This document shows, in pieces, positions 1 to 64,000 of a stretch of DNA of 64,000 nt. Made by a program: the position numbers and the translations under genes. Below the pieces are notes generated by a model. That model worked only from the letters and a program-made list of their open reading frames with translations, did no database searches and was not told where the DNA came from. The stretch lies in the sequence record OR805293.1, one strand, 5' to 3'. How positions within the stretch are numbered: the first letter of the stretch is position 1; every line of letters begins with the position of its first letter.

Positions 1-664
1 CGAGTCTTTCTAAGAAATCTTTTAGTCCATTTATTTCGAAGCCCCGATCGTGTTGCTCTATATCGCCAGTGACTATCATTTTACAATTCTCACCTATTCT
101 TGAAAAAAGCATTTTAGACATGTTAGGCGTTGTATTCTGTATTTCGTCTGCTAATATAACACAATTTTTAAATGTTCTGCCTCTCATATATGCAAGGGGA
201 GCAATTTCTATAATTTCTTCCATAAGCATTTGTTCTATTTCGACAGGGGAATAATATTCTTTAAACACATCCATTATTGGTATTACCCAAGGAGCCATTT
301 TATCTATTAGCGTGCCTGGCAAAAAACCGTGTTCTTCGTCTACTGATACTGCTGGCCTAGTAATTACAATCTTATCGCATTTACCTTCTTTATATGCTTT
401 AATTGCATACATAGATGCTAGTAATGTTTTTCCAGATCCTGCTGGACCTGTTGCAAATACAATGTGCTGTGTATCGTCTTCTAATGCGTTTACATATTCT
501 TCTTGTGCTAAGCTTTTTGGTATTAGCTTAACTTCTTGTTTTCTTTGTATAGATCTTACTTGTTTAGTATTAGTAGACGGTTGAACAACATTGTTAGTTA
601 CTAGATGAAAGGTACTGTTAGGACCTTCGCTTGCTCGAGCTTTGCGCTTATCACGTTGTTTCAA
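1..664 (-). CDS. phoH: PhoH-family ATPase (3'-truncated by the window edge; missing from the ORF track)
   Basis: Manual translation from TTG at 664 (GGAG RBS at 673-676): ...IVFATGPAGSGKTLLA...KIVITRPAV...GFLPG...APLAYMRGRTF...ILADEIQN...VTGDIEQHD, all PhoH motifs. Confidence 0.93.
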   Translation of the reverse strand, partial: MKQRDKRKARASEGPNSTFHLVTNNVVQPSTNTKQVRSIQRKQEVKLIPKSLAQEEYVNALEDDTQHIVFATGPAGSGKTLLASMYAIKAYKEGKCDKIVITRPAVSVDEEHGFLPGTLIDKMAPWVIPIMDVFKEYYSPVEIEQMLMEEIIEIAPLAYMRGRTFKNCVILADEIQNTTPNMSKMLFSRIGENCKMIVTGDIEQHDRGFEINGLKDFLERL

Positions 665-724
665 AAGTATGACTCCTGGTTAAAATCTTATTTTTAGTGT
701 GATAATATGTATAAAGATCTAATC

Positions 725-753
725 TTTACATTGTTATTTATGTGTGTTATTAT
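725..753 (+). promoter_or_regulatory. sigma70-like promoter
   Basis: TTTACA-17bp-TATTAT with TGn extension. Confidence 0.5.
735..742 (-). promoter_or_regulatory. T4-like late promoter motif (CATAAATA) upstream of phoH
   Basis: Reverse complement of TATTTATG; same motif precedes about 10 other genes. Confidence 0.5.
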
Positions 754-809
754 ACATTAAGACTTAAGAAAAATCTACATCTAATTTTAAATATTAAGAT
801 TAATGTGTA

Positions 810-817
810 GATAAATA
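810..817 (+). promoter_or_regulatory. T4-like late promoter motif GATAAATA
   Basis: About 24 bp upstream of ATG at 841. Confidence 0.6.
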
Positions 818-828
818 TAATATATTAT

Positions 829-1362
829 TTGGATAGTAAAATGAACAAACACAATGCAGATACTGCTAGAGAGAATTTAGTTCAAATAGCAGGAAATAAT
901 AAAGTATTAGATATGCTCATAGAATTAGAAAAAACATTAGATAACTGTAATGTTTTTTCTTATGCAAATTGGAATAAAGGAGAATTAGTTGCCGGACCCT
1001 TTATTTCTAGATATTGGGTTACTACTACCTGGATGTACAATGAAAAAGATATGCCAGATCCCGATGCAGGATTGCGTTTACTAAAATACGGTTGCAAAGT
1101 AAAGTACGAAAGGGATGTTTTTTTAGAACCAAAAAAAGTAACAGGTAGACCTGACTACGAAAACCCAGCTACTAAGCAAGCAAAAATAGAAGAATTGCCT
1201 ATTTGGTTAGTGACAATAACTATGCCTAGGAAATTTATAGACGAAGCAATAATAGATGGCATGCAGGATTTCTCTAACGTAGATGATATAGATCCTAGTG
1301 CAATAGCTGATGTAGAAGCAGCAGGCGAAAACGGAATAAACGATGTAGATGGAAATCTATAA
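829..1362 (+). CDS. Conserved jumbo-phage hypothetical protein (start may be ATG 841)
   Basis: 177-aa ORF, globular composition, acidic C-tail, promoter motifs upstream. Confidence 0.75.
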   Translation: MDSKMNKHNADTARENLVQIAGNNKVLDMLIELEKTLDNCNVFSYANWNKGELVAGPFISRYWVTTTWMYNEKDMPDPDAGLRLLKYGCKVKYERDVFLEPKKVTGRPDYENPATKQAKIEELPIWLVTITMPRKFIDEAIIDGMQDFSNVDDIDPSAIADVEAAGENGINDVDGNL

Positions 1363-1391
1363 AATTATTCCATATTATAAAGGGGTATATA

Positions 1392-2093
1392 ATGTTAGCT
1401 AGACACTCATTGAAAGGAACTGTATTACCTATAATTTCGGTGGATGAGTATATGCCTAAATCTGGAACACAGGAAGAAGTTATAGTCATTGCATTCTATA
1501 CCATTGACGAAGACCCTGCGTTTGATTTAGACGATTTTATAGAAAAAAGTTTTATAGAAGTATTAGATGTCGATGTAAGTCCCAATCCCGACGAAAACGG
1601 AAATTATTTAGTATTTGTAGAATTAAAAAGAAAAGCAGGCTTCTTTGAAAAATTTTACAAGATTATAAAAGATGTAGAAAATGTGTCTGGAAAGCAAGAC
1701 TGGTTAGTTAAAGCATATCTTTGTAACGAATTACTACCATACGATGACGAAAGACTATTAGATTATATAATATTACTAGATGACGAAGAAGCATCAATAA
1801 CAGAAAGTGTAATATCTATGCTTACTGACAGTGATATATCTTCTGCTCACATAGATGATTCTAGAATATACATATCTAATTCTCATAGAACAGTAAGTTT
1901 TGAGCCATTGTATATAGGCGAAAAAGCATTTAATAGTTTAAAACTAAATGAATGTGCTATAGAACTATCTAATGTAGATAGTAATGTTGCTTTATTATCG
2001 GCATTTTTAGGTAAAAAATGGGAAGTATATAAACTAAACGAATATATAATACTTCAACACCAATCTAAGCAACCTATTATAGCCAAATTATAA
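1392..2093 (+). CDS. Conserved hypothetical protein
   Basis: 233-aa ORF, AGGGG RBS, followed by a terminator-like hairpin. Confidence 0.75.
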
Positions 2094-2097
2094 TCAA

Positions 2098-2124
2098 AAA
2101 GCACTTATTTTCGATAAGTGCTTT
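2098..2124 (+). terminator. Hairpin / intrinsic terminator
   Basis: aaagcacttat-tttcg-ataagtgcttt. Confidence 0.55.
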
Positions 2125-2131
2125 AACTATC

Positions 2132-2821
2132 ATGAAGAATTGGCAAACAATCCTTGGCGTATCTGCTAATCCCACAGAAAAACAGATAAAGACTGCATAC
2201 AGAAAACTTGCATCAAAATATCATCCTGACAGAAATAAAGATAAAGATGCAGAAAACATGTTTAAACAAGTAAGGGAAGCATACGAATATGCAATAAAAT
2301 GGATTTCTATTAAAACAGAACAATACACAGATACAGTATATATTCCATTAAAATACCAAAATAAAGGCGGCAAATTCAAGACATCTAATCATAAATTTAT
2401 TATAGAAATTCCGCCACATTTCCCTCATAATTCACAAAAAATAATAATAGTAAACAATTCTATATTATTAGTTACTGTAATATTTATACATGATACATTT
2501 TCTATAGCTCAAAATGGCATAGATGTATATGCAACTATTTCTGTAGAAAGTCTCGACATAATTATGGGCACAGAAATAATAGTTGAGCATCCGTACGGAA
2601 ATAAGATAAAAGTAGGTATACCTACATCATTTGTATCTGGATCTAAAATACTAGTGAAGAATAAAGGTATTAAGAATACATATACAGTAAACAATATTTT
2701 AGAAACCATAACAGGTCATTTGTATATAACTGTCAACATGTTCACAAAAGTTCGTTTGACTAAAAGTAGCGATACTAGTATACTACTAACGTACAAAGCA
2801 AAACCATACACAATCTCGTAA
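2132..2821 (+). CDS. dnaJ: DnaJ-like co-chaperone (J domain plus C-terminal beta-sandwich, no Zn finger)
   Basis: ILGV...[18 protein letters not shown] with the HPD motif; C-terminal [13 protein letters not shown]...V.IP motif. Confidence 0.88.
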
Positions 2822-2830
2822 GGGGTACAC

Positions 2831-5050
2831 ATGGATAGCCAAAAGAAACTGAATACTGTACTTACTGAAGCAAAAAAACTTGCAGTAAGTCACCAACACG
2901 AAGCCATTACTTCAGATCATGTATTGTATGTTTTATTAGGATACGACGAAGTAAAGGACTGTGTTAAAAACTGCAATGCAGACCCGGATCAATTAACTAA
3001 AGCAGTATCTGATTTCCTTGTTACCCAGTTGGGAAAATCCCGACACATAACTGATATGAATATCGATATCAGTCCCTCTCTTAGTCGCTGGTGCCAGCAA
3101 TTGGCAACTAAAATTGCATTAGATCCTAACAAAGCAATGACGTATGTCGATATGCTCGATGCACTCATCAAAGACACCAGTTGCAATGCAAGCCAGCTTC
3201 TCGCGCACTATGGTGTTACTACTGCTGTAGTAACTGAAGCGAAGAAATCTGCAGAAGCAGAATCCCTCATAAAGTCGTTTACTCGCAATCTTAACGACGA
3301 AGTATCTGAAGGCAAAATCGATCCGGTTATCGGCCGGGAAACTGAACTAGAAGAAGTTATCGAAGCCCTCGCCCGCCGGCGAAAAAACAATTGCATTCTT
3401 ACCGGCAAAGAAGGTGTAGGTAAGACGGCAATTGCCGAAGGGTTGGCGATGAAAATCGTCAATGGTGAGGTCCCTGAAGCAATTGCTGACAAACAAGTTA
3501 TTTCACTCGATATCGGCGCGATGATGGCAGGCACTAAATATCGCGGCGAGTTCGAAGAGCGTATGAAAGCGCTGCTAGACGAACTAAAAGCAATGAAAAA
3601 TGCCATCGTCTTCATTGACGAAATACATATGATCATGGGCGCCGGTGCAAGTAATGGTTCGTCAGTAGACGCTGCTAACCTGCTCAAGCCAGAATTAGCA
3701 AAAGGAACACTTCGTTGCATAGGCGCAACTACCTACGACGAATACAGTACCCACTTCGAAAAAGATCGGGCATTAATGCGCCGGTTCCAAAAAGTGGATG
3801 TTCCGCCGCCTAGTGTAGGCGACACTAAAAAAATAGTTGCCGGACTAAAGCAATATTACGAAGAGTTCCATGGTGTCAAATACGATGTAGGGACTCTAGA
3901 TCTGGCAGTCGATTTGACTGAACGATACATCAAAACTCGGCACCAGCCCGACAAATCAATCGATGCAATAGACTTAGTCGGCGCCAGAGCTAAATTAGCA
4001 GGGATCTCTACCATTACCGAGCGTATGGTCATAGAAACTGTAGCTAAATTAGCTCATATGCGTCCGGAAATGCTGGATAACACCGAAAACGACACTATTG
4101 CTCGTCTAGAAGGTAACCTCAAACACGATGTGTTTGGGCAAGACGAAGCTATTAACAAGCTCTGCGAAGCAGTAATGGTACACAAAGCAGGACTTCGAGA
4201 TGCTAATAAGCCGATTGGTAACTTCTTATTAGTAGGTCCGACCGGTACTGGCAAAACGTTCTTGGCAAAAAAACTATCCCAACATATGGGTATTCCTTTG
4301 GTGCGGTTCGATATGTCTGAATACCAAGAACAGCATAGCGTCGCCCGGTTGCTGGGCGCCCCGCCCGGATATGTAGGGCACGGCGAAGGTGAAGCTGGCG
4401 CTGGGCAGTTAATCTCTGAGATTGAAAAAAATCCCAACTGCATCTTGTTGCTAGACGAAATCGAAAAAGCACACCCGAAGGTATTTAGTACGTTCCTTCA
4501 GGTTATGGATGACGCCCGACTAACTTCGTCAACTGGCAAAACTGTATTCTTCGGTAACGTTTTGCTACTAATGACATCTAACTCCGGCGCTGCTCAAGCT
4601 GCTAAAGCATCGATCGGATTTGGAAATAATTTTAACGACGGTGCAATAGATAGCGCAGTTACAAAAGGATTTGCGCCTGAATTCCGGAACAGGCTCGACG
4701 GCATTGTTAAGTTCTCGGCGCTCACTATCAACGAAATGTCTAAGATTGTAGACACTGAGTTTGCTAAAGTACAAGCAAGTGTACTAGAAAAAGGCGTATC
4801 GTTGATCCTTACCCAAGAAGCACGTCAAAAATTAGCAACAGATGGATATGATCCCAAGATGGGAGCCCGTCCGCTCGCGAGGCTGTTCCAGGAGAAAGTC
4901 AAGTTGCCGCTGTCAAAGCTGATGCTACTTGGCGATCTTAAAAATGGCGGTCACGCAGAAGTCAGGGTAGTAGCAGACGAAGTTGTAGTTATACAAGCAA
5001 TTGCCCCTGCTACTAAAGCTAAAAAGAAAATAGACCAAACTGTAGTTTAA
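2831..5050 (+). CDS. clpA: ClpA-like Hsp100 AAA+ ATPase
   Basis: N-domain; two Walker A motifs (GKEGVGKT, GPTGTGKT); Walker B IDEIH and LLDEIEKAH; no ClpB M-domain; ClpP-docking IGF loop (KASIGFG). Confidence 0.92.
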   Translation: MDSQKKLNTVLTEAKKLAVSHQHEAITSDHVLYVLLGYDEVKDCVKNCNADPDQLTKAVSDFLVTQLGKSRHITDMNIDISPSLSRWCQQLATKIALDPNKAMTYVDMLDALIKDTSCNASQLLAHYGVTTAVVTEAKKSAEAESLIKSFTRNLNDEVSEGKIDPVIGRETELEEVIEALARRRKNNCILTGKEGVGKTAIAEGLAMKIVNGEVPEAIADKQVISLDIGAMMAGTKYRGEFEERMKALLDELKAMKNAIVFIDEIHMIMGAGASNGSSVDAANLLKPELAKGTLRCIGATTYDEYSTHFEKDRALMRRFQKVDVPPPSVGDTKKIVAGLKQYYEEFHGVKYDVGTLDLAVDLTERYIKTRHQPDKSIDAIDLVGARAKLAGISTITERMVIETVAKLAHMRPEMLDNTENDTIARLEGNLKHDVFGQDEAINKLCEAVMVHKAGLRDANKPIGNFLLVGPTGTGKTFLAKKLSQHMGIPLVRFDMSEYQEQHSVARLLGAPPGYVGHGEGEAGAGQLISEIEKNPNCILLLDEIEKAHPKVFSTFLQVMDDARLTSSTGKTVFFGNVLLLMTSNSGAAQAAKASIGFGNNFNDGAIDSAVTKGFAPEFRNRLDGIVKFSALTINEMSKIVDTEFAKVQASVLEKGVSLILTQEARQKLATDGYDPKMGARPLARLFQEKVKLPLSKLMLLGDLKNGGHAEVRVVADEVVVIQAIAPATKAKKKIDQTVV

Positions 5051-5060
5051 CACTACTCCT

Positions 5061-5091
5061 AAAAATAGCCCCGAACGGGGCTATTTTTTTT
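5061..5091 (+). terminator. Rho-independent terminator
   Basis: atagcccc-gaac-ggggctat followed by a T run. Confidence 0.9.
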
Positions 5092-5138
5092 AACAACAAG
5101 TTTCAGTAACGTACTAATTCAATACAATTACGTACACT

Positions 5139-5146
5139 GATAAATA
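5139..5146 (+). promoter_or_regulatory. Late promoter motif GATAAATA
   Basis: Heads the virion gene block, 22 bp upstream of ATG 5169. Confidence 0.65.
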
Positions 5147-5168
5147 CTGCATAATAATAGAGGTCAAA

Positions 5169-5603
5169 ATGAGTATTAGAAAATCTGTATTAATGCTGCA
5201 AGGTGCAAGTTTTGACGGAGAAATGAAAATAGTAGGTGAAAGAGTTAGGGCTGATAACTTTTTCGGTTTTACTGACGGAATTCATACAGTATCTATGTCT
5301 TATTATAATTTTAAAGGATACTTTATGCTTCAAGGAACTCTATCTATGAATCCAGAAGAGTCGGATTGGTTTAATATAGATGTAACTGAACGAAATAGAA
5401 GAACCACTGTTTTACGTTTCCCCGAAGATCCGGCGCATCCAACAGGCGAGAAAAACGGCGATACCGGTACAAAGGCATTTACTTTTATAGGTAATTTTAC
5501 TTATCTAAGAGCAGTTGTATCGTGGGAAGGATATATACCGCCGCCTGTACTTGTAACAAACGAAGATATGGGTAGTGTAGATAAAGTGCTGTTAGCAATG
5601 TAA
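5169..5603 (+). CDS. Putative virion structural protein
   Basis: 144 aa, beta-rich, GAGG RBS, late promoter, directly upstream of the tail fibre gene. Confidence 0.6.
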   Translation: MSIRKSVLMLQGASFDGEMKIVGERVRADNFFGFTDGIHTVSMSYYNFKGYFMLQGTLSMNPEESDWFNIDVTERNRRTTVLRFPEDPAHPTGEKNGDTGTKAFTFIGNFTYLRAVVSWEGYIPPPVLVTNEDMGSVDKVLLAM

Positions 5604-5616
5604 GGTTAAAAAGAAT

Positions 5617-8600
5617 ATGAGTATACAATCAGGTCCTTCTGTATTAAATCAATTTGTTCCAGATTTTCTAATAGATAGTACACCAACTAATGGTCAATTT
5701 TTAGTTTATGACGAAACTGTCCAGGCATTTGTAAATAGCACAAATCCCAGAATCGTATTAGATTCGTCTAATATATTAGACGGTTCTATAACAATTGATA
5801 AACTTGCAATATCTGGTAATAAAGTACCTGGATACGTACTAACTATAACTTCCGCAGGCGGAATGGCATTTTTACCAGTGCCTGGCAGCGGTGGCCAACT
5901 ACCTAGTCTAGATGAATTACTAGACACAAATATAGTATCTCCTACTGTAACCCAATATCTTAAATGGGACGGTTCTGCATGGGTTAATAGTAATATAACG
6001 TTAAATGATGTATCAGATGTCTCTGTTATCTCCCCTACAGCCGATGATGTATTAGCATGGGAATCAGGTTCTTGGACAAATAAGAAAATAGATTATACAT
6101 CACTAACAAACAAACCAGATTTGAGTGATGTAGTTAGATCTAGCGAATTGTCACCAGTTGCATTCAGTGGTGATTATAATGATTTAGTAAATATTCCTAG
6201 TGCAACTTCTAATACTATAGTTGGATTAACAGATGTTAACGACACTGCACTACCTAACGGATTCTTGCGCTGGAACGCAAGCGGTGATGAGGTAGAATTT
6301 ATTACTTCAATTTCTGCTACTGTAATAACCGGGTTAGCTCCGGTTGCTACTAGTGGAAATTATAATGACTTATTAGGAAAACCTAATTTGTCAGTGTATC
6401 CGCTTAGAACTGAATTTTCCACTGTTGCAACCACCGGTAATTATTCTGATTTGAACAATGTGCCTTTGACATTTGCACCAAGTGCGCATACTCACCCGGC
6501 TGCACAAATCACAGGATTAGCATCTGTAGCTACTAGCAACGATTATAACGATTTAGTTAATAAACCGACTGCGATGGCGCCAACTGCACATACGCATGCT
6601 ATATCTGATATTATAGGATTGCAAAATTCGCTAGATAGTAAGTTGACTGTTAATTTAACTACTAGACTTCCAAAAGATGTTATTTATTTTAACGGCACTT
6701 CATGGGTAAACAAGCAATTATCTTATACTGATATTTCCGGTACTCCTAACTTAGATAACTATGTTACTGATTCAGAATTATCTACTGTTGCTACAACTGG
6801 CAGATATTCTGATTTAATAAATAAACCCGAGTTAGTAGAAAATTTAAACGACTTATTAGATGTAGATGTTTCTTCTAAACAAACAGGAAACGTATTAACC
6901 TGGAACGGAACAGCATGGGTTGCTAGTGCAATAACACAAGCAAGCATAGATTGGGCTAATATAAGCAATAAACCAAGCGTTTTTAACCCCGCTGCGCATA
7001 CACACGACGTAGTAGACGTACTAGGCCTGCAAAGTTTACTAGACAGCAAACTTGACGCAAATATTGCATTCGACGGCGATTATAATAGTTTAACAAATAA
7101 ACCGGGGTTAATAGATCTTCAAGATACATTTAGTCCTGCTGTACCTAACGGATTCTTACGGTGGAATAATTTAGGTACCTTAGTTGCATATCAAGATTAC
7201 ATATATCCGCAAGATATTTCGGGATTGTCAGATGTTGCTATATCAGGTCAGTATTCGGATTTATTGGGTACTCCTTCCTTATCAACTGTTGCTATAACCG
7301 GGAGTTATAGCGACTTAATTGATGCGCCGCCTGCATTTGACGGTGATTATGATAGTTTAACAAATAAACCGTTTATTCCTACTAATTTTGATTTTAAATT
7401 TATAGGTTTAAATGATGTAAGTCCTACTGTTCAGCCTGGCGGCTATTTAAAATGGAACTTAGACGGTTCATTTGTTGTATCGTCAGCAAACATTCCTGCA
7501 ACAGATGTAGCAGGTTTATCTGTTGTGTCTACAACCGGACAATATTCGGATTTATTAGGCAAACCGTTATTAGCTACAGTTTCTTCGTCGGGTAGTTATA
7601 CTGATTTAATAAATATTCCTACTGAATTTAATCCAGCCGTACATACCCACAATATAGCAGACATATCCGGATTACAGGCAGCCCTGGACAATAAATTAAA
7701 TACATCTGATGCATTTAGTGGTGATTATAATGATCTAACTAATGCACCTACTAATAGTTCATATTCATTAGTGGGTTTATCAGATACTAATTCTGTACCT
7801 GTTGCAAACGGATTCTTACGCTGGAATGCATCTGGAAGTAGTGTTGAATATATTCAAACAATTCCTGTAAATGCAATAACTGGATTGGCTCCTGTTGCAT
7901 CATCTGGCCAGTATGCAGATTTGCAAGGAACACCGGATTTATCTGACTATGTTTTATCTGTATCATTGGCTGACATAGCTACAACTGGAGAATATTCAGA
8001 TTTAATAAATGCACCTGATTTAAGTGTGTATGCTAATAAAACTGATCTGTCAGATGTAGCTACAACAGGACAATATTCGGATTTATTGGGTATTCCTACA
8101 CAATTTACACCGACAGTTCATGTCCATAACGTTTCTCAAATAAGTGGATTAGCTACTGTTGCTACTAGCGGAAGTTATAATGATTTATCTAATAAACCGT
8201 CGTTTGCTAATGTTGCAACTACAGGCAGCTATGATGATCTAAACAATAAACCATCCATACCTACTAATGGCAGTTTTAGTTTACTTGGGTTAAATGATAC
8301 AAATAATACGCCAGTTGCAGATGGTATATTGCGTTGGAATTCCAGTGCAAATCAGGTAATATATGCAAATACAATCGATGCACAATCTGTTTCTGGATTA
8401 GCTACTGTTGCAACTATAGGTAAACTATCTTCACTAAGTGATGTAGATTTAATAGGTTTGAACCAGAATGAAATATTGCAATGGAACGGTTCTGCATGGG
8501 TACCTGTACCTTATAATCCTAATCAAATACAAGCCTACATAGAGAGCGGAAATACAAAAGTTTCTACTAACGATATTTTAGATAGCATTGTTCTAACAGC

Positions 8601-11600
8601 AGGACCTACTACCGGAAATATAATATTCGAGTTAGGAAATACAAATAGCTCAATTATTCTAAATCCAGTTGCTAATAACGTAGATGCTCTTATTTCTTCT
8701 ACTTCTAGAATAAAATTAGATTCATCCACTGGCATATCATTAGGTAATATAAGTTATCCAATGACCGACGGTACAGTTGGGCAAGCAGTAGTTACAAATG
8801 GAGCTGGCCAACTATCGTTTGAAACAGTAGTTAAACCCTCTCAATTGGCTACAGTTGCTACTAGTGGAAATTATAATGACTTAACTAATAAACCTACATT
8901 AGTAACCGAACTAAACGGACTTGCTGACGTTCGTATGCGTGATACTAATGGAAATTATTTAGCACAACCAGAGGATGTGTTAACATATTCTAACGGAATA
9001 TGGCAAGCACGACCGAACACTAGTTCTTCTTTTATAGGTTTAAGCGATACCCAAAATATAACATTGCCAGAAGATAGGGCTAATGCATACTTACGTTGGG
9101 ATACTACTGGAAATCTAATTATATACGAAGATAGTATTTCTGCAAGCGTAATTGCCGGATTAGCAGAAGTAGCAACCACAGGAGATTTGCACGATTTAAT
9201 AAATGTAAATGTAAATTTACCTGATATGAACAATCCAGCTACACAAGCTGTTTGGGGTTTAATATGGGATCGTCAGAATCAACGTTGGATAAATTACAAT
9301 TTACGTAATATAGCAGGTTCGGGTGGATCTACAGTAGTAGCATTGAATGACTTAACTGATGTTACTCTTACTTTCCCTGTAGTTGACGGTAATGTTCTTA
9401 GAGCAACTGTGCAACCAGACAATAGTATTGTTTGGCAGAACAAACAACTATCTTATAGTGACTTAACTGGAACTATAAGTATGAGTCTGTTGCAATTAAC
9501 TGATACTAGTTCATCTGCTGTACCTAATGGATTCTTACGGTGGGACTCATCGGGTAACACAGTTCAGTATATTACTACAATAAGTACAAATGATATAACC
9601 GGGTTAGCTCCGGTTGCTACTAGTGGAAATTATAATGACTTATCTAATACACCTGCTATACCGGCATCAATTAATGATTTAGCAGATGTTAATACCGTTA
9701 GTCCTGTTCCTACAAACGGATATGTATTAACATGGGATAGTAGTTCGAATAATTGGATTGCAAAAGAACCTGCAACTAACCCATCTGGCAGTACAGCCCT
9801 AGCTGATCTAACAGATGTATCTCTATCTGATCTAGCTGCTAGTGATGTTTTAAAATACAACGGCACTACATGGGTAAACGAACCAGTTACGTATTCTGAA
9901 TTAACAGATTTACCTACATTTGCGTTAGTTGCATTTAGTGGTGATTATAATGATTTAACTAATAAGCCATCGGGATCTACTACATCTATACTAGATCTAA
10001 CTGATACTGCAGATACTGCACTACCTAACGGATTCTTGCGCTGGAACGCAAGCGGTGATGAGGTTTTATATCAATCATCTATTAATGTTTCTGATATAAT
10101 AGGATTATCCGGTGTAGCTATAAGTGGTGATTATAACGATTTATCCAACAAACCGGAAAATAATTCGTATTATTTTAGAAAGTTAGCTGATGCAGGAAAT
10201 CCGCAGCCTAATACATTTATAAAATATCCTGCGTTTACTATTCCGCCCGGTAGTGATATAGACGATGTTAATCCTATACTCGAATATGTAAGTAGCATAA
10301 ATGCACTAACTGACATAGATAACCTAGCTCCGGTTGCCACTAACGGAATACTAGGAAGTTTAGTAGACGTAAATCTAAATTCAGTAGAAGATGGACAAGT
10401 TCTTACTTATGATGCTGTAACAAATAGCTGGATAAACAAAAATAGTTCAGGATCGCCGGTAGTAACTTCGTGGACAAAGATAAATGGCAACTATACTGTA
10501 ACTGGCTCAGAATATTTATTGGTAGATACAACTTCTGCTAGTGTAACAATTACTCTGCCTGTTGCCCCTACCGAAAATATGGTAATTCGTATTGCTGATT
10601 GGAAAGGTACATTTAGAACAAATAGTTGCGTAGTGAATACTAATGGCATGCCTTTAATGGGTGCTAGCATGGATAACACACTAACTATTCAGAACCAAAA
10701 TGCAAGTATAGAGTTAACATTTGTAGACACAACGTACGGTTGGAAAATAACAGATGGTATAGGTGAGATATCTAAACAAAACATTCCAGTTACGAACTGG
10801 CGTACTGTGGATTCATCTAGCACTCCTGCTATGCTAATAGCTCAACCCGGCGAAGCAATTTATGTTAATACCAACAATGGTGCAGTAACTGTTAAATTAC
10901 CGACAGGAGCAAGTGTTAATGCTGTTGTTAGAATAGCTGACTTGTTAGGTACTTACGATAAAGCAAGTTGCTTTGTAGATGGCAACGGCAACCCAATAAT
11001 GGGTAAAAACGAAATATTAGAAATTGCAAACGAAAATGCTTCTATAGAATTTACATACGTCGATTCGGTAGTAGGGTGGAAAGTAACAGACGGCATAGGT
11101 GAGTTAGGTAGAAAAACTGATATTGCATCTGATTCGGATATAATAGTTTATGTAGCTACAGACGGTAACGACACTACAGGAAGTGGAACCGAAGAATCTC
11201 CATTTGCTACATTAAATGCTGCTTTCCTTAGTCTAGATGGCAAATTTGTAAATAGTTCTGCAGAAATTATAGTTCGTGTTGCAGAAGGTGTCTACGAACC
11301 TACCAATCCTGTTGCGTTTAGTCACATTCAGGGAATGAATGTAAAACTTATAGGCGAATTGCCCCAAGCAAGTAGTTCATTCACTGTTACTAATATAACC
11401 AATGATGCAGGATTGGCAAAAGTAACAATGCAACTTTCTTCTGTCAGTGACTACGAAGTAGGGGACATTATAAAGATTACGTCGGCAGCAACTATGTTAG
11501 AATGTGTTGAAATTATAACAGCAATAAACACAGGATCTAATACTTTAGAGATAGTAATTCCTAATAGTGTATTAGCCGATGTATCTGACTATACTGGGTA

Positions 11601-12327
11601 CACCGGAACTATATCTAAATTCACTACAGTATTTAAAAATACAAACATGTATGTAGCTGGCGGATATTCGTTAGGTTTCATAGATAACATAGCGTTAGTA
11701 GACGATACTGGATTAGGAACTGCACTTACTGTAGGAAGAACATATACCACAGGTATATATGATGGACCTGCGTATGTTGGTTTAGGTGCAAACTTTGCAG
11801 TATATGGATACGAAACTGCAATACAATCTATACCGGGTTCCAGTGTAGTATTGGCAGGAAATCTATGCAGGCAAGCAGGCGCTGCAATCCGTGCAGACGG
11901 TTCTATATTGTCATTTAATGCCGGACAATCTGTTTATATTGCAAACCAAGCACAAGATGGTATTGTGTTAAAACACGGAAGTAAACTAATACACAACGAC
12001 GATGCTAGTCAATCGTTTGTATTTGTGATATTCAATAATATCAAATCCGGCACAATCCTGTCGTTAGATACAAGTATATCTACTGCTAATTTTGAAGTTA
12101 AAAACTCAGAAGGCATAATGATAGCTGCAACCAGACATAGTACAGTTGATGCTAGATCAGCTATTGTATCTGGAACAATAACAGGCGATTTAGAAGTAAA
12201 TGCAACAGGCATGTCTATAATCAGCATAAACGAACCTGCAGGCAGTACAAATATACCATTAGCAGTTGTTTGTAATCCTGTTTATGGATCTAATACAGAA
12301 TTACAAAAAGGTTATATAGGATTATAA
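5617..12327 (+). CDS. Giant repeat-rich tail fibre / virion fibre protein (2236 aa)
   Basis: About 20 VAxSGxYxDLxNKP repeats, NGFLRWN and LxDV..G.VL.WNG..W repeats, two T4 gp34-like DTxxxxxTxTLP domains (~10470-11100), C-terminal DGNDxxGxGxxxxPFAT beta-helix-like region. Confidence 0.8.
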   Translation: MSIQSGPSVLNQFVPDFLIDSTPTNGQFLVYDETVQAFVNSTNPRIVLDSSNILDGSITIDKLAISGNKVPGYVLTITSAGGMAFLPVPGSGGQLPSLDELLDTNIVSPTVTQYLKWDGSAWVNSNITLNDVSDVSVISPTADDVLAWESGSWTNKKIDYTSLTNKPDLSDVVRSSELSPVAFSGDYNDLVNIPSATSNTIVGLTDVNDTALPNGFLRWNASGDEVEFITSISATVITGLAPVATSGNYNDLLGKPNLSVYPLRTEFSTVATTGNYSDLNNVPLTFAPSAHTHPAAQITGLASVATSNDYNDLVNKPTAMAPTAHTHAISDIIGLQNSLDSKLTVNLTTRLPKDVIYFNGTSWVNKQLSYTDISGTPNLDNYVTDSELSTVATTGRYSDLINKPELVENLNDLLDVDVSSKQTGNVLTWNGTAWVASAITQASIDWANISNKPSVFNPAAHTHDVVDVLGLQSLLDSKLDANIAFDGDYNSLTNKPGLIDLQDTFSPAVPNGFLRWNNLGTLVAYQDYIYPQDISGLSDVAISGQYSDLLGTPSLSTVAITGSYSDLIDAPPAFDGDYDSLTNKPFIPTNFDFKFIGLNDVSPTVQPGGYLKWNLDGSFVVSSANIPATDVAGLSVVSTTGQYSDLLGKPLLATVSSSGSYTDLINIPTEFNPAVHTHNIADISGLQAALDNKLNTSDAFSGDYNDLTNAPTNSSYSLVGLSDTNSVPVANGFLRWNASGSSVEYIQTIPVNAITGLAPVASSGQYADLQGTPDLSDYVLSVSLADIATTGEYSDLINAPDLSVYANKTDLSDVATTGQYSDLLGIPTQFTPTVHVHNVSQISGLATVATSGSYNDLSNKPSFANVATTGSYDDLNNKPSIPTNGSFSLLGLNDTNNTPVADGILRWNSSANQVIYANTIDAQSVSGLATVATIGKLSSLSDVDLIGLNQNEILQWNGSAWVPVPYNPNQIQAYIESGNTKVSTNDILDSIVLTAGPTTGNIIFELGNTNSSIILNPVANNVDALISSTSRIKLDSSTGISLGNISYPMTDGTVGQAVVTNGAGQLSFETVVKPSQLATVATSGNYNDLTNKPTLVTELNGLADVRMRDTNGNYLAQPEDVLTYSNGIWQARPNTSSSFIGLSDTQNITLPEDRANAYLRWDTTGNLIIYEDSISASVIAGLAEVATTGDLHDLINVNVNLPDMNNPATQAVWGLIWDRQNQRWINYNLRNIAGSGGSTVVALNDLTDVTLTFPVVDGNVLRATVQPDNSIVWQNKQLSYSDLTGTISMSLLQLTDTSSSAVPNGFLRWDSSGNTVQYITTISTNDITGLAPVATSGNYNDLSNTPAIPASINDLADVNTVSPVPTNGYVLTWDSSSNNWIAKEPATNPSGSTALADLTDVSLSDLAASDVLKYNGTTWVNEPVTYSELTDLPTFALVAFSGDYNDLTNKPSGSTTSILDLTDTADTALPNGFLRWNASGDEVLYQSSINVSDIIGLSGVAISGDYNDLSNKPENNSYYFRKLADAGNPQPNTFIKYPAFTIPPGSDIDDVNPILEYVSSINALTDIDNLAPVATNGILGSLVDVNLNSVEDGQVLTYDAVTNSWINKNSSGSPVVTSWTKINGNYTVTGSEYLLVDTTSASVTITLPVAPTENMVIRIADWKGTFRTNSCVVNTNGMPLMGASMDNTLTIQNQNASIELTFVDTTYGWKITDGIGEISKQNIPVTNWRTVDSSSTPAMLIAQPGEAIYVNTNNGAVTVKLPTGASVNAVVRIADLLGTYDKASCFVDGNGNPIMGKNEILEIANENASIEFTYVDSVVGWKVTDGIGELGRKTDIASDSDIIVYVATDGNDTTGSGTEESPFATLNAAFLSLDGKFVNSSAEIIVRVAEGVYEPTNPVAFSHIQGMNVKLIGELPQASSSFTVTNITNDAGLAKVTMQLSSVSDYEVGDIIKITSAATMLECVEIITAINTGSNTLEIVIPNSVLADVSDYTGYTGTISKFTTVFKNTNMYVAGGYSLGFIDNIALVDDTGLGTALTVGRTYTTGIYDGPAYVGLGANFAVYGYETAIQSIPGSSVVLAGNLCRQAGAAIRADGSILSFNAGQSVYIANQAQDGIVLKHGSKLIHNDDASQSFVFVIFNNIKSGTILSLDTSISTANFEVKNSEGIMIAATRHSTVDARSAIVSGTITGDLEVNATGMSIISINEPAGSTNIPLAVVCNPVYGSNTELQKGYIGL
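6244..6293 (+). repeat. 50-bp exact direct repeat, copy 1 (copy 2 at 10015-10064)
   Basis: actgcactacctaacggattcttgcgctggaacgcaagcggtgatgaggt is identical at both sites. Confidence 0.9.
6325..6373 (+). repeat. 49-bp exact direct repeat, copy 1 (copy 2 at 9595-9643)
   Basis: ataaccgggttagctccggttgctactagtggaaattataatgacttat is identical at both sites. Confidence 0.9.
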
Positions 12328-12328
12328 T

Positions 12329-12715
12329 ATGTCTAATTTAAATGATTATTTTGGTGGAACATCTAATAGCACTGGAAGTTATCCCAGTGCTATTCCTGCA
12401 AAAAGAATTAATACTTCTGCAACTACTATTACATCGGGTGAAACTAGAGACTTTATTTTAGGAGTATCATCAGGTGCTGTGTTATTCCTTGCTGTCTCTA
12501 CAATAATAGGTAACCAAACAGACACGTACGAACTTTATATAAAAATAGGATCTAATATAGTAATAGATTTCGAAACAATAACTGGTAATTTTAATACAAA
12601 TCAACCTGCATTTTTATTAGGTTCAGGTACAGCAACCCTTACAGTACATAATACATCTGCAACAGATATGATGTTTAGTTCAAACACATATTTTGCACCA
12701 ATATCTCTTAGTTAA
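12329..12715 (+). CDS. Small tail-associated protein (MSNLNDYFG N-terminus)
   Basis: 128 aa, starts 1 bp after the fibre stop codon; shares its N-terminal peptide with the next gene. Confidence 0.6.
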   Translation: MSNLNDYFGGTSNSTGSYPSAIPAKRINTSATTITSGETRDFILGVSSGAVLFLAVSTIIGNQTDTYELYIKIGSNIVIDFETITGNFNTNQPAFLLGSGTATLTVHNTSATDMMFSSNTYFAPISLS

Positions 12716-12716
12716 T

Positions 12717-12738
12717 AAAAGGGCTTTTAAGCCCTTTT
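12717..12738 (+). terminator. Rho-independent terminator
   Basis: aaaagggct-ttta-agccctttt. Confidence 0.85.
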
Positions 12739-12775
12739 ATTATATTTTACCTATGTTAAAATACTACTAAAATCT

Positions 12776-12783
12776 GGTAAATA
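12776..12783 (+). promoter_or_regulatory. Late promoter motif GGTAAATA
   Basis: Between the terminator and ORF 12831. Confidence 0.5.
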
Positions 12784-12830
12784 TTGTGATAACAATATAA
12801 TAGATTTTAGCTAAGTGTAAAAGGAAACAT

Positions 12831-15800
12831 ATGTCTAATTTAAATGATTTTTTTGGATCAAGTGGATCAGAAGGCGGGGGAGCCGAAGTTAAAAGACTAG
12901 ACGACTTAGTAGACGTTTCTGTAGCTAGTCCAACTAACGGTCAAACCCTTGTTTTTGACAACACAGGCTGGGTAAACAGAAAACTTAGCTACAATGATTT
13001 ATCTAATCTTCCGTCTATATCAAACACATTAAGTGGATTAGATGATGTAGACACTGCCGGTACTATAGCCGGATATGTATTACAATTTAACGGAATAAAA
13101 TGGGTAGGTATGCCTGCCAGTAGTTCCATTTCGTTAGACGATTTATCTAATGTTGCTATTACAGCACCCTCAATAAACCAAACACTGCTATTTAATGGAT
13201 CAACATGGTATAACGGATCTGTAGATTTTAATAATTTAATAAACACACCCGTTATTCCTACACAGTTAGGCGATTTGTCAGATGTTTCTGTCAGTGCTTC
13301 TACTCAAGAAGGAAGTGTACTAGTTTTTAGAACAGGACAATGGATCGGTTCTGTAATAAATTACAACGATTTGTCAAATACTCCTACGATACCGCAAAAC
13401 GATTCATTTACATTCTTAGGTTTATCCGATACTAACGATATACCGGAAGCAAATGGGTTTTTAAAATGGAACAATTTAAGTACAGAAATAGAATATGTTA
13501 CTTCAATTCCTTCGTCTGCTATAACAGGATTAGCCAATGTTGCAACAACCGGTTTATTATCCAGTTTAGTAGATGTGAATGTCAGTGGTGTATCTAATGG
13601 CCAGGTTCTAACATATAATTCCTCTTCTAGCACATGGGTTCCTACTACGCCATCAACCGGCGGCGGAACAAGTGATCCTACTGCTATTTTTAGTACAGAC
13701 GGTAATACGTATATTAATACTGAAGAATTAGTAGACGAGCTAGTTTTAAAAACCGGACCTGGATCCGGAAATATAAATGTCATTCTTGGTGGCAGCGGCA
13801 AGATTGTCGTCGAAGGTCAATCTCCGGAAATAATATCGGAAACTAGTTTAAAATTAACAGGTAGCAATTTATATTTAAATGAACTATCTTGGCCTACGAC
13901 TGACGGAACGAGTGGTCAAGTTTTAGCTACAGACGGAAATGGAAATCTCTCATTTATAACAGTATCGTCCGGTGGAACTACTATACTCATAAACTGGCGC
14001 GGTGAATGGGAAGAAACTAGTTATAATATAAACGACGCAGTAAGTTATGCCGGTTCTAGTTATATATGTGTTGCTGAAGTAGCCGGCGGCGATATTTCTG
14101 TTCCGCCTAGCAATACAAACTTAAATTGGAATATACTAGCACTAAAAGGTGAAGACGGATCATTCTTTACTTATACGGGAACTTATGATTCTAATACTGA
14201 ATATGTAGATAAAGATGTAGTTTATTATAACGGTTCATCTTATGTAGTGTTAGACGGGCAAGGACCTATTACAGGAATCACCCCCACTGACCAATCTAAA
14301 TGGGGTATATTAGCGTTAGCTGGTTCTGGAGGAACAGGCAGTGGTTTTACTTACAAAAATGAATATAATAATTCGGAAACTTATCAAGACCAAGACGTTG
14401 TTAGTTATGGAGGATCTTCATACATTGTTAGTCCTGGCAACGGTCCTGTTACTGGTATTTTGCCTACCGATTCTTCTATTTGGGGTATTATTGCACTCAA
14501 GGGTCAAGACGGGTCTGGAACAGGTAACCAGTCGCTTGAAGATTTAACTGATGTATCTAGTGCCACTCCTACTTCGGGGAATGTGTTAGTAGCTACCGGG
14601 TCATCGTGGTCTTCTTCTAAGTTATCATATAGTCAACTCCAAGGTCTACCTACTTTATCTGTAGTTGCTACTTCTGGTAGTTATAATGACTTATTAGATA
14701 AACCTTCTAATATAGGAACATTTATTGGATTATCAGATACTGATACTCCTTCCCTACCGAATGGATTTTTAAAATGGAATGCACAAGGAACATCTATATC
14801 TTATGTACAATCAATACCTTCAGAATCTATTTCTGGTTTGGCTACTGTTGCTACTACCGGTGATTATAGCGATTTAACTAATACACCTAACATACCAGTT
14901 ATGCTAGACGACTTGACAGATGTGAATTTAGTTACGCCTCCTGTAACAGGACAGGCTTTAGTATACAACGGTACGTATTGGTTGGCAGGCAATGCCGGAA
15001 GCGGTTCGAGCACACTAGCATCATTAACTGACGTTAACTTAACTACTCCTACCAACAATCAAGTATTATCGTATGACAATACACAAAATTTGTGGATTAA
15101 TACACAAATCGATTATGATGATATTTTAAATACACCTAGTATACCCGTAAATAATAGCTTTAGCTTGGTTGGGTTGAACGACACGGATAATTCTGCTATT
15201 CCGAACGCATTCTTAAAATGGAACTCAACTGGGAATTCAGTAGAATACGTTCAGTCTATTTCTGCTAGTAGTATAACAGGATTATCTACTGTTGCTACAA
15301 CTGGAGACTACAACGACTTAACTAATTTACCTTCTATTCCAGAAAATATAAGTGATTTAAATGACGTAGATACATCTACTGCACCTACTGATGGTCAAAT
15401 ACTCATATATAGTGCAGCACTAGGAAAGTGGATTCCTGGAGATCAAAGCGGTACTAGTCCAGTTCCAGGCGGCTTCCCCGGTGAATGGTTAAAAATCAAT
15501 TATACCCCTGGCAATTTAATAGGTACAATTGAGTGTTCGCCTAACATATCATACACTATAGTAGATAATGTTGCAAATAATAATCTTACTTTAGATTTAG
15601 TATTTGCAAATAGACCATACCCGCCTGCTGGATGGATGTGGTATGGTTACTTAGTAACACAAGGCAGATATGTATTAAAAATGCAAGATACTACTAGTCA
15701 TCCGCATACGTTAGAGCTTACGACTACTGAAAATCCGTTTGGAACAGGAACTGGAAAATTATCAGGATTCCAGTGCAGGGTATCAACTACTGGAGCCCAA

Positions 15801-15851
15801 AGCTATGGTCCTCTTCAGCCTACGCATGCATATGTGATATTTGGGTGGTAA
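12831..15851 (+). CDS. Second repeat-rich fibre protein with three CBM5/12-like carbohydrate-binding repeats
   Basis: Same repeat types as 5617-12327, plus three W/Y-x-G-x-W/Y...Y..xDxVxYxGSSY...W repeats at ~13990-14500. Confidence 0.75.
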   Translation: MSNLNDFFGSSGSEGGGAEVKRLDDLVDVSVASPTNGQTLVFDNTGWVNRKLSYNDLSNLPSISNTLSGLDDVDTAGTIAGYVLQFNGIKWVGMPASSSISLDDLSNVAITAPSINQTLLFNGSTWYNGSVDFNNLINTPVIPTQLGDLSDVSVSASTQEGSVLVFRTGQWIGSVINYNDLSNTPTIPQNDSFTFLGLSDTNDIPEANGFLKWNNLSTEIEYVTSIPSSAITGLANVATTGLLSSLVDVNVSGVSNGQVLTYNSSSSTWVPTTPSTGGGTSDPTAIFSTDGNTYINTEELVDELVLKTGPGSGNINVILGGSGKIVVEGQSPEIISETSLKLTGSNLYLNELSWPTTDGTSGQVLATDGNGNLSFITVSSGGTTILINWRGEWEETSYNINDAVSYAGSSYICVAEVAGGDISVPPSNTNLNWNILALKGEDGSFFTYTGTYDSNTEYVDKDVVYYNGSSYVVLDGQGPITGITPTDQSKWGILALAGSGGTGSGFTYKNEYNNSETYQDQDVVSYGGSSYIVSPGNGPVTGILPTDSSIWGIIALKGQDGSGTGNQSLEDLTDVSSATPTSGNVLVATGSSWSSSKLSYSQLQGLPTLSVVATSGSYNDLLDKPSNIGTFIGLSDTDTPSLPNGFLKWNAQGTSISYVQSIPSESISGLATVATTGDYSDLTNTPNIPVMLDDLTDVNLVTPPVTGQALVYNGTYWLAGNAGSGSSTLASLTDVNLTTPTNNQVLSYDNTQNLWINTQIDYDDILNTPSIPVNNSFSLVGLNDTDNSAIPNAFLKWNSTGNSVEYVQSISASSITGLSTVATTGDYNDLTNLPSIPENISDLNDVDTSTAPTDGQILIYSAALGKWIPGDQSGTSPVPGGFPGEWLKINYTPGNLIGTIECSPNISYTIVDNVANNNLTLDLVFANRPYPPAGWMWYGYLVTQGRYVLKMQDTTSHPHTLELTTTENPFGTGTGKLSGFQCRVSTTGAQSYGPLQPTHAYVIFGW

Positions 15852-15854
15852 TAT

Positions 15855-17828
15855 ATGATTTTATCTATACCTAATAAAGTAATTCAACTGAATATACAAT
15901 CTGCAGTTGGTAAAGATTATTGGCCGTACAACCAAGGTGACGAATTCTGGGAAAACGGAAGTTCTCCCAGATTTTATACATGGATTATATCTGCAACCGT
16001 TATTCCGCAGTTTCATAGTTACGAAAACACAAGAGAACCATATACATATAACGGTTTAGATTTAAATGTAGGGGATTGGATATCTAACACTGATATACCG
16101 CAAGCTTTTGAAATCATTTCTATAACTGAAAAAACAGAAACATCATTAGTTGCAATAATTAGAGATACATTTAGGTATAATACATTTTCTGCAATTTCAC
16201 AAGATGGATTAATAAGTCCCCAATTAGGTAATAATATACTATTCACTCTTAGTGTAGATGGAATGCCATTATTAGATCCATTGCCGGCTTCTATAAACAA
16301 ATATGGTTTTGTTTCATCGTTAGATAGTAGATTTAGAAAAGAAAAGAAAAATGAAATATTACAATTATACAAAGAAAATAACGGATTTATAAAAGGCGAT
16401 ATATTATCTTTAGATCCCGCTGCGGGATACATCTTATCAGACAATAACATTACTCATAAAATTTTAGGGACAGTATACAGTTCGGGACCGGGACCAAATG
16501 ATTTCATAGTTTCTCCTGTAAATGTTTTTAGTAAAAACTATCAAGCATCTGTATTAGGCCAAATCGGTGACACTTTATATATTTCTGATACAGATCCCGG
16601 AAAGTTAACTACCGAAAATACGGGTGTTCCTGCATATGTAAAAATAACAAATGCAATACAAGGAACATCTATTACAACGAAAAGCACAGATAATATGACA
16701 ATTGTTGTAGGAAACACATTTTCTCTAAATAATTCTAACATAGTTATACCTTCTACTAATATTCAAGATCTCGTAAATAGAATTAATACATTTACTATTG
16801 ATACAGGAATAGAAAGCTCTTTGCAGTTGGCGCCTACTAGTTGTGTGTCAAATACAGCTGACATGGCATTCGGTGGTATATTTGTTGGTATAACTCCGCC
16901 AGGTTCAGCAAAAATAAACAATGTTGAAATAATATTCAATAGCGACACCGCTAGCCCAGGTCAATGGGGTGAAGCAAATGATGTTGCTATAGCCATTAAT
17001 AATGCAAACATACCTGGCATAGTAGCAATAGCAGAGAATGGGCAAGTTACATTAACTAATACGTTAGGAACAGAGATAGTTATAGAAAATATAAGTAATG
17101 AAAGTTTTGGTTCTCCTATAGCAGGTCCAAATTCTGCAACCGGCTTGCCGTTATACACACCTGCTGCAACTAATAGTTTTATGAAATTTGTTAGTTTAAC
17201 AGGCACCGGAATAATATTTAAAAATATATTAGGAAATCCAATAGACGAACTCGGTTTACTATCTAACGAAAATGGAATGCCTGCATATGTTATGTCAGTT
17301 GCTAACGGCATAAGAACGGCAGACACGTATGTAGTAGCAAATATATCTGCAAGAGATGCATTAACTCCGTTAACGGGCGATCAAGCATATGTAATTGACG
17401 GAATGTTGCCAAACGGATCCAAGGCAGGTGAATGGGCACTATATTTATGGAACGGAAATAGTTGGATAAAAACAGCCGATGAAGATTCTGCAAAAACAGA
17501 TGCAAGTTCTATAGAACTAGAAATACAATATAATTCCTTAGAAGCTGTTACTATAGGAAAAATGAGTAATAATTCTAAAGTTACACAAATATCTATTACT
17601 GTAGAAGAAATATTCAGTAACGAAAATGCAACATTGTCTATAGGAACAGATATTAATAATACAGACATACTAATGAGTTCTGATTTTATAGATTTAACTG
17701 TAGAAGACACTTATTTTATAACACCCAATGTATATTTCGATTCTGGAACCGATACAGAAATTGTAGCTTATTTGGATAGTAACGGTTCTACTACCGGACG
17801 AGTAAAGATAATTGTATCATACACATAA
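15855..17828 (+). CDS. Putative virion structural protein
   Basis: 657 aa, N/T/S/I-rich, inside the late structural block. Confidence 0.6.
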   Translation: MILSIPNKVIQLNIQSAVGKDYWPYNQGDEFWENGSSPRFYTWIISATVIPQFHSYENTREPYTYNGLDLNVGDWISNTDIPQAFEIISITEKTETSLVAIIRDTFRYNTFSAISQDGLISPQLGNNILFTLSVDGMPLLDPLPASINKYGFVSSLDSRFRKEKKNEILQLYKENNGFIKGDILSLDPAAGYILSDNNITHKILGTVYSSGPGPNDFIVSPVNVFSKNYQASVLGQIGDTLYISDTDPGKLTTENTGVPAYVKITNAIQGTSITTKSTDNMTIVVGNTFSLNNSNIVIPSTNIQDLVNRINTFTIDTGIESSLQLAPTSCVSNTADMAFGGIFVGITPPGSAKINNVEIIFNSDTASPGQWGEANDVAIAINNANIPGIVAIAENGQVTLTNTLGTEIVIENISNESFGSPIAGPNSATGLPLYTPAATNSFMKFVSLTGTGIIFKNILGNPIDELGLLSNENGMPAYVMSVANGIRTADTYVVANISARDALTPLTGDQAYVIDGMLPNGSKAGEWALYLWNGNSWIKTADEDSAKTDASSIELEIQYNSLEAVTIGKMSNNSKVTQISITVEEIFSNENATLSIGTDINNTDILMSSDFIDLTVEDTYFITPNVYFDSGTDTEIVAYLDSNGSTTGRVKIIVSYT

Positions 17829-17832
17829 GACA

Positions 17833-17840
17833 GGTAAATA
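17833..17840 (+). promoter_or_regulatory. Late promoter motif GGTAAATA
   Basis: Immediately upstream of ORF 17857. Confidence 0.55.
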
Positions 17841-17856
17841 TCTTTATTAACACGGA

Positions 17857-18501
17857 TTGTATAAAATGATAAAAAGTTTTCTTCTTAGTGCTGTATCTAA
17901 TGTTTTACAGTTTGGAAAAAAAGGTGGAAAAATAACATATACGCCTGAAACATCTAGTTTTAAAGTAGAAACGGATAGCAATGTATTATGTCCGATCGCC
18001 GTAGGACCGGCAACTGCAACTACACATGCCGTTCCTAAAAGTTATGTAGATGGAAGAACTACAAAGTACACAATGCAAGCCGACAAAACAGTTTCTGGTT
18101 CTACATTAAGTGCAATAACAGAATTTACTAGTATATCATTAGAAGCAAATACAACATATTCATACACGTTATTATTGTTATATTCTTCCAATAATACTGC
18201 TGCTGGTATAAAATATCAATTAATGACAAATGGATCATTGACCAGATCTTTTTCTAGTGTAGAAAATGCAAAAACAGGAACAGCATCAACACTTGTAAAC
18301 GGTTTTGTTTTAGGAGCAAGTGCAACTATTACAGTAACTACGGTTGCTATTGCAAATAATTTGTATAATGTTTGGGTCCAGGGTTTTATAGAAAATTCTA
18401 GTGGGTCTCCAGACACACTAACTATATCTCTTGCTTCGTCGTCATCCGGCGCGTCGTGTTCTGCATACGCAGGTTCCCAGTTAGTTATGACTAGATTATA
18501 A
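17857..18501 (+). CDS. Putative virion protein (QFGKKGG N-terminal domain)
   Basis: 214 aa; N-terminus paralogous to 18568 protein, includes H.V.K.YVD fibre motif. Confidence 0.6.
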   Translation: MYKMIKSFLLSAVSNVLQFGKKGGKITYTPETSSFKVETDSNVLCPIAVGPATATTHAVPKSYVDGRTTKYTMQADKTVSGSTLSAITEFTSISLEANTTYSYTLLLLYSSNNTAAGIKYQLMTNGSLTRSFSSVENAKTGTASTLVNGFVLGASATITVTTVAIANNLYNVWVQGFIENSSGSPDTLTISLASSSSGASCSAYAGSQLVMTRL

Positions 18502-18529
18502 TCTTAGCAAGTAAAAATACAAAAATACC

Positions 18530-18537
18530 GATAAATA
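18530..18537 (+). promoter_or_regulatory. Late promoter motif GATAAATA
   Basis: 30 bp upstream of ORF 18568. Confidence 0.6.
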
Positions 18538-18567
18538 TCGGTATAATATATCGAAGGACTAATAACA

Positions 18568-21252
18568 ATGGCTATTAAAAATTTTAGCATAAGTGGCATC
18601 GGACGCGATGTCCAGCTAGGCAAAAAAGGCGGCCGCCTCTCTTTTACAAGCGGTGTATTTGCATTCACTAGCGACCTGGGCGGTACTAACTATGCACCCG
18701 TTATAGGCGGAACACCCCTACAACCAGAACATTTAGCAACTAAAGCATATGTAGATTCTATAAGCGGCGGAATAAAACCACTCCAAAGTGTTTCAGTTTC
18801 TACACAACAGTCATATACTGTAGATGGTAATAATACTAATCCGGGAACAGGTGCAACTTGGGCTGCCGGTGTATTTAGTGATTTCCCCAGAACAGTAGAC
18901 GGCCATACACTGGAAATGGGAAGTCGTGTTTTAGTTAGACTAGAAGGTATAACTATAACAGGTGACACACCTACTGTCAACGATACCGGCGCAGCTAGAA
19001 ATGGTATTTATATTGTTACTAACGTAGACACGGAAAACAATACAGTTACATTAGACAGGGCACCAGATTCGGACGAAGATAATGAGTTTATATTTGGCTC
19101 ATATGTTCTTGTAGAAAACGGTACTTCTGCAGGTGACGGTTATACTTTAACTGCACAATACGGTGGTTCAGAAGTTACTCCTCCTAACCAGATGAACGTT
19201 GATCCGCAATTCTGGGTAAAATACACTTCTGCAGGTGCAACATATACTGCCGGCGCCGGCCTAGCGTTGTCGGATAACGAATTTTCGTTAAGTATTCCTA
19301 CTTTATCGGATTTTACAGGCACTGCTGCTGATACATTATCTCTAGCAGTATCTAACGGTACAACTAATAATAAATTAACAGTAAATAAATTATTTACTGA
19401 TTTAGGAGTTGTTACTGCGTTAGGACAAACCGATGGTGTTATAGTAAAATCTGGTTCTAGCTATGTAAGCAGAACTATAGTTGCAGATACTACTGGCAAT
19501 AAACTAGGTATTGCTGTATCTAATACAGACGGTTCTGCAGGAAATATAACAGTAGGGTTAGATGTAAATGGATTGACTGCCGTTTCCTCTGCACTAAACG
19601 ATACTGATGTCCTCCCAATATACGATGGAACTAGTAACAAAAAGGTTTCTATAAGCCAATTAGCTGCCGAATTTACATCTGGTTTTTCTTCTAATAGTAT
19701 TTCTCAATTAGACAGTTCTGTTGTAGTAACAGACACAGGATCTAACGGTACAATTACCTTTACTGCTGATAATACTGCTGTTGCTACTATTACTTCTGCA
19801 GGTCTTACTTCGTCTAATTTAACTGCAAGTAACTTAACTAGCGGAAGAATAGTACTGGCAGGAACTTCCGGTCATTTAGAAGATAACTCTGCTCTTACTT
19901 TTTCTGCAGGTATACTGAATGTAGGATCACTGACTGTAGATAGTGCTACTAGTACAATTTCTACAACAGAAACAAACGGAAACATAATTATTGCGCCAAA
20001 CGGTACAGGCGAAGTAGTAATACAAGGCAATGGTAATGCAGAAATAAGTGCAGAACTAGGTGAACAACTAAGTCTACGCGGTGACGGTGTTATTATAGGA
20101 AACACTGCAAACACAGTAGACTATATTACTGCAACAGAAACTAATACTATATTCTATTCTACATTAGCAAATAATATAGCTATTGCCGGTGCTGCTGCGA
20201 GTTCAAACCCGTCTATTACTGCATTAGGTTCAGATACAAACTTAGGCCTAAACTTAGGAGTAAAAGGCACAGGAAAAATTGTTGTTACCGGCGTAACAGC
20301 ATCTGCATATTCTTCTGACTTAACTGACGCATCGTTAGTTAACAAACTATATGTAGATACTGCTGTTTCGGGTGCTTCTGGCAATATAACAGCACTACAA
20401 ACAGAAGTAAATGCCATAGAGACATCTGTAGGATTAAACACTGACGGAACTCTTTCTGCATATACCGGAACAAACTATTTAGACTCTGCAACTAGTATAA
20501 AACAGGCTACTACTTTACTTGACGCACAAGTAAAAACTAATGCAGACGATATATTAGATAAAGCAGATCAAACAGAAGTAGATGCCATAGAGACTGCTGT
20601 TGGCTTAGGAACAGATGGTACACTAGCACCTTATACTGGAACAAATTATTTAAATTCTGCAACTAGTATAAAACAAGCAACTATTTTGCTAGATACACAA
20701 ATAAAGACCAACGAAGACGACATAGCACTAAAAGCCAACCAAACAGAAGTAGATGCTATAGAAACAGGCGCTGGACTCAATACAGACGGTACTTATACTG
20801 CTGATGCAACTACTAACTATATAACTACTGCTACAAGTTTAGCTAATGCAGACAAGTTATTAGATGCACAGATTAAAATTAATACCGATGCTATTGCACA
20901 ACTGGGTTCTGCTGCAGGTTCAGTTCGTACTGTAAAATTAGAAAATATTCCGTTTGATACCGATAGTTCGACTCCCATAATAGAAGGAACTGATCTGCCT
21001 GCAAACGGCATTACTATCAATAGTATAATATTTAAAGTAAATACCGCTGCTGATACTGCTGCATGGGCTACCGTAACTCATAATTCGGTTACACTAGCAT
21101 CAGATACAACTAATGATCCGGAAGTAGTAGGATTGTATCAAGTCGATGTGTTCTCTGATTCAGTCGCTGGACAAGATATAACACTAACTATAGCTGCACA
21201 TGGTGCAAGTACAGGTACTGTTACTGTATTACTCCAATATACAATTCTATAA
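18568..21252 (+). CDS. Putative virion fibre/structural protein (894 aa)
   Basis: QLGKKGG N-domain, HLATKAYVD motif, three QTEVxAIETxxGLxTDGT repeats, T/S/A/G-rich. Confidence 0.65.
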   Translation: MAIKNFSISGIGRDVQLGKKGGRLSFTSGVFAFTSDLGGTNYAPVIGGTPLQPEHLATKAYVDSISGGIKPLQSVSVSTQQSYTVDGNNTNPGTGATWAAGVFSDFPRTVDGHTLEMGSRVLVRLEGITITGDTPTVNDTGAARNGIYIVTNVDTENNTVTLDRAPDSDEDNEFIFGSYVLVENGTSAGDGYTLTAQYGGSEVTPPNQMNVDPQFWVKYTSAGATYTAGAGLALSDNEFSLSIPTLSDFTGTAADTLSLAVSNGTTNNKLTVNKLFTDLGVVTALGQTDGVIVKSGSSYVSRTIVADTTGNKLGIAVSNTDGSAGNITVGLDVNGLTAVSSALNDTDVLPIYDGTSNKKVSISQLAAEFTSGFSSNSISQLDSSVVVTDTGSNGTITFTADNTAVATITSAGLTSSNLTASNLTSGRIVLAGTSGHLEDNSALTFSAGILNVGSLTVDSATSTISTTETNGNIIIAPNGTGEVVIQGNGNAEISAELGEQLSLRGDGVIIGNTANTVDYITATETNTIFYSTLANNIAIAGAAASSNPSITALGSDTNLGLNLGVKGTGKIVVTGVTASAYSSDLTDASLVNKLYVDTAVSGASGNITALQTEVNAIETSVGLNTDGTLSAYTGTNYLDSATSIKQATTLLDAQVKTNADDILDKADQTEVDAIETAVGLGTDGTLAPYTGTNYLNSATSIKQATILLDTQIKTNEDDIALKANQTEVDAIETGAGLNTDGTYTADATTNYITTATSLANADKLLDAQIKINTDAIAQLGSAAGSVRTVKLENIPFDTDSSTPIIEGTDLPANGITINSIIFKVNTAADTAAWATVTHNSVTLASDTTNDPEVVGLYQVDVFSDSVAGQDITLTIAAHGASTGTVTVLLQYTIL

Positions 21253-21264
21253 GTTGTTTTAAAT

Positions 21265-21294
21265 TAAATAAAGGGCCCTAGGGCCCTTTATTTA
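21265..21294. terminator. 30-bp perfect palindrome / terminator
   Basis: taaataaagggccctagggccctttattta. Confidence 0.85.
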
Positions 21295-21330
21295 TGTATA
21301 AACAGAGCAGATCACAAAACACAATAAACT

Positions 21331-21338
21331 CATAAATA
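21331..21338 (+). promoter_or_regulatory. Late promoter motif CATAAATA
   Basis: Upstream of the holin leader. Confidence 0.55.
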
Positions 21339-21364
21339 CTTTCGTATAGTAAAATACTATGCAC

Positions 21365-21407
21365 AGGAGTTCCTGCTCGGAGTAGAAGCTCCGAGCAAGG
21401 GGTTCTT
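21365..21407 (+). promoter_or_regulatory. Leader stem-loop occluding the upstream RBS of the holin
   Basis: tgctcggag-tagaag-ctccgagca 9-bp core, extendable with G-U pairs over the AAGGGG RBS. Confidence 0.55.
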
Positions 21408-21409
21408 TC

Positions 21410-21751
21410 GTGAGGAAACAAAAAATGTCAGAGAACACTAAACCCCTAACTTCAGACAAAATGCTTAATTGGAAACCGCTGGCGGCATTAGTCTACTTGT
21501 TTATCTGCGTTATGGATTTTGTTGTTATGCCGGTCCTAGTCCATCAATACAACAAAGAAATGTTATCTAAAATTTCTAATTTATCTGAACAAAATCTTGT
21601 TCTAGAAAAAACAGAAGTTTTAAAATTACAGAAATGGGAACCATTAACATTACAAAACGCAGGGTTGTTTCATATTGCATTTGGCACTATAATAACAGGT
21701 GCGGCAGTGTTTGGCGAAATTAGACAACGTACCAAATCATCTGGCTCTTAA
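21410..21751 (+). CDS. Putative holin
   Basis: Small membrane protein: WKPLAALVYLFICVMDFVVMP...WEPLTLQ.AGLFHIAFG pattern of a phage holin family; basic C-tail; late promoter. Confidence 0.6.
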   Translation: MRKQKMSENTKPLTSDKMLNWKPLAALVYLFICVMDFVVMPVLVHQYNKEMLSKISNLSEQNLVLEKTEVLKLQKWEPLTLQNAGLFHIAFGTIITGAAVFGEIRQRTKSSGS

Positions 21752-21918
21752 AATGAACAATACATACACAGTTTTAACCATTCGGGGTTTTGGTAGAACT
21801 TAAATAGAATACCCAAGCCCAGACCAGGCTTAAGTATTTTTAATTAATAGCTGACAGTCACACATACCATTGTATCACATATAGCTACTTGGTGCAAGAA
21901 TACAAGTCGGAATTTGTT

Positions 21919-21944
21919 AGCTGACCCGTTTGGGTCAGCTCTTT
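21919..21944 (+). terminator. GC-rich hairpin / terminator
   Basis: agctgaccc-gttt-gggtcagct-cttt. Confidence 0.6.
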
Positions 21945-21958
21945 AATTGGATTAGACA

Positions 21959-22531
21959 ATGAGCATACTTACTTCTATATTAAATAATACCTTAAATTCA
22001 GTAGTGTTTGTTTATGGTAGAATGAATCCCCCTACAATAGGGCACGGAAAAGTTATATCAGAAATGCTAAAGATAGCAAAAGAATATAATGCTGCGCATT
22101 GTGTGTTTTTGTCTCATTCTTCTGGAAATAAAAAAAATCCATTACTTTGGGAAGAAAAAGTATCATATATGAAAATGTTTTTTCCCGGGGTAAATATTAA
22201 CGAATCTAAAATAAATAATCCGTTTTCTGCATTAGATTTACTTTCGAAAAAATATAAACACGTAACCTTTATTGCAGGAAGTGATAGATTAGAAGATTAC
22301 AAGAGAAATATGCCTGCATATGCAAAAAGTATAGGCATAGAATTAGATATAATATCGTCTGGTAATAGACTAGAAGAGAGTACTTCTATAGAGGGTGTAA
22401 GTGCGTCTAAAGCAAGAAAATTAGTCTTAGAAAACAACTTTGAACTATTTTCTGAATTAATACCATCTGACGATATTGCAGAAAAAAGAAATTTATTTTT
22501 GCTGCTTCAAACTAGATTAATGGATAATTAA
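21959..22531 (+). CDS. Cytidylyltransferase-like (HxGH) nucleotidyltransferase
   Basis: GRMNPPTIGH, AGSDR and SASKAR motifs typical of T4-like phage cytidylyltransferases. Confidence 0.8.
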   Translation: MSILTSILNNTLNSVVFVYGRMNPPTIGHGKVISEMLKIAKEYNAAHCVFLSHSSGNKKNPLLWEEKVSYMKMFFPGVNINESKINNPFSALDLLSKKYKHVTFIAGSDRLEDYKRNMPAYAKSIGIELDIISSGNRLEESTSIEGVSASKARKLVLENNFELFSELIPSDDIAEKRNLFLLLQTRLMDN

Positions 22532-22533
22532 AT

Positions 22534-23481
22534 ATGTTGAAAATAAAAGGAAGTCCATCCGTAGGCAAAATATCAGCAACAATTAATAGACCGTTTTTAA
22601 CTAAAACCTTAGTTACTACGATGCCACAAAACATTGCAAATTTTACTGCAGGATATGGTGGCGGAATGTTGCATATATTCGGGGGCGAAGCTGTTCCTAG
22701 TGTAGGCCAAATACAAATATATAGACGATACAATATAGCAACTAATACTTGGTTAAGTCCTAGCGGAAACATAGGAGCCTGGGCATGGGGAGGAGGCGGC
22801 TATTACAATGGAAGTTTTTGGGCGCTGTGTGGTTCTAACAATGGATATAATACTTCGTATTTTCAGATAAACCCTTCCACTGCAACAGGTACACGATATA
22901 CAGATATGGCCGGCGGTTCTAGAGGACAAGGAAGAACCGCATCAGTAGATAATCTAAACGTATTTGTTATAGGAGGTATTGGGCAAAATAATATAACAAA
23001 TGCATTGTGTTATAGATTTAATGCTAGTACAAGAGCATGGACAGTAAGAACAAGTATGCCATCGCCAAGAAATGGTCATACCATAGGATCGTATAACGGG
23101 AAAATATATGTACTAGGTGGCTGGAACGAAACATCAAACAACCTTTCAGACGTTCTAGAATACAACATATCTACTAATACGTGGACAACTTTACCCACTA
23201 CAATACCCGGAGCACCTTCTAGCTGGTTCGGCGGGTTTGTATATAAACAATATGCTGTATACGGCGCGTCATCATCTTCTAATACGCTTTTATTTAAAAT
23301 ATTAGATTTAAATAAAATGACATGGGAAATTTTAGATACTGGGTTGCCTCGCCGCTGGTCTGCAGAATATGTAGTTACAGAAACCGGTGTATATATGATA
23401 GGCGGTAGTAGTTCTTATCCCGGCGCTGCCAACTATTTTACTGCCCCTAGATATAACGAAATATATTTCTTCAAAGGTTAA
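22534..23481 (+). CDS. Kelch-repeat beta-propeller protein
   Basis: Repeated GG...Y/W units, e.g. MPSPRNGHTIGSYNGKIYVLGG...VLEYNISTNTW. Confidence 0.8.
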   Translation: MLKIKGSPSVGKISATINRPFLTKTLVTTMPQNIANFTAGYGGGMLHIFGGEAVPSVGQIQIYRRYNIATNTWLSPSGNIGAWAWGGGGYYNGSFWALCGSNNGYNTSYFQINPSTATGTRYTDMAGGSRGQGRTASVDNLNVFVIGGIGQNNITNALCYRFNASTRAWTVRTSMPSPRNGHTIGSYNGKIYVLGGWNETSNNLSDVLEYNISTNTWTTLPTTIPGAPSSWFGGFVYKQYAVYGASSSSNTLLFKILDLNKMTWEILDTGLPRRWSAEYVVTETGVYMIGGSSSYPGAANYFTAPRYNEIYFFKG

Positions 23482-23483
23482 CC

Positions 23484-25394
23484 ATGAAATTAGGAAAATT
23501 TAATCATAACGGAAATTTACATATAAAATATAGACCGGCGCCGTTAGTCGATGTAGGTCCTGTCCTACAATATAAATTTCTAGCAAATGAACCATTAGAC
23601 GAAGCAACAGAATCGATGTCAATTTCGTCTGGCACAGTTTCTATACAAAATAGTTCGTTGTATACTTCCGGCAGCACAGTAAACAATTATTTCTATAGAA
23701 AATTACCTAGTATACTTAAAAATACCAAATTTACAATAGAACTGACAATAAGGTCAGAAGGCGAAATTCCGTCTACTAGTAATATAATAGGTACATGGAA
23801 TTCATCTAACGAATTTTGGTTGTTATCTGTAATTAACAACAATTTAGTATTTCAATGGAATAATGGAACTGCTACTGCCGGTACTAGACAAGTATTTACA
23901 TTCAGTAATGTACAAGTACCTTCAGACCAAGACGTTCATTTAGCCGTATGTAGAGATGACACTATGTTATATGGATTTGTAAATGGACAACTGGCAGGTT
24001 CGTTTGAAGTGTCATTTGCAGGACATACTAATGTTGTATCGGGGTCTATATTCTCTACAAGAAGCATGGCCACCACAAATAACTATTTTAATGGATATAG
24101 AAAAAATATTAGAATAGTAAATGACAAGGCATTATATGTTGCACCATTCACACTAGCTAGCGTAACTATGGCTGATGTAAAGCCAGACTACTATACCCCG
24201 GAAGATGCTAGCTTAGTAGTAGGTCAAATAACATGTAAACGAAATTCATTGTTCCAAGAAACTATGAATACTCCTACTTTACTACTTACGGGTTTATCTA
24301 ATTCTACAACAGGACGATTTGTAACAACTACTAATAATACTTCTGGCTTCCAATTTTCTCCTGTAACAAATTGGCAATCGGGTGATTATACAATAGAATT
24401 ATATATAAACTTATCTACAGTAGGCGCAGGCGGCGCCATACTAATAGGTCAATGGACATCTTCGGGTGGCACTGACATCGGATGGTCTATTTCTATGCAA
24501 CAAAACGGAAGCGTCAGGCATTTCTATTCCACTGACGGATTATACGACCAAGCGAACGGTAACTCTGGAGTATTGCAAGCACCCAATGGTACTTTGGTAT
24601 TAAACAAAGATACCCATGTATGTGCAATGCGGAAAAATGGGGTAATAGGATTATTTGTAGATGGTGTTAGACTAGCCCAGGTAAACGAGGCAAGGCCACT
24701 ATGGAATAGTCAAATACCTATTAGAAACACATGGACTGCGCCAGCAGATGGTTATGCATTAGCAGAACGCTGGAATATAAGATGTATTTCTAAAGCAATG
24801 TATGATATAAACGGTTTCGTTCCACCGGTTCGTTTACCTACATTTCCCAATTTATTAACAAATACAGGTAGTTATTCGCGCTCTGTATTGTCTGGCACAA
24901 CTACTACAGCAGATGTTATGGGAAATATTATACAATTTAATTCCTCCGGACAAACATCCGGCGGCGGCTACCAAAAATATTTTATATATGGTTCTAAAAA
25001 AGTAGAAATAATAGGAAATACCATATCTTCAGATTCAACACAACAAATGAGATATGGCTTAACAAACACAACTCCTACCACATTTGCAGAGTCAGAATCT
25101 GATTTTAATTCCGGTACATTCCCATATGCGTATGCTGATAGAATTAACAGTGTCATTCAAATAGTTAAACAAGGTAGTGTTATAGGTAGTTTGCCTCATT
25201 CTACTGCCAACCACACCTTTAAAATAACATATGATTTCGAAAATAATCAGTTTACTTATGAAGTTACTTCTGGCACTGCACAAGGACAATCTGTTACTAC
25301 AAGTCTAGATTCTACAATAACACAGAATACTAAGTTTGCAGTATGTGGGACCAAATCTAATATACAAATAACTTCTGTAAAAATACAACAATAA
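23484..25394 (+). CDS. Concanavalin A-like/LamG domain protein, probable virion lectin
   Basis: Two LamG-like units (FTIELxI...HLAVCR...FVNG...; YTIELYI...HVCAMRKNG.I.LFVDG). Confidence 0.75.
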   Translation: MKLGKFNHNGNLHIKYRPAPLVDVGPVLQYKFLANEPLDEATESMSISSGTVSIQNSSLYTSGSTVNNYFYRKLPSILKNTKFTIELTIRSEGEIPSTSNIIGTWNSSNEFWLLSVINNNLVFQWNNGTATAGTRQVFTFSNVQVPSDQDVHLAVCRDDTMLYGFVNGQLAGSFEVSFAGHTNVVSGSIFSTRSMATTNNYFNGYRKNIRIVNDKALYVAPFTLASVTMADVKPDYYTPEDASLVVGQITCKRNSLFQETMNTPTLLLTGLSNSTTGRFVTTTNNTSGFQFSPVTNWQSGDYTIELYINLSTVGAGGAILIGQWTSSGGTDIGWSISMQQNGSVRHFYSTDGLYDQANGNSGVLQAPNGTLVLNKDTHVCAMRKNGVIGLFVDGVRLAQVNEARPLWNSQIPIRNTWTAPADGYALAERWNIRCISKAMYDINGFVPPVRLPTFPNLLTNTGSYSRSVLSGTTTTADVMGNIIQFNSSGQTSGGGYQKYFIYGSKKVEIIGNTISSDSTQQMRYGLTNTTPTTFAESESDFNSGTFPYAYADRINSVIQIVKQGSVIGSLPHSTANHTFKITYDFENNQFTYEVTSGTAQGQSVTTSLDSTITQNTKFAVCGTKSNIQITSVKIQQ

Positions 25395-25419
25395 GTCCTT
25401 TAAATTAGGAAAAATTTCA

Positions 25420-25448
25420 TTGACTAACTCCGTTTACACTAGTATAAT
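25420..25448 (+). promoter_or_regulatory. sigma70-type promoter
   Basis: TTGACT-17bp-TATAAT. Confidence 0.85.
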
Positions 25449-25474
25449 ATATGCAATGTTTAACGGAGTTAACA

Positions 25475-25750
25475 ATGACTGACATTAATCCAAATTCTCG
25501 CCATTATTCTGCTGAAGACGTCCGGCGAATTAAACAGTTAGTTTCCGAAGGCATGCAAGTCATGCAAGAAATTGAAGATTTAAAAACCGGACTAGCAGAA
25601 ACAGTTAAAGCAATTGCAGAAGAAGTAAATGTTAAGCCTTCCCAGCTTAATAAAGTTATTAAAATCGCACATAAACGTTCTTTAAACGAAGAACTAGATA
25701 AGATTAACGAAGTAGAAGAGATTCTAGACGCAATTAAAGAAGGTCGTTAA
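25475..25750 (+). CDS. T4 DsbA/GapR-like dsDNA-binding protein
   Basis: Helical ~91 aa protein; ATG 25475 with GGAG RBS; similar layout to T4 DsbA (IEDLK..L.E..K...EE..V....LNKVIK..HK). Confidence 0.6.
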   Translation: MTDINPNSRHYSAEDVRRIKQLVSEGMQVMQEIEDLKTGLAETVKAIAEEVNVKPSQLNKVIKIAHKRSLNEELDKINEVEEILDAIKEGR

Positions 25751-25762
25751 TATTTTCAAAAC

Positions 25763-25787
25763 AAGCCGTGCTTTTGCGCGGCTTTTT
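25763..25787 (+). terminator. Intrinsic terminator between the dsbA-like gene and polB
   Basis: aagccgtgc-tttt-gcgcggctt followed by Ts. Confidence 0.75.
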
Positions 25788-25803
25788 ATTTTGTAGGACA
25801 ATT

Positions 25804-28215
25804 ATGTACATCGATATTTTCGAAGATAAGAAAAATGAAATACTTCTAGTTGCAGAACGATCTGCAGGCAAACGAATATACAAACAATACCCTATAGATC
25901 ATACATATTACATATTAGATGCAAACGGACCGTATAAAGATATATTCGGTAATAATGCTAAAGCAATTAAGCCATCTAGCATAAATGAAAAAATGACTCA
26001 AATGAAAATGCTAGATTTTTCGCAAACGTGCGAAATAGACGTCAGGCCAGAATTTAGATGCCTGGAAGTAAACTATAAGAATGCACCTATGCCAGATTTA
26101 CATGTTGCATTCTTCGATATCGAGACCGCGTTTGATCAAAAACGCGGTTATGCCGACCCGGCCGATCCTTTTAATCCCATTATATCAATATCTGTATATT
26201 TGCAATGGATGCAGCAAATGGTTTGCTTAGCATTAGCACCGGAGACTATATTACCAGAAGATGCACAACGCATAGCATCAGAAGTAGGCGAAACAATTAT
26301 ATGTAAAAATGAAAAAGAAATGCTAAGTATGTTTATTGACTTAGTAGAAGATGCAGATATTTTATCAGGTTGGAACTCAGAACGTTTCGATATTCCTTAT
26401 ACTTTTAACAGAATTGTAAAATTATTAGGTAAGAATGAACTAAGAAAATTATGCCTTTGGAATCTTATGCCCAAGAAGCGCAATATTGAACAAGAAGGCG
26501 GCAGTAGTTTTGTTACATTCGAAACGTTTGGTAGAATACATTTAGATTATCTTCAATTATATAAAAAATATAATTACGAAGAACGTCATAGTTACTCGTT
26601 AGATTCTATTTCGGAAATTGAACTAGGTGAACGAAAAGTTCCATACAACGGAACATTAGACAAACTTTATAAATATGATTTTAAAAAGTTTTTAGAATAT
26701 AACATTCAAGATACTCGACTCCTAGATAAGTTAGATAGAAAATTAAAATATATAGATCTAGCTTCCACTATTGCACATAGTAATTGCATTCCTATCCCTA
26801 CAGTTATGGGTGCAGTAGCTACAACCGAACAAGCAATTATAATCGAAGCACATAATAACGGCATGGTAGTGCCATCTAGGCAACGTTTTAAAAATAATGA
26901 TACACTTAAAGCTGCAGGCGGCTGGGTAGCATATCCTAAAGTAGGACTGCATAGAGATATTGGCTCCAGTGACTTAAATTCTCTGTATCCTTCTGTGTTA
27001 AGGGCACTAAACATGAGCCCAGAAACTATTATAGGACAAATTCGGTTAACACTTACTAACCCTGCAATCGAAGAATGGTGTGCAAAAGGCGGAACAAAAC
27101 ATACATTTGCTGCATGGTGGAACGATAGGTTTACCACTTTAGAAATGGAATATGTGTTAAACAAAGACAGGGGTACTATATTAACGTTAGATATGGCAGA
27201 CGGGCGCTCGTTTGAACTGTCAGGTGCCGAAATATACGAATTAGTATTCAACAGTGGTCAGAATTGGCATATCAGTGCTAACGGAACTATATTTACACAA
27301 GACAGAGCAGGTGTAATTCCGTTACTACTTACAAGATGGTATGCAGAACGTAAAGGGATGCAGAAAATTGCATCAGATTATAATTCTTTAGATAAAGAAC
27401 ACCATAGCGACAAAACTGTATTTTTAGAAGATAAATCGGTATTAGATGGAATATGCGTAGGCGAAGTTGAATTAGCAGACCATTATAATATTAATGATGT
27501 ATATGTTGCAGCTACATTAAAAAATCTTGTCGAATCAAAAAATTGGCAAGAAGTAGCAATATATATGAAAAAGTATGGATTAGAAGTATCGTCTGACAAT
27601 TCAATTGTTATGTCAGATTCCCATATGCAAACCGAATATTACGAATATTGGGATAAAGCCCAGTTAGTTCGTAAAATTGGATTGAACAGCTTATATGGCG
27701 GACTACTTAACGAACATTCTAGATTCTACGATAAAAGACTAGGACAGAGTACTACACTCACAGGGCGCTGTATCACTAGACATATGGCATCTAAAACAAA
27801 CGAAATGTTCACTGGCATTTACGATCACGAAGGCGATTGTGTAATTTATGGCGATACAGATAGTGTAGATGGATCAACTATCCTAAATACTTCTCTAGGT
27901 AAAATAACTATAGAAGAGTTGTTTAATGTGTCTGACAAGCATGTAGTTCATGCAGAAAAAGAATTTGCTTCGAATGAAGATGTTATGGTAATGTCGTGGG
28001 ACAATTCTGCAAAACAACCATATATGGGGCATATAAACTATGTGTACCGCCACGAAGTAGAAAAAGAGTTATTCGAAATAGAAGACAACAACGGAAATAA
28101 AGTTATTGTAACCGAAGATCATTCTATTATGGTTATACGTAATGCAGAACTACTAGAAGTTAAGCCCGCAGAGTTAACAGACAGTGATATAATATTATCT
28201 ATTGTATATGAATAA
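25804..28215 (+). CDS. polB: Family B DNA polymerase, N-terminal part fused to split-intein N fragment
   Basis: Exo I FFDIET, Exo II GWNSERFDIPY, Exo III YNIQD, motif A SDLNSLYPS, motif B KIGLNSLYG, motif C truncated YGDTD followed by intein sequence; ATG 25804 has AGGA RBS. Confidence 0.95.
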   Translation: MYIDIFEDKKNEILLVAERSAGKRIYKQYPIDHTYYILDANGPYKDIFGNNAKAIKPSSINEKMTQMKMLDFSQTCEIDVRPEFRCLEVNYKNAPMPDLHVAFFDIETAFDQKRGYADPADPFNPIISISVYLQWMQQMVCLALAPETILPEDAQRIASEVGETIICKNEKEMLSMFIDLVEDADILSGWNSERFDIPYTFNRIVKLLGKNELRKLCLWNLMPKKRNIEQEGGSSFVTFETFGRIHLDYLQLYKKYNYEERHSYSLDSISEIELGERKVPYNGTLDKLYKYDFKKFLEYNIQDTRLLDKLDRKLKYIDLASTIAHSNCIPIPTVMGAVATTEQAIIIEAHNNGMVVPSRQRFKNNDTLKAAGGWVAYPKVGLHRDIGSSDLNSLYPSVLRALNMSPETIIGQIRLTLTNPAIEEWCAKGGTKHTFAAWWNDRFTTLEMEYVLNKDRGTILTLDMADGRSFELSGAEIYELVFNSGQNWHISANGTIFTQDRAGVIPLLLTRWYAERKGMQKIASDYNSLDKEHHSDKTVFLEDKSVLDGICVGEVELADHYNINDVYVAATLKNLVESKNWQEVAIYMKKYGLEVSSDNSIVMSDSHMQTEYYEYWDKAQLVRKIGLNSLYGGLLNEHSRFYDKRLGQSTTLTGRCITRHMASKTNEMFTGIYDHEGDCVIYGDTDSVDGSTILNTSLGKITIEELFNVSDKHVVHAEKEFASNEDVMVMSWDNSAKQPYMGHINYVYRHEVEKELFEIEDNNGNKVIVTEDHSIMVIRNAELLEVKPAELTDSDIILSIVYE
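27862..28215 (+). mobile_element. Split intein N fragment (117 aa, Ser1, no cysteines)
   Basis: SVDGSTIL (block A) directly after YGDTD; INYVYRH; VIVTEDHS (block B TxxH); VKPAEL; then stop. Confidence 0.93.
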
Positions 28216-29890
28216 AGAATATTATCAGTCATACGCAAAAGAATTAAAAAAGAATAATAAGAAAGAATACAATCGTATTCTTTCTTTGTATGAGCCCGTA
28301 TTTGATAAATGGGTTGCATTCAAGTATTATATAGAAGGAATATCGCCGCCTGTATGTAAAGAATGTGGTAATAGAATAACTGTTTCGGCAAAACAAGCAG
28401 AATATCACACAGAATGCAAATATAATAAACACAAGTATTCATTTGATAAATTTATAAAATGCATAGATGATGACCAATACATATATTGTGTGTGGAATGG
28501 ATATATTCCGACATCTGACAATATAACATACAGATGCACTAAACACGGCATAATTGTTCAAAAACTTAGTTCTAGACTAAAAGGTCACAAATGCCAAAAA
28601 TGTTCAGCTGAGCGTAAAGTAAGTCTAGATAACTTTAATAACTGGAAAACGCAGTGTTCTAAAATACATAATAATTTTTATGATTATTCTGTATCTACTG
28701 ATTTTACATTCTTAACAAAAGATGTATCTATTAAATGTCCAATACATGGAATATTTAAACAAAAAGCAAACGTCCATCAATCAGGTCACGGTTGTAAAAA
28801 ATGCTCGTTCGAAGCTATCGGTCATAAATTATCATATGACACCGATTCTTTTATAGAAAGAAGTAATAACGTTCATAATAATTTTTATGACTATACCAAA
28901 ACTATATACACTAACATTAGAGATAAAGTTGTTATAACATGTCCGATACACGGCGACTTTAACCAGATAGCATATTATCATACTGCCGGGCACGGTTGTC
29001 AGAAATGCGGTTTAGATAAAGTAGCAGAAACTACATATAGATCTAAGGCAGAAATAGAAATATTCGATTTAGTTAAATCTTATTGCTCAGATACAATTCA
29101 TTCATACAATAAATTTGGGTTCGAATTAGACATATATGTTCCTAGTAAAAATCTTGCAATAGAATATAATGGACTTTATTGGCATTCTTCTAAACACATA
29201 GAAACTGATCAAAAATATAAAACATACCATCTTGATAAAACCACTACATGTGAACAAAATAATATCCAATTATTACACATTTTCGACAACGAATGGCATA
29301 CTAAAAAAGATATATGGATCTCGGTAATAAAAAATAAACTAGGTTTATCTAATAAAATATATGCAAGAAAAACAGAAATTAAAGAAGTTAAGTTCGATGA
29401 TGCAAAGCAATTCGCCGAAACGAATCATTTGCAAGGTCATGCACAATTTCGGCATGCATACGGATTGTATTATTCGGATCAATTAGTTTCTTTATTAACA
29501 ATTGCAAAGCCCAGGTTTAATAAAAATGCAAACTGGGAAATAGTAAGATTTTGTAACCTAAATAACACAAGTGTAATAGGTGGGTTTTCTAAATTATTAA
29601 AGGTAGTTTCTTGTAATTTTACAGGCAAGATAGTATCATATGCAAATAGGCGCTGGTCCGTAGGAAACGTTTATGAAAAAAACGGATTTGCTAAAACTTC
29701 AATAATAGCTCCTGGATTTTATTATACTGACTTCAAAGATACATATAATAGGTTATCTTTCTCTAAAGACAAGGCAAAAGTTAAATTAAAAAATTATAAT
29801 AATTCAGTTAGCGTAGTAGAAAATATTTACGCAAACGGATATGGCAGGATTTGGGATTCAGGAAATATTGTTTATACAAAGGATTTATAA
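28208..29890 (+). CDS. Free-standing homing endonuclease (Zn-finger repeats, Vsr/EDxHD-like nuclease, Mom/GNAT-like C-terminal domain)
   Basis: CxxHG...H..GHGCxxC repeats; ELDIY...AIEYNGLYWHS; WEIVRF...IVSYANRRWS.G.VY..NGF; sits between the intein halves. Confidence 0.8.
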   Translation: MNKEYYQSYAKELKKNNKKEYNRILSLYEPVFDKWVAFKYYIEGISPPVCKECGNRITVSAKQAEYHTECKYNKHKYSFDKFIKCIDDDQYIYCVWNGYIPTSDNITYRCTKHGIIVQKLSSRLKGHKCQKCSAERKVSLDNFNNWKTQCSKIHNNFYDYSVSTDFTFLTKDVSIKCPIHGIFKQKANVHQSGHGCKKCSFEAIGHKLSYDTDSFIERSNNVHNNFYDYTKTIYTNIRDKVVITCPIHGDFNQIAYYHTAGHGCQKCGLDKVAETTYRSKAEIEIFDLVKSYCSDTIHSYNKFGFELDIYVPSKNLAIEYNGLYWHSSKHIETDQKYKTYHLDKTTTCEQNNIQLLHIFDNEWHTKKDIWISVIKNKLGLSNKIYARKTEIKEVKFDDAKQFAETNHLQGHAQFRHAYGLYYSDQLVSLLTIAKPRFNKNANWEIVRFCNLNNTSVIGGFSKLLKVVSCNFTGKIVSYANRRWSVGNVYEKNGFAKTSIIAPGFYYTDFKDTYNRLSFSKDKAKVKLKNYNNSVSVVENIYANGYGRIWDSGNIVYTKDL

Positions 29891-30145
29891 ATGCATAATC
29901 TAACAAAACACCTTTTAGGTGTATTTTCTGCAAAAACAGAAGACGAAGAATATAAAAGTGCAAAAAGAGCGCTAGAAGAATTAAACAAAAATATAAAAGA
30001 AAGAGATCCTAATAAATTTAATGTGTCTTTAGGAAAGGTATCTAAAGTAACTAATTTAGGAAAAAAGAAACAATATGTATACGATATAGGGATGAAAAAT
30101 CCCGATAATCCGTATTTCTTTGGAAATAATATATTAGTTCACAAT
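29891..30145 (+). mobile_element. Split intein C fragment (85 aa incl. ~44-aa N-terminal leader)
   Basis: YVYDIGM (block F) ... YFFGNNILVHN (block G, penultimate His, terminal Asn), followed by Ser+1. Confidence 0.93.
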
Positions 30146-31030
30146 TCTTGCTATTTTACTGCATGGCCTGCAGTAAAAGACCTTGTAGAATCTGGCGAAA
30201 TGGAATGGGATAAAGATACTGTCATTAAATTATACGACAACGTTTCGTCGCAAGTAAGTGATACATTTCCGGAATTTTTAAAACAAACATTTAATGTTCC
30301 ATACAAAAACTCAGAAGGTGTTATTAAGTCGGGTAGGGAAATTGTAGCTACTTCTGGTCTTTTTATTAAAAAGAAACGTTATGCTGCTATGATGTATGAT
30401 AAAGAAGGTACTAGATACGACGACGAAAACAGCCCAGGAAAAGTAAAAGCAATGGGTCTGGACCTACGTCGGTCAGATACGCCTAAATTTGTCCAAACAT
30501 TCCTTATGGAAATTCTAGTTATGGTGCTAACACATAAAACAGAAGATGAAGTAATAGAATATATTCGAGAATTTAAAAAAGAATTTAATAAAATGAAACC
30601 GTGGGAAAAGGGAATGCCAAAAGGCGTCAACGGTATCAGTACATATGAAGATAAATTAGAAGAACACATGAATAAAAAGTTAGCAGGAAGAGAGTCTAGA
30701 ATCACTGTCCCCGGTCACGTGTCTGCTGCGATGAATTGGAATAAACTAAAGCTTATCAATAAAGACCTACATACTCCTAAAATCTCAGATGGTCAAAAAT
30801 GTGTTGTTTGTTATTTAAAAGAAACCGCAGACAATCATTTTACTAGTATAGCATATCCTGTAGATGAATTGCACTTACCAGAATGGTTTACGTCTTTGCC
30901 ATTTGATGAAGATTTAATGAGAGAAAAAGTAGTAGATAACAAAGTTAAGAACCTTTTAGGTATTCTAAAATGGGATTTTAGTAAAACAGAAGAAGCTGCT
31001 GCACACTTTGATTCGCTGTTTGGTTGGTAA
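29891..31030 (+). CDS. polB: Split-intein C fragment fused to C-terminal part of family B DNA polymerase
   Basis: After HN: SCYF completes YGDTD|SCYF; KKKRYA and KAMGLDLRRSDTP thumb motifs. Confidence 0.95.
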   Translation: MHNLTKHLLGVFSAKTEDEEYKSAKRALEELNKNIKERDPNKFNVSLGKVSKVTNLGKKKQYVYDIGMKNPDNPYFFGNNILVHNSCYFTAWPAVKDLVESGEMEWDKDTVIKLYDNVSSQVSDTFPEFLKQTFNVPYKNSEGVIKSGREIVATSGLFIKKKRYAAMMYDKEGTRYDDENSPGKVKAMGLDLRRSDTPKFVQTFLMEILVMVLTHKTEDEVIEYIREFKKEFNKMKPWEKGMPKGVNGISTYEDKLEEHMNKKLAGRESRITVPGHVSAAMNWNKLKLINKDLHTPKISDGQKCVVCYLKETADNHFTSIAYPVDELHLPEWFTSLPFDEDLMREKVVDNKVKNLLGILKWDFSKTEEAAAHFDSLFGW

Positions 31031-31052
31031 TCAAAAACTATACTTTGTACAC

Positions 31053-31081
31053 TTGCATTATGAAAATATTTAATGTATAAT
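31053..31081 (+). promoter_or_regulatory. sigma70-type promoter
   Basis: TTGCAT-17bp-TATAAT. Confidence 0.75.
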
Positions 31082-31110
31082 TCACACACATCTTAGGAGA
31101 ATAATAAGTA

Positions 31111-31857
31111 ATGATTGTAGACAATTTAAAGGACGTAGTTCGTAACACTCACGGTTTAGGTTTTATAGATACTGTTAAAATTATCGGTTCTGTAAATGAA
31201 ACTAAATTAGAAGCTATGTCAACTAATAAAACTGTAGTTATGTACGGTTCTTTAAAAAAATCCATTCCGGGGTTAGACGATACTGTAGGTTTAAGCAGAA
31301 TGTCTGTACTGAGCGGAATGTTAAATTTCCCACCATATTCGGGAGATGATGCTGAAGTTTCTATTAAGAAACAAGAACGTAACGGTGAAGAAATTCCTGC
31401 AGAAATTGTATTTTCTTCTTCGACGGGTCACAAATCGTCGTACCGGTTTATGGCACGAGATACAGTAGATGAAGTGCTAAAAGTTCCGCCGTTTAGAGGA
31501 GTTGTGTGGGATATAGTTATTCAACCCACTAAGCAAGCGATGAAAGATCTTCAATATTTTAGTGCTGTATTGGGTTCTTATGAATCTAACTTTTTAGTTA
31601 AAGTAACAGACGGTGTTTTAGAATTCCACATAGGTACTGGTGCTACTAGCGACCGTACTGTTGTACCATTTGCAAAAGATGTCAAGAGCACATTACGCAA
31701 TAACTGGTCCTGGCCATTACCGGAAGTGTTAGCAATTCTAAAAAACGCAGATAGTGGAAAATGTACTATGTCTATTTCTAGTCAGGGTGCATTGATGATC
31801 GAACTCGACACTGGGCTAATAGAAGTTCAATATATTCTTCCTGCAAAAAGTGCATAA
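31111..31857 (+). CDS. Putative DNA polymerase sliding clamp (T4 gp45-like)
   Basis: 248 aa alpha/beta protein adjacent to polB, C-terminal YILPA; size and context fit a clamp. Confidence 0.55.
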   Translation: MIVDNLKDVVRNTHGLGFIDTVKIIGSVNETKLEAMSTNKTVVMYGSLKKSIPGLDDTVGLSRMSVLSGMLNFPPYSGDDAEVSIKKQERNGEEIPAEIVFSSSTGHKSSYRFMARDTVDEVLKVPPFRGVVWDIVIQPTKQAMKDLQYFSAVLGSYESNFLVKVTDGVLEFHIGTGATSDRTVVPFAKDVKSTLRNNWSWPLPEVLAILKNADSGKCTMSISSQGALMIELDTGLIEVQYILPAKSA

Positions 31858-31860
31858 ATA

Positions 31861-32121
31861 ATGATCTTACCTGCTCGTAAATTAGTTAAATTGCAATACT
31901 ATATTGTACAGGAATCTTACAATTCTATAGGTAGACCAATAACTACAGTTACTCTTGTATACAGAAAATATATATTTTTTACAAAGAAAGAAAAAATTAT
32001 ATTCGAGCGTATTAAGAAAACAGACAATTTGTATTATAAACAAGAATCCGAAAAAGAGTTGTGTGAACAACTAAGTGTATGGGCAAAAAGAACATTAAAA
32101 ATATATGATATAGGGCAATAA
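31861..32121 (+). CDS. Hypothetical protein
   Basis: 86-aa ORF in operon position. Confidence 0.55.
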   Translation: MILPARKLVKLQYYIVQESYNSIGRPITTVTLVYRKYIFFTKKEKIIFERIKKTDNLYYKQESEKELCEQLSVWAKRTLKIYDIGQ

Positions 32122-32132
32122 TTGCCCTATAT
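32108..32132 (+). terminator. Hairpin / terminator
   Basis: atatagggcaat-a-attgccctatat followed by Ts. Confidence 0.6.
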
Positions 32133-32193
32133 TTTTCATTTATAAATGAATTAACCTAAATACATATGCACTAAAGAATAATTAAGGAATATA

Positions 32194-33816
32194 ATGAAAA
32201 ATTTATCAAACAGTCAAAAAGATTATGCGATCTATTTGCCTGCAATTAGTGGGTTTTACACAAAACAATTAGACAGTTCTATTAACGATCCGTCTACAAG
32301 AAAAATACCTAGCTTTCCTAATGGATATAATACTCTTAATTTTTTAGATCCATCTAGCGATACATTCTTTTACGGGTATGGGTTATATTCTGCAGGCCAT
32401 GCAGAACTGTCTTTATCTAGAACTGATGCAAAAGAATGGATGATCCAAGCCAGGGACAAAACACAAACAACAGTTATTGCAGACTCGGGTGGTTTCCAGG
32501 TAGCTACCGGTGTAATTAAATTAAACTGGGATGATTTTAAAGGAGCTAGCGGAGATAAAATAAGAAATGAAATTTTAAAATGGTGTGAACATACCGCCGA
32601 CTGGTCAATGACACTAGATGTTCCTGCGTTTGCTGCTACTCCTCCGTACAGTTCAAAAACCGGTCTTAATAAATTTGAAGATACATTAGATTATTCTCTT
32701 CATAATTTACATTATTACATGAAGAACAGAACTCCTGGCGCAACTAAATTCCTTAGTGTATTATCGGGATCAGATGTAGATACATCTAAAATTTGGTACG
32801 ACAACGTAAAAGCATTTAGTGACCCAGCTAAAGTAGTAGAAATGGGATATCCGGCTAGTCATACACTCGAAGGGTATGCATTTGCTGGTATAAACATGAG
32901 AAATATGTATTGTGCTCTTTCTCGATTCTTAGATTTAATAGATGATAATATTATTTCAGATAAAAACTGGATACACTTTCTCGGACTAGGCAGGACTGAT
33001 TGGGCTTGTTTCTTAACATCTATTCAGCGAAATATAAGAAAACATTATAATCCCAATATTAACATAAGTTTTGACGCAGCTTCTCCGTTTGTTTCTGTGG
33101 CATACGGTCTTGCATATAACTATAATTATTTTAATCCCAAACGGTGGGGATATAATATGGATTCTGCTCCGGACAGCAGAGAGTTTAGTGATAAGGATAT
33201 TCCTATGCCGTTTATGAGTCCTATTATGGAAAAATTATCATTAAAAGACATATGTCCATATCACAATGGTTATGGTATAATAAATGGTGTTAAAAATGCA
33301 AACTTTACAAAAGAAGATGTAGAAACTGCTCTCAAAGAAGGAAAAGATGCAGAATACGTGCCACCGAGTGCAAATAAAAATGGTAAAGTAGGTAAAACCA
33401 GTTGGGATTCACTTAGTTACTTATTAATAATGAATCACAATGTTTACAATCATATAGCTGCAATCCAAGAATCTAATAGATTAGTTGATATAGAACGGTT
33501 GCGAGTTAAAGTAGATTACCGAGATTGGACTAGAGATAAAAAGAAAGGTACTATAGAAGTAAGTAATCACGTCCCTAGTTCGATTTTATATTTTGATCAT
33601 TTTGTAGAAGTATTGCTAGATCCGAGTACTCCTAATAAGCGACAATTATTAGAAGATTATAGACCTATGCTAGACAGCATTAGTTTCGGCAATTATAACT
33701 CAAACTCATTTAACAGTCTTTTTGATGTAGATGCTACTGCAATCGAAGATGAAAATAAATTTGCAGACATAAACGACGAAAAACTAACCGAATTAGAACA
33801 AGGATTAGACAATTAA
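32194..33816 (+). CDS. tRNA-guanine transglycosylase (TGT)-fold enzyme, probable DpdA-like DNA base-exchange protein
   Basis: ADSGGFQ, MTLDVP, HFLG, SFDAASP and HN motifs align with the TGT catalytic barrel; neighbours are preQ pathway genes. Confidence 0.75.
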   Translation: MKNLSNSQKDYAIYLPAISGFYTKQLDSSINDPSTRKIPSFPNGYNTLNFLDPSSDTFFYGYGLYSAGHAELSLSRTDAKEWMIQARDKTQTTVIADSGGFQVATGVIKLNWDDFKGASGDKIRNEILKWCEHTADWSMTLDVPAFAATPPYSSKTGLNKFEDTLDYSLHNLHYYMKNRTPGATKFLSVLSGSDVDTSKIWYDNVKAFSDPAKVVEMGYPASHTLEGYAFAGINMRNMYCALSRFLDLIDDNIISDKNWIHFLGLGRTDWACFLTSIQRNIRKHYNPNINISFDAASPFVSVAYGLAYNYNYFNPKRWGYNMDSAPDSREFSDKDIPMPFMSPIMEKLSLKDICPYHNGYGIINGVKNANFTKEDVETALKEGKDAEYVPPSANKNGKVGKTSWDSLSYLLIMNHNVYNHIAAIQESNRLVDIERLRVKVDYRDWTRDKKKGTIEVSNHVPSSILYFDHFVEVLLDPSTPNKRQLLEDYRPMLDSISFGNYNSNSFNSLFDVDATAIEDENKFADINDEKLTELEQGLDN

Positions 33817-34877
33817 TGAAAGTTATAATAATCCCAATCGAATCAATAGAAACTCGGTATACGTCAGAATGGAATACGTTTCTTAAACCGCAACTAGAAA
33901 AGTATATAAACGAATCCGGTCTCGATGCAGAAATAGTTCAAATTGATGTAGATTATGTTGACGAAGGCACCTCTGCGGGTGCCTTCCTTAACTTTGCAAA
34001 TACAAACATATTCAAATGCAATCAATTCATTAAATTAGCAAGTATAATAGAAACTTTAAACGATAACGATGTTGTTCTCTATACAGACGCATGGAATCCC
34101 ACAGTAGTTCAACTAAATTACATGCGATCGTTAATGAATAAAAAATTTAAAATAATGGGGTTGTGGCACGCCGGTTCGTATGATCCGCATGATTTTTTAG
34201 GAAGGCACTTTGATAAAAATTGGTCATATGAATTTGAAAGATCGTTATATAATATATATGATGTGAATTTCTATGCAACTAATTTTAGTAAAGATCTCAT
34301 GATAGATAACCTTTTTGGTAAAACAGCTAACATAAACAGACACGATATAGTAGGTTGGCCAATGGAATATTTAGTTGACCAACTTACACCTTCTACTAAC
34401 AAGACAGATACTGTATTATTTCCTCATCGAATTTCTCCGGAAAAACAACCAAATATATTTAAAAAATTAAGATCATTACTTCCTAACTACGAGTTTGTTT
34501 TTGCACAAGAAACTAAATTATCAAAGGCAGAATACCATACACTTCTTAAACGTTCTAAAATTGTCTTTTCGGCTTCGTTGCAGGAAACATTGGGTATAGG
34601 TTTCTACGAAGGTGCATTAGTCGGTGCAATTCCATTATTGCCTGACCGATTGTCTTATAAAGAAATGACAGAAAATGTAAAAAACAGAAATTTGTATGTA
34701 TATCCAAATGAATGGACTATTTCGGAAAATCTGGCAGACCTAAAAAATTTAGTTACCCTAATAGATTATACTATGCGTAATTATAATTTTATAGTAGAAG
34801 AAATGAAACTTAATTTACTGCCCGAATTAAACAAATATTATAACGGAACAGAGTTGTATAAAAGAATTTTAAAATAA
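33816..34877 (+). CDS. GT-B (GT4-like) glycosyltransferase
   Basis: HRISPEKQP and VFSASLQETLGIGFYEG..VGAIPLLPD (ExxGxxxxE motif); TAATG overlap with the TGT-like gene. Confidence 0.8.
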   Translation: MKVIIIPIESIETRYTSEWNTFLKPQLEKYINESGLDAEIVQIDVDYVDEGTSAGAFLNFANTNIFKCNQFIKLASIIETLNDNDVVLYTDAWNPTVVQLNYMRSLMNKKFKIMGLWHAGSYDPHDFLGRHFDKNWSYEFERSLYNIYDVNFYATNFSKDLMIDNLFGKTANINRHDIVGWPMEYLVDQLTPSTNKTDTVLFPHRISPEKQPNIFKKLRSLLPNYEFVFAQETKLSKAEYHTLLKRSKIVFSASLQETLGIGFYEGALVGAIPLLPDRLSYKEMTENVKNRNLYVYPNEWTISENLADLKNLVTLIDYTMRNYNFIVEEMKLNLLPELNKYYNGTELYKRILK

Positions 34878-34961
34878 TTTCCATTTAATATTCTGCATAC
34901 AATTTACATTTTAATACGAAAACATTATAATATTACAAAATTAAAAATAAGGATTATTTTT

Positions 34962-35339
34962 ATGGGAATTAAACGATGGATCGAAGTTCCTTTTCAGAAA
35001 GAAGGAATTCACATGTACCCGGGTGCAGATAGTAACCCTGCACTAGCTACAAATGATTGGAAAGATGTATCTTTTTTAGGATATCCTCATTTTCATTATT
35101 TTTATTTTACTGTTAAAATTGAAGTTTTTCATAATGAACGAGATATCGAATTTATTCAATTTAGACGGTTCTTAGAAAGACTGTATAGTGAATCTCTGCT
35201 AAAACTAGATGGTAAATCTTGTGAAACAATGGCAGAAGAATTATATGAACAAATTAACATTGTATATCCTAACAGGGACGTTGTGATTACAGTGGCAGAA
35301 GACAATATTAATAAAGCTGTTTTAGAATTTTTCAAATAA
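34962..35339 (+). CDS. QueD-like T-fold protein (possible DpdL-type paralogue)
   Basis: EGIH, LGYPHFHYF (HxH metal motif), SCE and VAED motifs; 125 aa. Confidence 0.65.
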   Translation: MGIKRWIEVPFQKEGIHMYPGADSNPALATNDWKDVSFLGYPHFHYFYFTVKIEVFHNERDIEFIQFRRFLERLYSESLLKLDGKSCETMAEELYEQINIVYPNRDVVITVAEDNINKAVLEFFK

Positions 35340-35353
35340 GCAAGGATGCTATT

Positions 35354-35614
35354 ATGTATAATAAACAACTGTCGGGAATATATACTACTACAACGATAAA
35401 CTCTATGCCAGCTAGCTACTCCGGATTAACGGATCTAGGCATGTATGATACAGAACTTTCAGTATTGAGGAAAAAGATAGAACAGATAGAAAAAATGTTG
35501 TGCATGTTAGAAGTAGATAAATTACTTTCAGAAAAATATCCTGCATTAAAATCTGCATATGACGAATACGAAGTCATATTATCTATCATAAACGGTACGG
35601 AGAAAAAAGAGTAA
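35354..35614 (+). CDS. Hypothetical protein
   Basis: 86 aa with coiled-coil IEQIEKMLCML...EKYPALKSAY. Confidence 0.6.
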   Translation: MYNKQLSGIYTTTTINSMPASYSGLTDLGMYDTELSVLRKKIEQIEKMLCMLEVDKLLSEKYPALKSAYDEYEVILSIINGTEKKE

Positions 35615-36133
35615 ATGGCAATGCGTGTCATTATTACTGGTTGTAACGGTTATGTTGGTAAAACAGTAAGCAAATACTATTATACATTAGGATATAATGT
35701 AGTGGGATTTGATTTAATTAATTCAAAAAATAGTTACATAACTAATTTTTATCAAACTAGCTATGCATCTAGTATCGCAGAAGATATAATACTCGAGTCT
35801 GATGCAGACACGCTTATTCATTGTGCTGTAGAAAAAAGCAATACATTACAACAACATTTCTACCACAATAGTATTCAATTTATAAACTTATTATCAGTAT
35901 TAAAAAATACTTCTATAAAAGAAATAATAGTATTTAGAAATAAAAGTGCAGAAAATAATGATGCCTTTTTAAAACTCTCTAATAACACTAATAAAGACTA
36001 TTTAGAAGAATTTTCTAAATCGACAGGAATTAATTCAAAAATATATAATTTGTTAGATAAGAATAATGAACAACACATTATAGAATTAGTACAACCGTAT
36101 TTAGAATTAAGTAAACACTTTTATATATTTTAA
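35615..36133 (+). CDS. Truncated/degenerate NAD-dependent epimerase-dehydratase (possible pseudo-enzyme)
   Basis: ITGCNGYVG Rossmann motif and IHCA, but only 172 aa and no recognisable YxxxK catalytic motif. Confidence 0.6.
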   Translation: MAMRVIITGCNGYVGKTVSKYYYTLGYNVVGFDLINSKNSYITNFYQTSYASSIAEDIILESDADTLIHCAVEKSNTLQQHFYHNSIQFINLLSVLKNTSIKEIIVFRNKSAENNDAFLKLSNNTNKDYLEEFSKSTGINSKIYNLLDKNNEQHIIELVQPYLELSKHFYIF

Positions 36134-36144
36134 GGAGATATTAT

Positions 36145-36579
36145 ATGTACGATAAAAATTTTGTATCAATGGATCAAATGCCAGTTATTGTCAGTGACTT
36201 GGTTAGTGATATAGACGAAGCAGGAATTTCTCCTAAAGTTATTATTGCTATTAGCAAAGGTGGACTAATTCCTGCCACTATGATTAGCTATTATTATGAT
36301 TGCCCCATTGTAACATACGATCCGGTAGAAGATTGTTTTAGTACAAATAATGACATAAGTTCTGAATGCATTATCGTAGATGATGTTATCGATACAGGCA
36401 ATACTGTAAATTCTGTTATTTCTTTGTTAGAAGACGAATTCTTTTTTACGAAAGAAGACATTAGTAAAATTAGAGTAGCATCAATATTTGCAACAAGAAA
36501 TAATACAATTGTAGATTTTTATCATGATGAAATAAGTTACCATGATTCGGTAAGTTTTGAATTTAAACAATTTATTTAA
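36145..36579 (+). CDS. Type I (purine) phosphoribosyltransferase
   Basis: IAISKGGLIPATMISY and the PRPP-binding loop IIVDDVIDTGNT. Confidence 0.85.
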   Translation: MYDKNFVSMDQMPVIVSDLVSDIDEAGISPKVIIAISKGGLIPATMISYYYDCPIVTYDPVEDCFSTNNDISSECIIVDDVIDTGNTVNSVISLLEDEFFFTKEDISKIRVASIFATRNNTIVDFYHDEISYHDSVSFEFKQFI

Positions 36580-36649
36580 TATAAAGTTATTCTTTACTTT
36601 TAGTATGATTGCGTTTATAATGTATATTATAAAATAAAGCGGATTATGT

Positions 36650-37522
36650 ATGAAACACAGATATACTGAAAAGTTTTTCTCAGTCCAGGGAGAAAGCCTA
36701 CATACCGGAAAACTATGCACTTGGCTTAGATTTTTCGGATGTTCGTTACAATGTAGGGGCTTTGGACAAAAAGAACCTGGAAATCCCGAAACATGGGTAG
36801 AACAACGACCGGATTTAATAGATGTAACAAACATTACAGATTATAAACAATTACCGACTCCTAAGTATGGATGTGATTCAGACTATTCTGTATTTGCTAA
36901 ATTTAAACATCTTGCAACAGAAGTCGATCCTGTTGTAGTTGCAAATGAAATAAAACAATTAATTCCTAGTAAAACATTTGGTAAAAAAATAGGTCATGTA
37001 TTTACGGGCGGAGAACCGTTAGTAAACCAAGAATCTATAGTAGATATAGTAAATTATTGGATAGATACTAATGATTATCCTGCATGGATAGGAATAGAAA
37101 CAAATACAACTAGACCGTTAGAAAAATGCTTAATCGATTTAGTTAACAGATGTAAATCGATTGGTGTGCAATTTTATTTTTCTATGTCACCCAAACTACT
37201 TCATGTAGCAGGTGAACAACCCAAACGAGCTATCCATATAAATTTAATGAAGGAATATATAGATATTGCACCGGATAGCTATCTAAAATTTGTAGTAAAT
37301 GAAGATCAGCGATCGTGGGATCAAGCAAAAAGTATAGTAGACACATTAAATGCTGACGGGTATTTACCAGATGTGTGGGTTATGCCAGTTGGAGGCATTT
37401 ATTCCCAACAAACAGACCCAGTAATTGGAAGACTTGCAGATAAAGCTATCTTCGAATACGAATGGAATGTTAGTTTACGTGTTCACGTATTAACCTGGGG
37501 TGACGATCAACTAGGTAGGTAA
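36650..37522 (+). CDS. queE: 7-carboxy-7-deazaguanine synthase (radical SAM)
   Basis: EKFFSVQGE, RFFGCSLQC...(insertion)...GCDSDYS, FTGGEP, IETN, SPKL, C-terminal RVHVLTW. Confidence 0.85.
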   Translation: MKHRYTEKFFSVQGESLHTGKLCTWLRFFGCSLQCRGFGQKEPGNPETWVEQRPDLIDVTNITDYKQLPTPKYGCDSDYSVFAKFKHLATEVDPVVVANEIKQLIPSKTFGKKIGHVFTGGEPLVNQESIVDIVNYWIDTNDYPAWIGIETNTTRPLEKCLIDLVNRCKSIGVQFYFSMSPKLLHVAGEQPKRAIHINLMKEYIDIAPDSYLKFVVNEDQRSWDQAKSIVDTLNADGYLPDVWVMPVGGIYSQQTDPVIGRLADKAIFEYEWNVSLRVHVLTWGDDQLGR

Positions 37523-37526
37523 AACC

Positions 37527-37946
37527 ATGAACCGTATTATCCTTTCTGTAGTGTTTAGTTTAATATCGTCGTATGCAGTATGCGGAGAAAATAAATCCTA
37601 TATAAATCCGCATCTTCATGGAAAATGCGTCGGGATGGTTACTAAACTGTCTGAATATGCAAATACCGAAGTATTAACTTTAAAATTGTATAATATAGGT
37701 CAGGTACTTCATGCATACGGCAAATACACTGCACTAAAATCGAATAATGCAGATACAGCACTGTATGATCAAGGATTAGTTGACGGAAGAGAAACAGTTT
37801 CTAAAAATATAGAAAATAACAATTTTAATGTTTTAGTAAAATATTATGAAGATAATTGTCTAGAAATATTTTACAAATCTGCAGACTGGTTATATCATAA
37901 TAACATACACCAGTTCAATAAATTAACGGATATTTTTAATAAATGA
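37527..37946 (+). CDS. Hypothetical exported protein
   Basis: N-terminal signal-peptide-like MNRIILSVVFSLISSYAVCG. Confidence 0.6.
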   Translation: MNRIILSVVFSLISSYAVCGENKSYINPHLHGKCVGMVTKLSEYANTEVLTLKLYNIGQVLHAYGKYTALKSNNADTALYDQGLVDGRETVSKNIENNNFNVLVKYYEDNCLEIFYKSADWLYHNNIHQFNKLTDIFNK

Positions 37947-38554
37947 AAAAAAGATTATTTCCATTTTGGTTATGGCCATATAGCTGGGGATTACCTGCTA
38001 AACAGAAAGCTATTGCAAAAGCAGAGTATTATCTCGAAGGAGAAGAATTAGATAGGGAATTAGTAGCACTATCGAATACAACAAGCAAAGCCAAAGAAAT
38101 TGAATTGTTACATATTGATTTTAAATATGGTAAAATAACAGAATACGAATACGATGTTGCTTTAGCTAAAACTCAATACGATCCGGGTCTGGCTTTAGAC
38201 TTAAAATTAGCTGATATAGATTTAAAGCATCATAAAATAAATGAAAGGGAACATAGCAAACAAATTGCTACCTTAAGAAAGTTACCTTGGGTAGATATAA
38301 TAAAGATAGGCTTGTCTTCTTCTGATATTTCGACAGGAGAAATGGAATTAGACTGGAATGAATATTTTATAGAAGAATTGCACGAATACGGATATGTAGG
38401 TAGGACTGACGAAGAAGTAGTAAATTTATGGTTATCTACTTTATGTAAAAATATCGCATTAGACGAATTCGGAGGAATGGGATCTGTAGACGATCTTTCA
38501 GAAGATAATGACAAAATAGATAGCAAAGAAAACTATAGAAGGGAAGTTAAGTAA
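37943..38554 (+). CDS. Conserved hypothetical protein
   Basis: 203-aa ORF, overlapping start/stop with neighbours. Confidence 0.7.
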   Translation: MKKRLFPFWLWPYSWGLPAKQKAIAKAEYYLEGEELDRELVALSNTTSKAKEIELLHIDFKYGKITEYEYDVALAKTQYDPGLALDLKLADIDLKHHKINEREHSKQIATLRKLPWVDIIKIGLSSSDISTGEMELDWNEYFIEELHEYGYVGRTDEEVVNLWLSTLCKNIALDEFGGMGSVDDLSEDNDKIDSKENYRREVK

Positions 38555-39540
38555 TGTCTAAAACTTATATTTTAATCGATACATTTAACATGTTTCATAG
38601 AGCAAAACATGTAATCAGGTCCTCCTCGTTAGATGAAAAAGTAGGCATGTGTCTTCATGTAATGTTTAACAGTATACGCAAAGTATACAGAGACCATTCT
38701 GCAGATCATGCTGTGTTTTGCATAGAAGGCAAATCTTGGCGGAAGGACTTTTATAAAGAATATAAGTTCAACCGAACAGCAGCTAGAATGGCAAGAACAG
38801 AAGCTGAAATCGAAGAAGATGCTGCTTTAATGGAAGCATATAACGATTTAATTACGTTCATTAATGATAAAACAAATTCTAGCGTACTACATCACCATAA
38901 AGCAGAAGCAGATGATATGATAGCTACTTGGATTCAAAATAATCCAAATGATAATCATATTATTGTTAGTTCAGACAGCGATTTTTTCCAGCTATTAGCA
39001 CCTAACGTTAAAATATATAATGGAATTACAGAACAACTAATCACATTAGAAGGTTTCTTTGATAATAAAGGCAAACCTGTAATTGATAATAAAACAAAGA
39101 AACCAAAAGTGGCTCCTGATCCTAAATGGTTATTATTTGAAAAATGCATTAGGGGAGATAAATCTGATTTTATTTTTGCGGCGTATCCAGGTGCAAGAGA
39201 AACTAGTTCTAAAAATAAAGTAGGCATGCGTGAAGTATTTGCCGATATGGATAATAAAGGTTACGCATGGAATAATTTTATGTTGACAAAAATTACAGAT
39301 TCTGCTGGTAATGAATTTGTTGTTCACGATAAGTACGAATTTAACAAAACACTAATTGACTTAACTTGTCAGCCAGATGATCTAAAAACAGAATTTAAAA
39401 CAGTCGCAGATGTGGCTCGTAATAAACCGCCCGTATCTAACGTAGGCATCCATTTTTTAAAATTCTGTAATAGATGGGCACTAGAGCAAATCTCTAAATA
39501 TCCGGACGAATTTGCAAAACTTCTTAATGCTAAACCATAA
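38554..39540 (+). CDS. rnh: T4 RNase H / FEN-1-like 5'-3' nuclease
   Basis: ILIDTFN, SWRKDFY..YK, EADDMIA, SSDSDFFQL, GDKSD motifs. Confidence 0.88.
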   Translation: MSKTYILIDTFNMFHRAKHVIRSSSLDEKVGMCLHVMFNSIRKVYRDHSADHAVFCIEGKSWRKDFYKEYKFNRTAARMARTEAEIEEDAALMEAYNDLITFINDKTNSSVLHHHKAEADDMIATWIQNNPNDNHIIVSSDSDFFQLLAPNVKIYNGITEQLITLEGFFDNKGKPVIDNKTKKPKVAPDPKWLLFEKCIRGDKSDFIFAAYPGARETSSKNKVGMREVFADMDNKGYAWNNFMLTKITDSAGNEFVVHDKYEFNKTLIDLTCQPDDLKTEFKTVADVARNKPPVSNVGIHFLKFCNRWALEQISKYPDEFAKLLNAKP

Positions 39541-39542
39541 TT

Positions 39543-40001
39543 ATGAAATTAAAATCATTAACTGAAACTTCGTGGATTGTGTTAGACAACCAGGGCGATA
39601 AAGTAGGTATACTTACTAGAACCAAAGAAAAGCTCAATCTAATGACTCCTGGCGGATCTATGTTATTCGATACGCAAGATGATGCAAATACATTCTTCGG
39701 TGAAGATATATTCAGTAATATAGTATATGTTAGCAAAACAGAAGAAGTGTTCGAATTAGATGGATGGCCAGTATCTACTGCTAACCCTGTTAGGGCACAA
39801 TCAGTAAATAATCTTCCTTGTTACACTAAAACAGAGGGAGGAAAATCAATACACTGTGCCGGATATTATAGTATTAAATTTCCTGGATCATATATAAACA
39901 GTTTTTGTCCTAAACTTTCTACATTAGAAAAATACGAGTTTAGTGGACCTTTCAAAACTGAACTCGAAGCAAGAGCAACAACCAGTATTAATAAAAAATA
40001 A
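39543..40001 (+). CDS. Conserved hypothetical protein
   Basis: 152-aa ORF in operon. Confidence 0.7.
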   Translation: MKLKSLTETSWIVLDNQGDKVGILTRTKEKLNLMTPGGSMLFDTQDDANTFFGEDIFSNIVYVSKTEEVFELDGWPVSTANPVRAQSVNNLPCYTKTEGGKSIHCAGYYSIKFPGSYINSFCPKLSTLEKYEFSGPFKTELEARATTSINKK

Positions 40002-40012
40002 GGAAAATAAAA

Positions 40013-40303
40013 ATGCTCGATAACTATGAACTATTAGCAAAACAAGAATTAGAATCTATGTATAAAAACGTAGTATATGATTTAGGTGCCGATATTCCCA
40101 CAACATTCTTTAATATTAAGTTATCCGAGCACATAGTTCCTAACTCAGAAGCAAATAGAACATTTATAAACAAATATACTAACTTAGTGCATGGTGAATG
40201 TATGGAATTAGTTTGGTATAGGGCAGTTTGTACAACAGATTCCAAAACAAATAATCTAGTTGTATTAAAATTAGAACGTTGCAGTTCTTATCAGGAAATT
40301 TAA
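40013..40303 (+). CDS. Hypothetical protein
   Basis: 96 aa, AAGGA RBS. Confidence 0.6.
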   Translation: MLDNYELLAKQELESMYKNVVYDLGADIPTTFFNIKLSEHIVPNSEANRTFINKYTNLVHGECMELVWYRAVCTTDSKTNNLVVLKLERCSSYQEI

Positions 40304-40305
40304 TT

Positions 40306-40851
40306 ATGAACAGAAGAAGTTATGATCCCGATTTGTTTAAACAAATAGAAGAAGACGTAGACTGTTATGTGTTTAAACACGAAATGTTTAAAGATATCTA
40401 TTTGTTTATGGATGGTTGGGGTCAAAGTCACAGAACAAACGGTCCTGCTCTTATAATTCCTAATGTATGCGAAGTTTGGTATAATCATGGAAAGATACAC
40501 AGGGATAACGGTCCTGCATTTTTTGAAATTACAAAAGACAATGAAGTTAGATATTGTTGGGTTTTAGATAACAATATAATTTCATGCAAGGATCAATACG
40601 ATAACGTATTAGGCACAGAAGCATATGGTGCTTGGGTAGAAGCAACATTAATAAATCATCCTAATTTTTTGGTATTTAATACTAACTATGTAACTCATGA
40701 TTATGTATCTACTGCAAAGAATAAGTATATGCTCGGAGCTACTGATATGAAAGAAGATAATTCTAAATGGGCACAGTTGGGTTCGCAACACGATATATAT
40801 AAAAATTTTAAACCAATTTGGATGTCGGAAGAAGAATGGATCAATAGCTAA
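40306..40851 (+). CDS. Hypothetical protein with HRxxGPA repeats
   Basis: HRTNGPALI and HRDNGPAF repeats; ATG 40306 follows the upstream stop. Confidence 0.65.
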   Translation: MNRRSYDPDLFKQIEEDVDCYVFKHEMFKDIYLFMDGWGQSHRTNGPALIIPNVCEVWYNHGKIHRDNGPAFFEITKDNEVRYCWVLDNNIISCKDQYDNVLGTEAYGAWVEATLINHPNFLVFNTNYVTHDYVSTAKNKYMLGATDMKEDNSKWAQLGSQHDIYKNFKPIWMSEEEWINS

Positions 40852-40853
40852 TA

Positions 40854-41054
40854 ATGACGTTAGTAGTATTGTACATAATAATCCAATCTATTTTAGTAGG
40901 TATACTGCATCATTTAGCTATAAGAAATCTTGTATTAAAAGAAAATTGGTTATGTGTATTTATACTATCGACTATATTATGGATATTATGGCCTATAGGT
41001 TATCTAATATCATGTATATACGCAATGTATATTAAATATAAAAACCCTGTATAG
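40854..41054 (+). CDS. Small membrane protein
   Basis: 66 aa, hydrophobic, LWP motif. Confidence 0.55.
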   Translation: MTLVVLYIIIQSILVGILHHLAIRNLVLKENWLCVFILSTILWILWPIGYLISCIYAMYIKYKNPV

Positions 41055-41073
41055 TCTATACAGGGTTTTTATA
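41037..41073. terminator. Rho-independent terminator
   Basis: tataaaaaccctgtatag-t-ctatacagggtttttata. Confidence 0.85.
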
Positions 41074-41095
41074 TACCCAGTAAATTATAAAATCA

Positions 41096-41103
41096 GATAA
41101 ATA
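41096..41103 (+). promoter_or_regulatory. Late promoter motif GATAAATA
   Basis: 27 bp upstream of ORF 41131. Confidence 0.6.
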
Positions 41104-41130
41104 ATACGATGGCTATTACTGGAGATATAT

Positions 41131-41424
41131 ATGGCACGTCCAAAACCTACTATCCTTGTTGAACATGTAGATCCAAAAACATATAAATCTGAGCAAATAC
41201 TCGAAGCTGAAGCTGTGTTTGCTGTATTTTATAAAGGCGAGCCTATCAATATACGGTCACAGAGTGCATTGATAGATTATGCTCCTAAATATAAGAAATC
41301 TACATTTGTTAACCCGGGCCATGCACTTAATTTGGCTGAACGTTTAAATGAAATGTTTAAATGCACTGACTTTACTGTTCATAAATTAATTGCAGGAGAA
41401 AAATACACCGGTGAAGAATACTAA
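41131..41424 (+). CDS. Conserved jumbo-phage hypothetical protein
   Basis: MARPKPTIL..., GGAG RBS. Confidence 0.75.
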   Translation: MARPKPTILVEHVDPKTYKSEQILEAEAVFAVFYKGEPINIRSQSALIDYAPKYKKSTFVNPGHALNLAERLNEMFKCTDFTVHKLIAGEKYTGEEY

Positions 41425-41761
41425 GCTTAGAGATTCAATTTTCTCTTATTTAAGAGAAAATAACGAATCTTTAACTGAGTTAACAGATATAGAACTTAAT
41501 CGTTTTATATTTGCACACCCTTCTAGTTTTAGACTGTCGTATGATGGTCTAAAACTATTTTCAAAACTATTCACTTCTTATACCTACCATATAGATTTTA
41601 AAATAACTTTCAGACAAAGATTGTTATTAGGTAGGCATCTAAAATTTCCTTATTATTTTAGTGATAAAAGATTAATATTGTTTTCATACGACGATTCTTT
41701 ATATTTAAATTTAATAGGCGATATAAAGCTCTGGTTAGAATCGTTCGAACATAGTGTTTGA
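41390..41761 (+). CDS. Conserved hypothetical protein (start may be GTG 41411)
   Basis: 123-aa ORF. Confidence 0.65.
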   Translation: MQEKNTPVKNTKLRDSIFSYLRENNESLTELTDIELNRFIFAHPSSFRLSYDGLKLFSKLFTSYTYHIDFKITFRQRLLLGRHLKFPYYFSDKRLILFSYDDSLYLNLIGDIKLWLESFEHSV

Positions 41762-41815
41762 CATATTTTAAATACTTTTATAAAATTACAGTATATAAAG
41801 TGCTGTAAAATTGTC

Positions 41816-42190
41816 ATGAAAAAATCTAAATCTATCACTAGAGCCGAAAACAAAAAACATCAACAATATATAACTAATATGAAATTAGGTGGCAATCCTA
41901 ATAAGTACGGTAAATCTAATACTTATAAAAAACCTAATATAGAACTAAGTCCTAGTATACCTGCATGGGCTACTACACTATCAGAATACAAAAGCATAGA
42001 AACAAATAAACCTATAAACAATGCTATTCCAGTCAAATATGAAGACGAATTTGCAATAAGAGAAGAAATTGCATTAAAAGAAAAAGAACGTAAAAAACAA
42101 TTTGTTGCAGTAGCTTACAACAAGGGCGGATATGTATATTTAGGTGAAAATCCACCAGATGAAATTGTTAAATCAATTGGCAAAAAGTAA
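41816..42190 (+). CDS. Hypothetical basic protein
   Basis: C-terminal AYNKGGY motif seen in T4-like phage hypotheticals. Confidence 0.65.
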   Translation: MKKSKSITRAENKKHQQYITNMKLGGNPNKYGKSNTYKKPNIELSPSIPAWATTLSEYKSIETNKPINNAIPVKYEDEFAIREEIALKEKERKKQFVAVAYNKGGYVYLGENPPDEIVKSIGKK

Positions 42191-42200
42191 AGGAACATTT

Positions 42201-42509
42201 ATGTTCTGCACACTACCAAACTTCTTTAAAAAAGATGTAAAGGTATATGCTGTAGTGGTACTTGCTCCTGGCTTAATTTGTTATCTAAGCAAGTTAAATA
42301 ATTTCGATTTAAAGATGGCAACAAGAATTTCTGGTTCAAAATATAAATTAGACGAAAAATTAATCGAAATAATTACTAAAGAAGATGCCATATTAAAAAT
42401 GATATCGGGAGAAATTACTAAAGATGGTAAAAACTATGTTCGCTTTGTAGAGATACCAGATCGTCTTAGACAAGTATTAAAATACCATTACATCGCAAAT
42501 GTGATTTAA
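42201..42509 (+). CDS. Hypothetical protein
   Basis: ATG 42201 with AAGGA RBS inside ORF 42144-42509. Confidence 0.55.
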   Translation: MFCTLPNFFKKDVKVYAVVVLAPGLICYLSKLNNFDLKMATRISGSKYKLDEKLIEIITKEDAILKMISGEITKDGKNYVRFVEIPDRLRQVLKYHYIANVI

Positions 42510-42532
42510 TAGAAAAATATCTAAAAAGGAAC

Positions 42533-43084
42533 ATGAATAGTATAAAAATGAAATATTACACTAAATGGTTTTTGATGACACACAGAAATAAAATGTATGA
42601 TTTTAAGAATCTATCATTTTATATATTACTAGTAGGAAATGTAGTTTTTAATCCTATTATAGCGAGTTTCTTAATTATTCTCAAAATAATGCAATTATTG
42701 CAAAATAAACCAGAATATTTAGATACTATCCCTGTGCTTAATGAAGTATTTTATATGTTTGTTGCTGAGTTAGTTTCTATATCTTATCGGTTTATAAATA
42801 AAACACCCGATTATGAAATATTTCATTCTTCGTTTAACAAAAGAAAACCAAAACAACATAAAAATAATACATGTAAAAAAAGAAATGATCGCTGTATCGG
42901 GGAAGAAACAATTAGCAATAAAAGATCATCATTTTATAATACAGGTGTTAAACTATATAAAGACAGCAAAGATAAAAGAAAACGATATGCTTATCCTAGG
43001 CAATCCGGTCCGCTGAGCCCCTGCTGGTATCCTACATTTAGACTTCCTAAATATTTTAAGAGAAAAAAGAAAAAAGGGCTATAA
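42533..43084 (+). CDS. Hypothetical membrane protein with basic C-terminus
   Basis: Hydrophobic segment(s) followed by a K/R-rich tail. Confidence 0.55.
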   Translation: MNSIKMKYYTKWFLMTHRNKMYDFKNLSFYILLVGNVVFNPIIASFLIILKIMQLLQNKPEYLDTIPVLNEVFYMFVAELVSISYRFINKTPDYEIFHSSFNKRKPKQHKNNTCKKRNDRCIGEETISNKRSSFYNTGVKLYKDSKDKRKRYAYPRQSGPLSPCWYPTFRLPKYFKRKKKKGL

Positions 43085-43096
43085 TTGCCCTTTTTT
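43071..43096 (+). terminator. Rho-independent terminator
   Basis: aaaaagggc-tataatt-gcccttttt. Confidence 0.8.
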
Positions 43097-43286
43097 AATG
43101 ATTAAAAAATTACGTTTTACTATGTTGACTAACTATATAGTTATTTGCTTTAATAACATCCTGCTTTGCAAAACAACAAATAATAGCATTCATAAAAATT
43201 GTTAATTATGTGTTGTTTTAAAAGCTACAAGCTGTAAAATGTAGGTGTTAAACAGCAAAACATATTCAACCACAGAGGCATTATAG

Positions 43287-44402
43287 ATGGCTAAAAAAGA
43301 AAACATCGTAGAAACGTATCTTCGTCCGACGGAGTGTGCTGCAATTATCCGCGGCATGTTCAAGGCGAAGCGTCCTGTGTTCCTCTGGGGTCCGCCGGGG
43401 GTAGGCAAGTCGGATATCATCGCCCAGTTGGGTTTCGAGGCTGACCGGCCGGTCATCGACATGCGTCTGATCCTCATGGATCCCACTGATATTAAGGGCA
43501 TTCCGTACTACGATCCGAAAACCAATACCATGCGCTGGGCTATTCCGTCCGATCTTCCGCAACCCGGCGAAACTACCCTGGACAACGCCATCCTGTTCCT
43601 GGACGAAATGAACTCGGCGCCGGCGAGCGTGCAGGGCGCTGCGTATCAGCTCATCCTGAACCGTGCTATCGGTTCGTATAAGCTGCCCGATGGCGTCGAC
43701 ATTGTCGCTGCTGGTAACCGCGATACCGACAAGGGCGTTACTTATCGTATGCCTAGTCCGTTGGCCAACCGTTTCGTTCACTTGCAGATCGAAACCAACT
43801 TCGAGGACTGGCAGCAGTGGGCGCTTAACAACACGGTACACCCGGATGTAGTTGGCTACCTCACCCAGCACAAGCAGAACCTGTTCTGCTTCGATCCCCA
43901 AGATCGTAGCAAGGCGTTTGCTACTCCGCGAGCTTGGAAGTTCGTGTCCGACATCCTCCAACTCGCAGGAATCAACAAGGACCATCTGCTACGTGCGACT
44001 ATCGCAGGAACCGTCGGCGAAAGTCACAGCTACTCCTTCATGCAGCACATGAAGTATGCTTCGCAGCTTCCGAAGCCGGAAGATGTACTAACCGGCCGGG
44101 TAACCGATCTCAAAGTCGAAGAGATCAGTGCTCGTTACTCGCTCGTGGTCAGTATGTGCTACACTCTAAAAGAGTGGCTGGCTGACGTAGCTGACGCCGA
44201 CAAAAAGTACACTACCGAGGATTGGCACAAGTCGGTAAACTTGTTCTTCGAGTACATGATGAACAACTTTGCCCAAGAAATGGTCATCCTCGGCGCGCGT
44301 ACTGCGTTGCGCGAATACCAACTGCCGATCAACAGAAAGTTGATCCCTTGCTTCACTAAGTTCTTCCAAGAGTACGGCAAGTTTATTGTCGACTCGAACT
44401 AA
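43287..44402 (+). CDS. MoxR-family AAA+ ATPase
   Basis: Walker A GPPGVGKS, Walker B LFLDE, AAGNR, PLANRF; GAGG RBS; GC-rich codons. Confidence 0.9.
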   Translation: MAKKENIVETYLRPTECAAIIRGMFKAKRPVFLWGPPGVGKSDIIAQLGFEADRPVIDMRLILMDPTDIKGIPYYDPKTNTMRWAIPSDLPQPGETTLDNAILFLDEMNSAPASVQGAAYQLILNRAIGSYKLPDGVDIVAAGNRDTDKGVTYRMPSPLANRFVHLQIETNFEDWQQWALNNTVHPDVVGYLTQHKQNLFCFDPQDRSKAFATPRAWKFVSDILQLAGINKDHLLRATIAGTVGESHSYSFMQHMKYASQLPKPEDVLTGRVTDLKVEEISARYSLVVSMCYTLKEWLADVADADKKYTTEDWHKSVNLFFEYMMNNFAQEMVILGARTALREYQLPINRKLIPCFTKFFQEYGKFIVDSN

Positions 44403-44413
44403 GTAAGGGCAAA

Positions 44414-44440
44414 ATAAAAGGGGCTTAAAGCCCCTTTTAT
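44414..44440 (+). terminator. Rho-independent terminator
   Basis: ataaaaggggct-taa-agccccttttat. Confidence 0.9.
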
Positions 44441-44471
44441 TTTATATATTCATAGGATACAGAATTATAGA

Positions 44472-44927
44472 ATGAGAACACTAACTTCATCTTTGTTTGT
44501 CATTATAATGACATTAGTAAATATTCTTTCTGTAATATATATGTATGTTACTAACGTGCCATTAATTTATATGCTTGTTGCAGTTCCTAATCAGTGTGTT
44601 ATATCATTAATTTCTTGTGTGTACAGAAAAATCATAGCAGAATTTTTTTATATAAAGAGATTTAGTTTTTATAAACTAGAAGTCGTTTTAGACAAGCAAA
44701 GAGGGAGCTCAACAAAATATATTTTAAAATTAAATGTATTAGGTGAAACATATTATTACGATTTTCATGACAATTCTTTTTGCTGTCTTCCTATTTATGC
44801 GAATTTCTATACTAATTCAGAATCATTGGCACTTAACACATTCCAAAGGTATGAAGACCAAGCTGAGCTATATAAAAAGAGCAGCGCCATTACTACTGTA
44901 ATAAAATCTAGTAAAGGTACTAAGTAG
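44472..44927 (+). CDS. Membrane-anchored hypothetical protein (paralogue 1 of 3)
   Basis: N-terminal hydrophobic helices plus a soluble domain. Confidence 0.6.
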   Translation: MRTLTSSLFVIIMTLVNILSVIYMYVTNVPLIYMLVAVPNQCVISLISCVYRKIIAEFFYIKRFSFYKLEVVLDKQRGSSTKYILKLNVLGETYYYDFHDNSFCCLPIYANFYTNSESLALNTFQRYEDQAELYKKSSAITTVIKSSKGTK

Positions 44928-44928
44928 T

Positions 44929-45381
44929 ATGAGACTTCCGTTCAGTAACATATGTTTAATATTAATACCTTTATTTGCTGTATTGATTACTATATGTATT
45001 ATTCTAGAATACCAAGAACATGTCGTACTGGCACTAGTAATAATACCTTTAATAGTATGTGTACTGTCTGTCAGTATATGCGGGATTGCGATATTGTTTT
45101 ATTTGATGATTCTCTGCGAAATATCGGAAAATAAATATTTTACTTCATTCGAAATAGAAGCTATAAAAAGAAAAGGTAAACCTACATTATATTTTATAAA
45201 AAAGATATGGCTGTCCGAAATATTTTATTTTAATATAAAACAAAATAGATTTTCTATAAGAAGACATATAGATAGTTCGTATGATTCATTGGAAGAAGCA
45301 CTAAAAGAAATAGAACATATATATAAACAATACACAGAGACAGAATATAATAAAGTTGTGTTTAAAAAAGGAAAAAATTAA
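44929..45381 (+). CDS. Membrane-anchored hypothetical protein (paralogue 2 of 3)
   Basis: N-terminal hydrophobic helices; ends SLEEAL..I...Y......KVVFKK. Confidence 0.6.
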   Translation: MRLPFSNICLILIPLFAVLITICIILEYQEHVVLALVIIPLIVCVLSVSICGIAILFYLMILCEISENKYFTSFEIEAIKRKGKPTLYFIKKIWLSEIFYFNIKQNRFSIRRHIDSSYDSLEEALKEIEHIYKQYTETEYNKVVFKKGKN

Positions 45382-45382
45382 T

Positions 45383-45736
45383 ATGATCGTCAGCGAGATT
45401 ATATATTCTATTTTCATAGCTGCATTAATAACAGTTATGACTATACTATATATAAGTCTCAGAATAATAACATGTAAGATATTAAATAAGTCATTAAAGA
45501 TTTCAGCTAATGTAATTATATATGGTACCTCTAATATAGAATATGTATATATTCCTGAAATAAAATATAAATTTCTTTCTTTTAAAATAACACATTCTGG
45601 TTTAGTTATGTTTGATAAAGAGTTTGGATTTAGGACACTAAACGATGCCATAAATGCATTAAATATGTATGTAGACACCGATATTATAAAAATAGTATAT
45701 AAAAAGGTACCCACATTTTATACTTGGCACGAATAA
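45383..45736 (+). CDS. Membrane-anchored hypothetical protein (paralogue 3 of 3)
   Basis: N-terminal TM helix; ends TLNDAI..L..Y......KIVYKK. Confidence 0.6.
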   Translation: MIVSEIIYSIFIAALITVMTILYISLRIITCKILNKSLKISANVIIYGTSNIEYVYIPEIKYKFLSFKITHSGLVMFDKEFGFRTLNDAINALNMYVDTDIIKIVYKKVPTFYTWHE

Positions 45737-47232
45737 TGGATAATTTTGATATAGAATTAAAAGAACTCATAAAAAATACAAATCCTAACGCATTAGGAAA
45801 TGTAGTAAAAAGTAAAAAAGAAATATATGAGGAATTAGTTCGACGAACTAATTCCTTTCTTCGTGACGACGTTTCTGTAACAGAAAGGATTCATATATAC
45901 TTAAATCCGGATGATAATGTTTACTGTAAGTATGATAACAAACGGACACTAAAGCGAAATAAAGATACAAAACAAACCCAATACGGATTTTGCGGAAATA
46001 AAAGTAAATGTAAATGTCATATGGAATGGTCTTTAAAAAATCATCCAGGCATGACAAAATCCGGAAAAGAAAGTATGAAAACAAAGAGGATAAAAACCTG
46101 GATAGAAAAATACGGTGTCGATAATCCATCTAAGTCAAAAGATATTATTGCAAAACAGCAATTAAGTAAAAAACATATAAAGCCAGATCATAGAACTATA
46201 AAGGAACTGGGATATAAAAAAGTAGTAGAACGGCTTTCTAACATACTCACCCCTACGTTTAGTATAGACGAGTACGAAGGGTGCTTTAGAAAAAATGTGT
46301 ATGACTGGGTATGCAATGCATGCGGAAATATAGTTATCGGACACGTAGATTATGGGTCTACTCCGAGGTGCAATGTTTGTAATCCTATAACAAAGTCTGC
46401 CGGCGAGAATGAAATATCTAACTATATAGTATCGCTAGGATTTGATGTGATTAACAATGACCGAACTATATTATCTAACAAAGAATTAGATATAGTAATT
46501 AAAGGTACAAACATAGCAATAGAATATAATGGTTGTTATTGGCATTCTACAAAACACAGAAAAAAATCATATCATGTAGATAAATTTATAGAATGCAGAG
46601 ATAAAGGAATAAAGTTAATACAAATTTTAGATGTAGATTGGATATCAAAACAAGACATAATAAAATCAAGGTTAAAATCTATTTTAGGTTGTAGTGATAG
46701 AATATATGCAAGGAATACAACTATAAAAGAAATAACATTTAACGAATCTTTAACTTTTTTAGAAGAAACTCACATCCAAGGTTCTTGTCAATCATCTGTA
46801 AGACTAGGTCTATACGACAATGAGAATTTGTTAGTAGCCGTAATGACATTTGGGAAATCTAGATATACAAAAGAGGAATATGAATTACTTAGATATGCTA
46901 GCAAAAATACTGTTGTAGGAGGAGCCAGCAAACTTCTTAAATATTTCATAAAAACATATTCCCCTAAATCTATTATTACATATGCAGATAGGTGTTGGTC
47001 AGATGGAAATTTATATAAACAACTCGGGTTTACAAATGTAACTAAGAATGACAGAAATACAGGATATTGGTATATAAAAGACAACATAAAATATCATAGA
47101 TCTAATTTCATAAAATCTAAGATTTCTAATAAAAATAATTTACATCTAAGCGAATCGGAAATAATGGATAGTTTAGGTTATTTAAAATATTACGATTGCG
47201 GCAATTACAAATATACATTGCAGGTACGCTAG
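45724..47232 (+). CDS. Second free-standing Vsr/EDxHD-like homing endonuclease with Mom/GNAT-like C-domain
   Basis: CxxC..CxxC Zn ribbon, ELDI...AIEYNGCYWHS, IYAR.T.IKE, YELLRY...ITYADR.WS.G.LY..LGF; clear paralogue of 28208-29890. Confidence 0.8.
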   Translation: MARIMDNFDIELKELIKNTNPNALGNVVKSKKEIYEELVRRTNSFLRDDVSVTERIHIYLNPDDNVYCKYDNKRTLKRNKDTKQTQYGFCGNKSKCKCHMEWSLKNHPGMTKSGKESMKTKRIKTWIEKYGVDNPSKSKDIIAKQQLSKKHIKPDHRTIKELGYKKVVERLSNILTPTFSIDEYEGCFRKNVYDWVCNACGNIVIGHVDYGSTPRCNVCNPITKSAGENEISNYIVSLGFDVINNDRTILSNKELDIVIKGTNIAIEYNGCYWHSTKHRKKSYHVDKFIECRDKGIKLIQILDVDWISKQDIIKSRLKSILGCSDRIYARNTTIKEITFNESLTFLEETHIQGSCQSSVRLGLYDNENLLVAVMTFGKSRYTKEEYELLRYASKNTVVGGASKLLKYFIKTYSPKSIITYADRCWSDGNLYKQLGFTNVTKNDRNTGYWYIKDNIKYHRSNFIKSKISNKNNLHLSESEIMDSLGYLKYYDCGNYKYTLQVR

Positions 47233-47246
47233 CATAATGTTATACT
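47218..47246 (+). promoter_or_regulatory. sigma70-type promoter for the vWA gene
   Basis: TTGCAG-17bp-TATACT(TGTA). Confidence 0.7.
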
Positions 47247-47287
47247 TGTAACGTAACACAAAACATATCATTTTAACGGAGCATTAT

Positions 47288-48472
47288 ATGTCCACTAAAA
47301 CCCTAGAAGAACGCATCATCCGCGCCCGTGTTCAGTTGCTGTTGAACCATCCGTTTTTCGGGACCTTGGCGCTGCGCCTTAAACTAGTCGAGGCGAACGA
47401 CTGGTGCCCTACTGCCGGTACTGATGGACGCCATCTTTATTATAATACCAAGTTCCTCGAAGACTTGGACGATAAGGAACTTATCTTCCTCATCGGTCAT
47501 GAGGTAATGCACGTCGTCTACGACCACATGGGACGGCGTGGCAGCAGAGAGCCTAAACTGTGGAACTGTGCTGCCGACTTTGTTATCAACCTCGAATTGC
47601 ACGATATGAAAATCGGCAAGCTTATCCACCGTCCGGGTACTTGCGAGCCGTGCTTTGATGAAAAGTACCGCGGAATGTCCGCTGACCAGATCTATGAACT
47701 AATTAAGAAAGATCCGTCACTAAAAGATAAAGATAGCTTCGACGTTCACCTCGAACCCGGTGGTGCCGGGAATGAAGACGGCGATGCTTCTGGCAAATCC
47801 GGTCCTATCCCTATGTCTGCAGATGAGCAAGCTGCTCTTCGGGACGAGATCACCGAAGCTGTTCTTCAGGCTGCTAAAGCTGCTGGTGTCGGCAACACTC
47901 CGGCAGGTGTGCGTCAGATGATCAGTGACATCACTGAACCTAAACTAGATTGGCGCGAATTGCTAAACCAGACTATTCCGTCGCACATTAAATCCGACTA
48001 TATGTGGACTCGTCCGTCGCGGAAGAGTTGGGGAACTGGTGCGACTCTGCCGGGTCAGATTGTTGATGACAAAATCGATGTTATCCTGGCACTAGACGCC
48101 TCTGGTTCGATTAGCTCTTCTCAGCTAAGAGATTTCTTAGGAGAAGTGTTAGGAATTATGGAACAGTTTAGTGACTTTTCCATACAAGTGCTAACGTTTG
48201 ATACTAGAGTGTATGAATTCCGAAAATATACTCCCGACAATGCAGACGAAATCTATGAGTATCCCCTTAAAGGCGGCGGCGGCACCGATTTTGTGGCTGT
48301 GTTTAACTTCCTTAAAGATACGCTCACTGAACCGCCGCATCAGTTAGTATTCTTCACTGACATGGAAGTGTATGACTACGGCGATCCTAACTATTGCGAT
48401 ACTGTGTTTATAAACCACGGTCGCAAAGGTGTAACTGCACCGTTTGGCATCACCATCGACTACGACGAATAA
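47288..48472 (+). CDS. vWA domain / HExxH metallopeptidase-like protein (DUF2201-type MoxR partner)
   Basis: TAGTDG, HEVMH, WNxAxDFVIN, MIDAS DASGS, TFDT, GGGTDF, FFTD; GGAG RBS. Confidence 0.88.
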   Translation: MSTKTLEERIIRARVQLLLNHPFFGTLALRLKLVEANDWCPTAGTDGRHLYYNTKFLEDLDDKELIFLIGHEVMHVVYDHMGRRGSREPKLWNCAADFVINLELHDMKIGKLIHRPGTCEPCFDEKYRGMSADQIYELIKKDPSLKDKDSFDVHLEPGGAGNEDGDASGKSGPIPMSADEQAALRDEITEAVLQAAKAAGVGNTPAGVRQMISDITEPKLDWRELLNQTIPSHIKSDYMWTRPSRKSWGTGATLPGQIVDDKIDVILALDASGSISSSQLRDFLGEVLGIMEQFSDFSIQVLTFDTRVYEFRKYTPDNADEIYEYPLKGGGGTDFVAVFNFLKDTLTEPPHQLVFFTDMEVYDYGDPNYCDTVFINHGRKGVTAPFGITIDYDE

Positions 48473-48483
48473 TCGTAGGTTAA

Positions 48484-48517
48484 AACAAAAAAGGGGCTTA
48501 TAAGCCCCTTTTTTGTT
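48484..48517. terminator. 34-bp perfect palindrome / terminator
   Basis: aacaaaaaaggggcttataagccccttttttgtt. Confidence 0.9.
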
Positions 48518-48574
48518 GACTAGTTTTAACTACTTAAAGCGCTGTAGCATAGCTGTACATAAGCGCTAAATTAG

Positions 48575-48653
48575 CGCAAATTTGCGTGTTTTTATGCGTT
48601 ACAATACATAGCTAATACTACGCATGCAAAACGCGCTATAGCGCAAATTTGCG
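48575..48653. repeat. Two copies of the 12-bp palindrome CGCAAATTTGCG (48575-48586, 48642-48653) within 21-bp direct repeats
   Basis: tagcgcaaatttgcgtgtttt occurs twice, 67 bp apart. Confidence 0.85.
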
Positions 48654-48753
48654 TGTTTTAAGCACATCTACTATGCTTTTTATTTTGCATTGTATTTAAT
48701 GCACAGGGACAGTATTGTATGCTTGTTTGTGTCATATAAGACAATAAAATGTT

Positions 48754-48996
48754 ATGTTACATTATCTTCCAGTTATACTATTCGTTTATGTTATAGGAAA
48801 CATATTATCATTGTTTTTATACAATGTAGTATCATACAGCACACTATTTCCATATAGTATGTTACACAAACAAAACCACAAGAAAACTCTGTTTCATAAA
48901 TTTATAAAAATGTGGTGGTTTTCCTACTTAAACATTATTGTACTCAGTTGTGCTTGCATATATGTAATAGGCAAAAAATATATAAAGAGAATTTGA
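48754..48996 (+). CDS. Small hydrophobic hypothetical protein
   Basis: 80 aa, two hydrophobic segments, no Asp or Glu. Confidence 0.45.
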   Translation: MLHYLPVILFVYVIGNILSLFLYNVVSYSTLFPYSMLHKQNHKKTLFHKFIKMWWFSYLNIIVLSCACIYVIGKKYIKRI

Positions 48997-49053
48997 AATA
49001 TTATAAAGATTTTATTAAGATTATGATAAATTTAATATAGAACTAATTTACAA

Positions 49054-49080
49054 AATAAAAGGGCTTAACGCCCTTTTATT
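49054..49080. terminator. Bidirectional terminator between convergent genes
   Basis: aataaaagggc-ttaac-gcccttttatt. Confidence 0.85.
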
Positions 49081-49088
49081 TCAATCAA

Positions 49089-49409
49089 TTATTCTATTTT
49101 TGCATGAATAGTACATAGCATATTGTGATATGCTTCCTGGTATTCAGATTCTAGTTTAATCATATCTAAGTAGATAAAAATAGCCTCTATTTTGCCTAAC
49201 TTAGACAACCGTTCATCTTTTTTGCTCTTAATTAGATTTCCTATAAACTGTCTGTCAAATTTATTAACAGAACCGTTTTCACAAATAACTTCTACATAAT
49301 CTACATAAGAAAGATGTAAATCGTCTAAGCTTATGCTAGGCAGAAATTCTTCTATATCAAACGAAATCCCCTCCTGTTCGGGGAGTTTTTTAAGATAGAT
49401 TTTGGCCAT
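49089..49409 (-). CDS. Hypothetical protein
   Basis: 106 aa, GGAG RBS on the minus strand. Confidence 0.7.
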   Translation of the reverse strand: MAKIYLKKLPEQEGISFDIEEFLPSISLDDLHLSYVDYVEVICENGSVNKFDRQFIGNLIKSKKDERLSKLGKIEAIFIYLDMIKLESEYQEAYHNMLCTIHAKIE

Positions 49410-49545
49410 ATATGCTACTCCGTTCTATGCATATAGATATTTAGCAATTATACAAAAATGCATAGTTTTAATAGCACACACAAACACGATGCAGCGTATT
49501 AGTTAGTTTTATTACCAAGCAAAATTGTGCATTTTTTGCCCAAAA

Positions 49546-49571
49546 AAAACAGCCCTAGCTAGGGCTGTTTT
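49546..49571 (-). terminator. Palindromic terminator
   Basis: aaaacagccctagctagggctgtttt. Confidence 0.85.
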
Positions 49572-49576
49572 GTTAG

Positions 49577-49816
49577 TTAAAGCTTTTCTAAAACAAGTGT
49601 TAGCGCATCTTCTCCTATATTAAAGTGTTGTGTCGCACTAACATGACAAAACTTGCCATATATATCTAATGCAGATATTACAACATCTTCAATAACTTTT
49701 TCTATCATTTCACTAGTATCTTTACATCTACATTTTAGTGTAATGTTATCTATAGTTTCTTCAATGGATATAATATTAATGCCCTTTACTTCTAAAGCTT
49801 CTTTTATTTCTTGCAT
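49577..49816 (-). CDS. Hypothetical protein
   Basis: ATG at 49816 with GGAG RBS (ORF track extends to 49846). Confidence 0.6.
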   Translation of the reverse strand: MQEIKEALEVKGINIISIEETIDNITLKCRCKDTSEMIEKVIEDVVISALDIYGKFCHVSATQHFNIGEDALTLVLEKL

Positions 49817-49817
49817 T

Positions 49818-50558
49818 TTACTCCGCGCGAGTGGAATCGCGCTCAAGTTTTTGAGAAACCTTAAGTTCTAATTCCTCGACGGCCTTAGCTTTGCTTTCTT
49901 CTAGTAAAGCTCTAGCCTTTTCTTCTTCTCGTTTCTGCCTAGCTTCCCTGCGCTTTTCCTTACGTTTTTCTAGGCGCTCTTTGTAACGTTCTTCTAGTTC
50001 TTCTTCTGTAAGTTCACGCTGACGACCAGGCGCTGGTTTTAGTTCAGGACATAAAGAATATGCAAGCTCTAACTTTGCATCAGCCTCTTCTTTAAGCAAC
50101 CGTGCTTGAACTATAAGACCTTCTGCTCGTTGTTTATCAGTAATAGATTCTTCAACTACAGGTACTGATGCGGTTTCTGTATGTACAGGGTCGGCACCTG
50201 CTAATGCAGCTTCACGTATCTGAGAATTAATAAGTTCTAAAGCAACATTAGTACCTGGGTACGGTTGCATAAAAACCTGTCTAACTTCCACTTTGCGTAA
50301 AAAAGACCGATCGTGCATTGTACGAAGTGCAGGCAATCCGTCACCTAAAAGTTTATTATTTAGGACAGTATACAAATCGACAGAATTTTGTCCTTCTCTA
50401 CTTTCAACTATAGTTTTTAGGTTATCTTGGTACATGTCTGGTAGTCTATCTATTTCAACTACTAAACAATGAGTAGGATCATCGGGTAATTCCCGGAACA
50501 CGACATACACACGTGTTCCGGTATTAGCGATTTTCCCTATGTGGCGCTTAAGACTCAT
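49818..50558 (-). CDS. Conserved jumbo-phage hypothetical protein with charged coiled-coil tail
   Basis: MSLKRHIGKI...VVFRELP; E/K/R-rich C-terminus. Confidence 0.75.
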   Translation of the reverse strand: MSLKRHIGKIANTGTRVYVVFRELPDDPTHCLVVEIDRLPDMYQDNLKTIVESREGQNSVDLYTVLNNKLLGDGLPALRTMHDRSFLRKVEVRQVFMQPYPGTNVALELINSQIREAALAGADPVHTETASVPVVEESITDKQRAEGLIVQARLLKEEADAKLELAYSLCPELKPAPGRQRELTEEELEERYKERLEKRKEKRREARQKREEEKARALLEESKAKAVEELELKVSQKLERDSTRAE

Positions 50559-50575
50559 TAGGAAATCTCCGTGTA

Positions 50576-50848
50576 TTATTTGGCTTCAGTTTCAGCTTCT
50601 TGCTCTTCTTGTTTAGGTTCAATTGCTGATACAAAAGATTTAACTTTACTAAACACACCACCGACGCTGGCCATTTCTTCTGCGCGGAATGCTCCGCGTT
50701 GGCATGCAACATCAACTATGGTTAGTAAATCTTTAATGTCTTGTACACCTAGACGAGGTTCTTCGCTTGCTTGTTCAGTCATATTCTCTTGATCTACAAC
50801 TTCTTTTTCTACAACTTCTTTTTCTACAGCTTTAGCTTTCTTAGCCAT
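50576..50848 (-). CDS. Conserved small acidic protein
   Basis: L.VQDI..L..IVDVA.QRGAFRAEEM..VG. Confidence 0.7.
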   Translation of the reverse strand: MAKKAKAVEKEVVEKEVVDQENMTEQASEEPRLGVQDIKDLLTIVDVACQRGAFRAEEMASVGGVFSKVKSFVSAIEPKQEEQEAETEAK

Positions 50849-51443
50849 TTAACATTTCTCCGTAATTGTGTGTCGGGCTCGATTCAATTTCTGATATACA
50901 TTTTTTATCAGTAATAATTATTAAGTTTGAATCCCATGGCAAATAAAATTTCCAATCACTATCTCTTATTAAAATAGGTAATTGTTGCCTACGAGAAACA
51001 AGTTCATAATAAGTAGGTCTATGTGGCATTTTAATGGGAATAATATTCTTGTTATCGCCTTTTTTGTTATTACAAACTTTACATGCAGTGCATATATTAG
51101 TCCAATTTGTCTTACCACCGTATCTCTTAGGTAAAACATGATCTAGTGTTAGCTGTTTAACAGGAAACGTTCTAAAACAAAACTGACACTGATAGTTATC
51201 CCTTAAATATACGTTGTTTCTGGAAAACTTTGTTTTATGATTCCATTTAATGTATTCAGTTGACATTACAATAGACGGAACCTTCATAGTAATACTGGGA
51301 GAATTAACTTCCCAATTGTCGTAATTTTTTAAAATTTCGACCTTGCCAAGCGATACTAATTTAATACTAGTTTGCCAGTCTACAACAGATAATGGTAACA
51401 TGCATAACGGATTACCGTCTTTGTTAAGTATCAAAGTATCCAT
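50841..51443 (-). CDS. HNH endonuclease (McrA-like)
   Basis: RNNVYLRDNYQCQFC...LTLDHVLP...GG...W.N..TAC..CN..KG. Confidence 0.9.
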   Translation of the reverse strand: MDTLILNKDGNPLCMLPLSVVDWQTSIKLVSLGKVEILKNYDNWEVNSPSITMKVPSIVMSTEYIKWNHKTKFSRNNVYLRDNYQCQFCFRTFPVKQLTLDHVLPKRYGGKTNWTNICTACKVCNNKKGDNKNIIPIKMPHRPTYYELVSRRQQLPILIRDSDWKFYLPWDSNLIIITDKKCISEIESSPTHNYGEMLNG

Positions 51444-51459
51444 TTATAAACTACACAGT

Positions 51460-51467
51460 TATTTATC
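51460..51467 (-). promoter_or_regulatory. Late promoter motif GATAAATA
   Basis: Upstream of the HNH gene on the minus strand. Confidence 0.55.
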
Positions 51468-51470
51468 TTT

Positions 51471-51713
51471 TTATTTCATGTATTTCTTTAATTCTTCCGG
51501 AAAACCTTTTAATGTTACAAACACTTGATCTTCCTGTTTTTCGAAATCAATGTTATAAAAAATTTCATTTTTTGTAGGTTGTATTTCTTCTAAAATAGTA
51601 TACTTTCCATCACAATTAGAGTCTAGCCATACACCTAAGTAAAGCTTAAATACTTCTCCTAACCCGTTAGCAGATCGTTGTACACTAAACCTAGTCATAT
51701 TAACAAAATCCAC
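51471..51713 (-). CDS. Hypothetical protein
   Basis: 80-aa ORF. Confidence 0.55.
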   Translation of the reverse strand: MDFVNMTRFSVQRSANGLGEVFKLYLGVWLDSNCDGKYTILEEIQPTKNEIFYNIDFEKQEDQVFVTLKGFPEELKKYMK

Positions 51714-51948
51714 TTAATATTCCTGGGTCTACATATTGTGAAAAGTATACAGTAGATCTACTATCTTGTATTTTTATATACCAAGGATATTTTATATTGG
51801 TACTAATAACTGTAATGAGTTTTTCTACTTCATCCTTAGAAATATGGACTACATATTTGTTATAAAGTAAATTAGAATATAGAGTAGTGCCTTTTAATGA
51901 ATAAAATTCGTCTTCTGTTAATCTATATTCTCGCGTGACAGAAATCAT
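51700..51948 (-). CDS. Hypothetical protein
   Basis: 82 aa, GGAG RBS, late motif at 51972-51979. Confidence 0.6.
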   Translation of the reverse strand: MISVTREYRLTEDEFYSLKGTTLYSNLLYNKYVVHISKDEVEKLITVISTNIKYPWYIKIQDSRSTVYFSQYVDPGILSGFC

Positions 51949-52032
51949 ATACGTTTCTCCTTTTATTAAAGTATTTATCTACGTATATATTTCCTAAGAA
52001 GGGAAACAACGCCTTCCCTAGCTAGTGTGCAT

Positions 52033-52061
52033 ATTATATAACAGCATATTACCGTTGTCAA
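52033..52061 (-). promoter_or_regulatory. Consensus sigma70 promoter
   Basis: TTGACA-17bp-TATAAT on the minus strand. Confidence 0.85.
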
Positions 52062-52068
52062 TATATTT

Positions 52069-52494
52069 TTAACTAGTCTTTGTCAGAAGGTAAGTATGTT
52101 CATTATTGGTATTTTTGTTTGACTGTATTGTGTAACCATATTGAGTAGCCATTTTTGTTGCGAGTCTGTTGTATAATTTAACTCTAGATGGCTCGGATAG
52201 ATCGGCAGTAAAATATATTTGGTTAGGTTTTAATTCAGAAATAGCACGTTTGGTAATATCTAATATAGTAGAGAATACTTTAAATTCATTGCCAGTTCCG
52301 GTGACCGCAGCATCATAATAATAATCGTCAACATCAACTTCCTTTGCAGTAAACGATATTAATAGTCTTCCATTAACCATAGTTTCTATGACTCTGTATT
52401 TCATATTACCAACAATAAAATATGCATTAACGGTTCCATTAGTGTTGGTATACTGATATTTTTCAATCTGATCGAATAGTTCAAATAAGTGCAT
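52069..52494 (-). CDS. Hypothetical protein
   Basis: 141 aa, AAGGA RBS, late motif GATAAATA at 52517-52524. Confidence 0.7.
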   Translation of the reverse strand: MHLFELFDQIEKYQYTNTNGTVNAYFIVGNMKYRVIETMVNGRLLISFTAKEVDVDDYYYDAAVTGTGNEFKVFSTILDITKRAISELKPNQIYFTADLSEPSRVKLYNRLATKMATQYGYTIQSNKNTNNEHTYLLTKTS

Positions 52495-52537
52495 AAAAAA
52501 TAGTCCTTAATATGGATATTTATCTTATATATAAATT

Positions 52538-52562
52538 AAAAGGGGAATTAAATTCCCCTTTA
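52538..52562 (-). terminator. Rho-independent terminator
   Basis: aaaaggggaatt-a-aattccccttt. Confidence 0.85.
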
Positions 52563-52565
52563 GCA

Positions 52566-53312
52566 TTACTTACCTTTTCTTACCAAAATTGACATACAAT
52601 GTGCTAATTCGTCATAGTAATTTGGAAATAATTGCTTTACTTTTTTATGAAAACTCATAGGCATTGTTTTATTTTTATCTGCTATATAGTAATATTCGGG
52701 ATCAACTTTCATTAATCTAATAGCATCAGTGCCAGTTAATTGCATTTTATTTAATAATGTTTCAGTTTCCCTAGATTTAGGCAATTTATTATTACATATT
52801 TCAGAAATTACAAGGCAAGGTTTAATGTTATCTATATTGTTATTTGCTATAAATTCGATAAATTTTGTTCTAAACGAAATTTTAAATAAATGCTCAGGAA
52901 TAGGTGTATTATATACTATTGAGTTTAAATCTAAATCTGTTAATATTTTTGCCATACGTTTTATACCGTCTTTAGAATTATAATAAATTACACGATAGTA
53001 TGGAGTATTATGCCAGACTTGCATATACTTCATTAACACTTTAGGATGAATACTAACAATAGTTTTTAACCGCTCGGTTGGAATAACATCGCCGAATGTG
53101 TGTATGTGTCTAGCAACAAACTTGTCTGACATTTTAGAAACTAATCTAGTTTTTGCTGCTGTAGATGCATCTACAGCAGCATGATACAGTAACTCGTCGT
53201 CATTAGAATAATTATTCTCTATTAGTTTTATGATGTTATGTTTTTTGCAATTGTACGTATTTAATAAGATTTCTTTCAAATCTTCTCTTTCTATATAAAT
53301 TTTGTCATTCAT
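52566..53312 (-). CDS. AT-rich helical hypothetical protein (family member 3)
   Basis: 248 aa; ends ...KQLFPNY....SILVRKGK. Confidence 0.65.
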   Translation of the reverse strand: MNDKIYIEREDLKEILLNTYNCKKHNIIKLIENNYSNDDELLYHAAVDASTAAKTRLVSKMSDKFVARHIHTFGDVIPTERLKTIVSIHPKVLMKYMQVWHNTPYYRVIYYNSKDGIKRMAKILTDLDLNSIVYNTPIPEHLFKISFRTKFIEFIANNNIDNIKPCLVISEICNNKLPKSRETETLLNKMQLTGTDAIRLMKVDPEYYYIADKNKTMPMSFHKKVKQLFPNYYDELAHCMSILVRKGK

Positions 53313-54264
53313 TTGTTTTTCTTTTTCCTTTGCCTGTAGATAAAATATACATAAAATATTCTTCGTTATTTTTTAATTCAGGATACATCTTAAACATTTC
53401 TGACCAACTAGTTTTTGTTAATTTTTCGAGATGCTTAGGTACTATAGGCTTAAAGGTTGTTGTATATTTCTTAGCAAATGCCACTAAGTTAGCACCTGTA
53501 AACGGAGTGCCGTGTACAAATTCTTTAGAAGAAAGTTCATCCGATATATCGTTTTCGTTAATTTCAAAAAAGTTAACAATATTGTATACATCAGATTTAG
53601 AAATGTACCTATTTTTTATTATATCGTTTTTTATTGTATCTAAAGTAAATATTTGCTTAAGATCGTTTACTGTATCTAAAGCATATTTAGGACACAATTT
53701 ATTAGACTTATTAAAGTCAGATACTGTATGTTTAATTGCTGGCGGCAAATGGTAATAATACGAAAATGAATTATAAGTAAATACGAGATTTGCCATACTA
53801 CACAGACGTTTAATATGTTTATCTATTACATTGGCATATAATTTATCATAATTTTTATATGTTTTTAAATTATGTAAATCAGACATATGTATTTTATTTA
53901 AACACAGCATCAATGGAATACAGTCACTGTACCTAGCTGCCACATTATTTACAATAGGTTTACTGTTGAATTTAGATTTAAACTCATTAATTATTTTTTC
54001 ATTAAACAAAATAGTAATGTCTTTTATAAGAAATTCATGCAATGCTCTGCATAACCCATCAAACTGTGTACTATTCTTAAATGCATAAAGACTAGTAGAT
54101 AAATTATCATTGTTAAAAAACGATGATAATGCATAGTGTGCATCTGATGAATGTTCTAACGGTATGTCATATCTAATAGAACTTTCTAATATATATTCTA
54201 TATCGTTTCGTTCTACCGAATTCCAGTCAATTTGTGATAACATGTGTGATACTGATTTTTTCAT
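53305..54264 (-). CDS. AT-rich helical hypothetical protein (family member 2)
   Basis: 319 aa; ends W.EMFKMYPEL...YILSTGKGK. Confidence 0.65.
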   Translation of the reverse strand: MKKSVSHMLSQIDWNSVERNDIEYILESSIRYDIPLEHSSDAHYALSSFFNNDNLSTSLYAFKNSTQFDGLCRALHEFLIKDITILFNEKIINEFKSKFNSKPIVNNVAARYSDCIPLMLCLNKIHMSDLHNLKTYKNYDKLYANVIDKHIKRLCSMANLVFTYNSFSYYYHLPPAIKHTVSDFNKSNKLCPKYALDTVNDLKQIFTLDTIKNDIIKNRYISKSDVYNIVNFFEINENDISDELSSKEFVHGTPFTGANLVAFAKKYTTTFKPIVPKHLEKLTKTSWSEMFKMYPELKNNEEYFMYILSTGKGKRKTNE

Positions 54265-55157
54265 TAGTTTCGGGGACCTTTAAGTTTTGCTAGTACATGT
54301 TGTTCTGACCCAGCCAAATGAGGGAAGATCTTTATAAGTTTGTTCCAGTACGAATACGGCAAAAAATCGAGATTTATATAATCTAAATATTTTATAGAAT
54401 TACTATGCAACCTATTCCTCGAAAGTATAGTCAATATATGTCGTCCTGCTATATAAGACCAATCTATATTTTTAAGAAATGTAATACAACTGTCAGTAGA
54501 CATTGTCTGACCATTTGCTTTATGCATATAGAATAGCGAAGACATCCTTTCAAAAAGAAACCAGTGATATTGTTTATTTTTAGAAATAGTATCAAACCCT
54601 ACAAATTTTACATATTCTTCAAAAACAGAATATCTTTTACTACAAAAAAAATTAAATACTCTTTTATTCAACAAAACGTTATGTCGTTTTAATTCTTTTA
54701 AAATAAGTCTTACTATGTTTAAATCAGGTAAAGATTGTATGGTACACAATTGCGTTATTATATCTTTAGATAATGCTTTTCTCGGTTTTAAATTCTTTAA
54801 AACAACATAAAATAATTTATGACATGTTATAGGAACTTTCATAGGAAACATTGAATTTGAAAATTTTCCAATACATTGCCTGACAAGATATAAATCTTCT
54901 TTACTTATAGATCTGTTATATTCACTAATAGAAGATGAATAATTACTTGATATAAAGTTTATTAATTTTGGACTTTTAATTTCCATAAGAACATTCAATA
55001 CAGTAGCATTGAACGGTATATATTCAACGTCAATAGAATTACAGACTGCAATTAGTGCATCTTTAGCTGAATTATTAGCAATTGTTATTTCTTTATTTTT
55101 TCTAAATTTAATAAAATATTCTAATTCGCCTAAAGCTTTAATATAGCTAATATCCAT
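54264..55157 (-). CDS. AT-rich helical hypothetical protein (family member 1)
   Basis: 297 aa; ends W.KLIKIFPHL...VLAKLKG. Confidence 0.65.
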   Translation of the reverse strand: MDISYIKALGELEYFIKFRKNKEITIANNSAKDALIAVCNSIDVEYIPFNATVLNVLMEIKSPKLINFISSNYSSSISEYNRSISKEDLYLVRQCIGKFSNSMFPMKVPITCHKLFYVVLKNLKPRKALSKDIITQLCTIQSLPDLNIVRLILKELKRHNVLLNKRVFNFFCSKRYSVFEEYVKFVGFDTISKNKQYHWFLFERMSSLFYMHKANGQTMSTDSCITFLKNIDWSYIAGRHILTILSRNRLHSNSIKYLDYINLDFLPYSYWNKLIKIFPHLAGSEQHVLAKLKGPRN

Positions 55158-55183
55158 ACGTATACCGTAAAAATTTTTACCAT

Positions 55184-55212
55184 ACTATAAAATATGTATA
55201 TTCAATAGTCAA
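55184..55212 (-). promoter_or_regulatory. sigma70-type promoter (leftward)
   Basis: TTGACT-17bp-TATAGT on the minus strand. Confidence 0.75.
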
Positions 55213-55246
55213 CTGTGTTTGGTAACAAAATGTGGTAATTAGGCAC

Positions 55247-55275
55247 TTGACATTGGTATTGTCTTTTAGTAAACT
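55247..55275 (+). promoter_or_regulatory. sigma70-type promoter (rightward) with no downstream ORF
   Basis: TTGACA-17bp-TAAACT. Confidence 0.75.
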
Positions 55276-55281
55276 GTGCGC

Positions 55282-55900
55282 TTGCGTAAGAAATGTATAT
55301 ACGATAGTGCTATATGTATATACAGACAAGTGGCTCTGTTCCATTATTGGATATTGGTAGTAGAAACTATCCCCATCGTGCTGTTAATGTAGTTCCGATA
55401 GTGTCGGGTTAACGTTTTAACAGTTATTTAAATTATGATTTTGGGTGCCACAGAGATTGTACTTACTAAAAGGACTTAGTAAGAACCGCATATAATCTCG
55501 AAACTTGTGTAGGATGTTGGTCTAACCACGGCATAGAATATATGCCTCAACTACTACACGGAAAGGATGATGCTCTGGTTGAAACAGAGTTTCTATAAAT
55601 CTTTCAGTATAGATTCCGCATGACTGAAAGTTGAAACACCAACATCAATAGACTATAGTTTTTGTTAGTGTGGCTATAGTTTATTCCGGCATTGAAAGTA
55701 TATACAGTGATGCGAGACAGTAAGCATTAGTAGCAACTGTATATATGAGTAAGAGGATGCGTTTACAATGAGGAATTACCTATCGGTGCCCGCCTCAGGG
55801 ATTGCACTTCCCAACGTACACTAAACTTCGTACCATACCGAAACATACGTTTCTGTTATTACGATTTCCTTCCCAAACGGGGAGGAAATCTTCTCCGCCC
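55282..55900 (+). ncRNA. Candidate large structured non-coding RNA (~620 nt)
   Basis: No ORF of 60 aa or more, raised GC, at least 9 stems with G-U wobbles, dedicated promoter; family not identified. Confidence 0.6.
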
Positions 55901-56122
55901 GAATATCATAAGATCAAAAGCATTAATAATTAATATATAAAATTCGTTTAATTAGTTATTAAGTATATGAGTTGTAGTTTACGAAAACGAATATACTTAA
56001 TAACTACCAGTGAAGCTTGCTTCGCTGTTTAAAATTGCAATTTGTATTTTCAATTTTATATTTTGAAATGTGTTTTTGAAAATCAATCTATAAAATATAA
56101 TTTTAAATATTATTTTTAAATG

Positions 56123-56209
56123 TCATTTTGTGATTTTAATTTAAAATACTATTTCATGATTTAAAATAGAAATATATTAAACAATATCATTTTGTGATTT
56201 TAATTTAAA
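56123..56209 (+). repeat. 23-bp direct repeat x2 in a very AT-rich tract (56123-56145, 56187-56209)
   Basis: tcattttgtgattttaatttaaa, 64-bp period. Confidence 0.85.
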
Positions 56210-56260
56210 CAATTTCATATAAAACTATTTTGTCTATTTCTTTTATAATCTTAAAGTCAT

Positions 56261-56288
56261 TAAAAACCCTACATTTGTAGGGTTTTTA
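56261..56288. terminator. Bidirectional intrinsic terminator
   Basis: taaaaaccctac-attt-gtagggttttta. Confidence 0.85.
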
Positions 56289-56976
56289 TTTGATTATATG
56301 GTATTCGGTTCTAGATATTCAGATTATAATTAATAACATCTGTATGATAACTATATTTTACAGAAATACATTTACTAATTACATTTGTCAATAAATGGTT
56401 ATTTTTCTTTATATATTTAATACGTCTCAGAGGTATATAGCAAATATGATAAATCGAGGCACATAATATTTGTGTCTATATTTTTTAGTTTTATTAATCT
56501 ACATAATTGATTATTAATGTATACAGTTGTATACGCTATATTGTAATAACAAACCAAATTATATAGAGAATATACATTAAACTCTGTTTTGTGTTGAATC
56601 AACACTACATATATTATTTATTATTATGTATTAATACCTGCTGTATATAAAACTAATTAGTTATTATGTGCTTTAGAAGAATTCCATTATAATTAGTTTT
56701 CTGTGTCATACTCAAATGATGAAAGAATTATATTCTTTCATCTGTTTTATTATATGTTATTCAAGATTTATAATATAATTTTATAATGTTTGCAATTTAT
56801 GACACAAGCTATTTTAATAGAATTATACTATTCAAAGTTTTGACTTATTTTATGTGTAAAACGACAAAAATAGGCATATTTATAAAAAGCACACCTGTTT
56901 TCTGTATGAAACAAAATAGTATTTTATTAAAAATAGTGTATAGTAATAAAAACATCATTAATCATGCACGTAATTT

Positions 56977-57198
56977 ATGGTAAACGTAATTAAAGAACTT
57001 CATCCTATTAAAGGATATTGCATAGTTGTGCGTCATCCAGGCGATACTAGATTTAGCTGGGTATCGCTAGATAATCAATATATTTTGGTAGACAATCCAG
57101 TATTTTTAAATGATGAATTTGACAATTGTAAAAACGAATGGCCAGATGCTGAAATAAAAATAGTAGAAGTGTATGTTGTCCCGGAGAAGGTGTTATGA
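56977..57198 (+). CDS. Small hypothetical protein (tandem paralogue A)
   Basis: Aligns end to end with 57195-57413. Confidence 0.7.
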   Translation: MVNVIKELHPIKGYCIVVRHPGDTRFSWVSLDNQYILVDNPVFLNDEFDNCKNEWPDAEIKIVEVYVVPEKVL

Positions 57199-57413
57199 AT
57201 GCTATATCCAAAATATCTCCGTCTAAATGTTACACTGTCGTAGTTACAGATAATAATTGGAAATCATGCACGTGGATAAATTATAATGATTCTCCGGTTG
57301 TAGAATATGATATTTCTAAAATATCATCTATATTGGAATCTTGTAAGAAAAAGTTTGGCAATAGTAATGTAAGGGTAATGGAAATATATTTAGTACCGGA
57401 AAACTTTTTATGA
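57195..57413 (+). CDS. Small hypothetical protein (tandem paralogue B)
   Basis: P.K.Y.VVV...W...CK...E(I/V)Y(L/V)VPE..L shared with A. Confidence 0.7.
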   Translation: MNAISKISPSKCYTVVVTDNNWKSCTWINYNDSPVVEYDISKISSILESCKKKFGNSNVRVMEIYLVPENFL

Positions 57414-57619
57414 AAATTCGTTATATATTACTATTAATATTATCAGACTTACAAACACTAGTAAAGGTACAGGCATTTTTATTTGCATTGCTTCCCTGTG
57501 TTATTTTGTTTCTTCCTGCATCGTTCTTTATTACATTAGTTATAACAATTGCCATAGTATGGATAATAAGTTTACTATCTTATTTGCTTATTAATAAACT
57601 GATACAAACGAGGAGCTAA
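57410..57619 (+). CDS. Small membrane protein
   Basis: 69 aa, hydrophobic. Confidence 0.55.
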   Translation: MKIRYILLLILSDLQTLVKVQAFLFALLPCVILFLPASFFITLVITIAIVWIISLLSYLLINKLIQTRS

Positions 57620-57621
57620 AA

Positions 57622-57819
57622 ATGGCAGGTCTAAGAAAATGCATTGATGAATTCTGCAAAGGATGCATCTATGATCCCGAGTCTTCCGGCAGTTGGCGAC
57701 AACAAGTAGAAAATTGTAGTGCTAAATCATGTGAACTATGGGAAGTTCGACCTGTTTCGGTAGGAACTAAACAAGAAAGAATTATTGCAAAACAAAAAAG
57801 TTCACAAGAACTTGCGTAA
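57622..57819 (+). CDS. Small Cys-rich (probable Zn-binding) protein
   Basis: CxxCxYD...V..C....C.LW..RP; GGAG RBS. Confidence 0.7.
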   Translation: MAGLRKCIDEFCKGCIYDPESSGSWRQQVENCSAKSCELWEVRPVSVGTKQERIIAKQKSSQELA

Positions 57820-57855
57820 GACAGCTAACCAACCTAACTCTAGGTTAACCCTAGG

Positions 57856-57884
57856 TTGACTCATTTGTTGGATAGCACTATACT
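57856..57884 (+). promoter_or_regulatory. sigma70-type promoter
   Basis: TTGACT-17bp-TATACT(TGTA). Confidence 0.8.
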
Positions 57885-57922
57885 TGTAGCATGTTTAAAA
57901 AACATAGCTAGGAGTAGCATTT

Positions 57923-59083
57923 ATGAGTCAGATGTACGTAACTATCACTAACGGAATGTACCGTAACCAGCAAGTAAACGGCACATTCCTTTTACTTGAA
58001 GATGTGAAAGTTACTGGGTCGGGAAAACGAGTTATTAACGTATTAGGCGCATTGCCAGAATGGTCTCAACATAAATGTAGAGTTACACTCGGCAATGACG
58101 CAACAGTACAATATTCGAACGAACAAGGAGAGGTTTTAGATTTGCCTAATGTTATACGTCCGTTTGTGGGCGAAAATAATAATAATAATAATGTTCCTGC
58201 ATCTAGTCGCGGTACAGTGTATGAAGGCACCGCAGTAGAAATTGACTACGAAAAGCAATACCAACAGCTAGAATCCGAAAACGATGCAATGAATCGTATC
58301 AAACGGACTTTTGAGATTGTAAATGAACTAACAGAGGCTGCCGCGGCAGGCGAAATCCGTTCTATGATCATCTCTGGTCCTCCCGGAATCGGAAAAAGCT
58401 TCGGTGTAGAAGAAACACTAAACAGGTGTTTCTTGTTAGATAAAATTAAAGATAATAAAGAACCGTTTGAGATCGTGAAGGGCGCTGCAAGTGCAATTGG
58501 TGTTTACCAAAAGCTTTACGAATTTAAAGATAAAGGTAAAATCCTTATTTTCGATGATTGCGACCGCGTACTATTTGACGAAGATAGTCTAAATCTCCTT
58601 AAAGGTGCATTAGATACTACTAAGCGTAGAACTATTTACTGGCTTAGTGAGTCCCGCGTTTTAAAAGAAAATGATATTCCACCTAAATTCGATTTCGAAG
58701 GTAGTGTAATTTTCCTTACTAACCTTAACTTCGAGGATACAAAGTCCCGAATTGGAAGGCACCTAGAAGCAATTATGTCCCGGTGTCATTATTTAGACAT
58801 GGAAATTAGTAGTACGAGAGACCAGATCCTTCGTATTAAACAAGTTGTGCGCGACGGGATGCTTAGTAAATATGAATTTAATAACGGAGAAGATGAAGAA
58901 ATCCTAGAATATATTATCGATAATCAGAATGATCTGCGAGAACTTAGCTTGCGTATGGTAATTAAAATTGCCGATCTGATTAAATTCAAAAAAGATGGTT
59001 GGCGAGAATATGCAGAGACAACTGTACTGAAACGGAATGCAAAATTCCGGCGGCTGTATAACGAAAAGTACAGTGATATTTAA
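57923..59083 (+). CDS. AAA-type P-loop ATPase of T4-like/jumbo phages
   Basis: Walker A GPPGIGKS, Walker B LIFDDCD, IFLTN, SRC arginine finger; AGGAG RBS. Confidence 0.85.
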   Translation: MSQMYVTITNGMYRNQQVNGTFLLLEDVKVTGSGKRVINVLGALPEWSQHKCRVTLGNDATVQYSNEQGEVLDLPNVIRPFVGENNNNNNVPASSRGTVYEGTAVEIDYEKQYQQLESENDAMNRIKRTFEIVNELTEAAAAGEIRSMIISGPPGIGKSFGVEETLNRCFLLDKIKDNKEPFEIVKGAASAIGVYQKLYEFKDKGKILIFDDCDRVLFDEDSLNLLKGALDTTKRRTIYWLSESRVLKENDIPPKFDFEGSVIFLTNLNFEDTKSRIGRHLEAIMSRCHYLDMEISSTRDQILRIKQVVRDGMLSKYEFNNGEDEEILEYIIDNQNDLRELSLRMVIKIADLIKFKKDGWREYAETTVLKRNAKFRRLYNEKYSDI

Positions 59084-59091
59084 TACACAAT

Positions 59092-59113
59092 AAAGTAGCA
59101 AGGATGCTACTTT
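59092..59113 (+). terminator. Hairpin / terminator
   Basis: aaagtagca-agga-tgctacttt. Confidence 0.65.
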
Positions 59114-59126
59114 CCGGAGATACGGT

Positions 59127-59684
59127 ATGAATCATTGTGTTAGGTTTGCTTTTTTAGATAGAAATATAAAAAGTTCTATAACAACGTTTATAGTTATACC
59201 TTTAATTCTTACGTCTGTAATATATTTCCTTTTTTCAGAACAAAATGTGTGGCCAGCGTGTTTTTATTTTGTCACTATGCTTATAATTTTGTTTATTGCA
59301 GAACTAGCAGCATGTTCATCTGGAAATTTTTTTAATTGTGCTTTAAGTATATTCTCTATTTTTAGAAATATTGGTCACTTTGACACAACTTGGAAAATAA
59401 CAAATGATGGTTTTATTTATTCTTTAAAAGATAACGAAACTATACACATCTTTGTAAATAAAAACGGCGTATATTTGCATAATAATGGAAAATTTATTTA
59501 TGTAGATAATGTTAAAAATACTAAAATAGATTTATCTAAACTGTCTCACCCGGTATTTATATTAATAACATTTTACCTAAAACATAAACTCAAAGAAGAT
59601 ATGATACTGGCAGATTTATACGGATCAGTAAGTTCTAGTGTATTCATGAATGATGAAGATTTTCAAAAATTATACAGACGCTAA
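59127..59684 (+). CDS. Membrane-anchored hypothetical protein
   Basis: Two N-terminal TM segments, GGAG RBS. Confidence 0.6.
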   Translation: MNHCVRFAFLDRNIKSSITTFIVIPLILTSVIYFLFSEQNVWPACFYFVTMLIILFIAELAACSSGNFFNCALSIFSIFRNIGHFDTTWKITNDGFIYSLKDNETIHIFVNKNGVYLHNNGKFIYVDNVKNTKIDLSKLSHPVFILITFYLKHKLKEDMILADLYGSVSSSVFMNDEDFQKLYRR

Positions 59685-60060
59685 AAAATATCTAAATACG
59701 TTTGTTTCTTGTAAACCAGAACAAACAGATATGCATAGTGTATTAAATGGATATCAAAATTATTGTATATTCTCGTGTTTAATAGATTCTGCACAAAATT
59801 TAATAACAACTAAATTTTCTGATACTAATACTAATTCATACGAATGGATTATTTCGTACAAAGAAAATAATAAAAATATAACATATTCTGTTGAAAACAA
59901 AACAGACATCCTAAAGAATAACGGGTTGTCTGTTGCCTTTATTGTATGTAGGGCAAAAATAGTGTATACTAATAAATTAACAGAATTTGGTAAAACTAAA
60001 TTAAAAGAAAAAAGAAATATTCTGTTAATAGACAGAGATAAAGAAAAACTAAAAATATAA
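59650..60060 (+). CDS. Hypothetical protein
   Basis: 136-aa ORF. Confidence 0.55.
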   Translation: MMKIFKNYTDAKKYLNTFVSCKPEQTDMHSVLNGYQNYCIFSCLIDSAQNLITTKFSDTNTNSYEWIISYKENNKNITYSVENKTDILKNNGLSVAFIVCRAKIVYTNKLTEFGKTKLKEKRNILLIDRDKEKLKI

Positions 60061-60062
60061 CC

Positions 60063-60929
60063 ATGAATAGCATAATTATAAAAACAAAAAAAGATCTTTT
60101 ATACGAAACAACACTGTCGAATTTAGGATTTATAACAACTACTATACAAGTAGGTGATATAGTAGAATTCGATAAAATAGAAGAAGAACTTAATTCTAAA
60201 GATTTCTTTACTGCTTATGTACGTACATCTACTCATTTTCAATACGAGATAGCAAAACTTTGTGCTTCGAGATGTAAAATTGTTTTCATAGACATAAATG
60301 GTTTTAGATCGGCACAAGAATGGGAAGATATTAAAAAAGAATTTCCGTATACTAGATTTATTTTATTAAAAAATAATATGTGGAATTCTAATATTTCTGA
60401 TTTTAAAAAAATAATGCCAGACACAAAGGCAATTAATATAAAATGTCTTAATAAAAACAAATTAAATTCTTTAGATTACTGGAACACAATTAAGGGTTTT
60501 TCGTTCGGCGGAACAAGCAGAGATATATTGCCTCATTTACTAAGTATATTTGTTTTATTAAATGATGATTTTGCAGAATCTGTAGCAACAGAGACAATAT
60601 TAAAACGTAATTTGTCATTATCAGATATAAAAAAATATATACCGGGTCCTGGTTTAATTTATGATGTAGACGATTATTTTAATGTGTCGTATCAATCTAA
60701 AATAATATGTAATTTAGAAGCTGACTGGAAAAGTAATAAAACTGATGTAAAAAATATAGAATTCATTTTAAATGACGATACTAGTAGTTTATTCGATATA
60801 GATTATAATGAAGAATCATCATACTCTCGGATGATATCTAACTGTGTACAAAATTTAAGTAACGAAGGATTTTGGAGTTATCATTATTTAATAGATGAAT
60901 GGATACTTAAACAAATAGAGAATTTATAA
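60063..60929 (+). CDS. Degenerate Gfo/Idh/MocA-like oxidoreductase
   Basis: KIVFID and FGGTSRDILPHLLS resemble this family; GxGxxG and EKP motifs are absent. Confidence 0.5.
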   Translation: MNSIIIKTKKDLLYETTLSNLGFITTTIQVGDIVEFDKIEEELNSKDFFTAYVRTSTHFQYEIAKLCASRCKIVFIDINGFRSAQEWEDIKKEFPYTRFILLKNNMWNSNISDFKKIMPDTKAINIKCLNKNKLNSLDYWNTIKGFSFGGTSRDILPHLLSIFVLLNDDFAESVATETILKRNLSLSDIKKYIPGPGLIYDVDDYFNVSYQSKIICNLEADWKSNKTDVKNIEFILNDDTSSLFDIDYNEESSYSRMISNCVQNLSNEGFWSYHYLIDEWILKQIENL

Positions 60930-61831
60930 TGAAGGTCCGTTATTTTCATCCCATAAACAATGTATTCGAAGAAACAGTATGGGATAAGCCCGATATAAAA
61001 AATACAGAAATTGAAGTTAAAACAAAATATGTAGGTGTTTCCAATAATGATTTAAATGTAATTTATAACCAAACACCTTATGCTAGTAACAAATATGGTT
61101 GTGAAAGTGTAGGTATAGTAACAAAAGTTGGATCTAAAATTACCGATGTAAAAGTGGGAGATTTTGTAGCCACAACTACGAATCATTTATATTCAGATTT
61201 TTATAATTGTAAAACAGAAGAATATGTAAAAATTCCTAAATGTTCTCCTAGATATATTTTAGAACCAATTGCTCGATCATTAAATTTAATAACACAAAAT
61301 TGGAACAAATTCGTAGAGTTAAATAGAAACGAAGGTAAAATACTTATTCTAGGATCTGGTTTTGTTGCATCTGTACTGTATACTGTCTTAACAAAAGAAC
61401 ACGATGTTGATCCTAATAGAATATATGTTGTTGGATCTCATAATAAATCTATCTTTAATAAATCGTTGTATAATACTCTACCGATTCACTTGTATGACAT
61501 AGTGTTTGATCTGCAGGGTTTAAACATACCCTTAACAAATAATATATTGAATACGAATTCCTTATTAATAATAGGTGCCGCAGGTAAACCAACTTTAATA
61601 GATTTAAATCTATTAGCACATAAATCTGTTACAATAAATTTCCCTAGTCCCGATAATAATAAATTTTACGAATCATTAAATGATGCATGTAGAATAGTAG
61701 AAACTAAAATCTTTGATCCTAATAAATTTTGGACTAAGGGATATAAAAGAGACACTGAATGGAAAAGTGCATTCAGTACAGGGATTAATCGCCCGAAACA
61801 TTATAATTATGGTTATATTATTTGGAACTAA
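60929..61831 (+). CDS. Medium-chain (Zn-type) dehydrogenase-like protein, catalytic Zn ligands altered
   Basis: GCESVG.VTKVG..IT.VKVGD.V (GHE motif variant), LEPIA, ILGSGFVA. Confidence 0.7.
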   Translation: MKVRYFHPINNVFEETVWDKPDIKNTEIEVKTKYVGVSNNDLNVIYNQTPYASNKYGCESVGIVTKVGSKITDVKVGDFVATTTNHLYSDFYNCKTEEYVKIPKCSPRYILEPIARSLNLITQNWNKFVELNRNEGKILILGSGFVASVLYTVLTKEHDVDPNRIYVVGSHNKSIFNKSLYNTLPIHLYDIVFDLQGLNIPLTNNILNTNSLLIIGAAGKPTLIDLNLLAHKSVTINFPSPDNNKFYESLNDACRIVETKIFDPNKFWTKGYKRDTEWKSAFSTGINRPKHYNYGYIIWN

Positions 61832-62346
61832 CAATGGATAGAAAAGAAGTAATTTATTTTATAGGAACAGAAGTCGAACATACTCCAGTATACGGTGAAA
61901 AAACACTTTTTGTTGCTGGTCCCCAAGCCGGTGACGAAGTAGTAAGTAATGCACTGAAACATAACTGTAAACATATATATTTCGGTGCTAACCAAAGTTT
62001 CCCTCTACACAAAATAGATATAACAGAAGTAATTAAATGGAAACAAATGATACTGCATTGCTTAAATAAAGGATTTTGGTGTACTTTAGATTTTGATATA
62101 TGCAATTCTTCTGCAATTTTAGAAATGGATTTATCTAAGTATGATAAATTTATTCCTATTATAAGTGCAAAAATACCAAATATATCCGAATACAATAAAA
62201 ACACTATATTAAAGATAGATGATATAGGTTTTGATGAAACTAACGAAGGAGTATGGTGTCATAAGTTAAACGATTTAAAAGATAATACCGTACATACTAG
62301 CTGGGACAAATATACAGGAGATATTTCAATTGACGAAAAAAATTAA
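61822..62346 (+). CDS. Conserved phage hypothetical protein
   Basis: FIGTEVEHTP...HIYFGANQSF...KIDD..F..TN.GVWCH. Confidence 0.75.
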   Translation: MELTMDRKEVIYFIGTEVEHTPVYGEKTLFVAGPQAGDEVVSNALKHNCKHIYFGANQSFPLHKIDITEVIKWKQMILHCLNKGFWCTLDFDICNSSAILEMDLSKYDKFIPIISAKIPNISEYNKNTILKIDDIGFDETNEGVWCHKLNDLKDNTVHTSWDKYTGDISIDEKN

Positions 62347-62635
62347 TTATAGCAAAGTATATGAACCGAAAGGCGCACTATATAGAATTCGTCGCATTTC
62401 TGACGGTGCATTTAGCACAGGGTCTTCCAGTCCGGCGTTTGTAACTTCTGGTCCGGGAAAAGTATTCAATACTTTAGGTAAACTTAGATCTCATCTTACT
62501 ACTATTCGTAATAACCCGGTTTTACAAGACATATACAACGAATGTGAAATTGTTCAGTATGTAGAAGCTGACCAGCCAACATACACTCTAGCTGAACACA
62601 CAGAATTACTTATACTTAAAAAGTTAACACAATAA
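62330..62635 (+). CDS. Hypothetical protein
   Basis: 101-aa ORF overlapping the upstream gene. Confidence 0.65.
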   Translation: MTKKINYSKVYEPKGALYRIRRISDGAFSTGSSSPAFVTSGPGKVFNTLGKLRSHLTTIRNNPVLQDIYNECEIVQYVEADQPTYTLAEHTELLILKKLTQ

Positions 62636-62698
62636 CGCGCTTTACTGCGCGTTAATTTGCGCGTATGCTGCAAAAACATGTAACACTAGAGCTTATAT

Positions 62699-63175
62699 AT
62701 GCTTATGCTTAAAAAGCTGTATAACGCAATTTATGCGTTCCTTAACGAACTTGCTTATATAAAATATATAAGATTCTATGTCTTCTTTAAATGTGTTCAT
62801 AAGCATCATGTATCGGAAATACTTCTGTTAAGTAATCTAGCAGGTACGACTATAGGAGCATATAGATTTGAACGTCTCGGAAGCATGGATTATTGCACTA
62901 TATCGATTGACATGCCACTCGACGAGGATTATTTTATTGCCTGTAATACAAAAGGAATTATTTCTGTAGCAAAATGTAATCTCATATCAATGAATTTTTA
63001 TGATTTTGGTACACAATTATCAAACTATTACTTTTTTAAATACGACAATACATCGAATGGTTCGTTTTTTGTGTATCCATCCAAAAATTATTTAGTACAT
63101 CCAGAAGTAATATCTTATATAAAGAAATATAATAATGAGAGTTTATATAAAAGAACAACGTATTTGCCGGGGTAA
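62699..63175 (+). CDS. Hypothetical protein
   Basis: 158-aa ORF. Confidence 0.55.
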   Translation: MLMLKKLYNAIYAFLNELAYIKYIRFYVFFKCVHKHHVSEILLLSNLAGTTIGAYRFERLGSMDYCTISIDMPLDEDYFIACNTKGIISVAKCNLISMNFYDFGTQLSNYYFFKYDNTSNGSFFVYPSKNYLVHPEVISYIKKYNNESLYKRTTYLPG

Positions 63176-63374
63176 TGCCGAAATATACGATATAGTTATC
63201 AGACAGGAAGGTTATTTAGAATTTCTAGAAGAAACAGAAACAGAATACACAGGATTTCTAAATGTTGTTAAAATATACAAATGCACCGATGGGTATCAAA
63301 AACGAATTCATACAACAAAACAGAAGTTTTCTTTTCCGAAAGATTCTGACGAAATACTTATAATAGAATTATAG
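63135..63374 (+). CDS. Hypothetical protein
   Basis: 79-aa ORF. Confidence 0.55.
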   Translation: MRVYIKEQRICRGNAEIYDIVIRQEGYLEFLEETETEYTGFLNVVKIYKCTDGYQKRIHTTKQKFSFPKDSDEILIIEL

Positions 63375-63384
63375 GAATTTCTGC

Positions 63385-63951
63385 ATGACTACAACTGAGG
63401 CAACTCTACTTAGTCTCGCTATCGCTGCAAGTTGTATGGTAGCAGACAAAATGTATTCTAAAGAATTTGAATACATTACTAACCTTAAAATAAAAGAAGA
63501 AAAACTAAAAGAAGAATTTGCTATAAATGATGAAGATAAAATAAAATCATACATAGCATTGTGTAAAAGAAGAAAGAATTGCAGGGCAGTAGCAGAAGCA
63601 ATATATTATGAAGCGCGTAGTGAATCTAGGATAGGAATGCAAGGTGTAGCATTTACGATATTAAATAGAGCCATGAATCCTACTAGATGGCCCAACACCC
63701 CGTACAGTGTGGTTTACTATAAATGCCAATTTAGTTATACTTGCGACGGCAGTAGAAAACAAGGTTTTAAAGAAAAAGATAAATGGGATTTAGCTAATAT
63801 AGTAGCATATAGGGCTATAAATAGACTATCTAGCGATCCCACCAACGGCGCTGATCATTATTATGCACCGCACAGAGTAAGCAAACCGTATTGGGCAAAG
63901 AAAATGAGAAAAACTGCCAAATTAGGTAATCATGTGTTTTATAAATCGTAA
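63385..63951 (+). CDS. SleB-like cell wall hydrolase (Hydrolase_2)
   Basis: AEAIYYEARSE...GVAFTILNR...VVYYKCQFSY...DPTNGADHYY...W...LGNHVFY; N-terminal signal/anchor. Confidence 0.9.
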   Translation: MTTTEATLLSLAIAASCMVADKMYSKEFEYITNLKIKEEKLKEEFAINDEDKIKSYIALCKRRKNCRAVAEAIYYEARSESRIGMQGVAFTILNRAMNPTRWPNTPYSVVYYKCQFSYTCDGSRKQGFKEKDKWDLANIVAYRAINRLSSDPTNGADHYYAPHRVSKPYWAKKMRKTAKLGNHVFYKS

Positions 63952-64000
63952 TGAGGGGATTATACTATGGTATGCAAAACAATAACAAAAGAAATGTTTG

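Follow-up and report, generated by a model that had tools for sequence, protein, structure and literature searches.

In Pseudomonas phage Deifobo, a jumbo phage resembling PA5oct, a cysteine-free split intein interrupts the DNA polymerase gene (polB), whose two halves flank a homing-endonuclease gene. The window analysed was the whole 64,000-nucleotide stretch from record OR805293.1, and the features assigned at the locus are as follows.

25804-28215, + strand: polB-N ORF, with its ATG just 3' of a terminator-like hairpin (25763-25784)
25804-27861, + strand: polB N-extein, 686 aa, covering the exonuclease domain and the polymerase domain as far as motif C, with ...VIYGDTD as its last residues
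27862-28215 (coding 27862-28212), + strand: IntN, 117 aa and TAA stop, with Pfam, TIGRFAM and PDB matches
28208-29890, + strand: putative free-standing Hef-type homing endonuclease gene, 560 aa, its ATG overlapping the polB-N stop (ATGAATAA)
28340-29017, + strand: N-terminal Zn-ribbon/DUF723 repeats of the endonuclease (about aa 45-270; Pfam DUF723)
29018-29347, + strand: EDxHD Vsr-like nuclease domain (aa 271-380; E306, D308, E319, H326, E362)
29348-29887, + strand: Mom-like GNAT-fold C-terminal domain (aa 381-560; Foldseek, and Pfam on homologues)
29891-31030, + strand: polB-C ORF, starting immediately 3' of the nuclease stop (TAAATG)
29891-30145, + strand: IntC, 85 aa, ending ...YVYDIGMKNPDNPYFFGNNILVHN, then SCYFTAWP
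29891-30022, + strand: N-terminal extension of IntC (aa 1-44), a predicted two-helix hairpin
30023-30145, + strand: IntC core (aa 45-85), blocks F and G, basic (+4) and without Cys
30146-31030, + strand: polB C-extein, 294 aa and stop, remainder of motif C, palm and thumb

The sequence details given in the first-pass annotation all matched when the ORFs and junctions were re-read in the window. As it had described, polB-N runs through YGDTD into a 117-aa IntN with Ser1, a TEDH motif and a stop (...VIYGDTD/SVDGSTIL...VTEDHSIMV...IVYE-stop), the nuclease ORF overlaps one polB ORF and abuts the other, and the 85-aa IntC ends ILVHN before SCYF. The ATG of polB-C at 29891 has a Shine-Dalgarno-like AAGGA 8 nt upstream. 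A terminator scan gave no convincing candidate between the three ORFs, and in a promoter scan promoter-like matches were at background level (39 vs 31 ± 6). The N-extein matched Pfam DNA_pol_B_exo1 (5e-23), DNA_pol_B (2e-20) and PHROG 262; the C-extein matched PHROG 262, PHROG 1918 and Pfam DNA_pol_B.

The two intein fragments map to complementary halves of the Pfam Intein_splicing profile (PF14890). IntN matched positions 2-93 (E 3.6e-11, 43.5 bits, gathering cutoff 35.8) and also TIGR01445 intein_Nterm (35.9 bits, cutoff 24.5), and its best PDB match was the Aes123 PolB1 intein 9hth (E 1.5e-11). IntC matched positions 99-155 (E 1.9e-6, 28.2 bits, below the gathering score of 35.8) and TIGR01443 (15.0 bits, slightly under the cutoff of 15.6), and its core matched the PolB16 intein 8cpn (E 0.03).

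The residues needed for splicing chemistry were then located. Ser1 of IntN (27862-27864) directly follows YGDTD and aligns with Ser1 of the Aes123, PTm1 and SCTP-2 inteins. Block B reads VTEDHS (Thr84/His87, His at 28120-28122) and is kept in all aligned relatives. The NX motif is Arg63-His64 (His at 28051-28053), and in alignments Y-R63-H64 falls opposite K-H in Aes123 and R-H in both PTm1 and SCTP-2. In Ser-type cysteine-less inteins the NX-motif His is preceded by Arg or Lys (Pasch 2023; PMC10189870), and the earlier proposal that the His of YRH is the extra His of such inteins fits this motif. IntC ends ...VYDI...FFGNNILVHN/S, with Asp65 at 30083-30085, His84 at 30140-30142 and Asn85 at 30143-30145; Ser+1 (30146-30148) opens the C-extein and position +2 is Cys. 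Across 54 relatives V63, Y64, D65, M68, F76, F77, N79, L82, N85 and S+1 do not vary and H84 hardly does. No Cys occurs in the 117 + 85 aa of the intein in any of the 10 genomes compared, while the N-extein has 10, the C-extein 3 and the nuclease 19. IntN is acidic (net charge -14, pI 4.55) and IntC basic (+5, pI 9.5, the last 40 aa contributing +4). The absence of Cys, the charge pattern and the Ser nucleophiles on both sides were all as the first-pass annotation had claimed, and the sequence supports assignment of the element as a class-1 Ser1/Ser+1 split intein at motif C of a family-B polymerase.

The gene between the halves was also examined. A profile of the endonuclease family matched the catalytic domain of I-Bth0305I (PDB 3r3p) with E 9.6e-5, and in this alignment D308 and H326 fall on the positions changed to Ala in the 3r3p crystal construct (D196A/H213A; PMC3239194). 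Among 36 homologues D308, E319 and H326 show no variation, and conservation of E306 and E362 is at least 90%. The match of MTES_1575 on the Deifobo protein itself is weak; close homologues match Pfam Vsr, MTES_1575 and Mom at E 1.0e-5 to 1.8e-5. An AF2 model (pLDDT 91) was submitted to Foldseek, for which the best match was Mu Mom 8bv8, followed by GNATs; neither Vsr nor 3r3p was listed for the whole model. As the GNAT/Mom-like domain dominates this search, the family assignment draws on the sequence-profile evidence. An HNH label, given by PHROG 559 and in the paper on phage MIJ3 discussed below, was rejected: no Pfam HNH family was matched by the whole endonuclease at E<=0.1 or by its three parts at E<=10, and the core is instead Vsr-like. 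The EDxHD family includes Hef-type enzymes (Taylor et al. 2011, PMC3239194), and the evidence supports a Hef-type EDxHD (Vsr-like) homing endonuclease, in keeping with the Vsr-like enzyme and fractured-gene layout proposed at first pass. Five places in the Deifobo genome match this endonuclease family.

The locus is carried by 11 GenBank records, which are all the known Wroclawvirus records; therefore no member of the genus is known to have an empty target site, a point against present-day homing. Ten genomes were compared, from Poland (PA5oct, by genus name), Switzerland, Spain, Japan and Thailand, plus MIJ3 (record without country). In all ten the three ORFs are intact, the splice junctions are identical and IntN and IntC are separated by the same stop and start (TAA 28213-28215; ATG 29891). 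Purifying selection is evident (pN/pS 0.03-0.10): the ratio is 0.026 for the N-extein, 0.052 for IntN and 0.10 for the endonuclease (0.028 in its nuclease domain), and the C-extein has no amino-acid change at all. Nucleotide diversity over IntC is also low (3 variable sites in 255 nt, longest invariant run 148 nt at 29973-30120), but this was not treated as significant because equally quiet windows occur at 27054-27303 and 28554-28803.

Outside the genus, a large metagenomic clade shares the three-gene layout. Among the best 120 metagenomic relatives of the C-terminal half, 86 are split, 8 have a contiguous intein and 25 are intein-free. Comparison with intein-less alleles, proposed as a check at first pass, gave the expected result: at similar divergence they read YGDTDSCYF or YGDTDSVYF unbroken. 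Their uninterrupted sequence reads YGDTDSCYFSAWP; one metagenomic relative, P0190, reads IYGDTDSCYFSAWP, and 24 further ones are likewise contiguous. Of cultured phages, Erwinia phage pEa_SNUABM_47 (VYGDTDSVYF) and Atu_ph07 are also intein-free.

These observations support the interpretation of the locus as a split-intein PolB, and we infer from it both splicing and homing; the literature searched contained no experimental evidence of either for this intein. The possibility that the intein trans-splices but the endonuclease no longer homes, having been fixed and kept for another role, is unlikely but has to be taken seriously. Such a role could be, for example, the exclusion or out-competing of co-infecting related phages, or one linked to DNA modification through the Mom-like domain. 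The presence of the cassette in every Wroclawvirus record, the purifying selection on the endonuclease with no sign of decay, the five family-matching places in the genome and the resemblance of the C-terminal domain to Mu Mom would all be in keeping with this. Against it, the cassette is patchy among equally related metagenomic PolBs (86/8/25 in the top 120), and the same endonuclease family accompanies the intein, in the same three-gene layout, in the diverged metagenome contigs L016 and L017. Patchy presence and absence is a classic signature of ongoing homing.

It is improbable that the intein halves merely dock the polymerase pieces non-covalently, or are decaying, leaving PolB as a two-subunit enzyme without ligation. 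Intein-less PolB splits do exist in relatives, as in the T4-like gp43A/B of Aes123 and the two ORFs of Atu_ph07. Here, however, the break falls between DTD and S, inside catalytic motif C, and an unspliced intein of about 200 aa would occupy the active site. Moreover Ser1, Thr84/His87, His64, Asp65, His84, Asn85 and Ser+1 are all invariant in the ten genomes, the pN/pS of IntN (0.05) argues against decay, and the homologous Aes123 intein splices at the same site.

Joining of the halves at the level of RNA or translation, by an mRNA intron or by a frameshift and stop read-through giving an intein-endonuclease fusion, is hardly credible: although the endonuclease ORF and polB-C share a frame with only TAA between them, as in L016, passage from polB-N to the endonuclease requires a +1 shift, there is no conserved recoding signal because the frame relations differ in L017 and Aes123, the DNA is fully taken up by conserved ORFs, and removal by RNA splicing would give no reason for the conservation of both intein fragments. 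Rfam searches came back empty, both for 27500-30500 with a threshold of E<=1 and for the full window with gathering scores, ARAGORN found nothing, and to that extent the first-pass exclusion of an RNA intron stands.

Protein trans-splicing, the preferred and very probable reading, would proceed as follows. The three abutting ORFs would be translated separately into PolB(1-686)-IntN, the homing endonuclease and IntC fused to the C-terminal 294 aa of PolB. Electrostatic attraction between acidic IntN (-14) and basic IntC (+5) would bring them together to fold as one HINT domain, which would carry out class-1 trans-splicing in which every nucleophile is an oxygen. Ser1 would first undergo an N-O acyl shift, helped by block-B His87 and NX-motif His64; transesterification to Ser+1, cyclisation of Asn85 and an O-N shift would follow. 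The product would be a 980-aa polymerase with catalytic motif C rebuilt as YGDTD-SCYF (junction peptide ...VIYGDTDSCYFTAWPAVK). The Hef-type nuclease would cut intein-free polB alleles of co-infecting relatives, and recombinational repair of the cut allele would copy the whole cassette in.

The first-pass annotation suggested a possible new ligation tool, but the element has been reported before. A split PolB intein was described by Imam et al. (2019, Front Microbiol, PMC6892783) in a sister phage, Pseudomonas phage vB_PaeM_MIJ3, and the Deifobo element is the same element and so already known. Across its full 5227 nt the locus shares 98.2% identity with that of MIJ3; the three ORFs and blocks A, N2, B, F and G correspond, and two conservative substitutions lie in block N4 (A103T, E104D). 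That paper labels the endonuclease HNH, where an EDxHD/Vsr-like core without HNH signal was found here, and the passages retrieved from it do not mention the lack of Cys, the His of the NX motif, the charge pattern or the long IntC. Furthermore, several cysteine-less PolB split inteins have already been engineered as tools (Aes123/CL/CLm, CP21, LCGC14, GOM-OPS-1 and PolB16).

The proposed kinship with the Aes123 PolB1 intein was confirmed. This experimentally used trans-splicing cysteine-less intein (PMC11923092, PMC12707363), the parent of the engineered CL and CLm, and its relatives from Aeromonas, Campylobacter CP21 and Tenacibaculum PTm1 have a homologous HINT domain with 34-38% identity in IntN. 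Aes123 and PTm1 share the identical insertion site in motif C (DTD/S...HN/S), and inteins of the Aes123 type likewise have Ser1/Ser+1, the NX His, no Cys and a Vsr-like endonuclease gene between the halves. The charge polarity, however, is opposite (-14/+5 in Deifobo vs +8/-11 in Aes123 and +8/-14 in PTm1), IntC, at 85 aa, includes a helical extension where theirs measures 39-43 aa, and the endonuclease, 560 aa long, combines Zn-ribbon repeats with a Mom-like domain where theirs has 353 or 261 aa, the nuclease core alone aligning (E 0.005). The PolBs of Aes123 and PTm1 also carry an additional upstream split. With PTm1 (37.6% identity), the PolB mini-intein of Salicola phage SCTP-2 is the closest cultured-phage relative outside the genus, with 37% identity in IntN (E 2e-15) and 64% over blocks F/G. 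It differs in being contiguous (163 aa) without an endonuclease, in having 2 Cys and in lying two residues upstream (YGD/S...KN/TDS), with Thr+1 and a penultimate Lys.

I-Bth0305I (PDB 3R3P; PMC3239194) is intron-encoded and has NUMOD/HTH DNA-binding modules, whereas the Deifobo endonuclease comes from a free-standing gene and combines three DUF723 Zn-ribbon repeats with the Mom-like GNAT-fold domain. Phage annotators name its relatives 'Hef-like' (cf. Hef of T-even phages). Fractured genes were described by Dassa et al. (2009, NAR, PMC2677866) for eight enzyme types, family-B DNA polymerase not being among them. The Deifobo gene has the same arrangement, with separate IntN and IntC ORFs, a free-standing homing endonuclease between them and uninterrupted homologues, and, unlike the genes in that study, is found in cultured phages.

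The 44-aa extension of IntC is unusual and counts against the trans-splicing reading. AF2 predicted helices at aa 3-12 and 17-37 (pLDDT 84-91); the core modelled alone was disordered (pLDDT 36-61), as expected since it is a fragment of a split intein. Of the 86 split metagenomic relatives, 68 have such an extension as well, and its counterpart in the contiguous inteins P0150, P0172 and P0181 is the linker between blocks N4 and F. A later start, at an in-frame GTG (30023), would shorten IntC to a canonical 41 aa but was rejected: the 44 upstream codons are open, the upstream ATG has its Shine-Dalgarno-like AAGGA, the extension recurs in the relatives as split extension or linker, and the upstream hairpin is modelled confidently. 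Tentatively, the Wroclawvirus intein may represent a distinct subclass, natural and widespread, among the cysteine-less split inteins of PolB, marked by charges opposite to the Aes123 type (acidic IntN, basic IntC) and by a two-helix module that is conserved at the N-terminus of IntC. Such inteins might splice efficiently and be orthogonal to CL/CLm and LCGC14, and the module might have a function of its own, for example in maintaining the solubility of IntC or setting when assembly occurs.

In biotechnology, cysteine-less split inteins are scarce and sought after; a 2025 paper counted one highly efficient example reported before its own second (PMC12707363). A natural intein of polarity opposite to the Aes123 family could supply an orthogonal pair. 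Neither the biological nor the biotechnological point is conceptually new, as the architecture, intein type, endonuclease family and locus have all been published, and the cysteine-less status, reversed polarity, two-helix IntC extension and metagenomic clade are only incremental over prior work. For biology, the locus offers a clean cultured-phage example of a fractured, presumably essential gene that travels with a homing endonuclease and in which the replicase should exist only after protein trans-splicing.

Window positions 25804-31030 were found to be identical (100%) to 87804-93030 of the record of Pseudomonas phage Deifobo (OR805293.1), a PA5oct-like jumbo phage (Arenbergviridae, Wroclawvirus). 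The 5227-nt locus also occurs, unchanged in length and at 98.2-98.9% identity, in ten further records: PA5oct (two records), MIJ3, Paride, Cassandra, Ettore, Callisto, PAC2, 30-2 and 30-3. GenBank labels its genes, in order, 'DNA polymerase', 'putative Hef-like homing endonuclease' (or 'HNH homing endonuclease III') and 'DNA polymerase'. From the ORF list and the sequence, the layout is:

25804 (ATG) to 28213-28215 (TAA), + strand: polB-N, the PolB N-extein followed by IntN
27862-28212, + strand: IntN, 117 aa
28208 (ATG) to 29888-29890 (TAA), + strand: endonuclease ORF, its start overlapping the polB-N stop (ATGAATAA)
29891 (start), + strand: polB-C, IntC followed by the C-extein, beginning at the base adjoining the endonuclease stop (TAAATG), with AAGGA 8 bases upstream

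A terminator-like hairpin (25763-25784) directly precedes the polB-N ATG. polB-N runs from ...CVIYGDTD into SVDGSTIL...INYVYRH...VTEDHSIMV...IVYE and its TAA; IntC occupies residues 1-85 of polB-C and ends ...YVYDIGMKNPDNPYFFGNNILVHN, followed by SCYFTAWP. The sequence thus confirmed the first-pass annotation, which had described a polymerase N-part ending YGDTD, a 117-aa IntN with Ser1 and TEDH before a stop, an overlapping nuclease ORF abutting the next ORF, and an 85-aa IntC before SCYF. IntN and IntC on separate ORFs with an endonuclease gene between them is the 'fractured gene' layout of Dassa et al. 2009, as had been claimed; PolB lies outside their eight enzyme types.

A terminator scan of both strands gave a 6-bp hairpin (ACACCT TTT AGGTGT, 29908-29922) 17 nt past the polB-C start codon, which could affect translation initiation or have no meaning. 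The endonuclease ORF and polB-C (28208 and 29891) share a frame with one TAA between them, as do their counterparts in the gut metagenome contig L016 (4501 and 6196); this is not so in the Logan assembly contig L017 or in Aes123, so the arrangement is probably coincidence. A small ORF upstream of polB (25451-25750) has weak matches to DsbA-like (T4 dsDNA-binding transcription regulator) and HTH families. L016 has a weak DsbA-like gene (1231-1509) a few genes upstream of its fractured polB, and in both L016 and L017 this upstream region also holds a CTP_transf_like gene, which suggests conserved synteny. Islands of 44-48% GC (3001-5000, 43001-44000 and 47001-48000) stand out from the remaining window (~27-38%) and hold no tRNA genes or Rfam families.

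The identity of the intein was supported by profile searches. Pfam Intein_splicing matched the two fragments on complementary parts of the profile, IntN on positions 2-93 (E 3.6e-11, above gathering score) and IntC on 99-155 (E 1.9e-6); TIGR01445 (intein N-terminal region) scored above its cutoff and TIGR01443 (C-terminal) just below. Among solved structures the best match to IntN was 9hth (E 1.5e-11), whose aligned sequence is the Aes123 PolB1 intein, followed by other Ser1 inteins (Mja TFIIB, PI-PkoII and PI-PfuI); for IntC it was the cysteine-less PolB16 intein. The likeness to Aes123 PolB1 put forward earlier holds, and the insertion site is shared. Neither fragment contains cysteine, against 13 in the exteins and 19 in the nuclease. 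The computed charges also agree with the earlier description of an acidic IntN (net -14, pI 4.55) and a basic IntC core (IntC +5, pI 9.5; last 40 residues +4). Pasch et al. define the NX motif, specific to Ser1/Ser(Thr)+1 inteins, as a His 'invariably preceded by an arginine or lysine' (PMC10189870). By sequence, Arg63-His64 of IntN (INYVYRH) fits this definition, and its counterparts in the alignment are K-H (Aes123) and R-H (PTm1 and SCTP-2), in keeping with the suggestion that this is the extra His of cysteine-less inteins.

The break falls between the catalytic DTD and the next Ser, so an unspliced PolB would be expected to hold about 200 intein residues in its active site. Comparison with intein-less polB alleles, which had been proposed as a check, gave uninterrupted junctions in Erwinia phage pEa_SNUABM_47 (VYGDTDSVYF) and Agrobacterium phage Atu_ph07 (AYNDTDSAYF), and among the 120 metagenomic relatives closest to the C-half, 25 have motif C in one piece. 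The junction of one of these, P0190, is IYGDTDSCYFSAWP, essentially the predicted window product IYGDTD-SCYFTAWP. Intein-free relatives display the junction expected from splicing. The predicted tryptic peptide spanning the splice junction of the joined PolB is TNEMFTGIYDHEGDCVIYGDTDSCYFTAWPAVK; the joined protein would be ~113 kDa and its precursors 92 and 44 kDa.

In all 10 genomes compared the three ORFs are intact; none differs at the junctions or has gained a cysteine. The corresponding pN/pS values are 0.026 for the N-extein, 0.052 for IntN, 0.10 for the whole endonuclease (0.028 for its nuclease domain) and 0 for the C-extein. Recoding could also join the halves; the frame relations from ORF to ORF, however, vary among relatives, which argues against it. 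An RNA intron, already discounted in the first-pass annotation, is not supported by Rfam, which gave no family at the locus (E<=1) or in the whole window at gathering score; no tRNA or tmRNA was found in the window. A functional trans-splicing split intein accompanied by a homing endonuclease is very probable.

In Atu_ph07 (L014, 1416-4385) and Aes123 (L003, 178-2552) PolB is also broken between two ORFs at another position, farther upstream, where there is no intein (gp43A/gp43B style), so non-covalent two-piece PolBs exist in this polymerase group.

Residues 1-44 of polB-C lie N-terminal to the canonical IntC core. They vary in sequence, yet are kept throughout the long-IntC clade, and in the contiguous relatives P0150, P0172 and P0181 the equivalent stretch links blocks N4 and F. 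In the AF2 model two helices span residues 3-12 and 17-37 (pLDDT 84-91), and the core, 42-85, is disordered (pLDDT 36-61). Such predicted disorder is expected of a split-intein fragment without its partner; PMC12707363 describes disorder-to-order behaviour.

With the whole endonuclease, Pfam returned only DUF723 zinc-ribbon repeats, and with the isolated core a weak match to MTES_1575 (restriction-endonuclease-like); close homologues matched Vsr, MTES_1575 and Mom (E 1.0e-5 to 1.8e-5). A family profile built from 36 homologues gave one significant solved structure, 3r3p (E 9.6e-5), which is the I-Bth0305I catalytic domain crystallised as the D196A/H213A mutant (PMC3239194). Both alanines line up exactly with two invariant residues of the window enzyme, D308 and H326, and E319, the glutamate of AIE(Y/V)NG, aligns too, which bears out the earlier Vsr-like assignment. 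Taylor et al. named this Vsr-like lineage 'EDxHD' and included Hef-type phage endonucleases in it (PMC3239194); 'Vsr-like' is correct, as is GenBank's 'Hef-like'. The 'HNH' label (MIJ3 paper, PHROG 559) is unsupported.

The confident AF2 model of the endonuclease (pLDDT 91) contains three Zn-ribbon repeats, made of a β-hairpin and helices, together with an α/β nuclease core and, at the C-terminus, a ~190-aa domain. The latter (aa 381-560, window 29348-29887) has a GNAT fold; its best Foldseek match was phage Mu Mom (8bv8, E 6.6e-6), then GNAT acetyltransferases, and one homologue matched Pfam 'Mom'. Modified G in PA5oct-type DNA has been described in a preprint (PMC12191111). The endonuclease family matches at 5 places in the Deifobo genome. 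One is a free-standing Hef-type paralogue (45724-47232, + strand, likely ATG 45736, about 498 aa) that shares 37.5% identity with the polB-locus enzyme over aa 272-557 of the latter and has weak matches to MTES_1575 (1e-4) and Vsr (0.006); a DUF2201 metallopeptidase/VWA gene (47288-48472) follows just downstream.

Among cultured phages, tblastn found IntN homologues (34-38% identity) in Aeromonas phages (Aes123, Aes508, Aes512, Aes517, AS-gz and others), Tenacibaculum PTm1 and PTm5, and Salicola SCTP-2, with partial matches in Campylobacter CP21-like phages, Lak megaphages and Vibrio VPALA. Aes123 (YIDTD/SVVGDTII...ILVHN/SVY) and PTm1 (YADTD/SVVGDSIL...ILVHN/SNY) share the layout and insertion site, with a 'VSR endonuclease' gene between the intein halves; only the nuclease core of the Aes123 enzyme aligns with that of the window (E 0.005). 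Their IntN is basic and their IntC acidic (+8/-11 in Aes123, +8/-14 in PTm1), so the electrostatic polarity of the window clade is reversed relative to the characterised Aes-type inteins.

A search with the C-half ORF gave 2341 metagenomic relatives at E<=1e-5. The best 120 of these include 86 split C halves beginning with IntC, 8 contiguous mini-inteins and 25 intein-free sequences. The +1 residue of the split C halves is Ser (75/86) or Thr (11/86), never Cys (0/86), and IntC lacks cysteine in 69/86. In 68/86 IntC is long (60-89 aa) and its core basic (mean +3.6); in 18/86 it is short (40-49 aa) and the core acidic (mean -4.9). L016 and L017 have the gene order PolB-N/IntN, Hef-type endonuclease (560 or 571 aa), IntC/PolB-C, and the L016 IntN is strongly acidic (-21). 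Motif C holds two sites for homologous inteins, two residues apart: DTD/S...HN/S and GD/S...(H/K)N/TDS; SCTP-2 (L005), L017, P0125 and P0134 illustrate this. The upstream site (YGD/S...N/TDS), with Thr+1 and Lys sometimes replacing the penultimate His, is used by 11/86 split relatives and by SCTP-2.

The first-pass observation is thus confirmed and its interpretation supported. The element had, however, been published in 2019 for MIJ3 (98.2% identity over the locus), and cysteine-less PolB split inteins of this type (Aes123 PolB1 and its engineered CL/CLm, CP21 PolB1, LCGC14 PolB2 and GOM-OPS-1 PolB2) have already been mined as tools. In that account of the split PolB intein, Imam et al. (PMC6892783) give the same block sequences and point out the similarity to the SCTP-2 mini-intein. 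With the architecture and intein type also known, the split PolB intein is rated as already known. A literature search found no paper testing splicing of this intein or mentioning its cysteine-less nature. The additions to the published account are modest. They concern the endonuclease family, now corrected, the NX motif, the reversal of charge polarity, the helical module of IntC and how large the metagenomic clade is. The intein still has some value as a candidate tool for orthogonal, cysteine-less ligation.

Follow-up and report, generated by a model that had tools for sequence, protein, structure and literature searches.

We have identified a seven-gene cluster in a 64,000-nucleotide stretch of sequence record OR805293.1 (hereafter the window) that is very probably a 7-deazaguanine DNA-modification module, and whose glycosyltransferase (GT) is a conserved partner of the DpdA-like/DpdL gene set. 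The window matches Pseudomonas phage Deifobo, a PA5oct-like jumbo phage, at 100% identity and other PA5oct-like phages at 98.5-99.8%. A 2025 preprint reports that PA5oct DNA withstands G-site restriction enzymes and contains a modified G, a base that was not identified there; that END nucleases, one of them specific for G-modified phages, act against the phage; and that its restriction pattern suggests partial, motif-limited (GA/GG) modification (PMC12191111). The initial annotation had claimed a cluster of this kind, and the finding of a TGT/DpdA-like protein and QueE within a replication module, alongside the modified G of PA5oct DNA, supports it. The presence of a GT within a deazaguanine module, in Deifobo and in hundreds of environmental phages, hints at a DNA base not yet described.

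The cluster occupies 32194-37522 on the + strand and lies, as the initial annotation had stated, just downstream of the genes for a family B DNA polymerase (polB) and a PCNA-like clamp (Table 1). The polB gene is split once in Deifobo by a Hef-like homing-endonuclease ORF and is uninterrupted in relatives L003, L005 and L006, which carry a clamp ORF at the same position (37-46% identity). The clamp is also found in 63 of the 80 IMG/VR loci selected by DpdL and in 62 of the 77 selected by GT. A terminator-like hairpin, identified solely by consensus scanning (7 terminator-like sites versus 3.2 +/- 1.9 in shuffles), is a possible upstream boundary of the module's transcription unit. The exonuclease position is kept in L005 and L006, and these relatives also carry homologues of the 203-aa ORF (gp160), which matches phrog_13349 'virion structural protein' (2.3e-38); family and homology searches (Pfam, PHROG, NCBIfam) with its 139-aa neighbour (gp161) returned nothing significant. 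Inside the cluster, the 86-aa ORF (gp165) has no family match in Pfam, PHROG or NCBIfam, and a weak 40%-identity stretch occurs in relative L003 only.

Table 1. Features of the modification cluster and its surroundings in the window.
Feature	Position	Strand	Basis or context
Family B DNA polymerase (polB), two ORFs	25768..31030	+	ORF calls; PAC2 and PA5oct annotation; context, outside module
PCNA-like sliding clamp	31111..31857	+	PAC2 annotation 'proliferating cell nuclear antigen'; context
Terminator-like hairpin, 12-bp stem then T-rich tail	32107..32133	+	Between preceding 86-aa ORF and TGT-like gene
DpdA-like guanine transglycosylase (predicted), TGT-fold TIM barrel, 540 aa, PA5oct gp168	32194..33816	+	
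GT-B/GT4-like glycosyltransferase (retaining type), 353 aa, PA5oct gp167	33816..34877	+	
DpdL, QueD/PTPS paralogue, T-fold, 125 aa, PA5oct gp166	34962..35339	+	
86-aa ORF, PA5oct gp165	35354..35614	+	
Truncated extended-SDR (NDP-sugar epimerase/dehydratase-like), 172 aa, PA5oct gp164	35615..36133	+	
Type I purine phosphoribosyltransferase (PRTase), 144 aa, PA5oct gp163	36145..36579	+	
Phage-type QueE (7-carboxy-7-deazaguanine synthase-like radical SAM enzyme), 290 aa, PA5oct gp162	36650..37522	+	
Two ORFs, 139 aa and 203 aa, PA5oct gp161 and gp160	37527..38554	+	Between QueE and 5'-3' exonuclease; module membership not established
5'-3' exonuclease / RNase H	38554..39540	+	Pfam 5_3_exonuc_N 7.9e-22; context, downstream end of syntenic block

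The 540-aa protein carries all four of the motifs on which its original designation as a TGT-fold gene was based (DSGGFQ, LD, HFLG and FD), and residues D97, S98, G100, Q102, D142, H261, L263, G264 and D294 are invariant among 35 homologues. Its AF2 model (pLDDT 88) agrees with that designation: the best seven PDB fold matches are all tRNA-guanine transglycosylases (TGT/QTRT), and the BFVD fold matches comprise a Vibrio nt-1 protein and phage proteins labelled 'tRNA guanine transglycosylase' or queuine ribosyltransferase. Sequence searches of Pfam, PHROG, NCBIfam and the PDB returned no match, with Pfam TGT and DUF6610 both missed, and none of its homologues (at least 1605) bears a Pfam domain. 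The CxCxxC zinc motif, a feature of tRNA Tgt, is absent. Placing the protein among DpdA1-4 and Tgt, a check proposed with the initial annotation, linked it weakly to the DpdA type of ACP17, X1 and pf16 (BLASTP to the ACP17/X1/BCSR5/pf16 DpdA-like group, E 0.002; hhalign to ACP17 gp123, 83.7%, spanning all four motifs) and very weakly to DpdA3, with which it barely aligns. Judged by sequence, it fits no named DpdA/Tgt subfamily cleanly, and we propose that it represents a deep branch of DpdA transglycosylases.

The neighbouring 125-aa protein had been labelled simply QueD-like; its T-fold and QueD paralogy stand, and alignment and motif identify it more specifically as DpdL. Its family alignment (A3) matches phiST CGPG_00067 (DpdL) in hhalign (99.5% probability, E 1.4e-22), and invariant L39, H43 and H45 with near-invariant F47 form LxxxHxHxF in place of CxxxHGH. 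Pfam PTPS matches 6 of the 32 family members, phrog_17812 is assigned, and the family profile matches PDB 2dj6, an entry titled hypothetical protein PH0634, which we take to be a PTPS homologue. LxxxHxHxF is the signature of DpdL, a paralogue of QueD for which decarboxylation of 7-carboxy-7-deazaguanine (CDG) to 7-deazaguanine has been proposed, and expression of dpdA and dpdL from ACP17 or phiST in E. coli yielded no dDG (PMC10516641). As the T-fold gene is assigned to DpdL, the base expected is 7-deazaguanine or a derivative, not preQ0 or CDG, and we consider such an identity probable on balance.

The QueE call of the initial annotation is upheld by phrog_2076 (6.6e-49); NCBIfam QueE models cover only the N-terminus of the protein, below their cut-offs, and an inserted loop of ~39 residues separates the second cluster cysteine from the third. 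Residues C31, C35 and C75-D76 and the QGE and TGGEP motifs are invariant in eight phage QueE proteins (including phiST, ACP17, nt-1 and pf16), and identity reaches 60% with the QueE of pf16, whose gene lies inside a FolE/QueD/QueC cluster. The claimed absence of folE, canonical queD and queC from the window agrees with local tblastn, which detected none of the three with FolE, QueD and QueC comparators. A search of the remaining genome, likewise proposed at the outset, found FolE (gp231) and two canonical QueD (gp230 and gp226; Pfam PTPS 2e-30 and 1.6e-21) ~58 kb upstream, and tblastn with comparators found no QueC in the whole genome. This combination, FolE and QueD without QueC, has been published as characteristic of DpdL.

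The GT start codon shares one base with the stop codon of the TGT-like gene (TAATG), so the claimed coupling of a GT-B gene to the TGT-like gene is confirmed in its overlap, and a GT4 fold is predicted. One-base stop/start overlaps are common in phage operons, and the overlap alone is not significant; the conserved gene association, unlike the lone overlap, exceeds chance. The AF2 model (pLDDT 90.7) matches BshA (1e-10), PglA, MshA and GlgM (E 1e-10 to 1e-8), and the 50 fold matches shown are all GT4-type enzymes, with neither T4 alpha- nor beta-glucosyltransferase among them. The Pfam Glycos_transf_1 match is weak and below cut-off; the family numbers at least 8000 homologues. The EX7E motif is intact, with E257 and E265 invariant and H204, R205 and K210 likewise, and the protein looks catalytically competent from its sequence.

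Conservation of the gene set extends well beyond Deifobo. The GT adjoins the DpdA-like gene in four lineages (PA5oct, ACP17, X1 and BCSR5), with either gene first, and adjoins DpdL in Phosso. It is present in 76 of 80 IMG/VR loci selected by DpdL, and GT-selected loci, where flank permits, contain DpdL (72/72) and the TGT-like gene (64/64). All three occur together in ~150 IMG/VR loci, and the PRTase usually accompanies them; these loci form one syntenic clade, and thus the counts are not independent events. Replication neighbours are polB and the clamp in Deifobo, primase/DnaB in Phosso and polymerase/primase in ACP17 and X1. No GT match was found in pf16 (QueC present, DpdL absent), and none lies within 10 kb of DpdL in Ahp1 or RHph_I1_18. 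Because these two phages manage without the GT, as does phiST, which makes dDG, the enzyme is dispensable for the basic pathway.

The 144-aa protein was initially called a purine PRTase, and its matches are of that type: Pfam Pribosyltran scores 43.3 bits (cut-off 26.3), the PRPP loop VDDVIDTG is intact, the best PDB sequence matches are the purine PRTases GpT-2 (2.9e-6), 1vdm and XPRT, and the best NCBIfam match, sub-threshold, is xanthine PRTase. It is conserved within the set, with a PRT-family ORF in 54 of 63 related IMG/VR loci with enough flank. The reading of the 172-aa ORF as an epimerase remnant also holds. Pfam Epimerase matches its N-terminal part only (5.9e-7), a single truncation without internal stop or frameshift has removed the C-terminal domain, and the catalytic tyrosine of SDR enzymes is not conserved (alignment A5). 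In L003 and L005 the corresponding position holds full-length homologues of 312-324 aa, and full-length NDP-sugar epimerase genes lie alongside the GT in about half of relatives.

From these folds, motifs, gene content and conservation of the set we infer the core of a DpdL-type system and a route in which, with moderate confidence, a 7-deazaguanine-type base is made and inserted. Phage FolE and QueD, encoded outside the window, would act with the cluster QueE to convert GTP to CDG; as QueC is missing, the pathway cannot proceed to preQ0, and DpdL would decarboxylate CDG to 7-deazaguanine. The 540-aa protein would then replace guanine in freshly synthesised phage DNA with this base, and the swap would render the DNA refractory to restriction enzymes. 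The PRTase most likely recycles excised guanine to GMP and GTP, the precursor of the same pathway. The GT, which would share both message and substrate stream with the transglycosylase, most likely decorates the deazaguanine further, with the epimerase gene, degenerate in Deifobo, presumably tailoring the sugar donor in relatives. A sugar on deazaguanine is plausible by analogy with natural products, and we suggest tentatively that the final DNA base in the phage may carry one.

The final base could instead be plain 2'-deoxy-7-deazaguanine, with the GT serving as a helper, either through a transient glycosylated intermediate or as a required partner of the transglycosylase or DpdL. 7-Deazaguanine offers no obvious oxygen acceptor or hydroxyl for GT4-type O-glycosylation, tight translational coupling of the GT to DpdA would suit a stoichiometric partner, and phiST DNA holds plain dDG. 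We consider this rather unlikely, however: the invariant EX7E and diphosphate-binding residues across the GT family argue for catalysis, phages without the GT show it to be unneeded for the basic pathway, and intact NDP-sugar epimerase genes stand beside it in roughly half of the relatives. A nucleotide-level route, in which the PRTase joins CDG or 7-deazaguanine to PRPP in the manner of tubercidin and toyocamycin pathways, the product reaches the polymerase as a dNTP and the TGT-fold protein has a different role, seems improbable. In its favour are the conservation of the PRTase within the module, tubercidin clusters that have no QueC and pair a PRTase with a decarboxylase on CDG, and the phage's own ribonucleotide reductase, dNMP kinase and MazG-like enzymes. 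Yet the TGT-fold protein is equally conserved, tested DpdA enzymes all act on DNA and each deazaguanine phage examined has one, the best PRTase matches are ordinary 6-oxopurine salvage enzymes, and motif-limited modification is more in keeping with a transglycosylase that reads sequence than with incorporation by the polymerase.

Production of a glycosylated pterin or other small molecule, with only a positional link to DNA-modification genes, would draw on FolE, a PTPS-like T-fold protein, an SDR and a GT-B enzyme, which together make a parts list for pterin-glycoside synthesis, and tetrahydrobiopterin glucosyltransferase is indeed among the GT fold matches. That match, at rank 50, does not stand out from dozens of other GT4 enzymes, the SDR belongs to the extended NDP-sugar type and not the sepiapterin-reductase type, and the GT stays beside the DpdA-like gene in four lineages whatever the gene order, which makes this explanation very unlikely. 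Action of the TGT-fold protein on phage or host tRNA, like canonical Tgt, is also very unlikely, even though its best solved-structure matches are tRNA enzymes and the phage tRNA set includes tRNA-Asn, a queuosine-family tRNA. It is in PA5oct DNA itself that G is modified (PMC12191111), and the gene lies within replication modules in several lineages. It is found together with DpdL, whose known link is to dDG in DNA; phage DpdA-type proteins are its nearest viral fold matches, and the zinc motif of tRNA Tgt is missing.

Read as a 7-deazaguanine DNA-modification module, the cluster follows the same biosynthetic logic as the dDG system of Cellulophaga phage phiST, which comprises FolE, QueD, QueE, DpdL and DpdA3 (Cui, Hutinet et al., NAR 2023, PMC10516641). 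Both have FolE, QueD, QueE and DpdL, no QueC, and a TGT-superfamily transglycosylase next to replication genes, and the Deifobo DpdL is a clear homologue of that of phiST. However, the transglycosylase is 540 aa in Deifobo and 259 aa in phiST (DpdA3), FolE and QueD lie 58 kb from the cluster, and Deifobo adds a GT4 glycosyltransferase, a purine PRTase and an epimerase remnant. Additionally, PA5oct is seemingly modified in part, whereas replacement by plain dDG is complete in phiST (PMC10516641).

Acidovorax phage ACP17, Xanthomonas phage X1 and Burkholderia phage BCSR5 share the core of DpdA-like protein, GT, DpdL and QueE, the GT and DpdA-like genes being immediate neighbours that overlap in ACP17; the GT of these clusters goes undiscussed in PMC10516641. 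Identity to the Deifobo GT is 24-38% in X1 and ACP17 and 21% in BCSR5, with EX7E kept, and DpdL identity is 37-47%. In contrast to Deifobo, their DpdA-like proteins are 424-446 aa and form a separate group with pf16 gp80, and a PRTase is not noted in the annotations of these clusters.

The alpha- and beta-glucosyltransferases of phage T4 act on 5-hydroxymethylcytosine in DNA, and the Deifobo GT may likewise be a GT-B enzyme that adds sugar to a non-canonical base after replication, as a second protective layer. Unlike in T4, the base would be a purine analogue without a hydroxymethyl handle, the fold matches shown are GT4-type, and DNA is a putative acceptor. Huimycin/dapiramicin and tubercidin are 7-deazapurine natural products of actinomycetes; they are secreted small molecules made without TGT or DpdA. 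In huimycin a GT-B glycosyltransferase uses UDP-GlcNAc to glycosylate the 7-deazapurine base, and in tubercidin clusters the PRTase and decarboxylase work on CDG; in described function, these pathways provide precedents for a GT and a PRTase acting on free deazapurines.

Our analysis supports in part, and sharpens, the initial annotation of this module as a 7-deazaguanine DNA-modification cluster: the system stands as a variant of such systems, and the T-fold gene that had been called QueD-like is DpdL, a QueD paralogue. The module sequence matches Pseudomonas phage Deifobo (OR805293.1, whose base 62001 is base 1 of the window) at 100% identity and ten other PA5oct-like records (Wroclawvirus, Arenbergviridae) at 98.5-99.8%. 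Its seven ORFs, on one strand with short or zero gaps, fill the interval and include every gene previously listed there (TGT-like, glycosyltransferase (GT), 125-aa protein, epimerase fragment, PRTase and QueE-like radical-SAM protein); the seventh, of 86 aa, lies between the 125-aa protein and the epimerase fragment. In the PA5oct RefSeq record, where gene tags run downward as the coordinate rises, these genes are gp168 to gp162, and only gp162 (QueE-like) is named, the others being 'hypothetical protein'.

The polymerase and clamp genes reported upstream are indeed there, with polB in two ORFs and the PCNA-like clamp next. In the related loci L003, L005 and L006, polB is one uninterrupted gene; the PA5oct annotation has several more Hef-like homing endonucleases across the genome. 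A promoter scan returned 52 sigma-70-like sites against 46 +/- 8 in shuffles, that is, no excess, and we therefore make no claim on transcription starts. Near-consensus matches lie in two of the intergenic gaps, and the antisense ORF at the PRTase/QueE junction appears to be a chance ORF in AT-rich sequence. Immediately downstream, g139 gave weak NCBIfam hints of a HisE-type pyrophosphatase (E about 0.07-0.09) that further searching did not confirm, and this assignment was dropped.

Positions of the module and of other features discussed in the text
Feature	Record	Position	Strand	Remark
Module, seven ORFs	window	32194-37522	+	
Family B DNA polymerase (polB)	window	25768-31030		two ORFs split by one Hef-like homing-endonuclease ORF
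Sigma-70-like match	window	34903-34931		11/12, before DpdL
Sigma-70-like match	window	36593-36621		10/12, before QueE
Antisense ORF, 117 aa	window	36481-36834	-	across PRTase/QueE junction
g139	window	37527-37946		
FolE gp231, QueD gp230 and gp226	PA5oct NC_071039.1	168449-171971		outside window, about 22 kb before its start
gp201, 'Endonuclease III-like protein'	PA5oct NC_071039.1	185298-185633		outside window
tRNA cluster with tRNA-Asn	Deifobo OR805293.1	138757-142956		outside window
repeat_region annotated 'CRISPR'	Deifobo OR805293.1	158039-158336		outside window
'Glycosylase' gene	Sinorhizobium phage Phosso (L019, 469 kb)	6017-6550		between sliding clamp and DpdL/GT
'PAPS reductase family' protein	Xanthomonas phage X1 (L180)	6332-6865		adjoining FolE

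The identity of the 125-aa protein rests on its family profile, which aligns with CGPG_00067 of Cellulophaga phage phiST over 109 columns (hhalign, 35% identity, probability 99.5%, E 1.4e-22). CGPG_00067 was named DpdL as a QueD paralogue with CxxxHGH changed to LxxxHRHxF; it is proposed to decarboxylate 7-carboxy-7-deazaguanine (CDG) to 7-deazaguanine, which mass spectrometry found replacing G in phiST DNA (PMC10516641). The family studied here carries the same change of the QueD motif, with zinc histidines and glutamates retained: across 32 members, L39, H43, H45, H17, E63, E88 and E113 never vary and F47 seldom does. The Deifobo protein itself has F, not the family's usual R, between the two histidines. 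Relatives numbered 987 among the 1.84 billion representatives searched, and tblastn found DpdL in Acidovorax phage ACP17 (47%) and the phiST-group phages (33%), among others. Matches to broader families were weak, with 6 of the 32 members matching Pfam PTPS and the profile matching PDB 2dj6 (listed as hypothetical protein PH0634), which we take to be a PTPS homologue.

The motifs DSGGFQ, LD, HFLG and FD described for the 540-aa protein are borne out, and the 35 aligned homologues, which share 47-80% identity with it, all keep D97, S98, G100, Q102, D142, H261, L263, G264 and D294. Motif and fold together suggest that these residues are equivalent to the catalytic residues of Tgt. All sequence searches came back empty, and fold comparison alone placed the protein. 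At an E cut-off of 1, Pfam, including TGT (PF01702) and DUF6610, gave zero families either for the protein or for any of these 35 homologues, and PHROG, NCBIfam and PDB gave no match, PDB also when searched with the 35-sequence profile. In a Foldseek search of the PDB, an AlphaFold2 model built on the family alignment (pLDDT 88, pTM 0.88) had TGT, QTRT1 or QTRT2 structures in places 1-7, from bacteria (Tgt) and from mouse and human (QTRT1/QTRT2), with E values of 5e-5 to 3e-3 and a target-normalised TM near 0.5; unrelated TIM barrels were far weaker. Among the predicted viral structures of BFVD, the model matched proteins of phiST, of a Sulfolobales virus and of Vibrio phage nt-1, as well as phage proteins labelled either 'tRNA-guanine transglycosylase' or queuine tRNA-ribosyltransferase.

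This TGT-like family holds at least 1605 proteins; identity is about 50% as a rule, many members come from contigs of 200-390 kb, and no member has a Pfam domain. By hhalign, it aligns with gp123 of phage ACP17, a TGT-motif protein inside a FolE/QueD/QueE operon, at 83.7% with all four motifs matched up, and only weakly with phiST DpdA3 (28.6%) and pf16 gp80 (26.7%). BLASTP places the Deifobo protein with those of Phosso and a marine locus (L006), as against a group of ACP17, X1 and pf16; the X1 homologue is annotated as queuine tRNA-ribosyltransferase. As for the Tgt zinc site (CxCxxC...H), the protein has no CxCxxC and the family no invariant cysteine. On the basis of the fold match, the weak links to named DpdA proteins, the separate BLASTP group and the absent zinc motif, we file the protein as a putative deep, unclassified branch of the TGT/DpdA superfamily and do not assign it to a named DpdA subfamily.

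The GT start overlaps the TGT-like stop as TAATG, as initially noted; one-base stop/start overlaps are ordinary in phage operons and no proof alone. Its AlphaFold2 model (pLDDT 90.7) has a GT-B fold of GT4 type; BshA, PglA, MshA and GlgM head the 92 PDB structures matched at E of 1e-3 or below. E257 and E265 of the EX7E motif and the basic, diphosphate-binding H204, R205 and K210 are kept without exception in 34 homologues, and EX7E is also present in the GTs of ACP17, Phosso, L006, X1 and BCSR5. Conservation is unusually high in the N-terminal (acceptor) domain, which is aromatic-rich. Pfam Glycos_transf_1 scored 18.8 bits, below its cut-off of 26.4, and T4 AGT/BGT were absent from the best 50 of the 92 PDB fold matches and from the PDB-sequence profile search. 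The family has at least 8000 matches, mostly marine; one member (P0235, on marine ENA contigs L006 and L007) occurs in 197 indexed blocks of the collection.

Gene neighbourhoods tie this GT to DpdL and the DpdA-like gene. Among 80 IMG/VR loci picked by DpdL similarity alone, 76 have the GT and 70 the TGT-like gene; conversely, 77 loci picked by GT similarity alone have DpdL (72/72) and the TGT-like gene (64/64) wherever the flank suffices, and none has QueC. These loci are syntenic (polB, clamp, TGT-like, DpdL, GT, FolE, QueE, exonuclease) and represent one clade, so their counts are not independent and four cultured lineages with differing gene orders provide stronger evidence. ACP17 has the order DpdA-like gene, GT (overlapping), DpdL, QueE, and X1 has the GT, the DpdA-like gene one base on, then DpdL and QueE. 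In Burkholderia phage BCSR5, the GT adjoins a 446-aa ORF that we take as DpdA-like, its match to the family profile being weak (hhalign 22%). In Phosso, the GT follows DpdL and overlaps it, next to polB and the clamp; the TGT-like gene of this phage lies elsewhere, adjoining primase and DnaB.

The GT was found only alongside DpdL and never with QueC-type pathways. No GT lies within 10 kb of DpdL in phiST, Ahp1 or RHph_I1_18, and pf16, which has QueC and lacks DpdL, gave no GT match at all; the GT therefore behaves as an optional add-on to the DpdL branch. Other genes also neighbour these modules. In the abundant marine relatives L006 and L007, several 2OG-Fe(II) oxygenase genes and a HIT-family gene are interspersed among those of the module, FolE directly precedes QueE, and the oxygenases could tailor the base further. 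A gene annotated 'glycosylase' neighbours DpdL and GT in Phosso. PAPS reductases and QueC have a common ATP-pyrophosphatase fold, and the PAPS reductase-family protein of X1 might be QueC-like, which would complicate a 'no QueC' rule for that phage.

FolE, canonical QueD and QueC are missing from the window, as originally stated and as tblastn bears out. The suggested check of the rest of the genome, for which PA5oct covered the phage beyond the window, recovered two of the three: FolE (gp231) lies about 58 kb upstream, as do two QueD paralogues that score in Pfam (gp230, gp226). QueC was absent from the whole PA5oct genome by tblastn with pf16 QueC as sole query, and from 157 related IMG/VR loci (0 matches). 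The FolE and QueD genes stand among ClpX-, ClpS-, Hsp20- and FtsH-like genes, the FolE and gp230 records bear an 'ESI-MS/MS' note denoting proteomics detection, and the phage has three T-fold paralogues in total (two canonical QueD plus DpdL).

Across eight phage QueE proteins, C31, C35, C75, Q13, E15 and T119-G-G-x-P123 are invariant, comprising the three cluster cysteines, QGE and TGGEP. The module QueE matches PHROG 2076 'QueE-like' at 6.6e-49 and falls below curated equivalog cut-offs (best NCBIfam TIGR03963, 41.6 bits against 260). It shares 60% identity with the QueE of Pseudomonas phage pf16, a neighbour there of FolE, QueD and QueC, and a roughly 39-residue insertion between the second and third cysteines is shared with pf16, nt-1, Ahp1, L005 and L006 and missing from ACP17 and phiST. 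The PRTase scores 43.3 bits against Pfam Pribosyltran (cut-off 26.3) and has the PRPP-binding acidic loop VDDVIDTG; its closest solved proteins are purine and xanthine PRTases. Among 63 related loci whose flanks were long enough, an iterated family model found a PRTase in 54 and an epimerase in 34. Calling the epimerase a 'remnant' was fair: it is full length (312-324 aa) in close relatives, while the PA5oct-group gene, truncated once, is without its C-terminal domain and the SDR catalytic tyrosine is not conserved.

We read the module from folds, motifs, gene content, conservation and a published restriction phenotype, and we infer all of its chemistry. In the route that we consider most probable, FolE, QueD and QueE would make CDG, which DpdL would convert to 7-deazaguanine, and the TGT-fold protein would then swap guanine of replicated DNA for this base. 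Released guanine would be salvaged by the PRTase to GMP, regenerating the GTP precursor; the conserved PRTase would close a guanine-to-GTP recycling loop feeding the pathway. The GT, co-translated with the transglycosylase, may modify the deazaguanine further or be required for installing it. More tentatively, and with doubts outweighing our confidence, we propose that the GT adds a sugar to DpdL-made 7-deazaguanine, as free base or in DNA; glycosylated 7-deazaguanine would then be present in the DNA of PA5oct-like phages and of a very large clade of large-genome phages from the environment. The main weakness of this idea is that 7-deazaguanine has no hydroxyl. Since the GT occurs only together with DpdL, the step that frees C7, the sugar could even sit on C7 itself; the other conceivable site is N2, the position glycosylated in huimycin. 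To our knowledge, no sugar-bearing purine-type DNA base has been described.

Two other readings draw on the same genes. The GT, SDR, T-fold proteins and FolE could together suggest synthesis of a pterin glycoside, and the fold match at rank 50 of the GT search is a biopterin glucosyltransferase; however, that match lacks specificity and the SDR belongs to the NDP-sugar type, and we therefore assign this reading a low probability. Modification of tRNA by the TGT-fold protein is an unlikely rival, kept in view by a tRNA-Asn, one of the four queuosine-family tRNAs, which PA5oct and Deifobo encode.

For the predicted exchange of guanine for a 7-deazaguanine base in DNA by the TGT-fold protein, the modified G of PA5oct DNA is indirect evidence. 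This G was inferred to lie in GA and/or GG in a study where END nucleases restrict PA5oct, one of them hitting only G-modified phages (PMC12191111). That preprint singles out gp162 (QueE) and gp230 (QueD) and reports no mass spectrometry of PA5oct, and the PA5oct genome paper, for which ONT reads were produced, leaves the pathway unmentioned. END nucleases detect modified DNA via an inactivated EndoIII domain (PMC12191111), which makes the Endonuclease III-like gp201 of PA5oct a curious coincidence. The 'CRISPR' repeat_region annotated in Deifobo lies amid very small ORFs.

Chemical precedents for the GT and PRTase exist in natural-product biosynthesis. The huimycin glycosyltransferase uses a free 7-deazapurine as acceptor, and the QueC-less tubercidin clusters act on CDG with a PRTase and a decarboxylase (2026 deazapurine natural-product preprint). 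Neither a glycosyltransferase nor a PRTase is mentioned in the DpdL paper (PMC10516641), and our literature search found no glycosylated deazaguanine in DNA, no DpdL follow-up and no mass spectrometry of PA5oct-group DNA. In the DpdL study, dpdA plus dpdL of ACP17 or phiST yielded no 2'-deoxy-7-deazaguanine (dDG, [M+H]+ 267.109) in E. coli (PMC10516641); the tie of the GT to DpdA and DpdL is a possible explanation of this failed two-gene reconstitution.

PA5oct-like jumbo phages are therapeutic candidates against Pseudomonas aeruginosa. Which restriction, CRISPR and modification-dependent defences they evade or set off depends on the chemistry of their DNA, and this chemistry is already sensed by END nucleases. 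Naming gp163-gp168 as DpdA-like, GT, DpdL and PRTase turns 'hypothetical' RefSeq entries into a concrete prediction for the modified G of PA5oct. Marine and freshwater viromes are rich in the DpdA-like/DpdL/GT/PRTase set, with at least 591 IMG/VR matches each for DpdL and the GT and thousands of protein clusters; the base that the set makes is probably common in nature. Should the base carry a sugar, the module would represent a new class of DNA hypermodification, and the enzyme activity behind it, likewise new, would interest nucleic-acid chemists. Compared with known 7-deazaguanine DNA systems, this module differs in its long, unclassified DpdA-like enzyme and in its conserved GT and PRTase partners.

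Follow-up and report, generated by a model that had tools for sequence, protein, structure and literature searches.

The locus studied here raises a simple question: why does a short intergenic stretch in a jumbo phage genome contain neither GA nor GG on either strand? The stretch of DNA analysed (64,000 nt, referred to below as the window) corresponds to bases 62001-126000 of Pseudomonas phage Deifobo (OR805293.1) with 100% identity. Ten further PA5oct-like jumbo phages (genus Wroclawvirus) are 98.5-99.7% identical to the window. We judged the island against the complete Deifobo genome (288,357 bp), in which the frequencies of GA and GG are normal (0.92 and 1.04, respectively). GA, GG, TC and CC, that is, GA and GG read on both strands, are called forbidden dinucleotides below, and in the genome ranking their expected counts were corrected for local composition and global dinucleotide bias.

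An exact count of positions 48520-48666 gave 27 G and 29 C and not a single GA, GG, TC or CC (AA 16, AC 9, AG 9, AT 11, CA 10, CG 10, CT 9, GC 19, GT 8, TA 20, TG 8 and TT 17). The original prediction had described exactly this absence, with base counts (roughly 25 G and 25 C) that were slightly too low. The maximal clean run, 48519-48667, is the longest of its kind in the window. About 27 forbidden dinucleotides were expected in it (27.8 from the base composition of the run itself and 26.4 in the corrected genome ranking), and with the run's own composition the probability of finding none is about 1e-12. Only one TC (48667-68) interrupts the pattern before the next forbidden dinucleotide at 48706-08, as had also been predicted. 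A GG/CC-free run covers Deifobo 110508-110706, where 12.6 were expected, indicating that GA/TC and GG/CC are each absent in their own right. The genes flanking the island have observed/expected ratios of 1.0 and 1.09, and the DNA of the small downstream open reading frame is only mildly depleted (23 vs 31.9 expected; 0.72); the island is therefore sharply bounded. The core is identical in PA5oct (239311-239459). A blastn search of 48473-48753 against the whole genome returned only the region itself, its internal repeat and terminator look-alikes; the island sequence is unique in the genome, and a mobile or repeated element was rejected.

The features in and around the island are as follows.

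48484-48517: bidirectional intrinsic terminator, a perfectly palindromic hairpin of 17+17 nt with one A-run and one T-run
48519-48667: core island of 149 nt with 38% G+C, free of GA/GG/TC/CC and strongly enriched in GC steps
48563-48592, + strand: duplicated unit, copy 1, about 30 nt, GCGCTA-AAT-TAGCGCAAATTTGCGTGTTTT, with a 12-bp palindrome at 48575-48586
48603-48631, - strand: weak candidate promoter, TTGCAT-17-TATTGT, facing the terminator
48633-48659, + strand: duplicated unit, copy 2, without AAT, with its palindrome at 48642-48653, 67 nt downstream of copy 1
48649-48677, + strand: weak sigma-70-like candidate promoter predicted from the sequence, TTGCGT-17-TATGCT, facing the small open reading frame
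48668-48706: island extension, 39 nt without forbidden dinucleotides, with one TC (48667-68) between it and the core
48754-48996, + strand: orphan hydrophobic open reading frame of 80 aa, EST35_0341 in the PA5oct annotation
49056-49084: terminator-like hairpin, a GC stem between an A-run and a T-run, read from the letters and not flagged by the terminator scan

The terminator ends the upstream VWA/metallopeptidase gene and forms the left border of the island; RNA-seq contigs of this highly expressed gene stop at about 48513-48515. The hairpin at 49056-49084 closes a 0.54-kb unit that contains the island. In the unstranded RNA-seq contigs, the depth over the island was 0-300, compared with thousands in the flanking genes. 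One run had a contig start at 48556, another left the island uncovered and had a contig start at 48712, and two runs had a single low-depth contig spanning 48486-49620. This low depth may come from minus-strand read-through. The best sigma-70 weight-matrix score in the island was 7.75 (p 0.76 against 300 composition-matched sequences), a scan for consensus promoters gave zero matches inside it, and the -10 element of the plus-strand candidate reads TATACT in MIJ3 and 30-3.

The duplication of the 30-nt unit is not random: a 21-nt exact repeat such as that in the island appeared in 0 of 3000 composition-matched simulations. Both units were invariant across the six genomes aligned, and together these two properties make a binding site at the units possible. 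The palindromes are a different matter, since 26% of composition-matched sequences contained a perfect 12-bp palindrome, and 6- and 8-mer palindromes are about as numerous as expected. We therefore rejected the palindromes as a repressor operator (dimer site); inverted repeats at this level are produced by the restricted vocabulary. A structured RNA was rejected as well, since the best Rfam scores of the island were 20-27 bits (45-100 needed), all driven by the terminator hairpin, and the plus-strand fold was ordinary (z -1.6); the minus-strand value (z -5.4) is due to the terminator included in the folded stretch. A replication origin, for which the GC skew was inspected, was discarded, as the skew only tracks gene orientation. 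The 80-aa open reading frame may not be a real gene: a search for homologues outside PA5oct-like phages found none, and by eye about half of its substitutions among relatives are non-synonymous. Its lack of Asp and Glu, to which the original prediction had drawn attention, was confirmed but adds little, given the mild depletion of its DNA and its orphan status, and we set it aside as a clue. In IMG/VR and metagenomes, the upstream VWA gene has relatives with only 39-45% identity and another gene order, which are uninformative on deeper conservation.

We then placed the island among all clean runs of the Deifobo genome, the scan against controls that had been proposed for it. The longest runs free of GA/GG/TC/CC measure 218, 160, 149, 143, 105, 104, 86, 86+50 and 80 nt. 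The longest clean run in each of 30 genome-size first-order Markov simulations was 58-102 nt, and after correction nine runs had at least 11 forbidden dinucleotides expected, among which island 48519-48667 ranks second (26.4). Chance was rejected on both grounds, the simulated maxima of 58-102 nt against observed runs of 149-218 nt and the composition-corrected expectations. The genome thus holds about ten short non-coding GA/GG-free stretches, at least nine of them beyond chance. One further member lies in the window.

62604-62739: second island of the window, 86 + 50 nt with one GA between, score 24, with 14.0 forbidden dinucleotides expected for the first part

This second island is located between two plus-strand genes and contains GCGC-rich words and an AACGCA...TGCGTT inverted repeat.

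The class of dinucleotides that is missing is itself unusual. Among 45 strand-symmetric dinucleotide class pairs, GA/TC + GG/CC was the most extreme (log10 E -11.6), and four separate islands head that ranking. Over 1299 nt of islands taken together, GA/TC was found 0 times (139 expected) and GG/CC 0 times (78 expected), the mirror class AG/CT 118 times (139 expected), and GC 129 times (38 expected). The absence of GA with AG at a normal level speaks for a directional reader of sequence and against bulk properties, for example purine content or stiffness. The idea that GA/GG has been eroded throughout non-coding DNA was rejected, since 31 other non-coding gaps (135-472 nt) had observed/expected ratios of mostly 0.8-1.0. 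The stretch at about 55324-55942 of the window, which corresponds to ncRNA004 of PA5oct (246116-246734), a weakly expressed 'lncRNA' within a large divergent non-coding region, contains no island (observed/expected 0.95 over Deifobo 117330-117801). Just upstream of the 186k island, Deifobo 186088-186217 contains a direct repeat of about 17 nt (AATAATTCTTATTTGCA-like) in four copies at a spacing of about 30 nt. Further copies, single or palindromic, border the 179k and 191k islands; these repeats look like iterons or a regulator array.

Some annotations elsewhere in these genomes were recorded in passing. The DNA polymerase (window 25804-31030) is annotated in two parts, 25804-28215 and 29891-31030, with a homing endonuclease open reading frame (28208-29890) between them, which looks like a split or an intein/intron-like arrangement. 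A 'CRISPR' repeat region is annotated at Deifobo 158039-158336, near PA5oct coordinate 1, where the 39-kb terminal repeat starts. In the early region of MIJ3, a phage-encoded DksA-like RNA polymerase-binding factor is annotated (182308-182538). It is noteworthy in view of the dependence of Paride on RpoS and (p)ppGpp in dormant hosts.

The island region 48519-48706 was aligned in six genomes, and all islands were compared with MIJ3 and PA5oct. The region has five variable sites, none of them within the two repeat units. Relatives carry 23 island substitutions, of which one creates GA/GG; 9.2 would be expected had changes of the same types fallen at random (P(<=1) = 1.3e-5, with two double changes counted as independent events). 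One island change is a TA-to-GC double substitution, either single step of which would yield a forbidden dinucleotide. These results indicate that the GA/GG-free state itself is maintained by selection. The original prediction, that this DNA is selected to stay unmodified, accordingly holds for the selected state: GA/GG is the top outlier class, at least nine islands share the property, and 22 of 23 substitutions leave it intact.

The avoided dinucleotides coincide with a modification context deduced independently. PA5oct DNA resists EcoRI, XbaI, BsaI and BmrI, from which a modified G at GA and/or GG has been inferred (PMC12191111). END nucleases sensing hypermodified DNA also act on PA5oct, and one of them was directed at G-modified phages only; QueE and PTPS genes have been named for PA5oct (PMC12191111). 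ApaLI, the one enzyme that does not fit the GA/GG motif, has 3 sites in the 288-kb genome, so that apparent resistance to it is uninformative, and we rejected it as a contradiction of the motif. The ApaLI palindrome (GTGCAC) is strongly under-represented in Deifobo, with 3 sites compared with 112 for BsgI (GTGCAG).

Deifobo carries the preQ0/CDG pathway genes FolE and QueD and a QueE-like gene. Pfam identified GTP cyclohydrolase I (FolE, 1e-59) and PTPS twice (QueD). The only deazaguanine-pathway gene within the window is the following.

36650-37522, + strand: QueE-like radical-SAM gene

It was found by tblastn with the CAjan and iggy QueE proteins (E 4e-5 to 9e-5), and in Pfam it had only a weak Fer4_12 match. 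With CAjan and iggy queries, tblastn gave no credible QueC, which is needed for preQ0 (best E 0.03), and no DpdA (E above 0.8), and no TGT domain was present in the 19 proteins scanned with Pfam, a part of the proteome. The DpdA-type modification originally proposed was thus not borne out at the level of genes, as the tblastn searches gave neither DpdA nor QueC and the genes in hand are FolE, two QueD and the QueE-like gene. The guanine modification reported in PA5oct-like phages is probably a 7-deazaguanine derivative. Iyer et al. credit PA5oct with five Mom-like enzymes and list an 'incorporation system' (PMC7824862); given the five Mom-like enzymes, another mark could be the relevant one. 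At a distance of 1.8 kb upstream of the QueE-like gene, window 33816-34877 has a weak match to glycosyltransferase-1 (E 1e-3), and a Kelch-repeat protein is encoded at 22534-23481. The glycosyltransferase-1-like or the Kelch-repeat protein could be relevant to a further-decorated base.

A modified guanine can matter to transcription. The RNA polymerases of E. coli and B. subtilis produced almost no transcript from templates with 7-vinyl-, 7-ethynyl- or 7-phenyl-7-deazaguanine (Raindlova et al., PMC4838386). No truncated products were seen and the block was assigned to initiation, not elongation; plain 7-deazaG was tolerated (PMC4838386). In our judgement, natural substituents (e.g. cyano, carboxy and amido) are similar in size to these blocking groups.

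Three islands are located at promoters. In PA5oct, island 8186-8271 reaches as far as the 5' end of ncRNA001 (8263-8498), and the 5' end of ncRNA002 (21951-22401) lies within island 21901-21967; ncRNA001 and ncRNA002 each account for 1-5% of phage reads. The largest island stops exactly at the first tRNA gene. The islands of ncRNA001, ncRNA002 and the tRNA cluster contain TTTACA-17-TATACT, TTTACA-17-TATTAT and two copies of TTGCAA-17-TATAAT, sigma-70-type promoters that exceed the composition expectation (p 0.02-0.03). Their -35 elements are GA-free variants of TTGACA, and the clean stretch extends from -40 or beyond to +30/+40, approximately the polymerase footprint plus leader. The GC-richer islands (136k, 148k, 186k, 169k and 48519-48706) gave no sigma-70 signal better than chance. 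Outside the islands, eleven perfect TTGACA-17-TATAAT promoters contain GA, several of them preceding replication genes, indicating that a modified G in a promoter is not generally prohibitive; the original prediction had rightly cautioned that several promoters contain GA/GG. A conserved -10 plus leader module (GTATAAT...CACA..ACAA.GCAA.ACAG) is shared by the islands of the tRNA cluster, ncRNA002 and 191k(-) (L005:12539-12756, L006:4608-4687 and L006:15138-15192), which appear to be paralogous promoter cassettes.

Taking our observations on composition, family, selection and the promoter link of three islands together with the modification context and the initiation effect known from the literature, we infer that an island without GA/GG would stay chemically ordinary DNA within an otherwise modified genome. 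On balance, we consider it probable that the island family is modification-free regulatory DNA needed for RNA polymerase or regulators. The islands occupy upstream, regulatory positions in the early, small-gene part of the genome, and they would be zones in which the host RNA polymerase holoenzyme could bind and open DNA free of bulky major-groove groups. Phage or host regulators possibly also bind inside them, and the remaining genome would be modifiable because elongation would tolerate the modification. Island 48519-48706 carries the duplicated 30-nt unit and has a strong terminator on one side and the small orphan open reading frame on the other. Its most likely role is to regulate the 0.54-kb unit, as a weak or conditional promoter combined with binding sites. 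The earlier suggestion that the island is kept so that a protein can read the DNA is partly upheld: it is biochemically plausible (PMC4838386) and three islands sit on promoters of abundant RNAs, but 48519-48706 itself contains no promoter above chance.

Several other explanations would leave a similar composition. The islands might avoid GA/GG to escape a nuclease or another GA/GG-reading factor that attacks unmodified DNA, for example a phage enzyme degrading host DNA, so that newly replicated and still unmodified regulatory DNA would be spared. Identical compositional facts apply to this explanation, and the genome contains many nucleases and homing endonucleases. Modification after replication is established for DpdA-type systems, and here it would open a vulnerable period. 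We regard this explanation as unlikely, since no GA/GG-specific nuclease is known in PA5oct-like phages, 1.3 kb protected out of 288 kb would not rescue a genome, and the explanation does not account for the link of three islands to promoters. We would give similarly low odds to the composition being a by-product of binding-site arrays or of paralogous promoter-leader cassettes (with words like TAACGCAT, GCTGTA, TTTGCR and GCGC) that happen to lack GA/GG. TAACGCA and AACGCAT are indeed enriched 35-50 fold relative to the genome and found in 7-8 of 11 islands, several islands have modules of 30-50 nt in common, and 48519-48706 contains the duplicated 30-nt unit. Against this, AT-rich promoter-type islands and GC-rich islands with unrelated sequences have the same property, and variable positions beyond the shared words stay clean too. 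The TAACGCAT copy in 48519-48706 is not conserved (G48598T in four relatives), palindromes are expected from a restricted vocabulary, and the avoided set matches the independently inferred modification context.

A demand of DNA mechanics (flexibility, curvature, easy melting or purine-pyrimidine alternation, as in unwinding elements or origins) would account for the enrichment of GC, CG, TG/CA and TA steps, and by eye the GC clusters of the duplicated units are about 10-11 bp apart between A/T tracts. Purines and pyrimidines alternate at 65% of steps (95/146), with A/T tracts interrupting throughout, which falls short of an alternating or Z-DNA-forming tract; AG/CT is at expectation although it is physically near GA/TC, which is zero. 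Long (CG)n or (CA)n runs are absent, GC skew gives no origin signal at the island, and T4 origins and early regions have no similar runs. A special conformation arising from the alternation, which had been offered as the alternative at the outset, is thus weak, and we consider mechanics a quite improbable cause. The least probable explanation in our estimation, to which we give very little credence, is a constraint on RNA, with transcribed leaders or small RNAs that need to lack GA/GG (Shine-Dalgarno-like sequences or GGAG/GA-specific RNase sites). The clean stretch does reach 30-40 nt into the leader at the ncRNA002 and tRNA promoters, and the absence of GA/GG eliminates all Shine-Dalgarno-like sites. 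The avoidance, however, is strand-symmetric and includes the non-transcribed -35 and upstream DNA, and the ordinary plus-strand fold, the lack of a matching Rfam family and the low transcript depth over 48519-48706 also speak against an RNA.

A bolder version of the modification-free reading, which we put forward as a doubtful possibility, is that the modification serves as an epigenetic timer of infection through two promoter classes, one that the phage's own mark can touch and one that it cannot. Island promoters (-35 TTGCAA or TTTACA) would be blind to modification and would fire from the injected modified genome and throughout infection. TTGACA promoters, whose -35 G is followed by A, would be weakened when the DNA is modified and dependent on its modification state, and would be active, for example, on newly replicated DNA or at incompletely modified sites. 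The same logic may extend to other GA-modifying phages such as iggy.

If the islands are modification-free regulatory DNA, hypermodified phage genomes would not be uniformly camouflaged and would carry hard-wired windows of ordinary DNA for the host machinery. Such windows would offer a route, from sequence alone, to the key regulatory DNA of modified phages and to a guess at the context of an uncharacterised modification. They would also predict weak points for restriction enzymes, CRISPR and engineered nucleases that are otherwise blocked by modification, and the effect of natural 7-deazaguanine marks on transcription would be directly testable in therapy-relevant PA5oct- and Paride-type phages.

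Neither the CAjan and iggy papers (PMC7544227 and PMC10484667) nor the literature consulted on PA5oct, Paride and jumbo phages describes motif-free islands. Like CAjan, which is modified at GA and GGC, and iggy, which is modified strictly at GA with dPreQ0 (PMC7544227 and PMC10484667), Deifobo combines an apparent G-purine context with FolE, QueD and QueE genes; unlike in these phages, DpdA and QueC were undetected in it by tblastn. The proposed comparison of islands across modified phages gave a divided answer. In the same corrected scan, CAjan had no GA-free islands, and iggy had four GA/TC-free runs with at least 11 expected, compared with one for any other class. The iggy runs measure 152-171 nt with 12-14 expected (L016:10074-10225; L015:27694-27854, 39300-39456 and 42700-42870); one lies between genes close to the right end of the genome, and two or three are in GC-rich coding DNA. 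The whole genome of Pbunavirus F8, in which T is modified at TG, contained neither TG-free nor GA/GG-free islands. The phenomenon may thus extend beyond PA5oct-like phages, and the lack of TG-free islands in F8 and of GA-free islands in CAjan indicates that the principle is not universal. Like Deifobo, T4 is an AT-rich myovirus dependent on the RNA polymerase of its host, with strong early promoters and a tRNA cluster. It modifies every C, however, and 100 kb of its genome, including the early region and the tRNA cluster, had no GA/GG-free islands (any clean run had at most 7.2 expected).

Outside this group, the islands recall the avoidance of restriction sites and other short motifs in phages, in which short words are selected against for what an enzyme does there. 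Classical restriction-site avoidance is genome-wide and directed against host enzymes; the avoidance described here is local (about 0.5% of the genome) and concerns the context of the phage's own modification. As in Dam/GATC regulation in enterobacteria (pap and oriC sequestration), a modification target in regulatory DNA would decide protein binding, although those systems use a few placed sites with switchable methylation and here whole footprints are cleared of sites. The closest parallel in form is with vertebrate CpG islands, which are likewise discrete, promoter-associated stretches, a few hundred bases long, that escape a genome-wide base modification and are visible from dinucleotide content. 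In the present case, the genome is that of a phage and the mark is, by inference, on G. CpG islands are enriched in the target, which bound factors keep unmodified, whereas in these phage islands the target dinucleotides are deleted, and the escape would be hard-wired.

Follow-up and report, generated by a model that had tools for sequence, protein, structure and literature searches.

The closest described counterpart of the locus analyzed here is the gene for ncRNA004 in the genome of the Pseudomonas jumbo phage PA5oct. Strand-specific RNA-seq of that phage revealed four actively transcribed regions free of open reading frames (ORFs) (Lood et al. 2020, PMC7318152), and the record MK797984 carries the entry “putative lncRNA; ncRNA004; Annotation based on RNA-Seq data” at 246116..246734 on the plus strand (EST35_0353). 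In infected PAO1, ncRNA004 accounted for 0.08% of the phage reads at 5 min, 0.03% at 15 min, and 0.02% at 25 min (PMC7318152). The published entry describes an ORF-free transcribed region only, without the promoter, the structure, the two paralogues, or the conserved core that we report below, and the paper offers no function for it (PMC7318152); in the later literature on ncRNA004, we found nothing further.

Among large structured RNAs in general, ROOL and GOLLD come nearest: They are often borne by phages or prophages, span 500 to 800 nt, contain no ORF, fold into many helices, and have no known function, and the RNA studied here resembles them in each of these respects. It differs from them in having no Rfam match, in not lying beside tRNA genes, in occurring as three diverged copies per genome, and in being found in one Pseudomonas phage genus. 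ColE1 RNA II and the transcripts of T4 oriF and oriG are untranslated structured RNAs of ~550 to 600 nt that are read from a sigma-70 (or middle) promoter and face an A+T-rich region. Our RNA shares with them the promoter, the size, and the A+T-rich region ahead, a circumstantial likeness of layout, and, unlike these transcripts, it ends, as annotated, before its spacer, which is poorly conserved. RsmY, RsmZ, and CsrB are likewise untranslated and present A(N)GGA motifs in hairpin loops, but the RNA described here has far fewer exposed motifs per length and has, in addition, a large conserved junction.

The locus lies in a stretch of 64,000 nt from record OR805293.1, hereafter the window, to which all coordinates refer unless stated otherwise. 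When we searched 50,697 phage records by blastn with the region 55150-56000, we obtained matches in 11 records, all of them from Wroclawvirus Pseudomonas jumbo phages, with an identity of 100% for Deifobo and Paride and of 98.8 to 99.3% for the other Wroclawvirus records. Wroclawvirus is a genus in the family Arenbergviridae, and the window derives from a PA5oct-type phage. Against MK797984 246112-246737, the locus was 99.2% identical over 626 of 626 nt, with collinear flanking genes and on the same strand, so that gene, strand, and neighbors are those of ncRNA004 and nothing differs at the locus. The RNA body at 55294-55912 (plus strand) is the full-length counterpart of MK797984 246116..246734, again at 99.2% identity. 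Judged by its sequence, the locus is thus the orthologue of PA5oct ncRNA004, which was already annotated in 2019-2020 and hence is not a new discovery, and the published RNA-seq establishes that an ncRNA004-type transcript is made from the plus strand during infection. What is new here is a three-copy family, its promoters, a core and 5′ half supported by covariation, and evidence from isolates of selection at the RNA level.

Just upstream of the RNA body, we found a sigma-70-type promoter on the plus strand (55247-55275), with TTGACA at 55247-55252, a 17-nt spacer, and TAAACT at 55270-55275, which matches the consensus at 10 of 12 positions and which an earlier note on this DNA, made from the letters alone, had already pointed out. 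In this AT-rich DNA, 21 promoter-like sites were found versus 17.6 expected, and the promoter at 55247 taken by itself is not significant. It is supported because the paralogues conserve it and because PA5oct depends on the host RNA polymerase, with TTGAC/TATAATA promoters (PMC7318152); the host RNA polymerase thus reads a sigma-70-type promoter ahead of the RNA gene. The promoter opens onto the GC-richer, ORF-free tract that the same note had described: The GC content was 36 to 44% in the RNA region, as compared to 22 to 25% upstream and 15 to 22% downstream, and we found no plus-strand ORF longer than 43 amino acids within 55282-55915. The ORF pieces of the region matched no family in Pfam or PHROGs. 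Several GenBank records place tiny hypothetical coding sequences (CDSs) over it. The plus strand folded with a minimum free energy (MFE) of -183.1 kcal/mol (z = -5.8 versus shuffles) and the minus strand with -156 kcal/mol (z = -3.0), and every stem that had been listed for the tract was recovered in the fold at the given position or within 1 to 2 nt of it. The locus is a stand-alone structured noncoding RNA gene of ~620 to 630 nt without a conserved ORF.

Each Wroclawvirus record was hit by the blastn query at three places. For PA5oct, whose genome was searched piecewise by BLAST with the near-identical window standing in for ~192 to 250 kb, the core of copy A corresponds to the present locus (window 55326-55454, plus strand), which lies between divergent gene blocks. 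The core of copy B is located at MK797984 ~12,893-13,029 (L002 5894-6030), in a 900-nt unannotated gap of the terminal repeat, an early and highly transcribed region (PMC7318152), and that of copy C at MK797984 ~75,982-76,117 (L005 1982-2117), beneath tiny “hypothetical protein” calls. Both B (L002 5832-5860) and C (L005 1798-1826) are preceded, at a position equivalent to that in A, by a promoter with the full consensus TTGACA-17-TATAAT. A covariance model of the core (R1) gave exactly three hits in the genome, at 143 to 160 bits, and core identity among the three copies was 79 to 84% over ~130 nt. Two stretches, UGGAUAUUGGUAGUAGAAACUAUCCCCAUCGUGC and GGUUAUUUAAAUUAUGAUUUUGGGUGC, are invariant in A, B, and C, and a second block, AAAGGAUGAWGCUCUGGUWGAAACAGAG (window 55563-55590), is common to them, as are short motifs near the 3′ end; the remaining sequence could not be aligned by BLAST or MAFFT, with copy C barely alignable past the core. 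Indel lengths among the paralogues are not divisible by three and would break any reading frame. Each genome accordingly contains three ancient paralogues, A at the present locus, B in the terminal repeat, and C at ~76 kb; B and C are RNA genes left unannotated or misannotated in the Wroclawvirus records examined. Covariance models revealed no relation of PA5oct ncRNA001, ncRNA002, or ncRNA003 to this three-copy family.

Using RNAalifold on the three copies, we obtained a four-way-junction core at 55326-55454 (plus strand), built from a closing helix P1 (55330-34/55447-51), two hairpins P2 (55340-51) and P3 (55356-71), and a long arm P4-P6 (55372-55445). The P1 consensus reads GYRGC/GCYRC, P2 and P3 are short invariant hairpins, and the long arm carries an invariant 10-nt bulge, UAUUUAAAUU. 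This core, the most conserved part of the RNA, was absent from the stems listed in the earlier note. Across 21 sequences (15 of them distinct), the 39 pairs of the core were formed in 95.6% of cells, as compared to 33 to 50% when the partners were slid, and eight of the 39 pairs had changed on both sides in a compensatory manner, all located in P1, P5, and P6; P2-P4 are invariant and therefore uninformative for covariation. The covariation rests on two to three independent lineages, namely the paralogues, and the alignments used (A6 and A8) were fitted to the structures of the models and hence lean toward them. The core is kept in both sequence and structure, including the invariant single-stranded segments common to the three copies.

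Beyond the core, the structure was retained while the sequence was largely replaced. The first element of the plus strand here (H1; 55453-55499) is a 9-bp stem (55453-55461/55491-55499) enclosing an 8-bp hairpin (55462-55469/55476-55483), the 6-nt loop of which displays AAGGAC. Copy B matches this layout and the span of 47 nt, but its stem sequence is almost wholly different, 11 of the 17 pairs being changed on both sides; when H1 was threaded onto B without gaps, a 1-nt register shift limited the pairs formed to 11 of 17. In all three copies, the loop of this first post-core hairpin exposes A(A)GGA, with an unpaired probability of ~1.0. There follow, on the same strand, a three-way junction at 55506-55560 that includes the helix GGCAUA/UAUGCC and whose outer helices show covariation with B, where the counterpart is a simpler hairpin; the second block common to A, B, and C (55563-55590), in which AAAGGAUGAUGC precedes the hairpin GCUCUG-GUUGAAA-CAGAGU (55572-55577/55585-55590); and a domain at 55591-55643 with a hairpin of outer UUC/GAA and inner CUUUCAGU/ACUGAAAG strands (55601-55608/55623-55630), trailed by the single-stranded ACACCAAC. 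The last hairpin covaries with B, and the motif ACACCAAC is common to A and B.

We modeled this part of the RNA from copy A alone (R2; window 55453-55640), with eight helices specified by hand, and found that the model retrieved copy B at the homologous position and over its full length (L002 6030-6195, 166 nt, 39 bits, E ~6e-9), while it found copy C weakly, chiefly via the second block. In the resulting alignment of A and B, which is fitted to the model, pairing was seen in 98.8% of cells, as compared to 27 to 47% in slid controls, and both partners had changed in 26 of 52 pairs; plain MAFFT misaligned the covarying domains. By these comparisons, the stems between 55453 and 55635 are maintained in B by compensatory changes despite the divergence of the sequences. 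Together with the eight pairs of the core, these changes provide the covariation among homologues that the earlier note had named as a check on its reading.

The ends of the RNA are marked by hairpins on the plus strand. At the 5′ terminus, we found a 9-bp hairpin (55294-55302/55316-55324) without any variation among isolates, and copy B likewise starts with a short hairpin, GCUGU-CGUA-ACAGC. In the 3′ half, a 14-bp hairpin (55647-55660/55672-55685) weakly matched a hairpin found at this position in B, a 10-bp stem with an inner 5-bp hairpin (55699-55745) was not clearly conserved in B, and a branched domain predicted by folding (55758-55818) contains the hairpin UGAGG...CCCGCCUCA (55769-55797), with UGAGGAA...CCCGCCUC common to A and B. 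A model of this half (R3; 55641-55830) gave a weak match (6 bits, E 0.08) at the corresponding position of B, lining up one hairpin, UCCGG, and UGAGGAA...CCCGCCUC. A G+C-rich 12-bp hairpin (55863-55874/55879-55890; -19.8 kcal/mol, z = -3.2) lies just before the annotated 3′ end and has no U tract after it. About 40 nt past that end, a perfect A+T-rich hairpin of 16 bp follows (55953-56006, plus strand). Such A+T-rich hairpins of 16 to 17 bp occur after each of A, B, and C, with differing stems; A and C have the same 27-nt loop, a sequence without any further occurrence in the genome. The element may either be part of the RNA or act as DNA. The first canonical intrinsic terminator downstream is bidirectional (56261-56288) and sets the RNA gene apart from the rightward operon, which begins at 56977.

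Polymorphism among nine genomes allowed us to examine selection on the RNA over a shorter time scale. Copy A had 18 variable sites in 634 nt (2.8%), as compared to ~4.1% in the flanking genes and ~13% in the downstream A+T-rich spacer, where conservation across the locus is lowest, with 15 to 20 variable columns per 100 nt. The RNA is therefore at least as conserved as its flanking genes, under purifying selection comparable to that on its neighbors. On the MFE structure, pairing was kept at 10 of the 12 variable paired sites of copy A (binomial p ~0.04, with 0.55 as the null value if transitions were random), and nine of the 10 pairing-preserving sites were A/G opposite U. Such a change is tolerated as G-U in the plus-strand RNA but would give C opposite A, a mismatch, in the complementary strand, which makes the signal specific to the plus strand, while all four T/C polymorphisms of A were situated in loops or opposite G. 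A preference for G-U on this strand had been suggested before from imperfect pairs, and the isolate polymorphisms bear it out, tolerating G-U on the plus strand only.

Seen by element, 55623 A/G stays paired as G-U in the hairpin of 55591-55643; 55650 and 55678 in the 14-bp hairpin are both A>G opposite U, as are 55704 and 55710 in the 55699-55745 stem; pairing is preserved at 55797 and 55813 in the branched domain; and the sole polymorphism of the second block (55580) and that of the 3′ hairpin (55875) fall in loops. The substitution 55508 T>G breaks a pair in the three-way junction. The other copies behaved similarly: Copy B showed true compensatory changes, the pair 5955/5998 having gone from C-G to U-A in phage 30-3, while Deifobo has A-U in place of C-G at 6433/6447, where Callisto shows the intermediate C-U, and in copy C four variable paired sites were preserved and none was broken. 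The reading of the tract as a promoter-driven, large structured noncoding RNA thus holds, because a discrete plus-strand transcript is on record as ncRNA004, the stems are conserved and covary with a paralogue, and G-U is tolerated on the plus strand only.

None of the known RNA families accounts for the locus. The Rfam search that had been proposed for it returned no family at the gathering threshold in the window, in L002 (copy B), or in L005 (copy C), and no match within 55280-55920 even at E <= 10; at E <= 10, copies B and C gave chance or terminator-like weak matches, none of them common to the copies. By these models, the RNA thus belongs neither to ROOL or GOLLD, which the earlier note had cited for their similar size, nor to OLE, HEARO, introns, RNase P, tmRNA, 6S, SRP, RsmY/Z, or CrcZ. 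Its statement that the tract bears no signature of tRNA, tmRNA, RNase P, or group I/II introns agrees with these searches and with ARAGORN, which found no tRNA or tmRNA gene in the window. The raiA RNA was considered as a candidate and rejected, as neither the locus nor its paralogues reached the Rfam gathering threshold. We found no homologue outside Wroclawvirus among the 50,697 phage records by blastn, and when IMG/VR, JGI metagenomes, and GTDB genomes were scanned for exact or degenerate motifs, we obtained nothing or chance 17- to 21-mers, all rejected by model R1. Such scans need exact words, so diverged relatives may exist, and the upstream neighbor of 297 amino acids is a genus-restricted ORFan and hence provides no synteny anchor. 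On the sequences searched, the family thus appears to be narrow, confined so far to one genus.

We favor the explanation that this structured noncoding RNA, made from its stand-alone gene, works in trans as either a scaffold or a decoy, to which we assign a probability of roughly 0.55, because a constrained junction with invariant single strands and a covarying periphery is the pattern of RNAs that dock a partner. We infer this mechanism from the anatomy of the RNA alone. The RNA would be a chain of hairpin domains, bracketed by the 5′ hairpin and the G+C-rich 3′ hairpin that would protect its ends; its invariant core would serve as the dock for a common partner, be it a phage or host protein or another RNA; and A, B, and C would provide the same activity from promoters of different timing or placement. 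The low abundance of ncRNA004 (0.08, 0.03, and 0.02% at the early, middle, and late time points) was counted against this explanation.

The surroundings of the gene would also suit an origin of replication at which the transcript runs into the A+T-rich spacer, forms a persistent RNA-DNA hybrid, and is processed (e.g., by RNase H) to a leading-strand primer, after the manner of ColE1 RNA II or the R-loop transcripts of T4 oriF and oriG, the three copies then representing three origins. A promoter, a structured RNA of ~600 nt, and a 1-kb spacer at 15 to 22% GC with 27-nt direct repeats indeed resemble ColE1 RNA II; A and C are located exactly at minus-to-plus switches of the gene strand, at local minima of the cumulative GC skew; a large conserved hairpin follows each unit; a nearby gene encodes a 386-amino acid AAA+ protein with weak similarity to DnaC-like loaders and clamp loaders; and PA5oct encodes an RNase H-like protein. 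Gene orientation, however, fully accounts for the skew minima, B sits within a co-directional gene block, and the annotated transcript stops short of the spacer. That spacer is also the part of the locus that varies most, while the strongest constraint is on the 5′ core, distant from the putative unwinding region, and the abundance is low and peaks early rather than at the time of replication, all of which makes a primer function doubtful. The exposure of A(A)GGA in the first post-core loop of A, B, and C would fit a specific form of the decoy idea that involves the host protein family of CsrA, where the RNA would act as a sponge whose exposed A(N)GGA motifs titrate RsmA/RsmN dimers and reprogram the post-transcriptional control of the host, as RsmY/RsmZ do. 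Candidate motifs are found in that loop, in GUAGGAUGU at 55509-55517, and in AAAGGAUGA of the second block, the last kept in all three copies; the B hairpin reads ACAAGGAUAUGU, near the Rsm SELEX consensus RUACARGGAUGU; and A(N)GGA is mildly over-represented on the plus strand only (p = 0.02 for A, 0.07 for B, and 0.16 for C). Plain GGA, however, is not enriched (10 to 13 per copy versus 8 to 11 expected, p = 0.12 to 0.22), only one to three GGA are well exposed (unpaired >0.9) per 600 to 900 nt versus four to eight per ~120 nt in RsmY/RsmZ, Rfam gives no match to RsmY, RsmZ, CsrB, or related families, and the large invariant four-way junction would be left unexplained. We thus consider a sponge unlikely, although Rsm might bind at one or two sites, via the conserved loop AGGA and AAAGGAUGA.

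The low abundance also weighs on the idea of an “ornate” RNA that self-assembles into a homo-oligomeric, RNA-only particle as do ROOL, GOLLD, and OLE, since it argues against stoichiometric assembly. The RNA shares with ROOL and GOLLD its phage origin, its ~600 nt, its lack of ORFs, and its dense structure, and the invariant self-complementary UUUAAA within the 10-nt core bulge could make the palindromic UAUUUAAAUU a symmetric contact. But this palindrome consists of A and U only and could be due to chance, the RNA has no Rfam similarity to any such family, and tRNA genes are not adjacent (none in the window, the PA5oct cluster being ~21 kb away), such that we deem self-assembly quite improbable. 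The position between divergent gene blocks, shared by C, together with the hairpin at 55863-55890 that no U-tract terminator follows, might alternatively indicate a long structured leader or cis element that controls the rightward operon from 56977 or insulates divergent promoters. Because the strong terminator at 56261-56288 and a hypervariable spacer of ~1 kb intervene before the first gene, the RNA is not, in our view, the leader of the next operon. The RNA-seq coverage moreover gave a discrete feature ending near 55912, the genes downstream of the three paralogues are unrelated, and in B a TTGACA with a weaker -10-like hexamer just upstream of the next gene suggests that this gene has its own promoter; a leader is thus very improbable. 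Low read counts and the tiny hypothetical CDS calls across the region in several GenBank records could finally be taken to mean that there is no RNA-level function at all, the region being a decayed protein gene, a DNA element (cruciforms or a packaging or recombination site), or transcriptional noise. This is hardly credible and largely refuted by the compensatory pair changes, which also occur within populations, by the strand-specific tolerance of G-U, by a conservation no lower than that of the neighboring genes, and by ORF pieces without family matches and paralogue indels out of frame.

Returning to the trans-acting scaffold or decoy as the favored explanation, we tentatively propose that A, B, and C may form an unrecognized class of large structured phage RNAs, characterized by an invariant core, an AGGA hairpin, and a fast-evolving body whose structure is kept, which might act as a ribonucleoprotein scaffold or decoy on a host factor (Rsm, Hfq, RNase E, or a defense sensor) or be self-assembling. 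The existence of the transcript was published before, and the family is so far limited to a single genus. Nevertheless, RNAs of this size and structure whose function is unknown are seldom encountered and difficult to investigate, and here one is found in a cultivable model jumbo phage (PA5oct, Paride) that infects the laboratory host PAO1. The RNA now has a testable anatomy, with a promoter, ends, a core supported by covariation, and two paralogues as natural variants, and the annotation can be corrected for B and C, which the Wroclawvirus records that we examined either leave blank or overlay with tiny “hypothetical protein” calls. If the proposed class is real, it would constitute a new kind of RNA-based interaction between phage and host, in a model jumbo phage.

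The structured RNA of ~620 nt at window positions 55294-55912 on the plus strand (copy A), the orthologue of PA5oct ncRNA004, has two paralogues in the PA5oct genome (MK797984): copy B at ~12,830-13,570 (5832-6569 of L002, the genome piece that bears it) and copy C at ~75,798-77,005 (1798-3005 of the corresponding piece L005). We observed that each of the three RNA units is followed on its 3' side by an A+T-rich perfect hairpin of 16-17 bp without a U tract, located at window 55953-56006 for copy A, L002 6515-6569 for copy B, and L005 2952-3005 for copy C. The stems differ from copy to copy, and the 27-nt loop GAGUUGUAGUUUACGAAAACGAAUAUA is the same in A and C and is found in those two alone. 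Such a hairpin could possibly serve as an RNA processing site, a terminator, or a DNA element.

Beyond copy A, the hairpin lies within an A+T-rich spacer of ~1 kb (window 55916-56976; 15-22% GC). A 27-nt sequence occurs twice there as a direct repeat, at 56119-56145 and 56183-56209, and a bidirectional terminator lies at 56261-56288. The spacer is hypervariable across isolates, with 15-20 variable columns per 100 nt at 56190-56790. Upstream of the RNA, three successive minus-strand genes (52566-55157) encode products of 248, 319, and 297 aa, none of which gave a match in Pfam or PHROG; mass spectrometry identifies the 319-aa one as a virion protein in PA5oct, and the 297-aa one is restricted to Wroclawvirus. 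The cumulative GC skew of PA5oct displays local minima at ~70-75 kb and ~244-246 kb, which coincide with copies C and A, respectively. Because these minima also fall on minus-to-plus switches of the gene strand, they provide no independent support for replication origins.

Repeats of other kinds occur elsewhere in the window. A 51-nt unit encoding L-A-T-V-A-T-S-G-N-Y-N-D-L-T-N-K-P recurs in frame at least 18 times across 6148-15332, the copies being spaced by multiples of 3; it looks like a tail-fibre-type peptide repeat within very large structural genes. A 171-nt unit is present three times in tandem at 20391-20903 (62-75% identity to the reference copy), and one segment occurs in two diverged copies (29123-29386 and 46483-46731; 71-76% identity), whose reading suggests paralogous homing-endonuclease-like genes. 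A terminator-like hairpin family, AAAAGGGGCTT...AAGCCCCTTTT, is common to 12712, 44411, 48484, and 49051.

The PA5oct and PAC2 records name the 386-aa protein encoded at window 57923-59083 "thioredoxin", a label that looks like a mis-annotation. The protein instead matches AAA_16 and PHROG 1250, and it is weakly similar to clamp loaders and to helicase loaders of the DnaC type. The PA5oct record leaves copy B without annotation, and those of the phages Deifobo and Ettore place tiny "hypothetical protein" CDSs on it; copy C is likewise overlain by tiny CDS calls in PA5oct (EST35_0143-0145) and Deifobo. All of these tiny calls are probably false CDSs overlying RNA genes.
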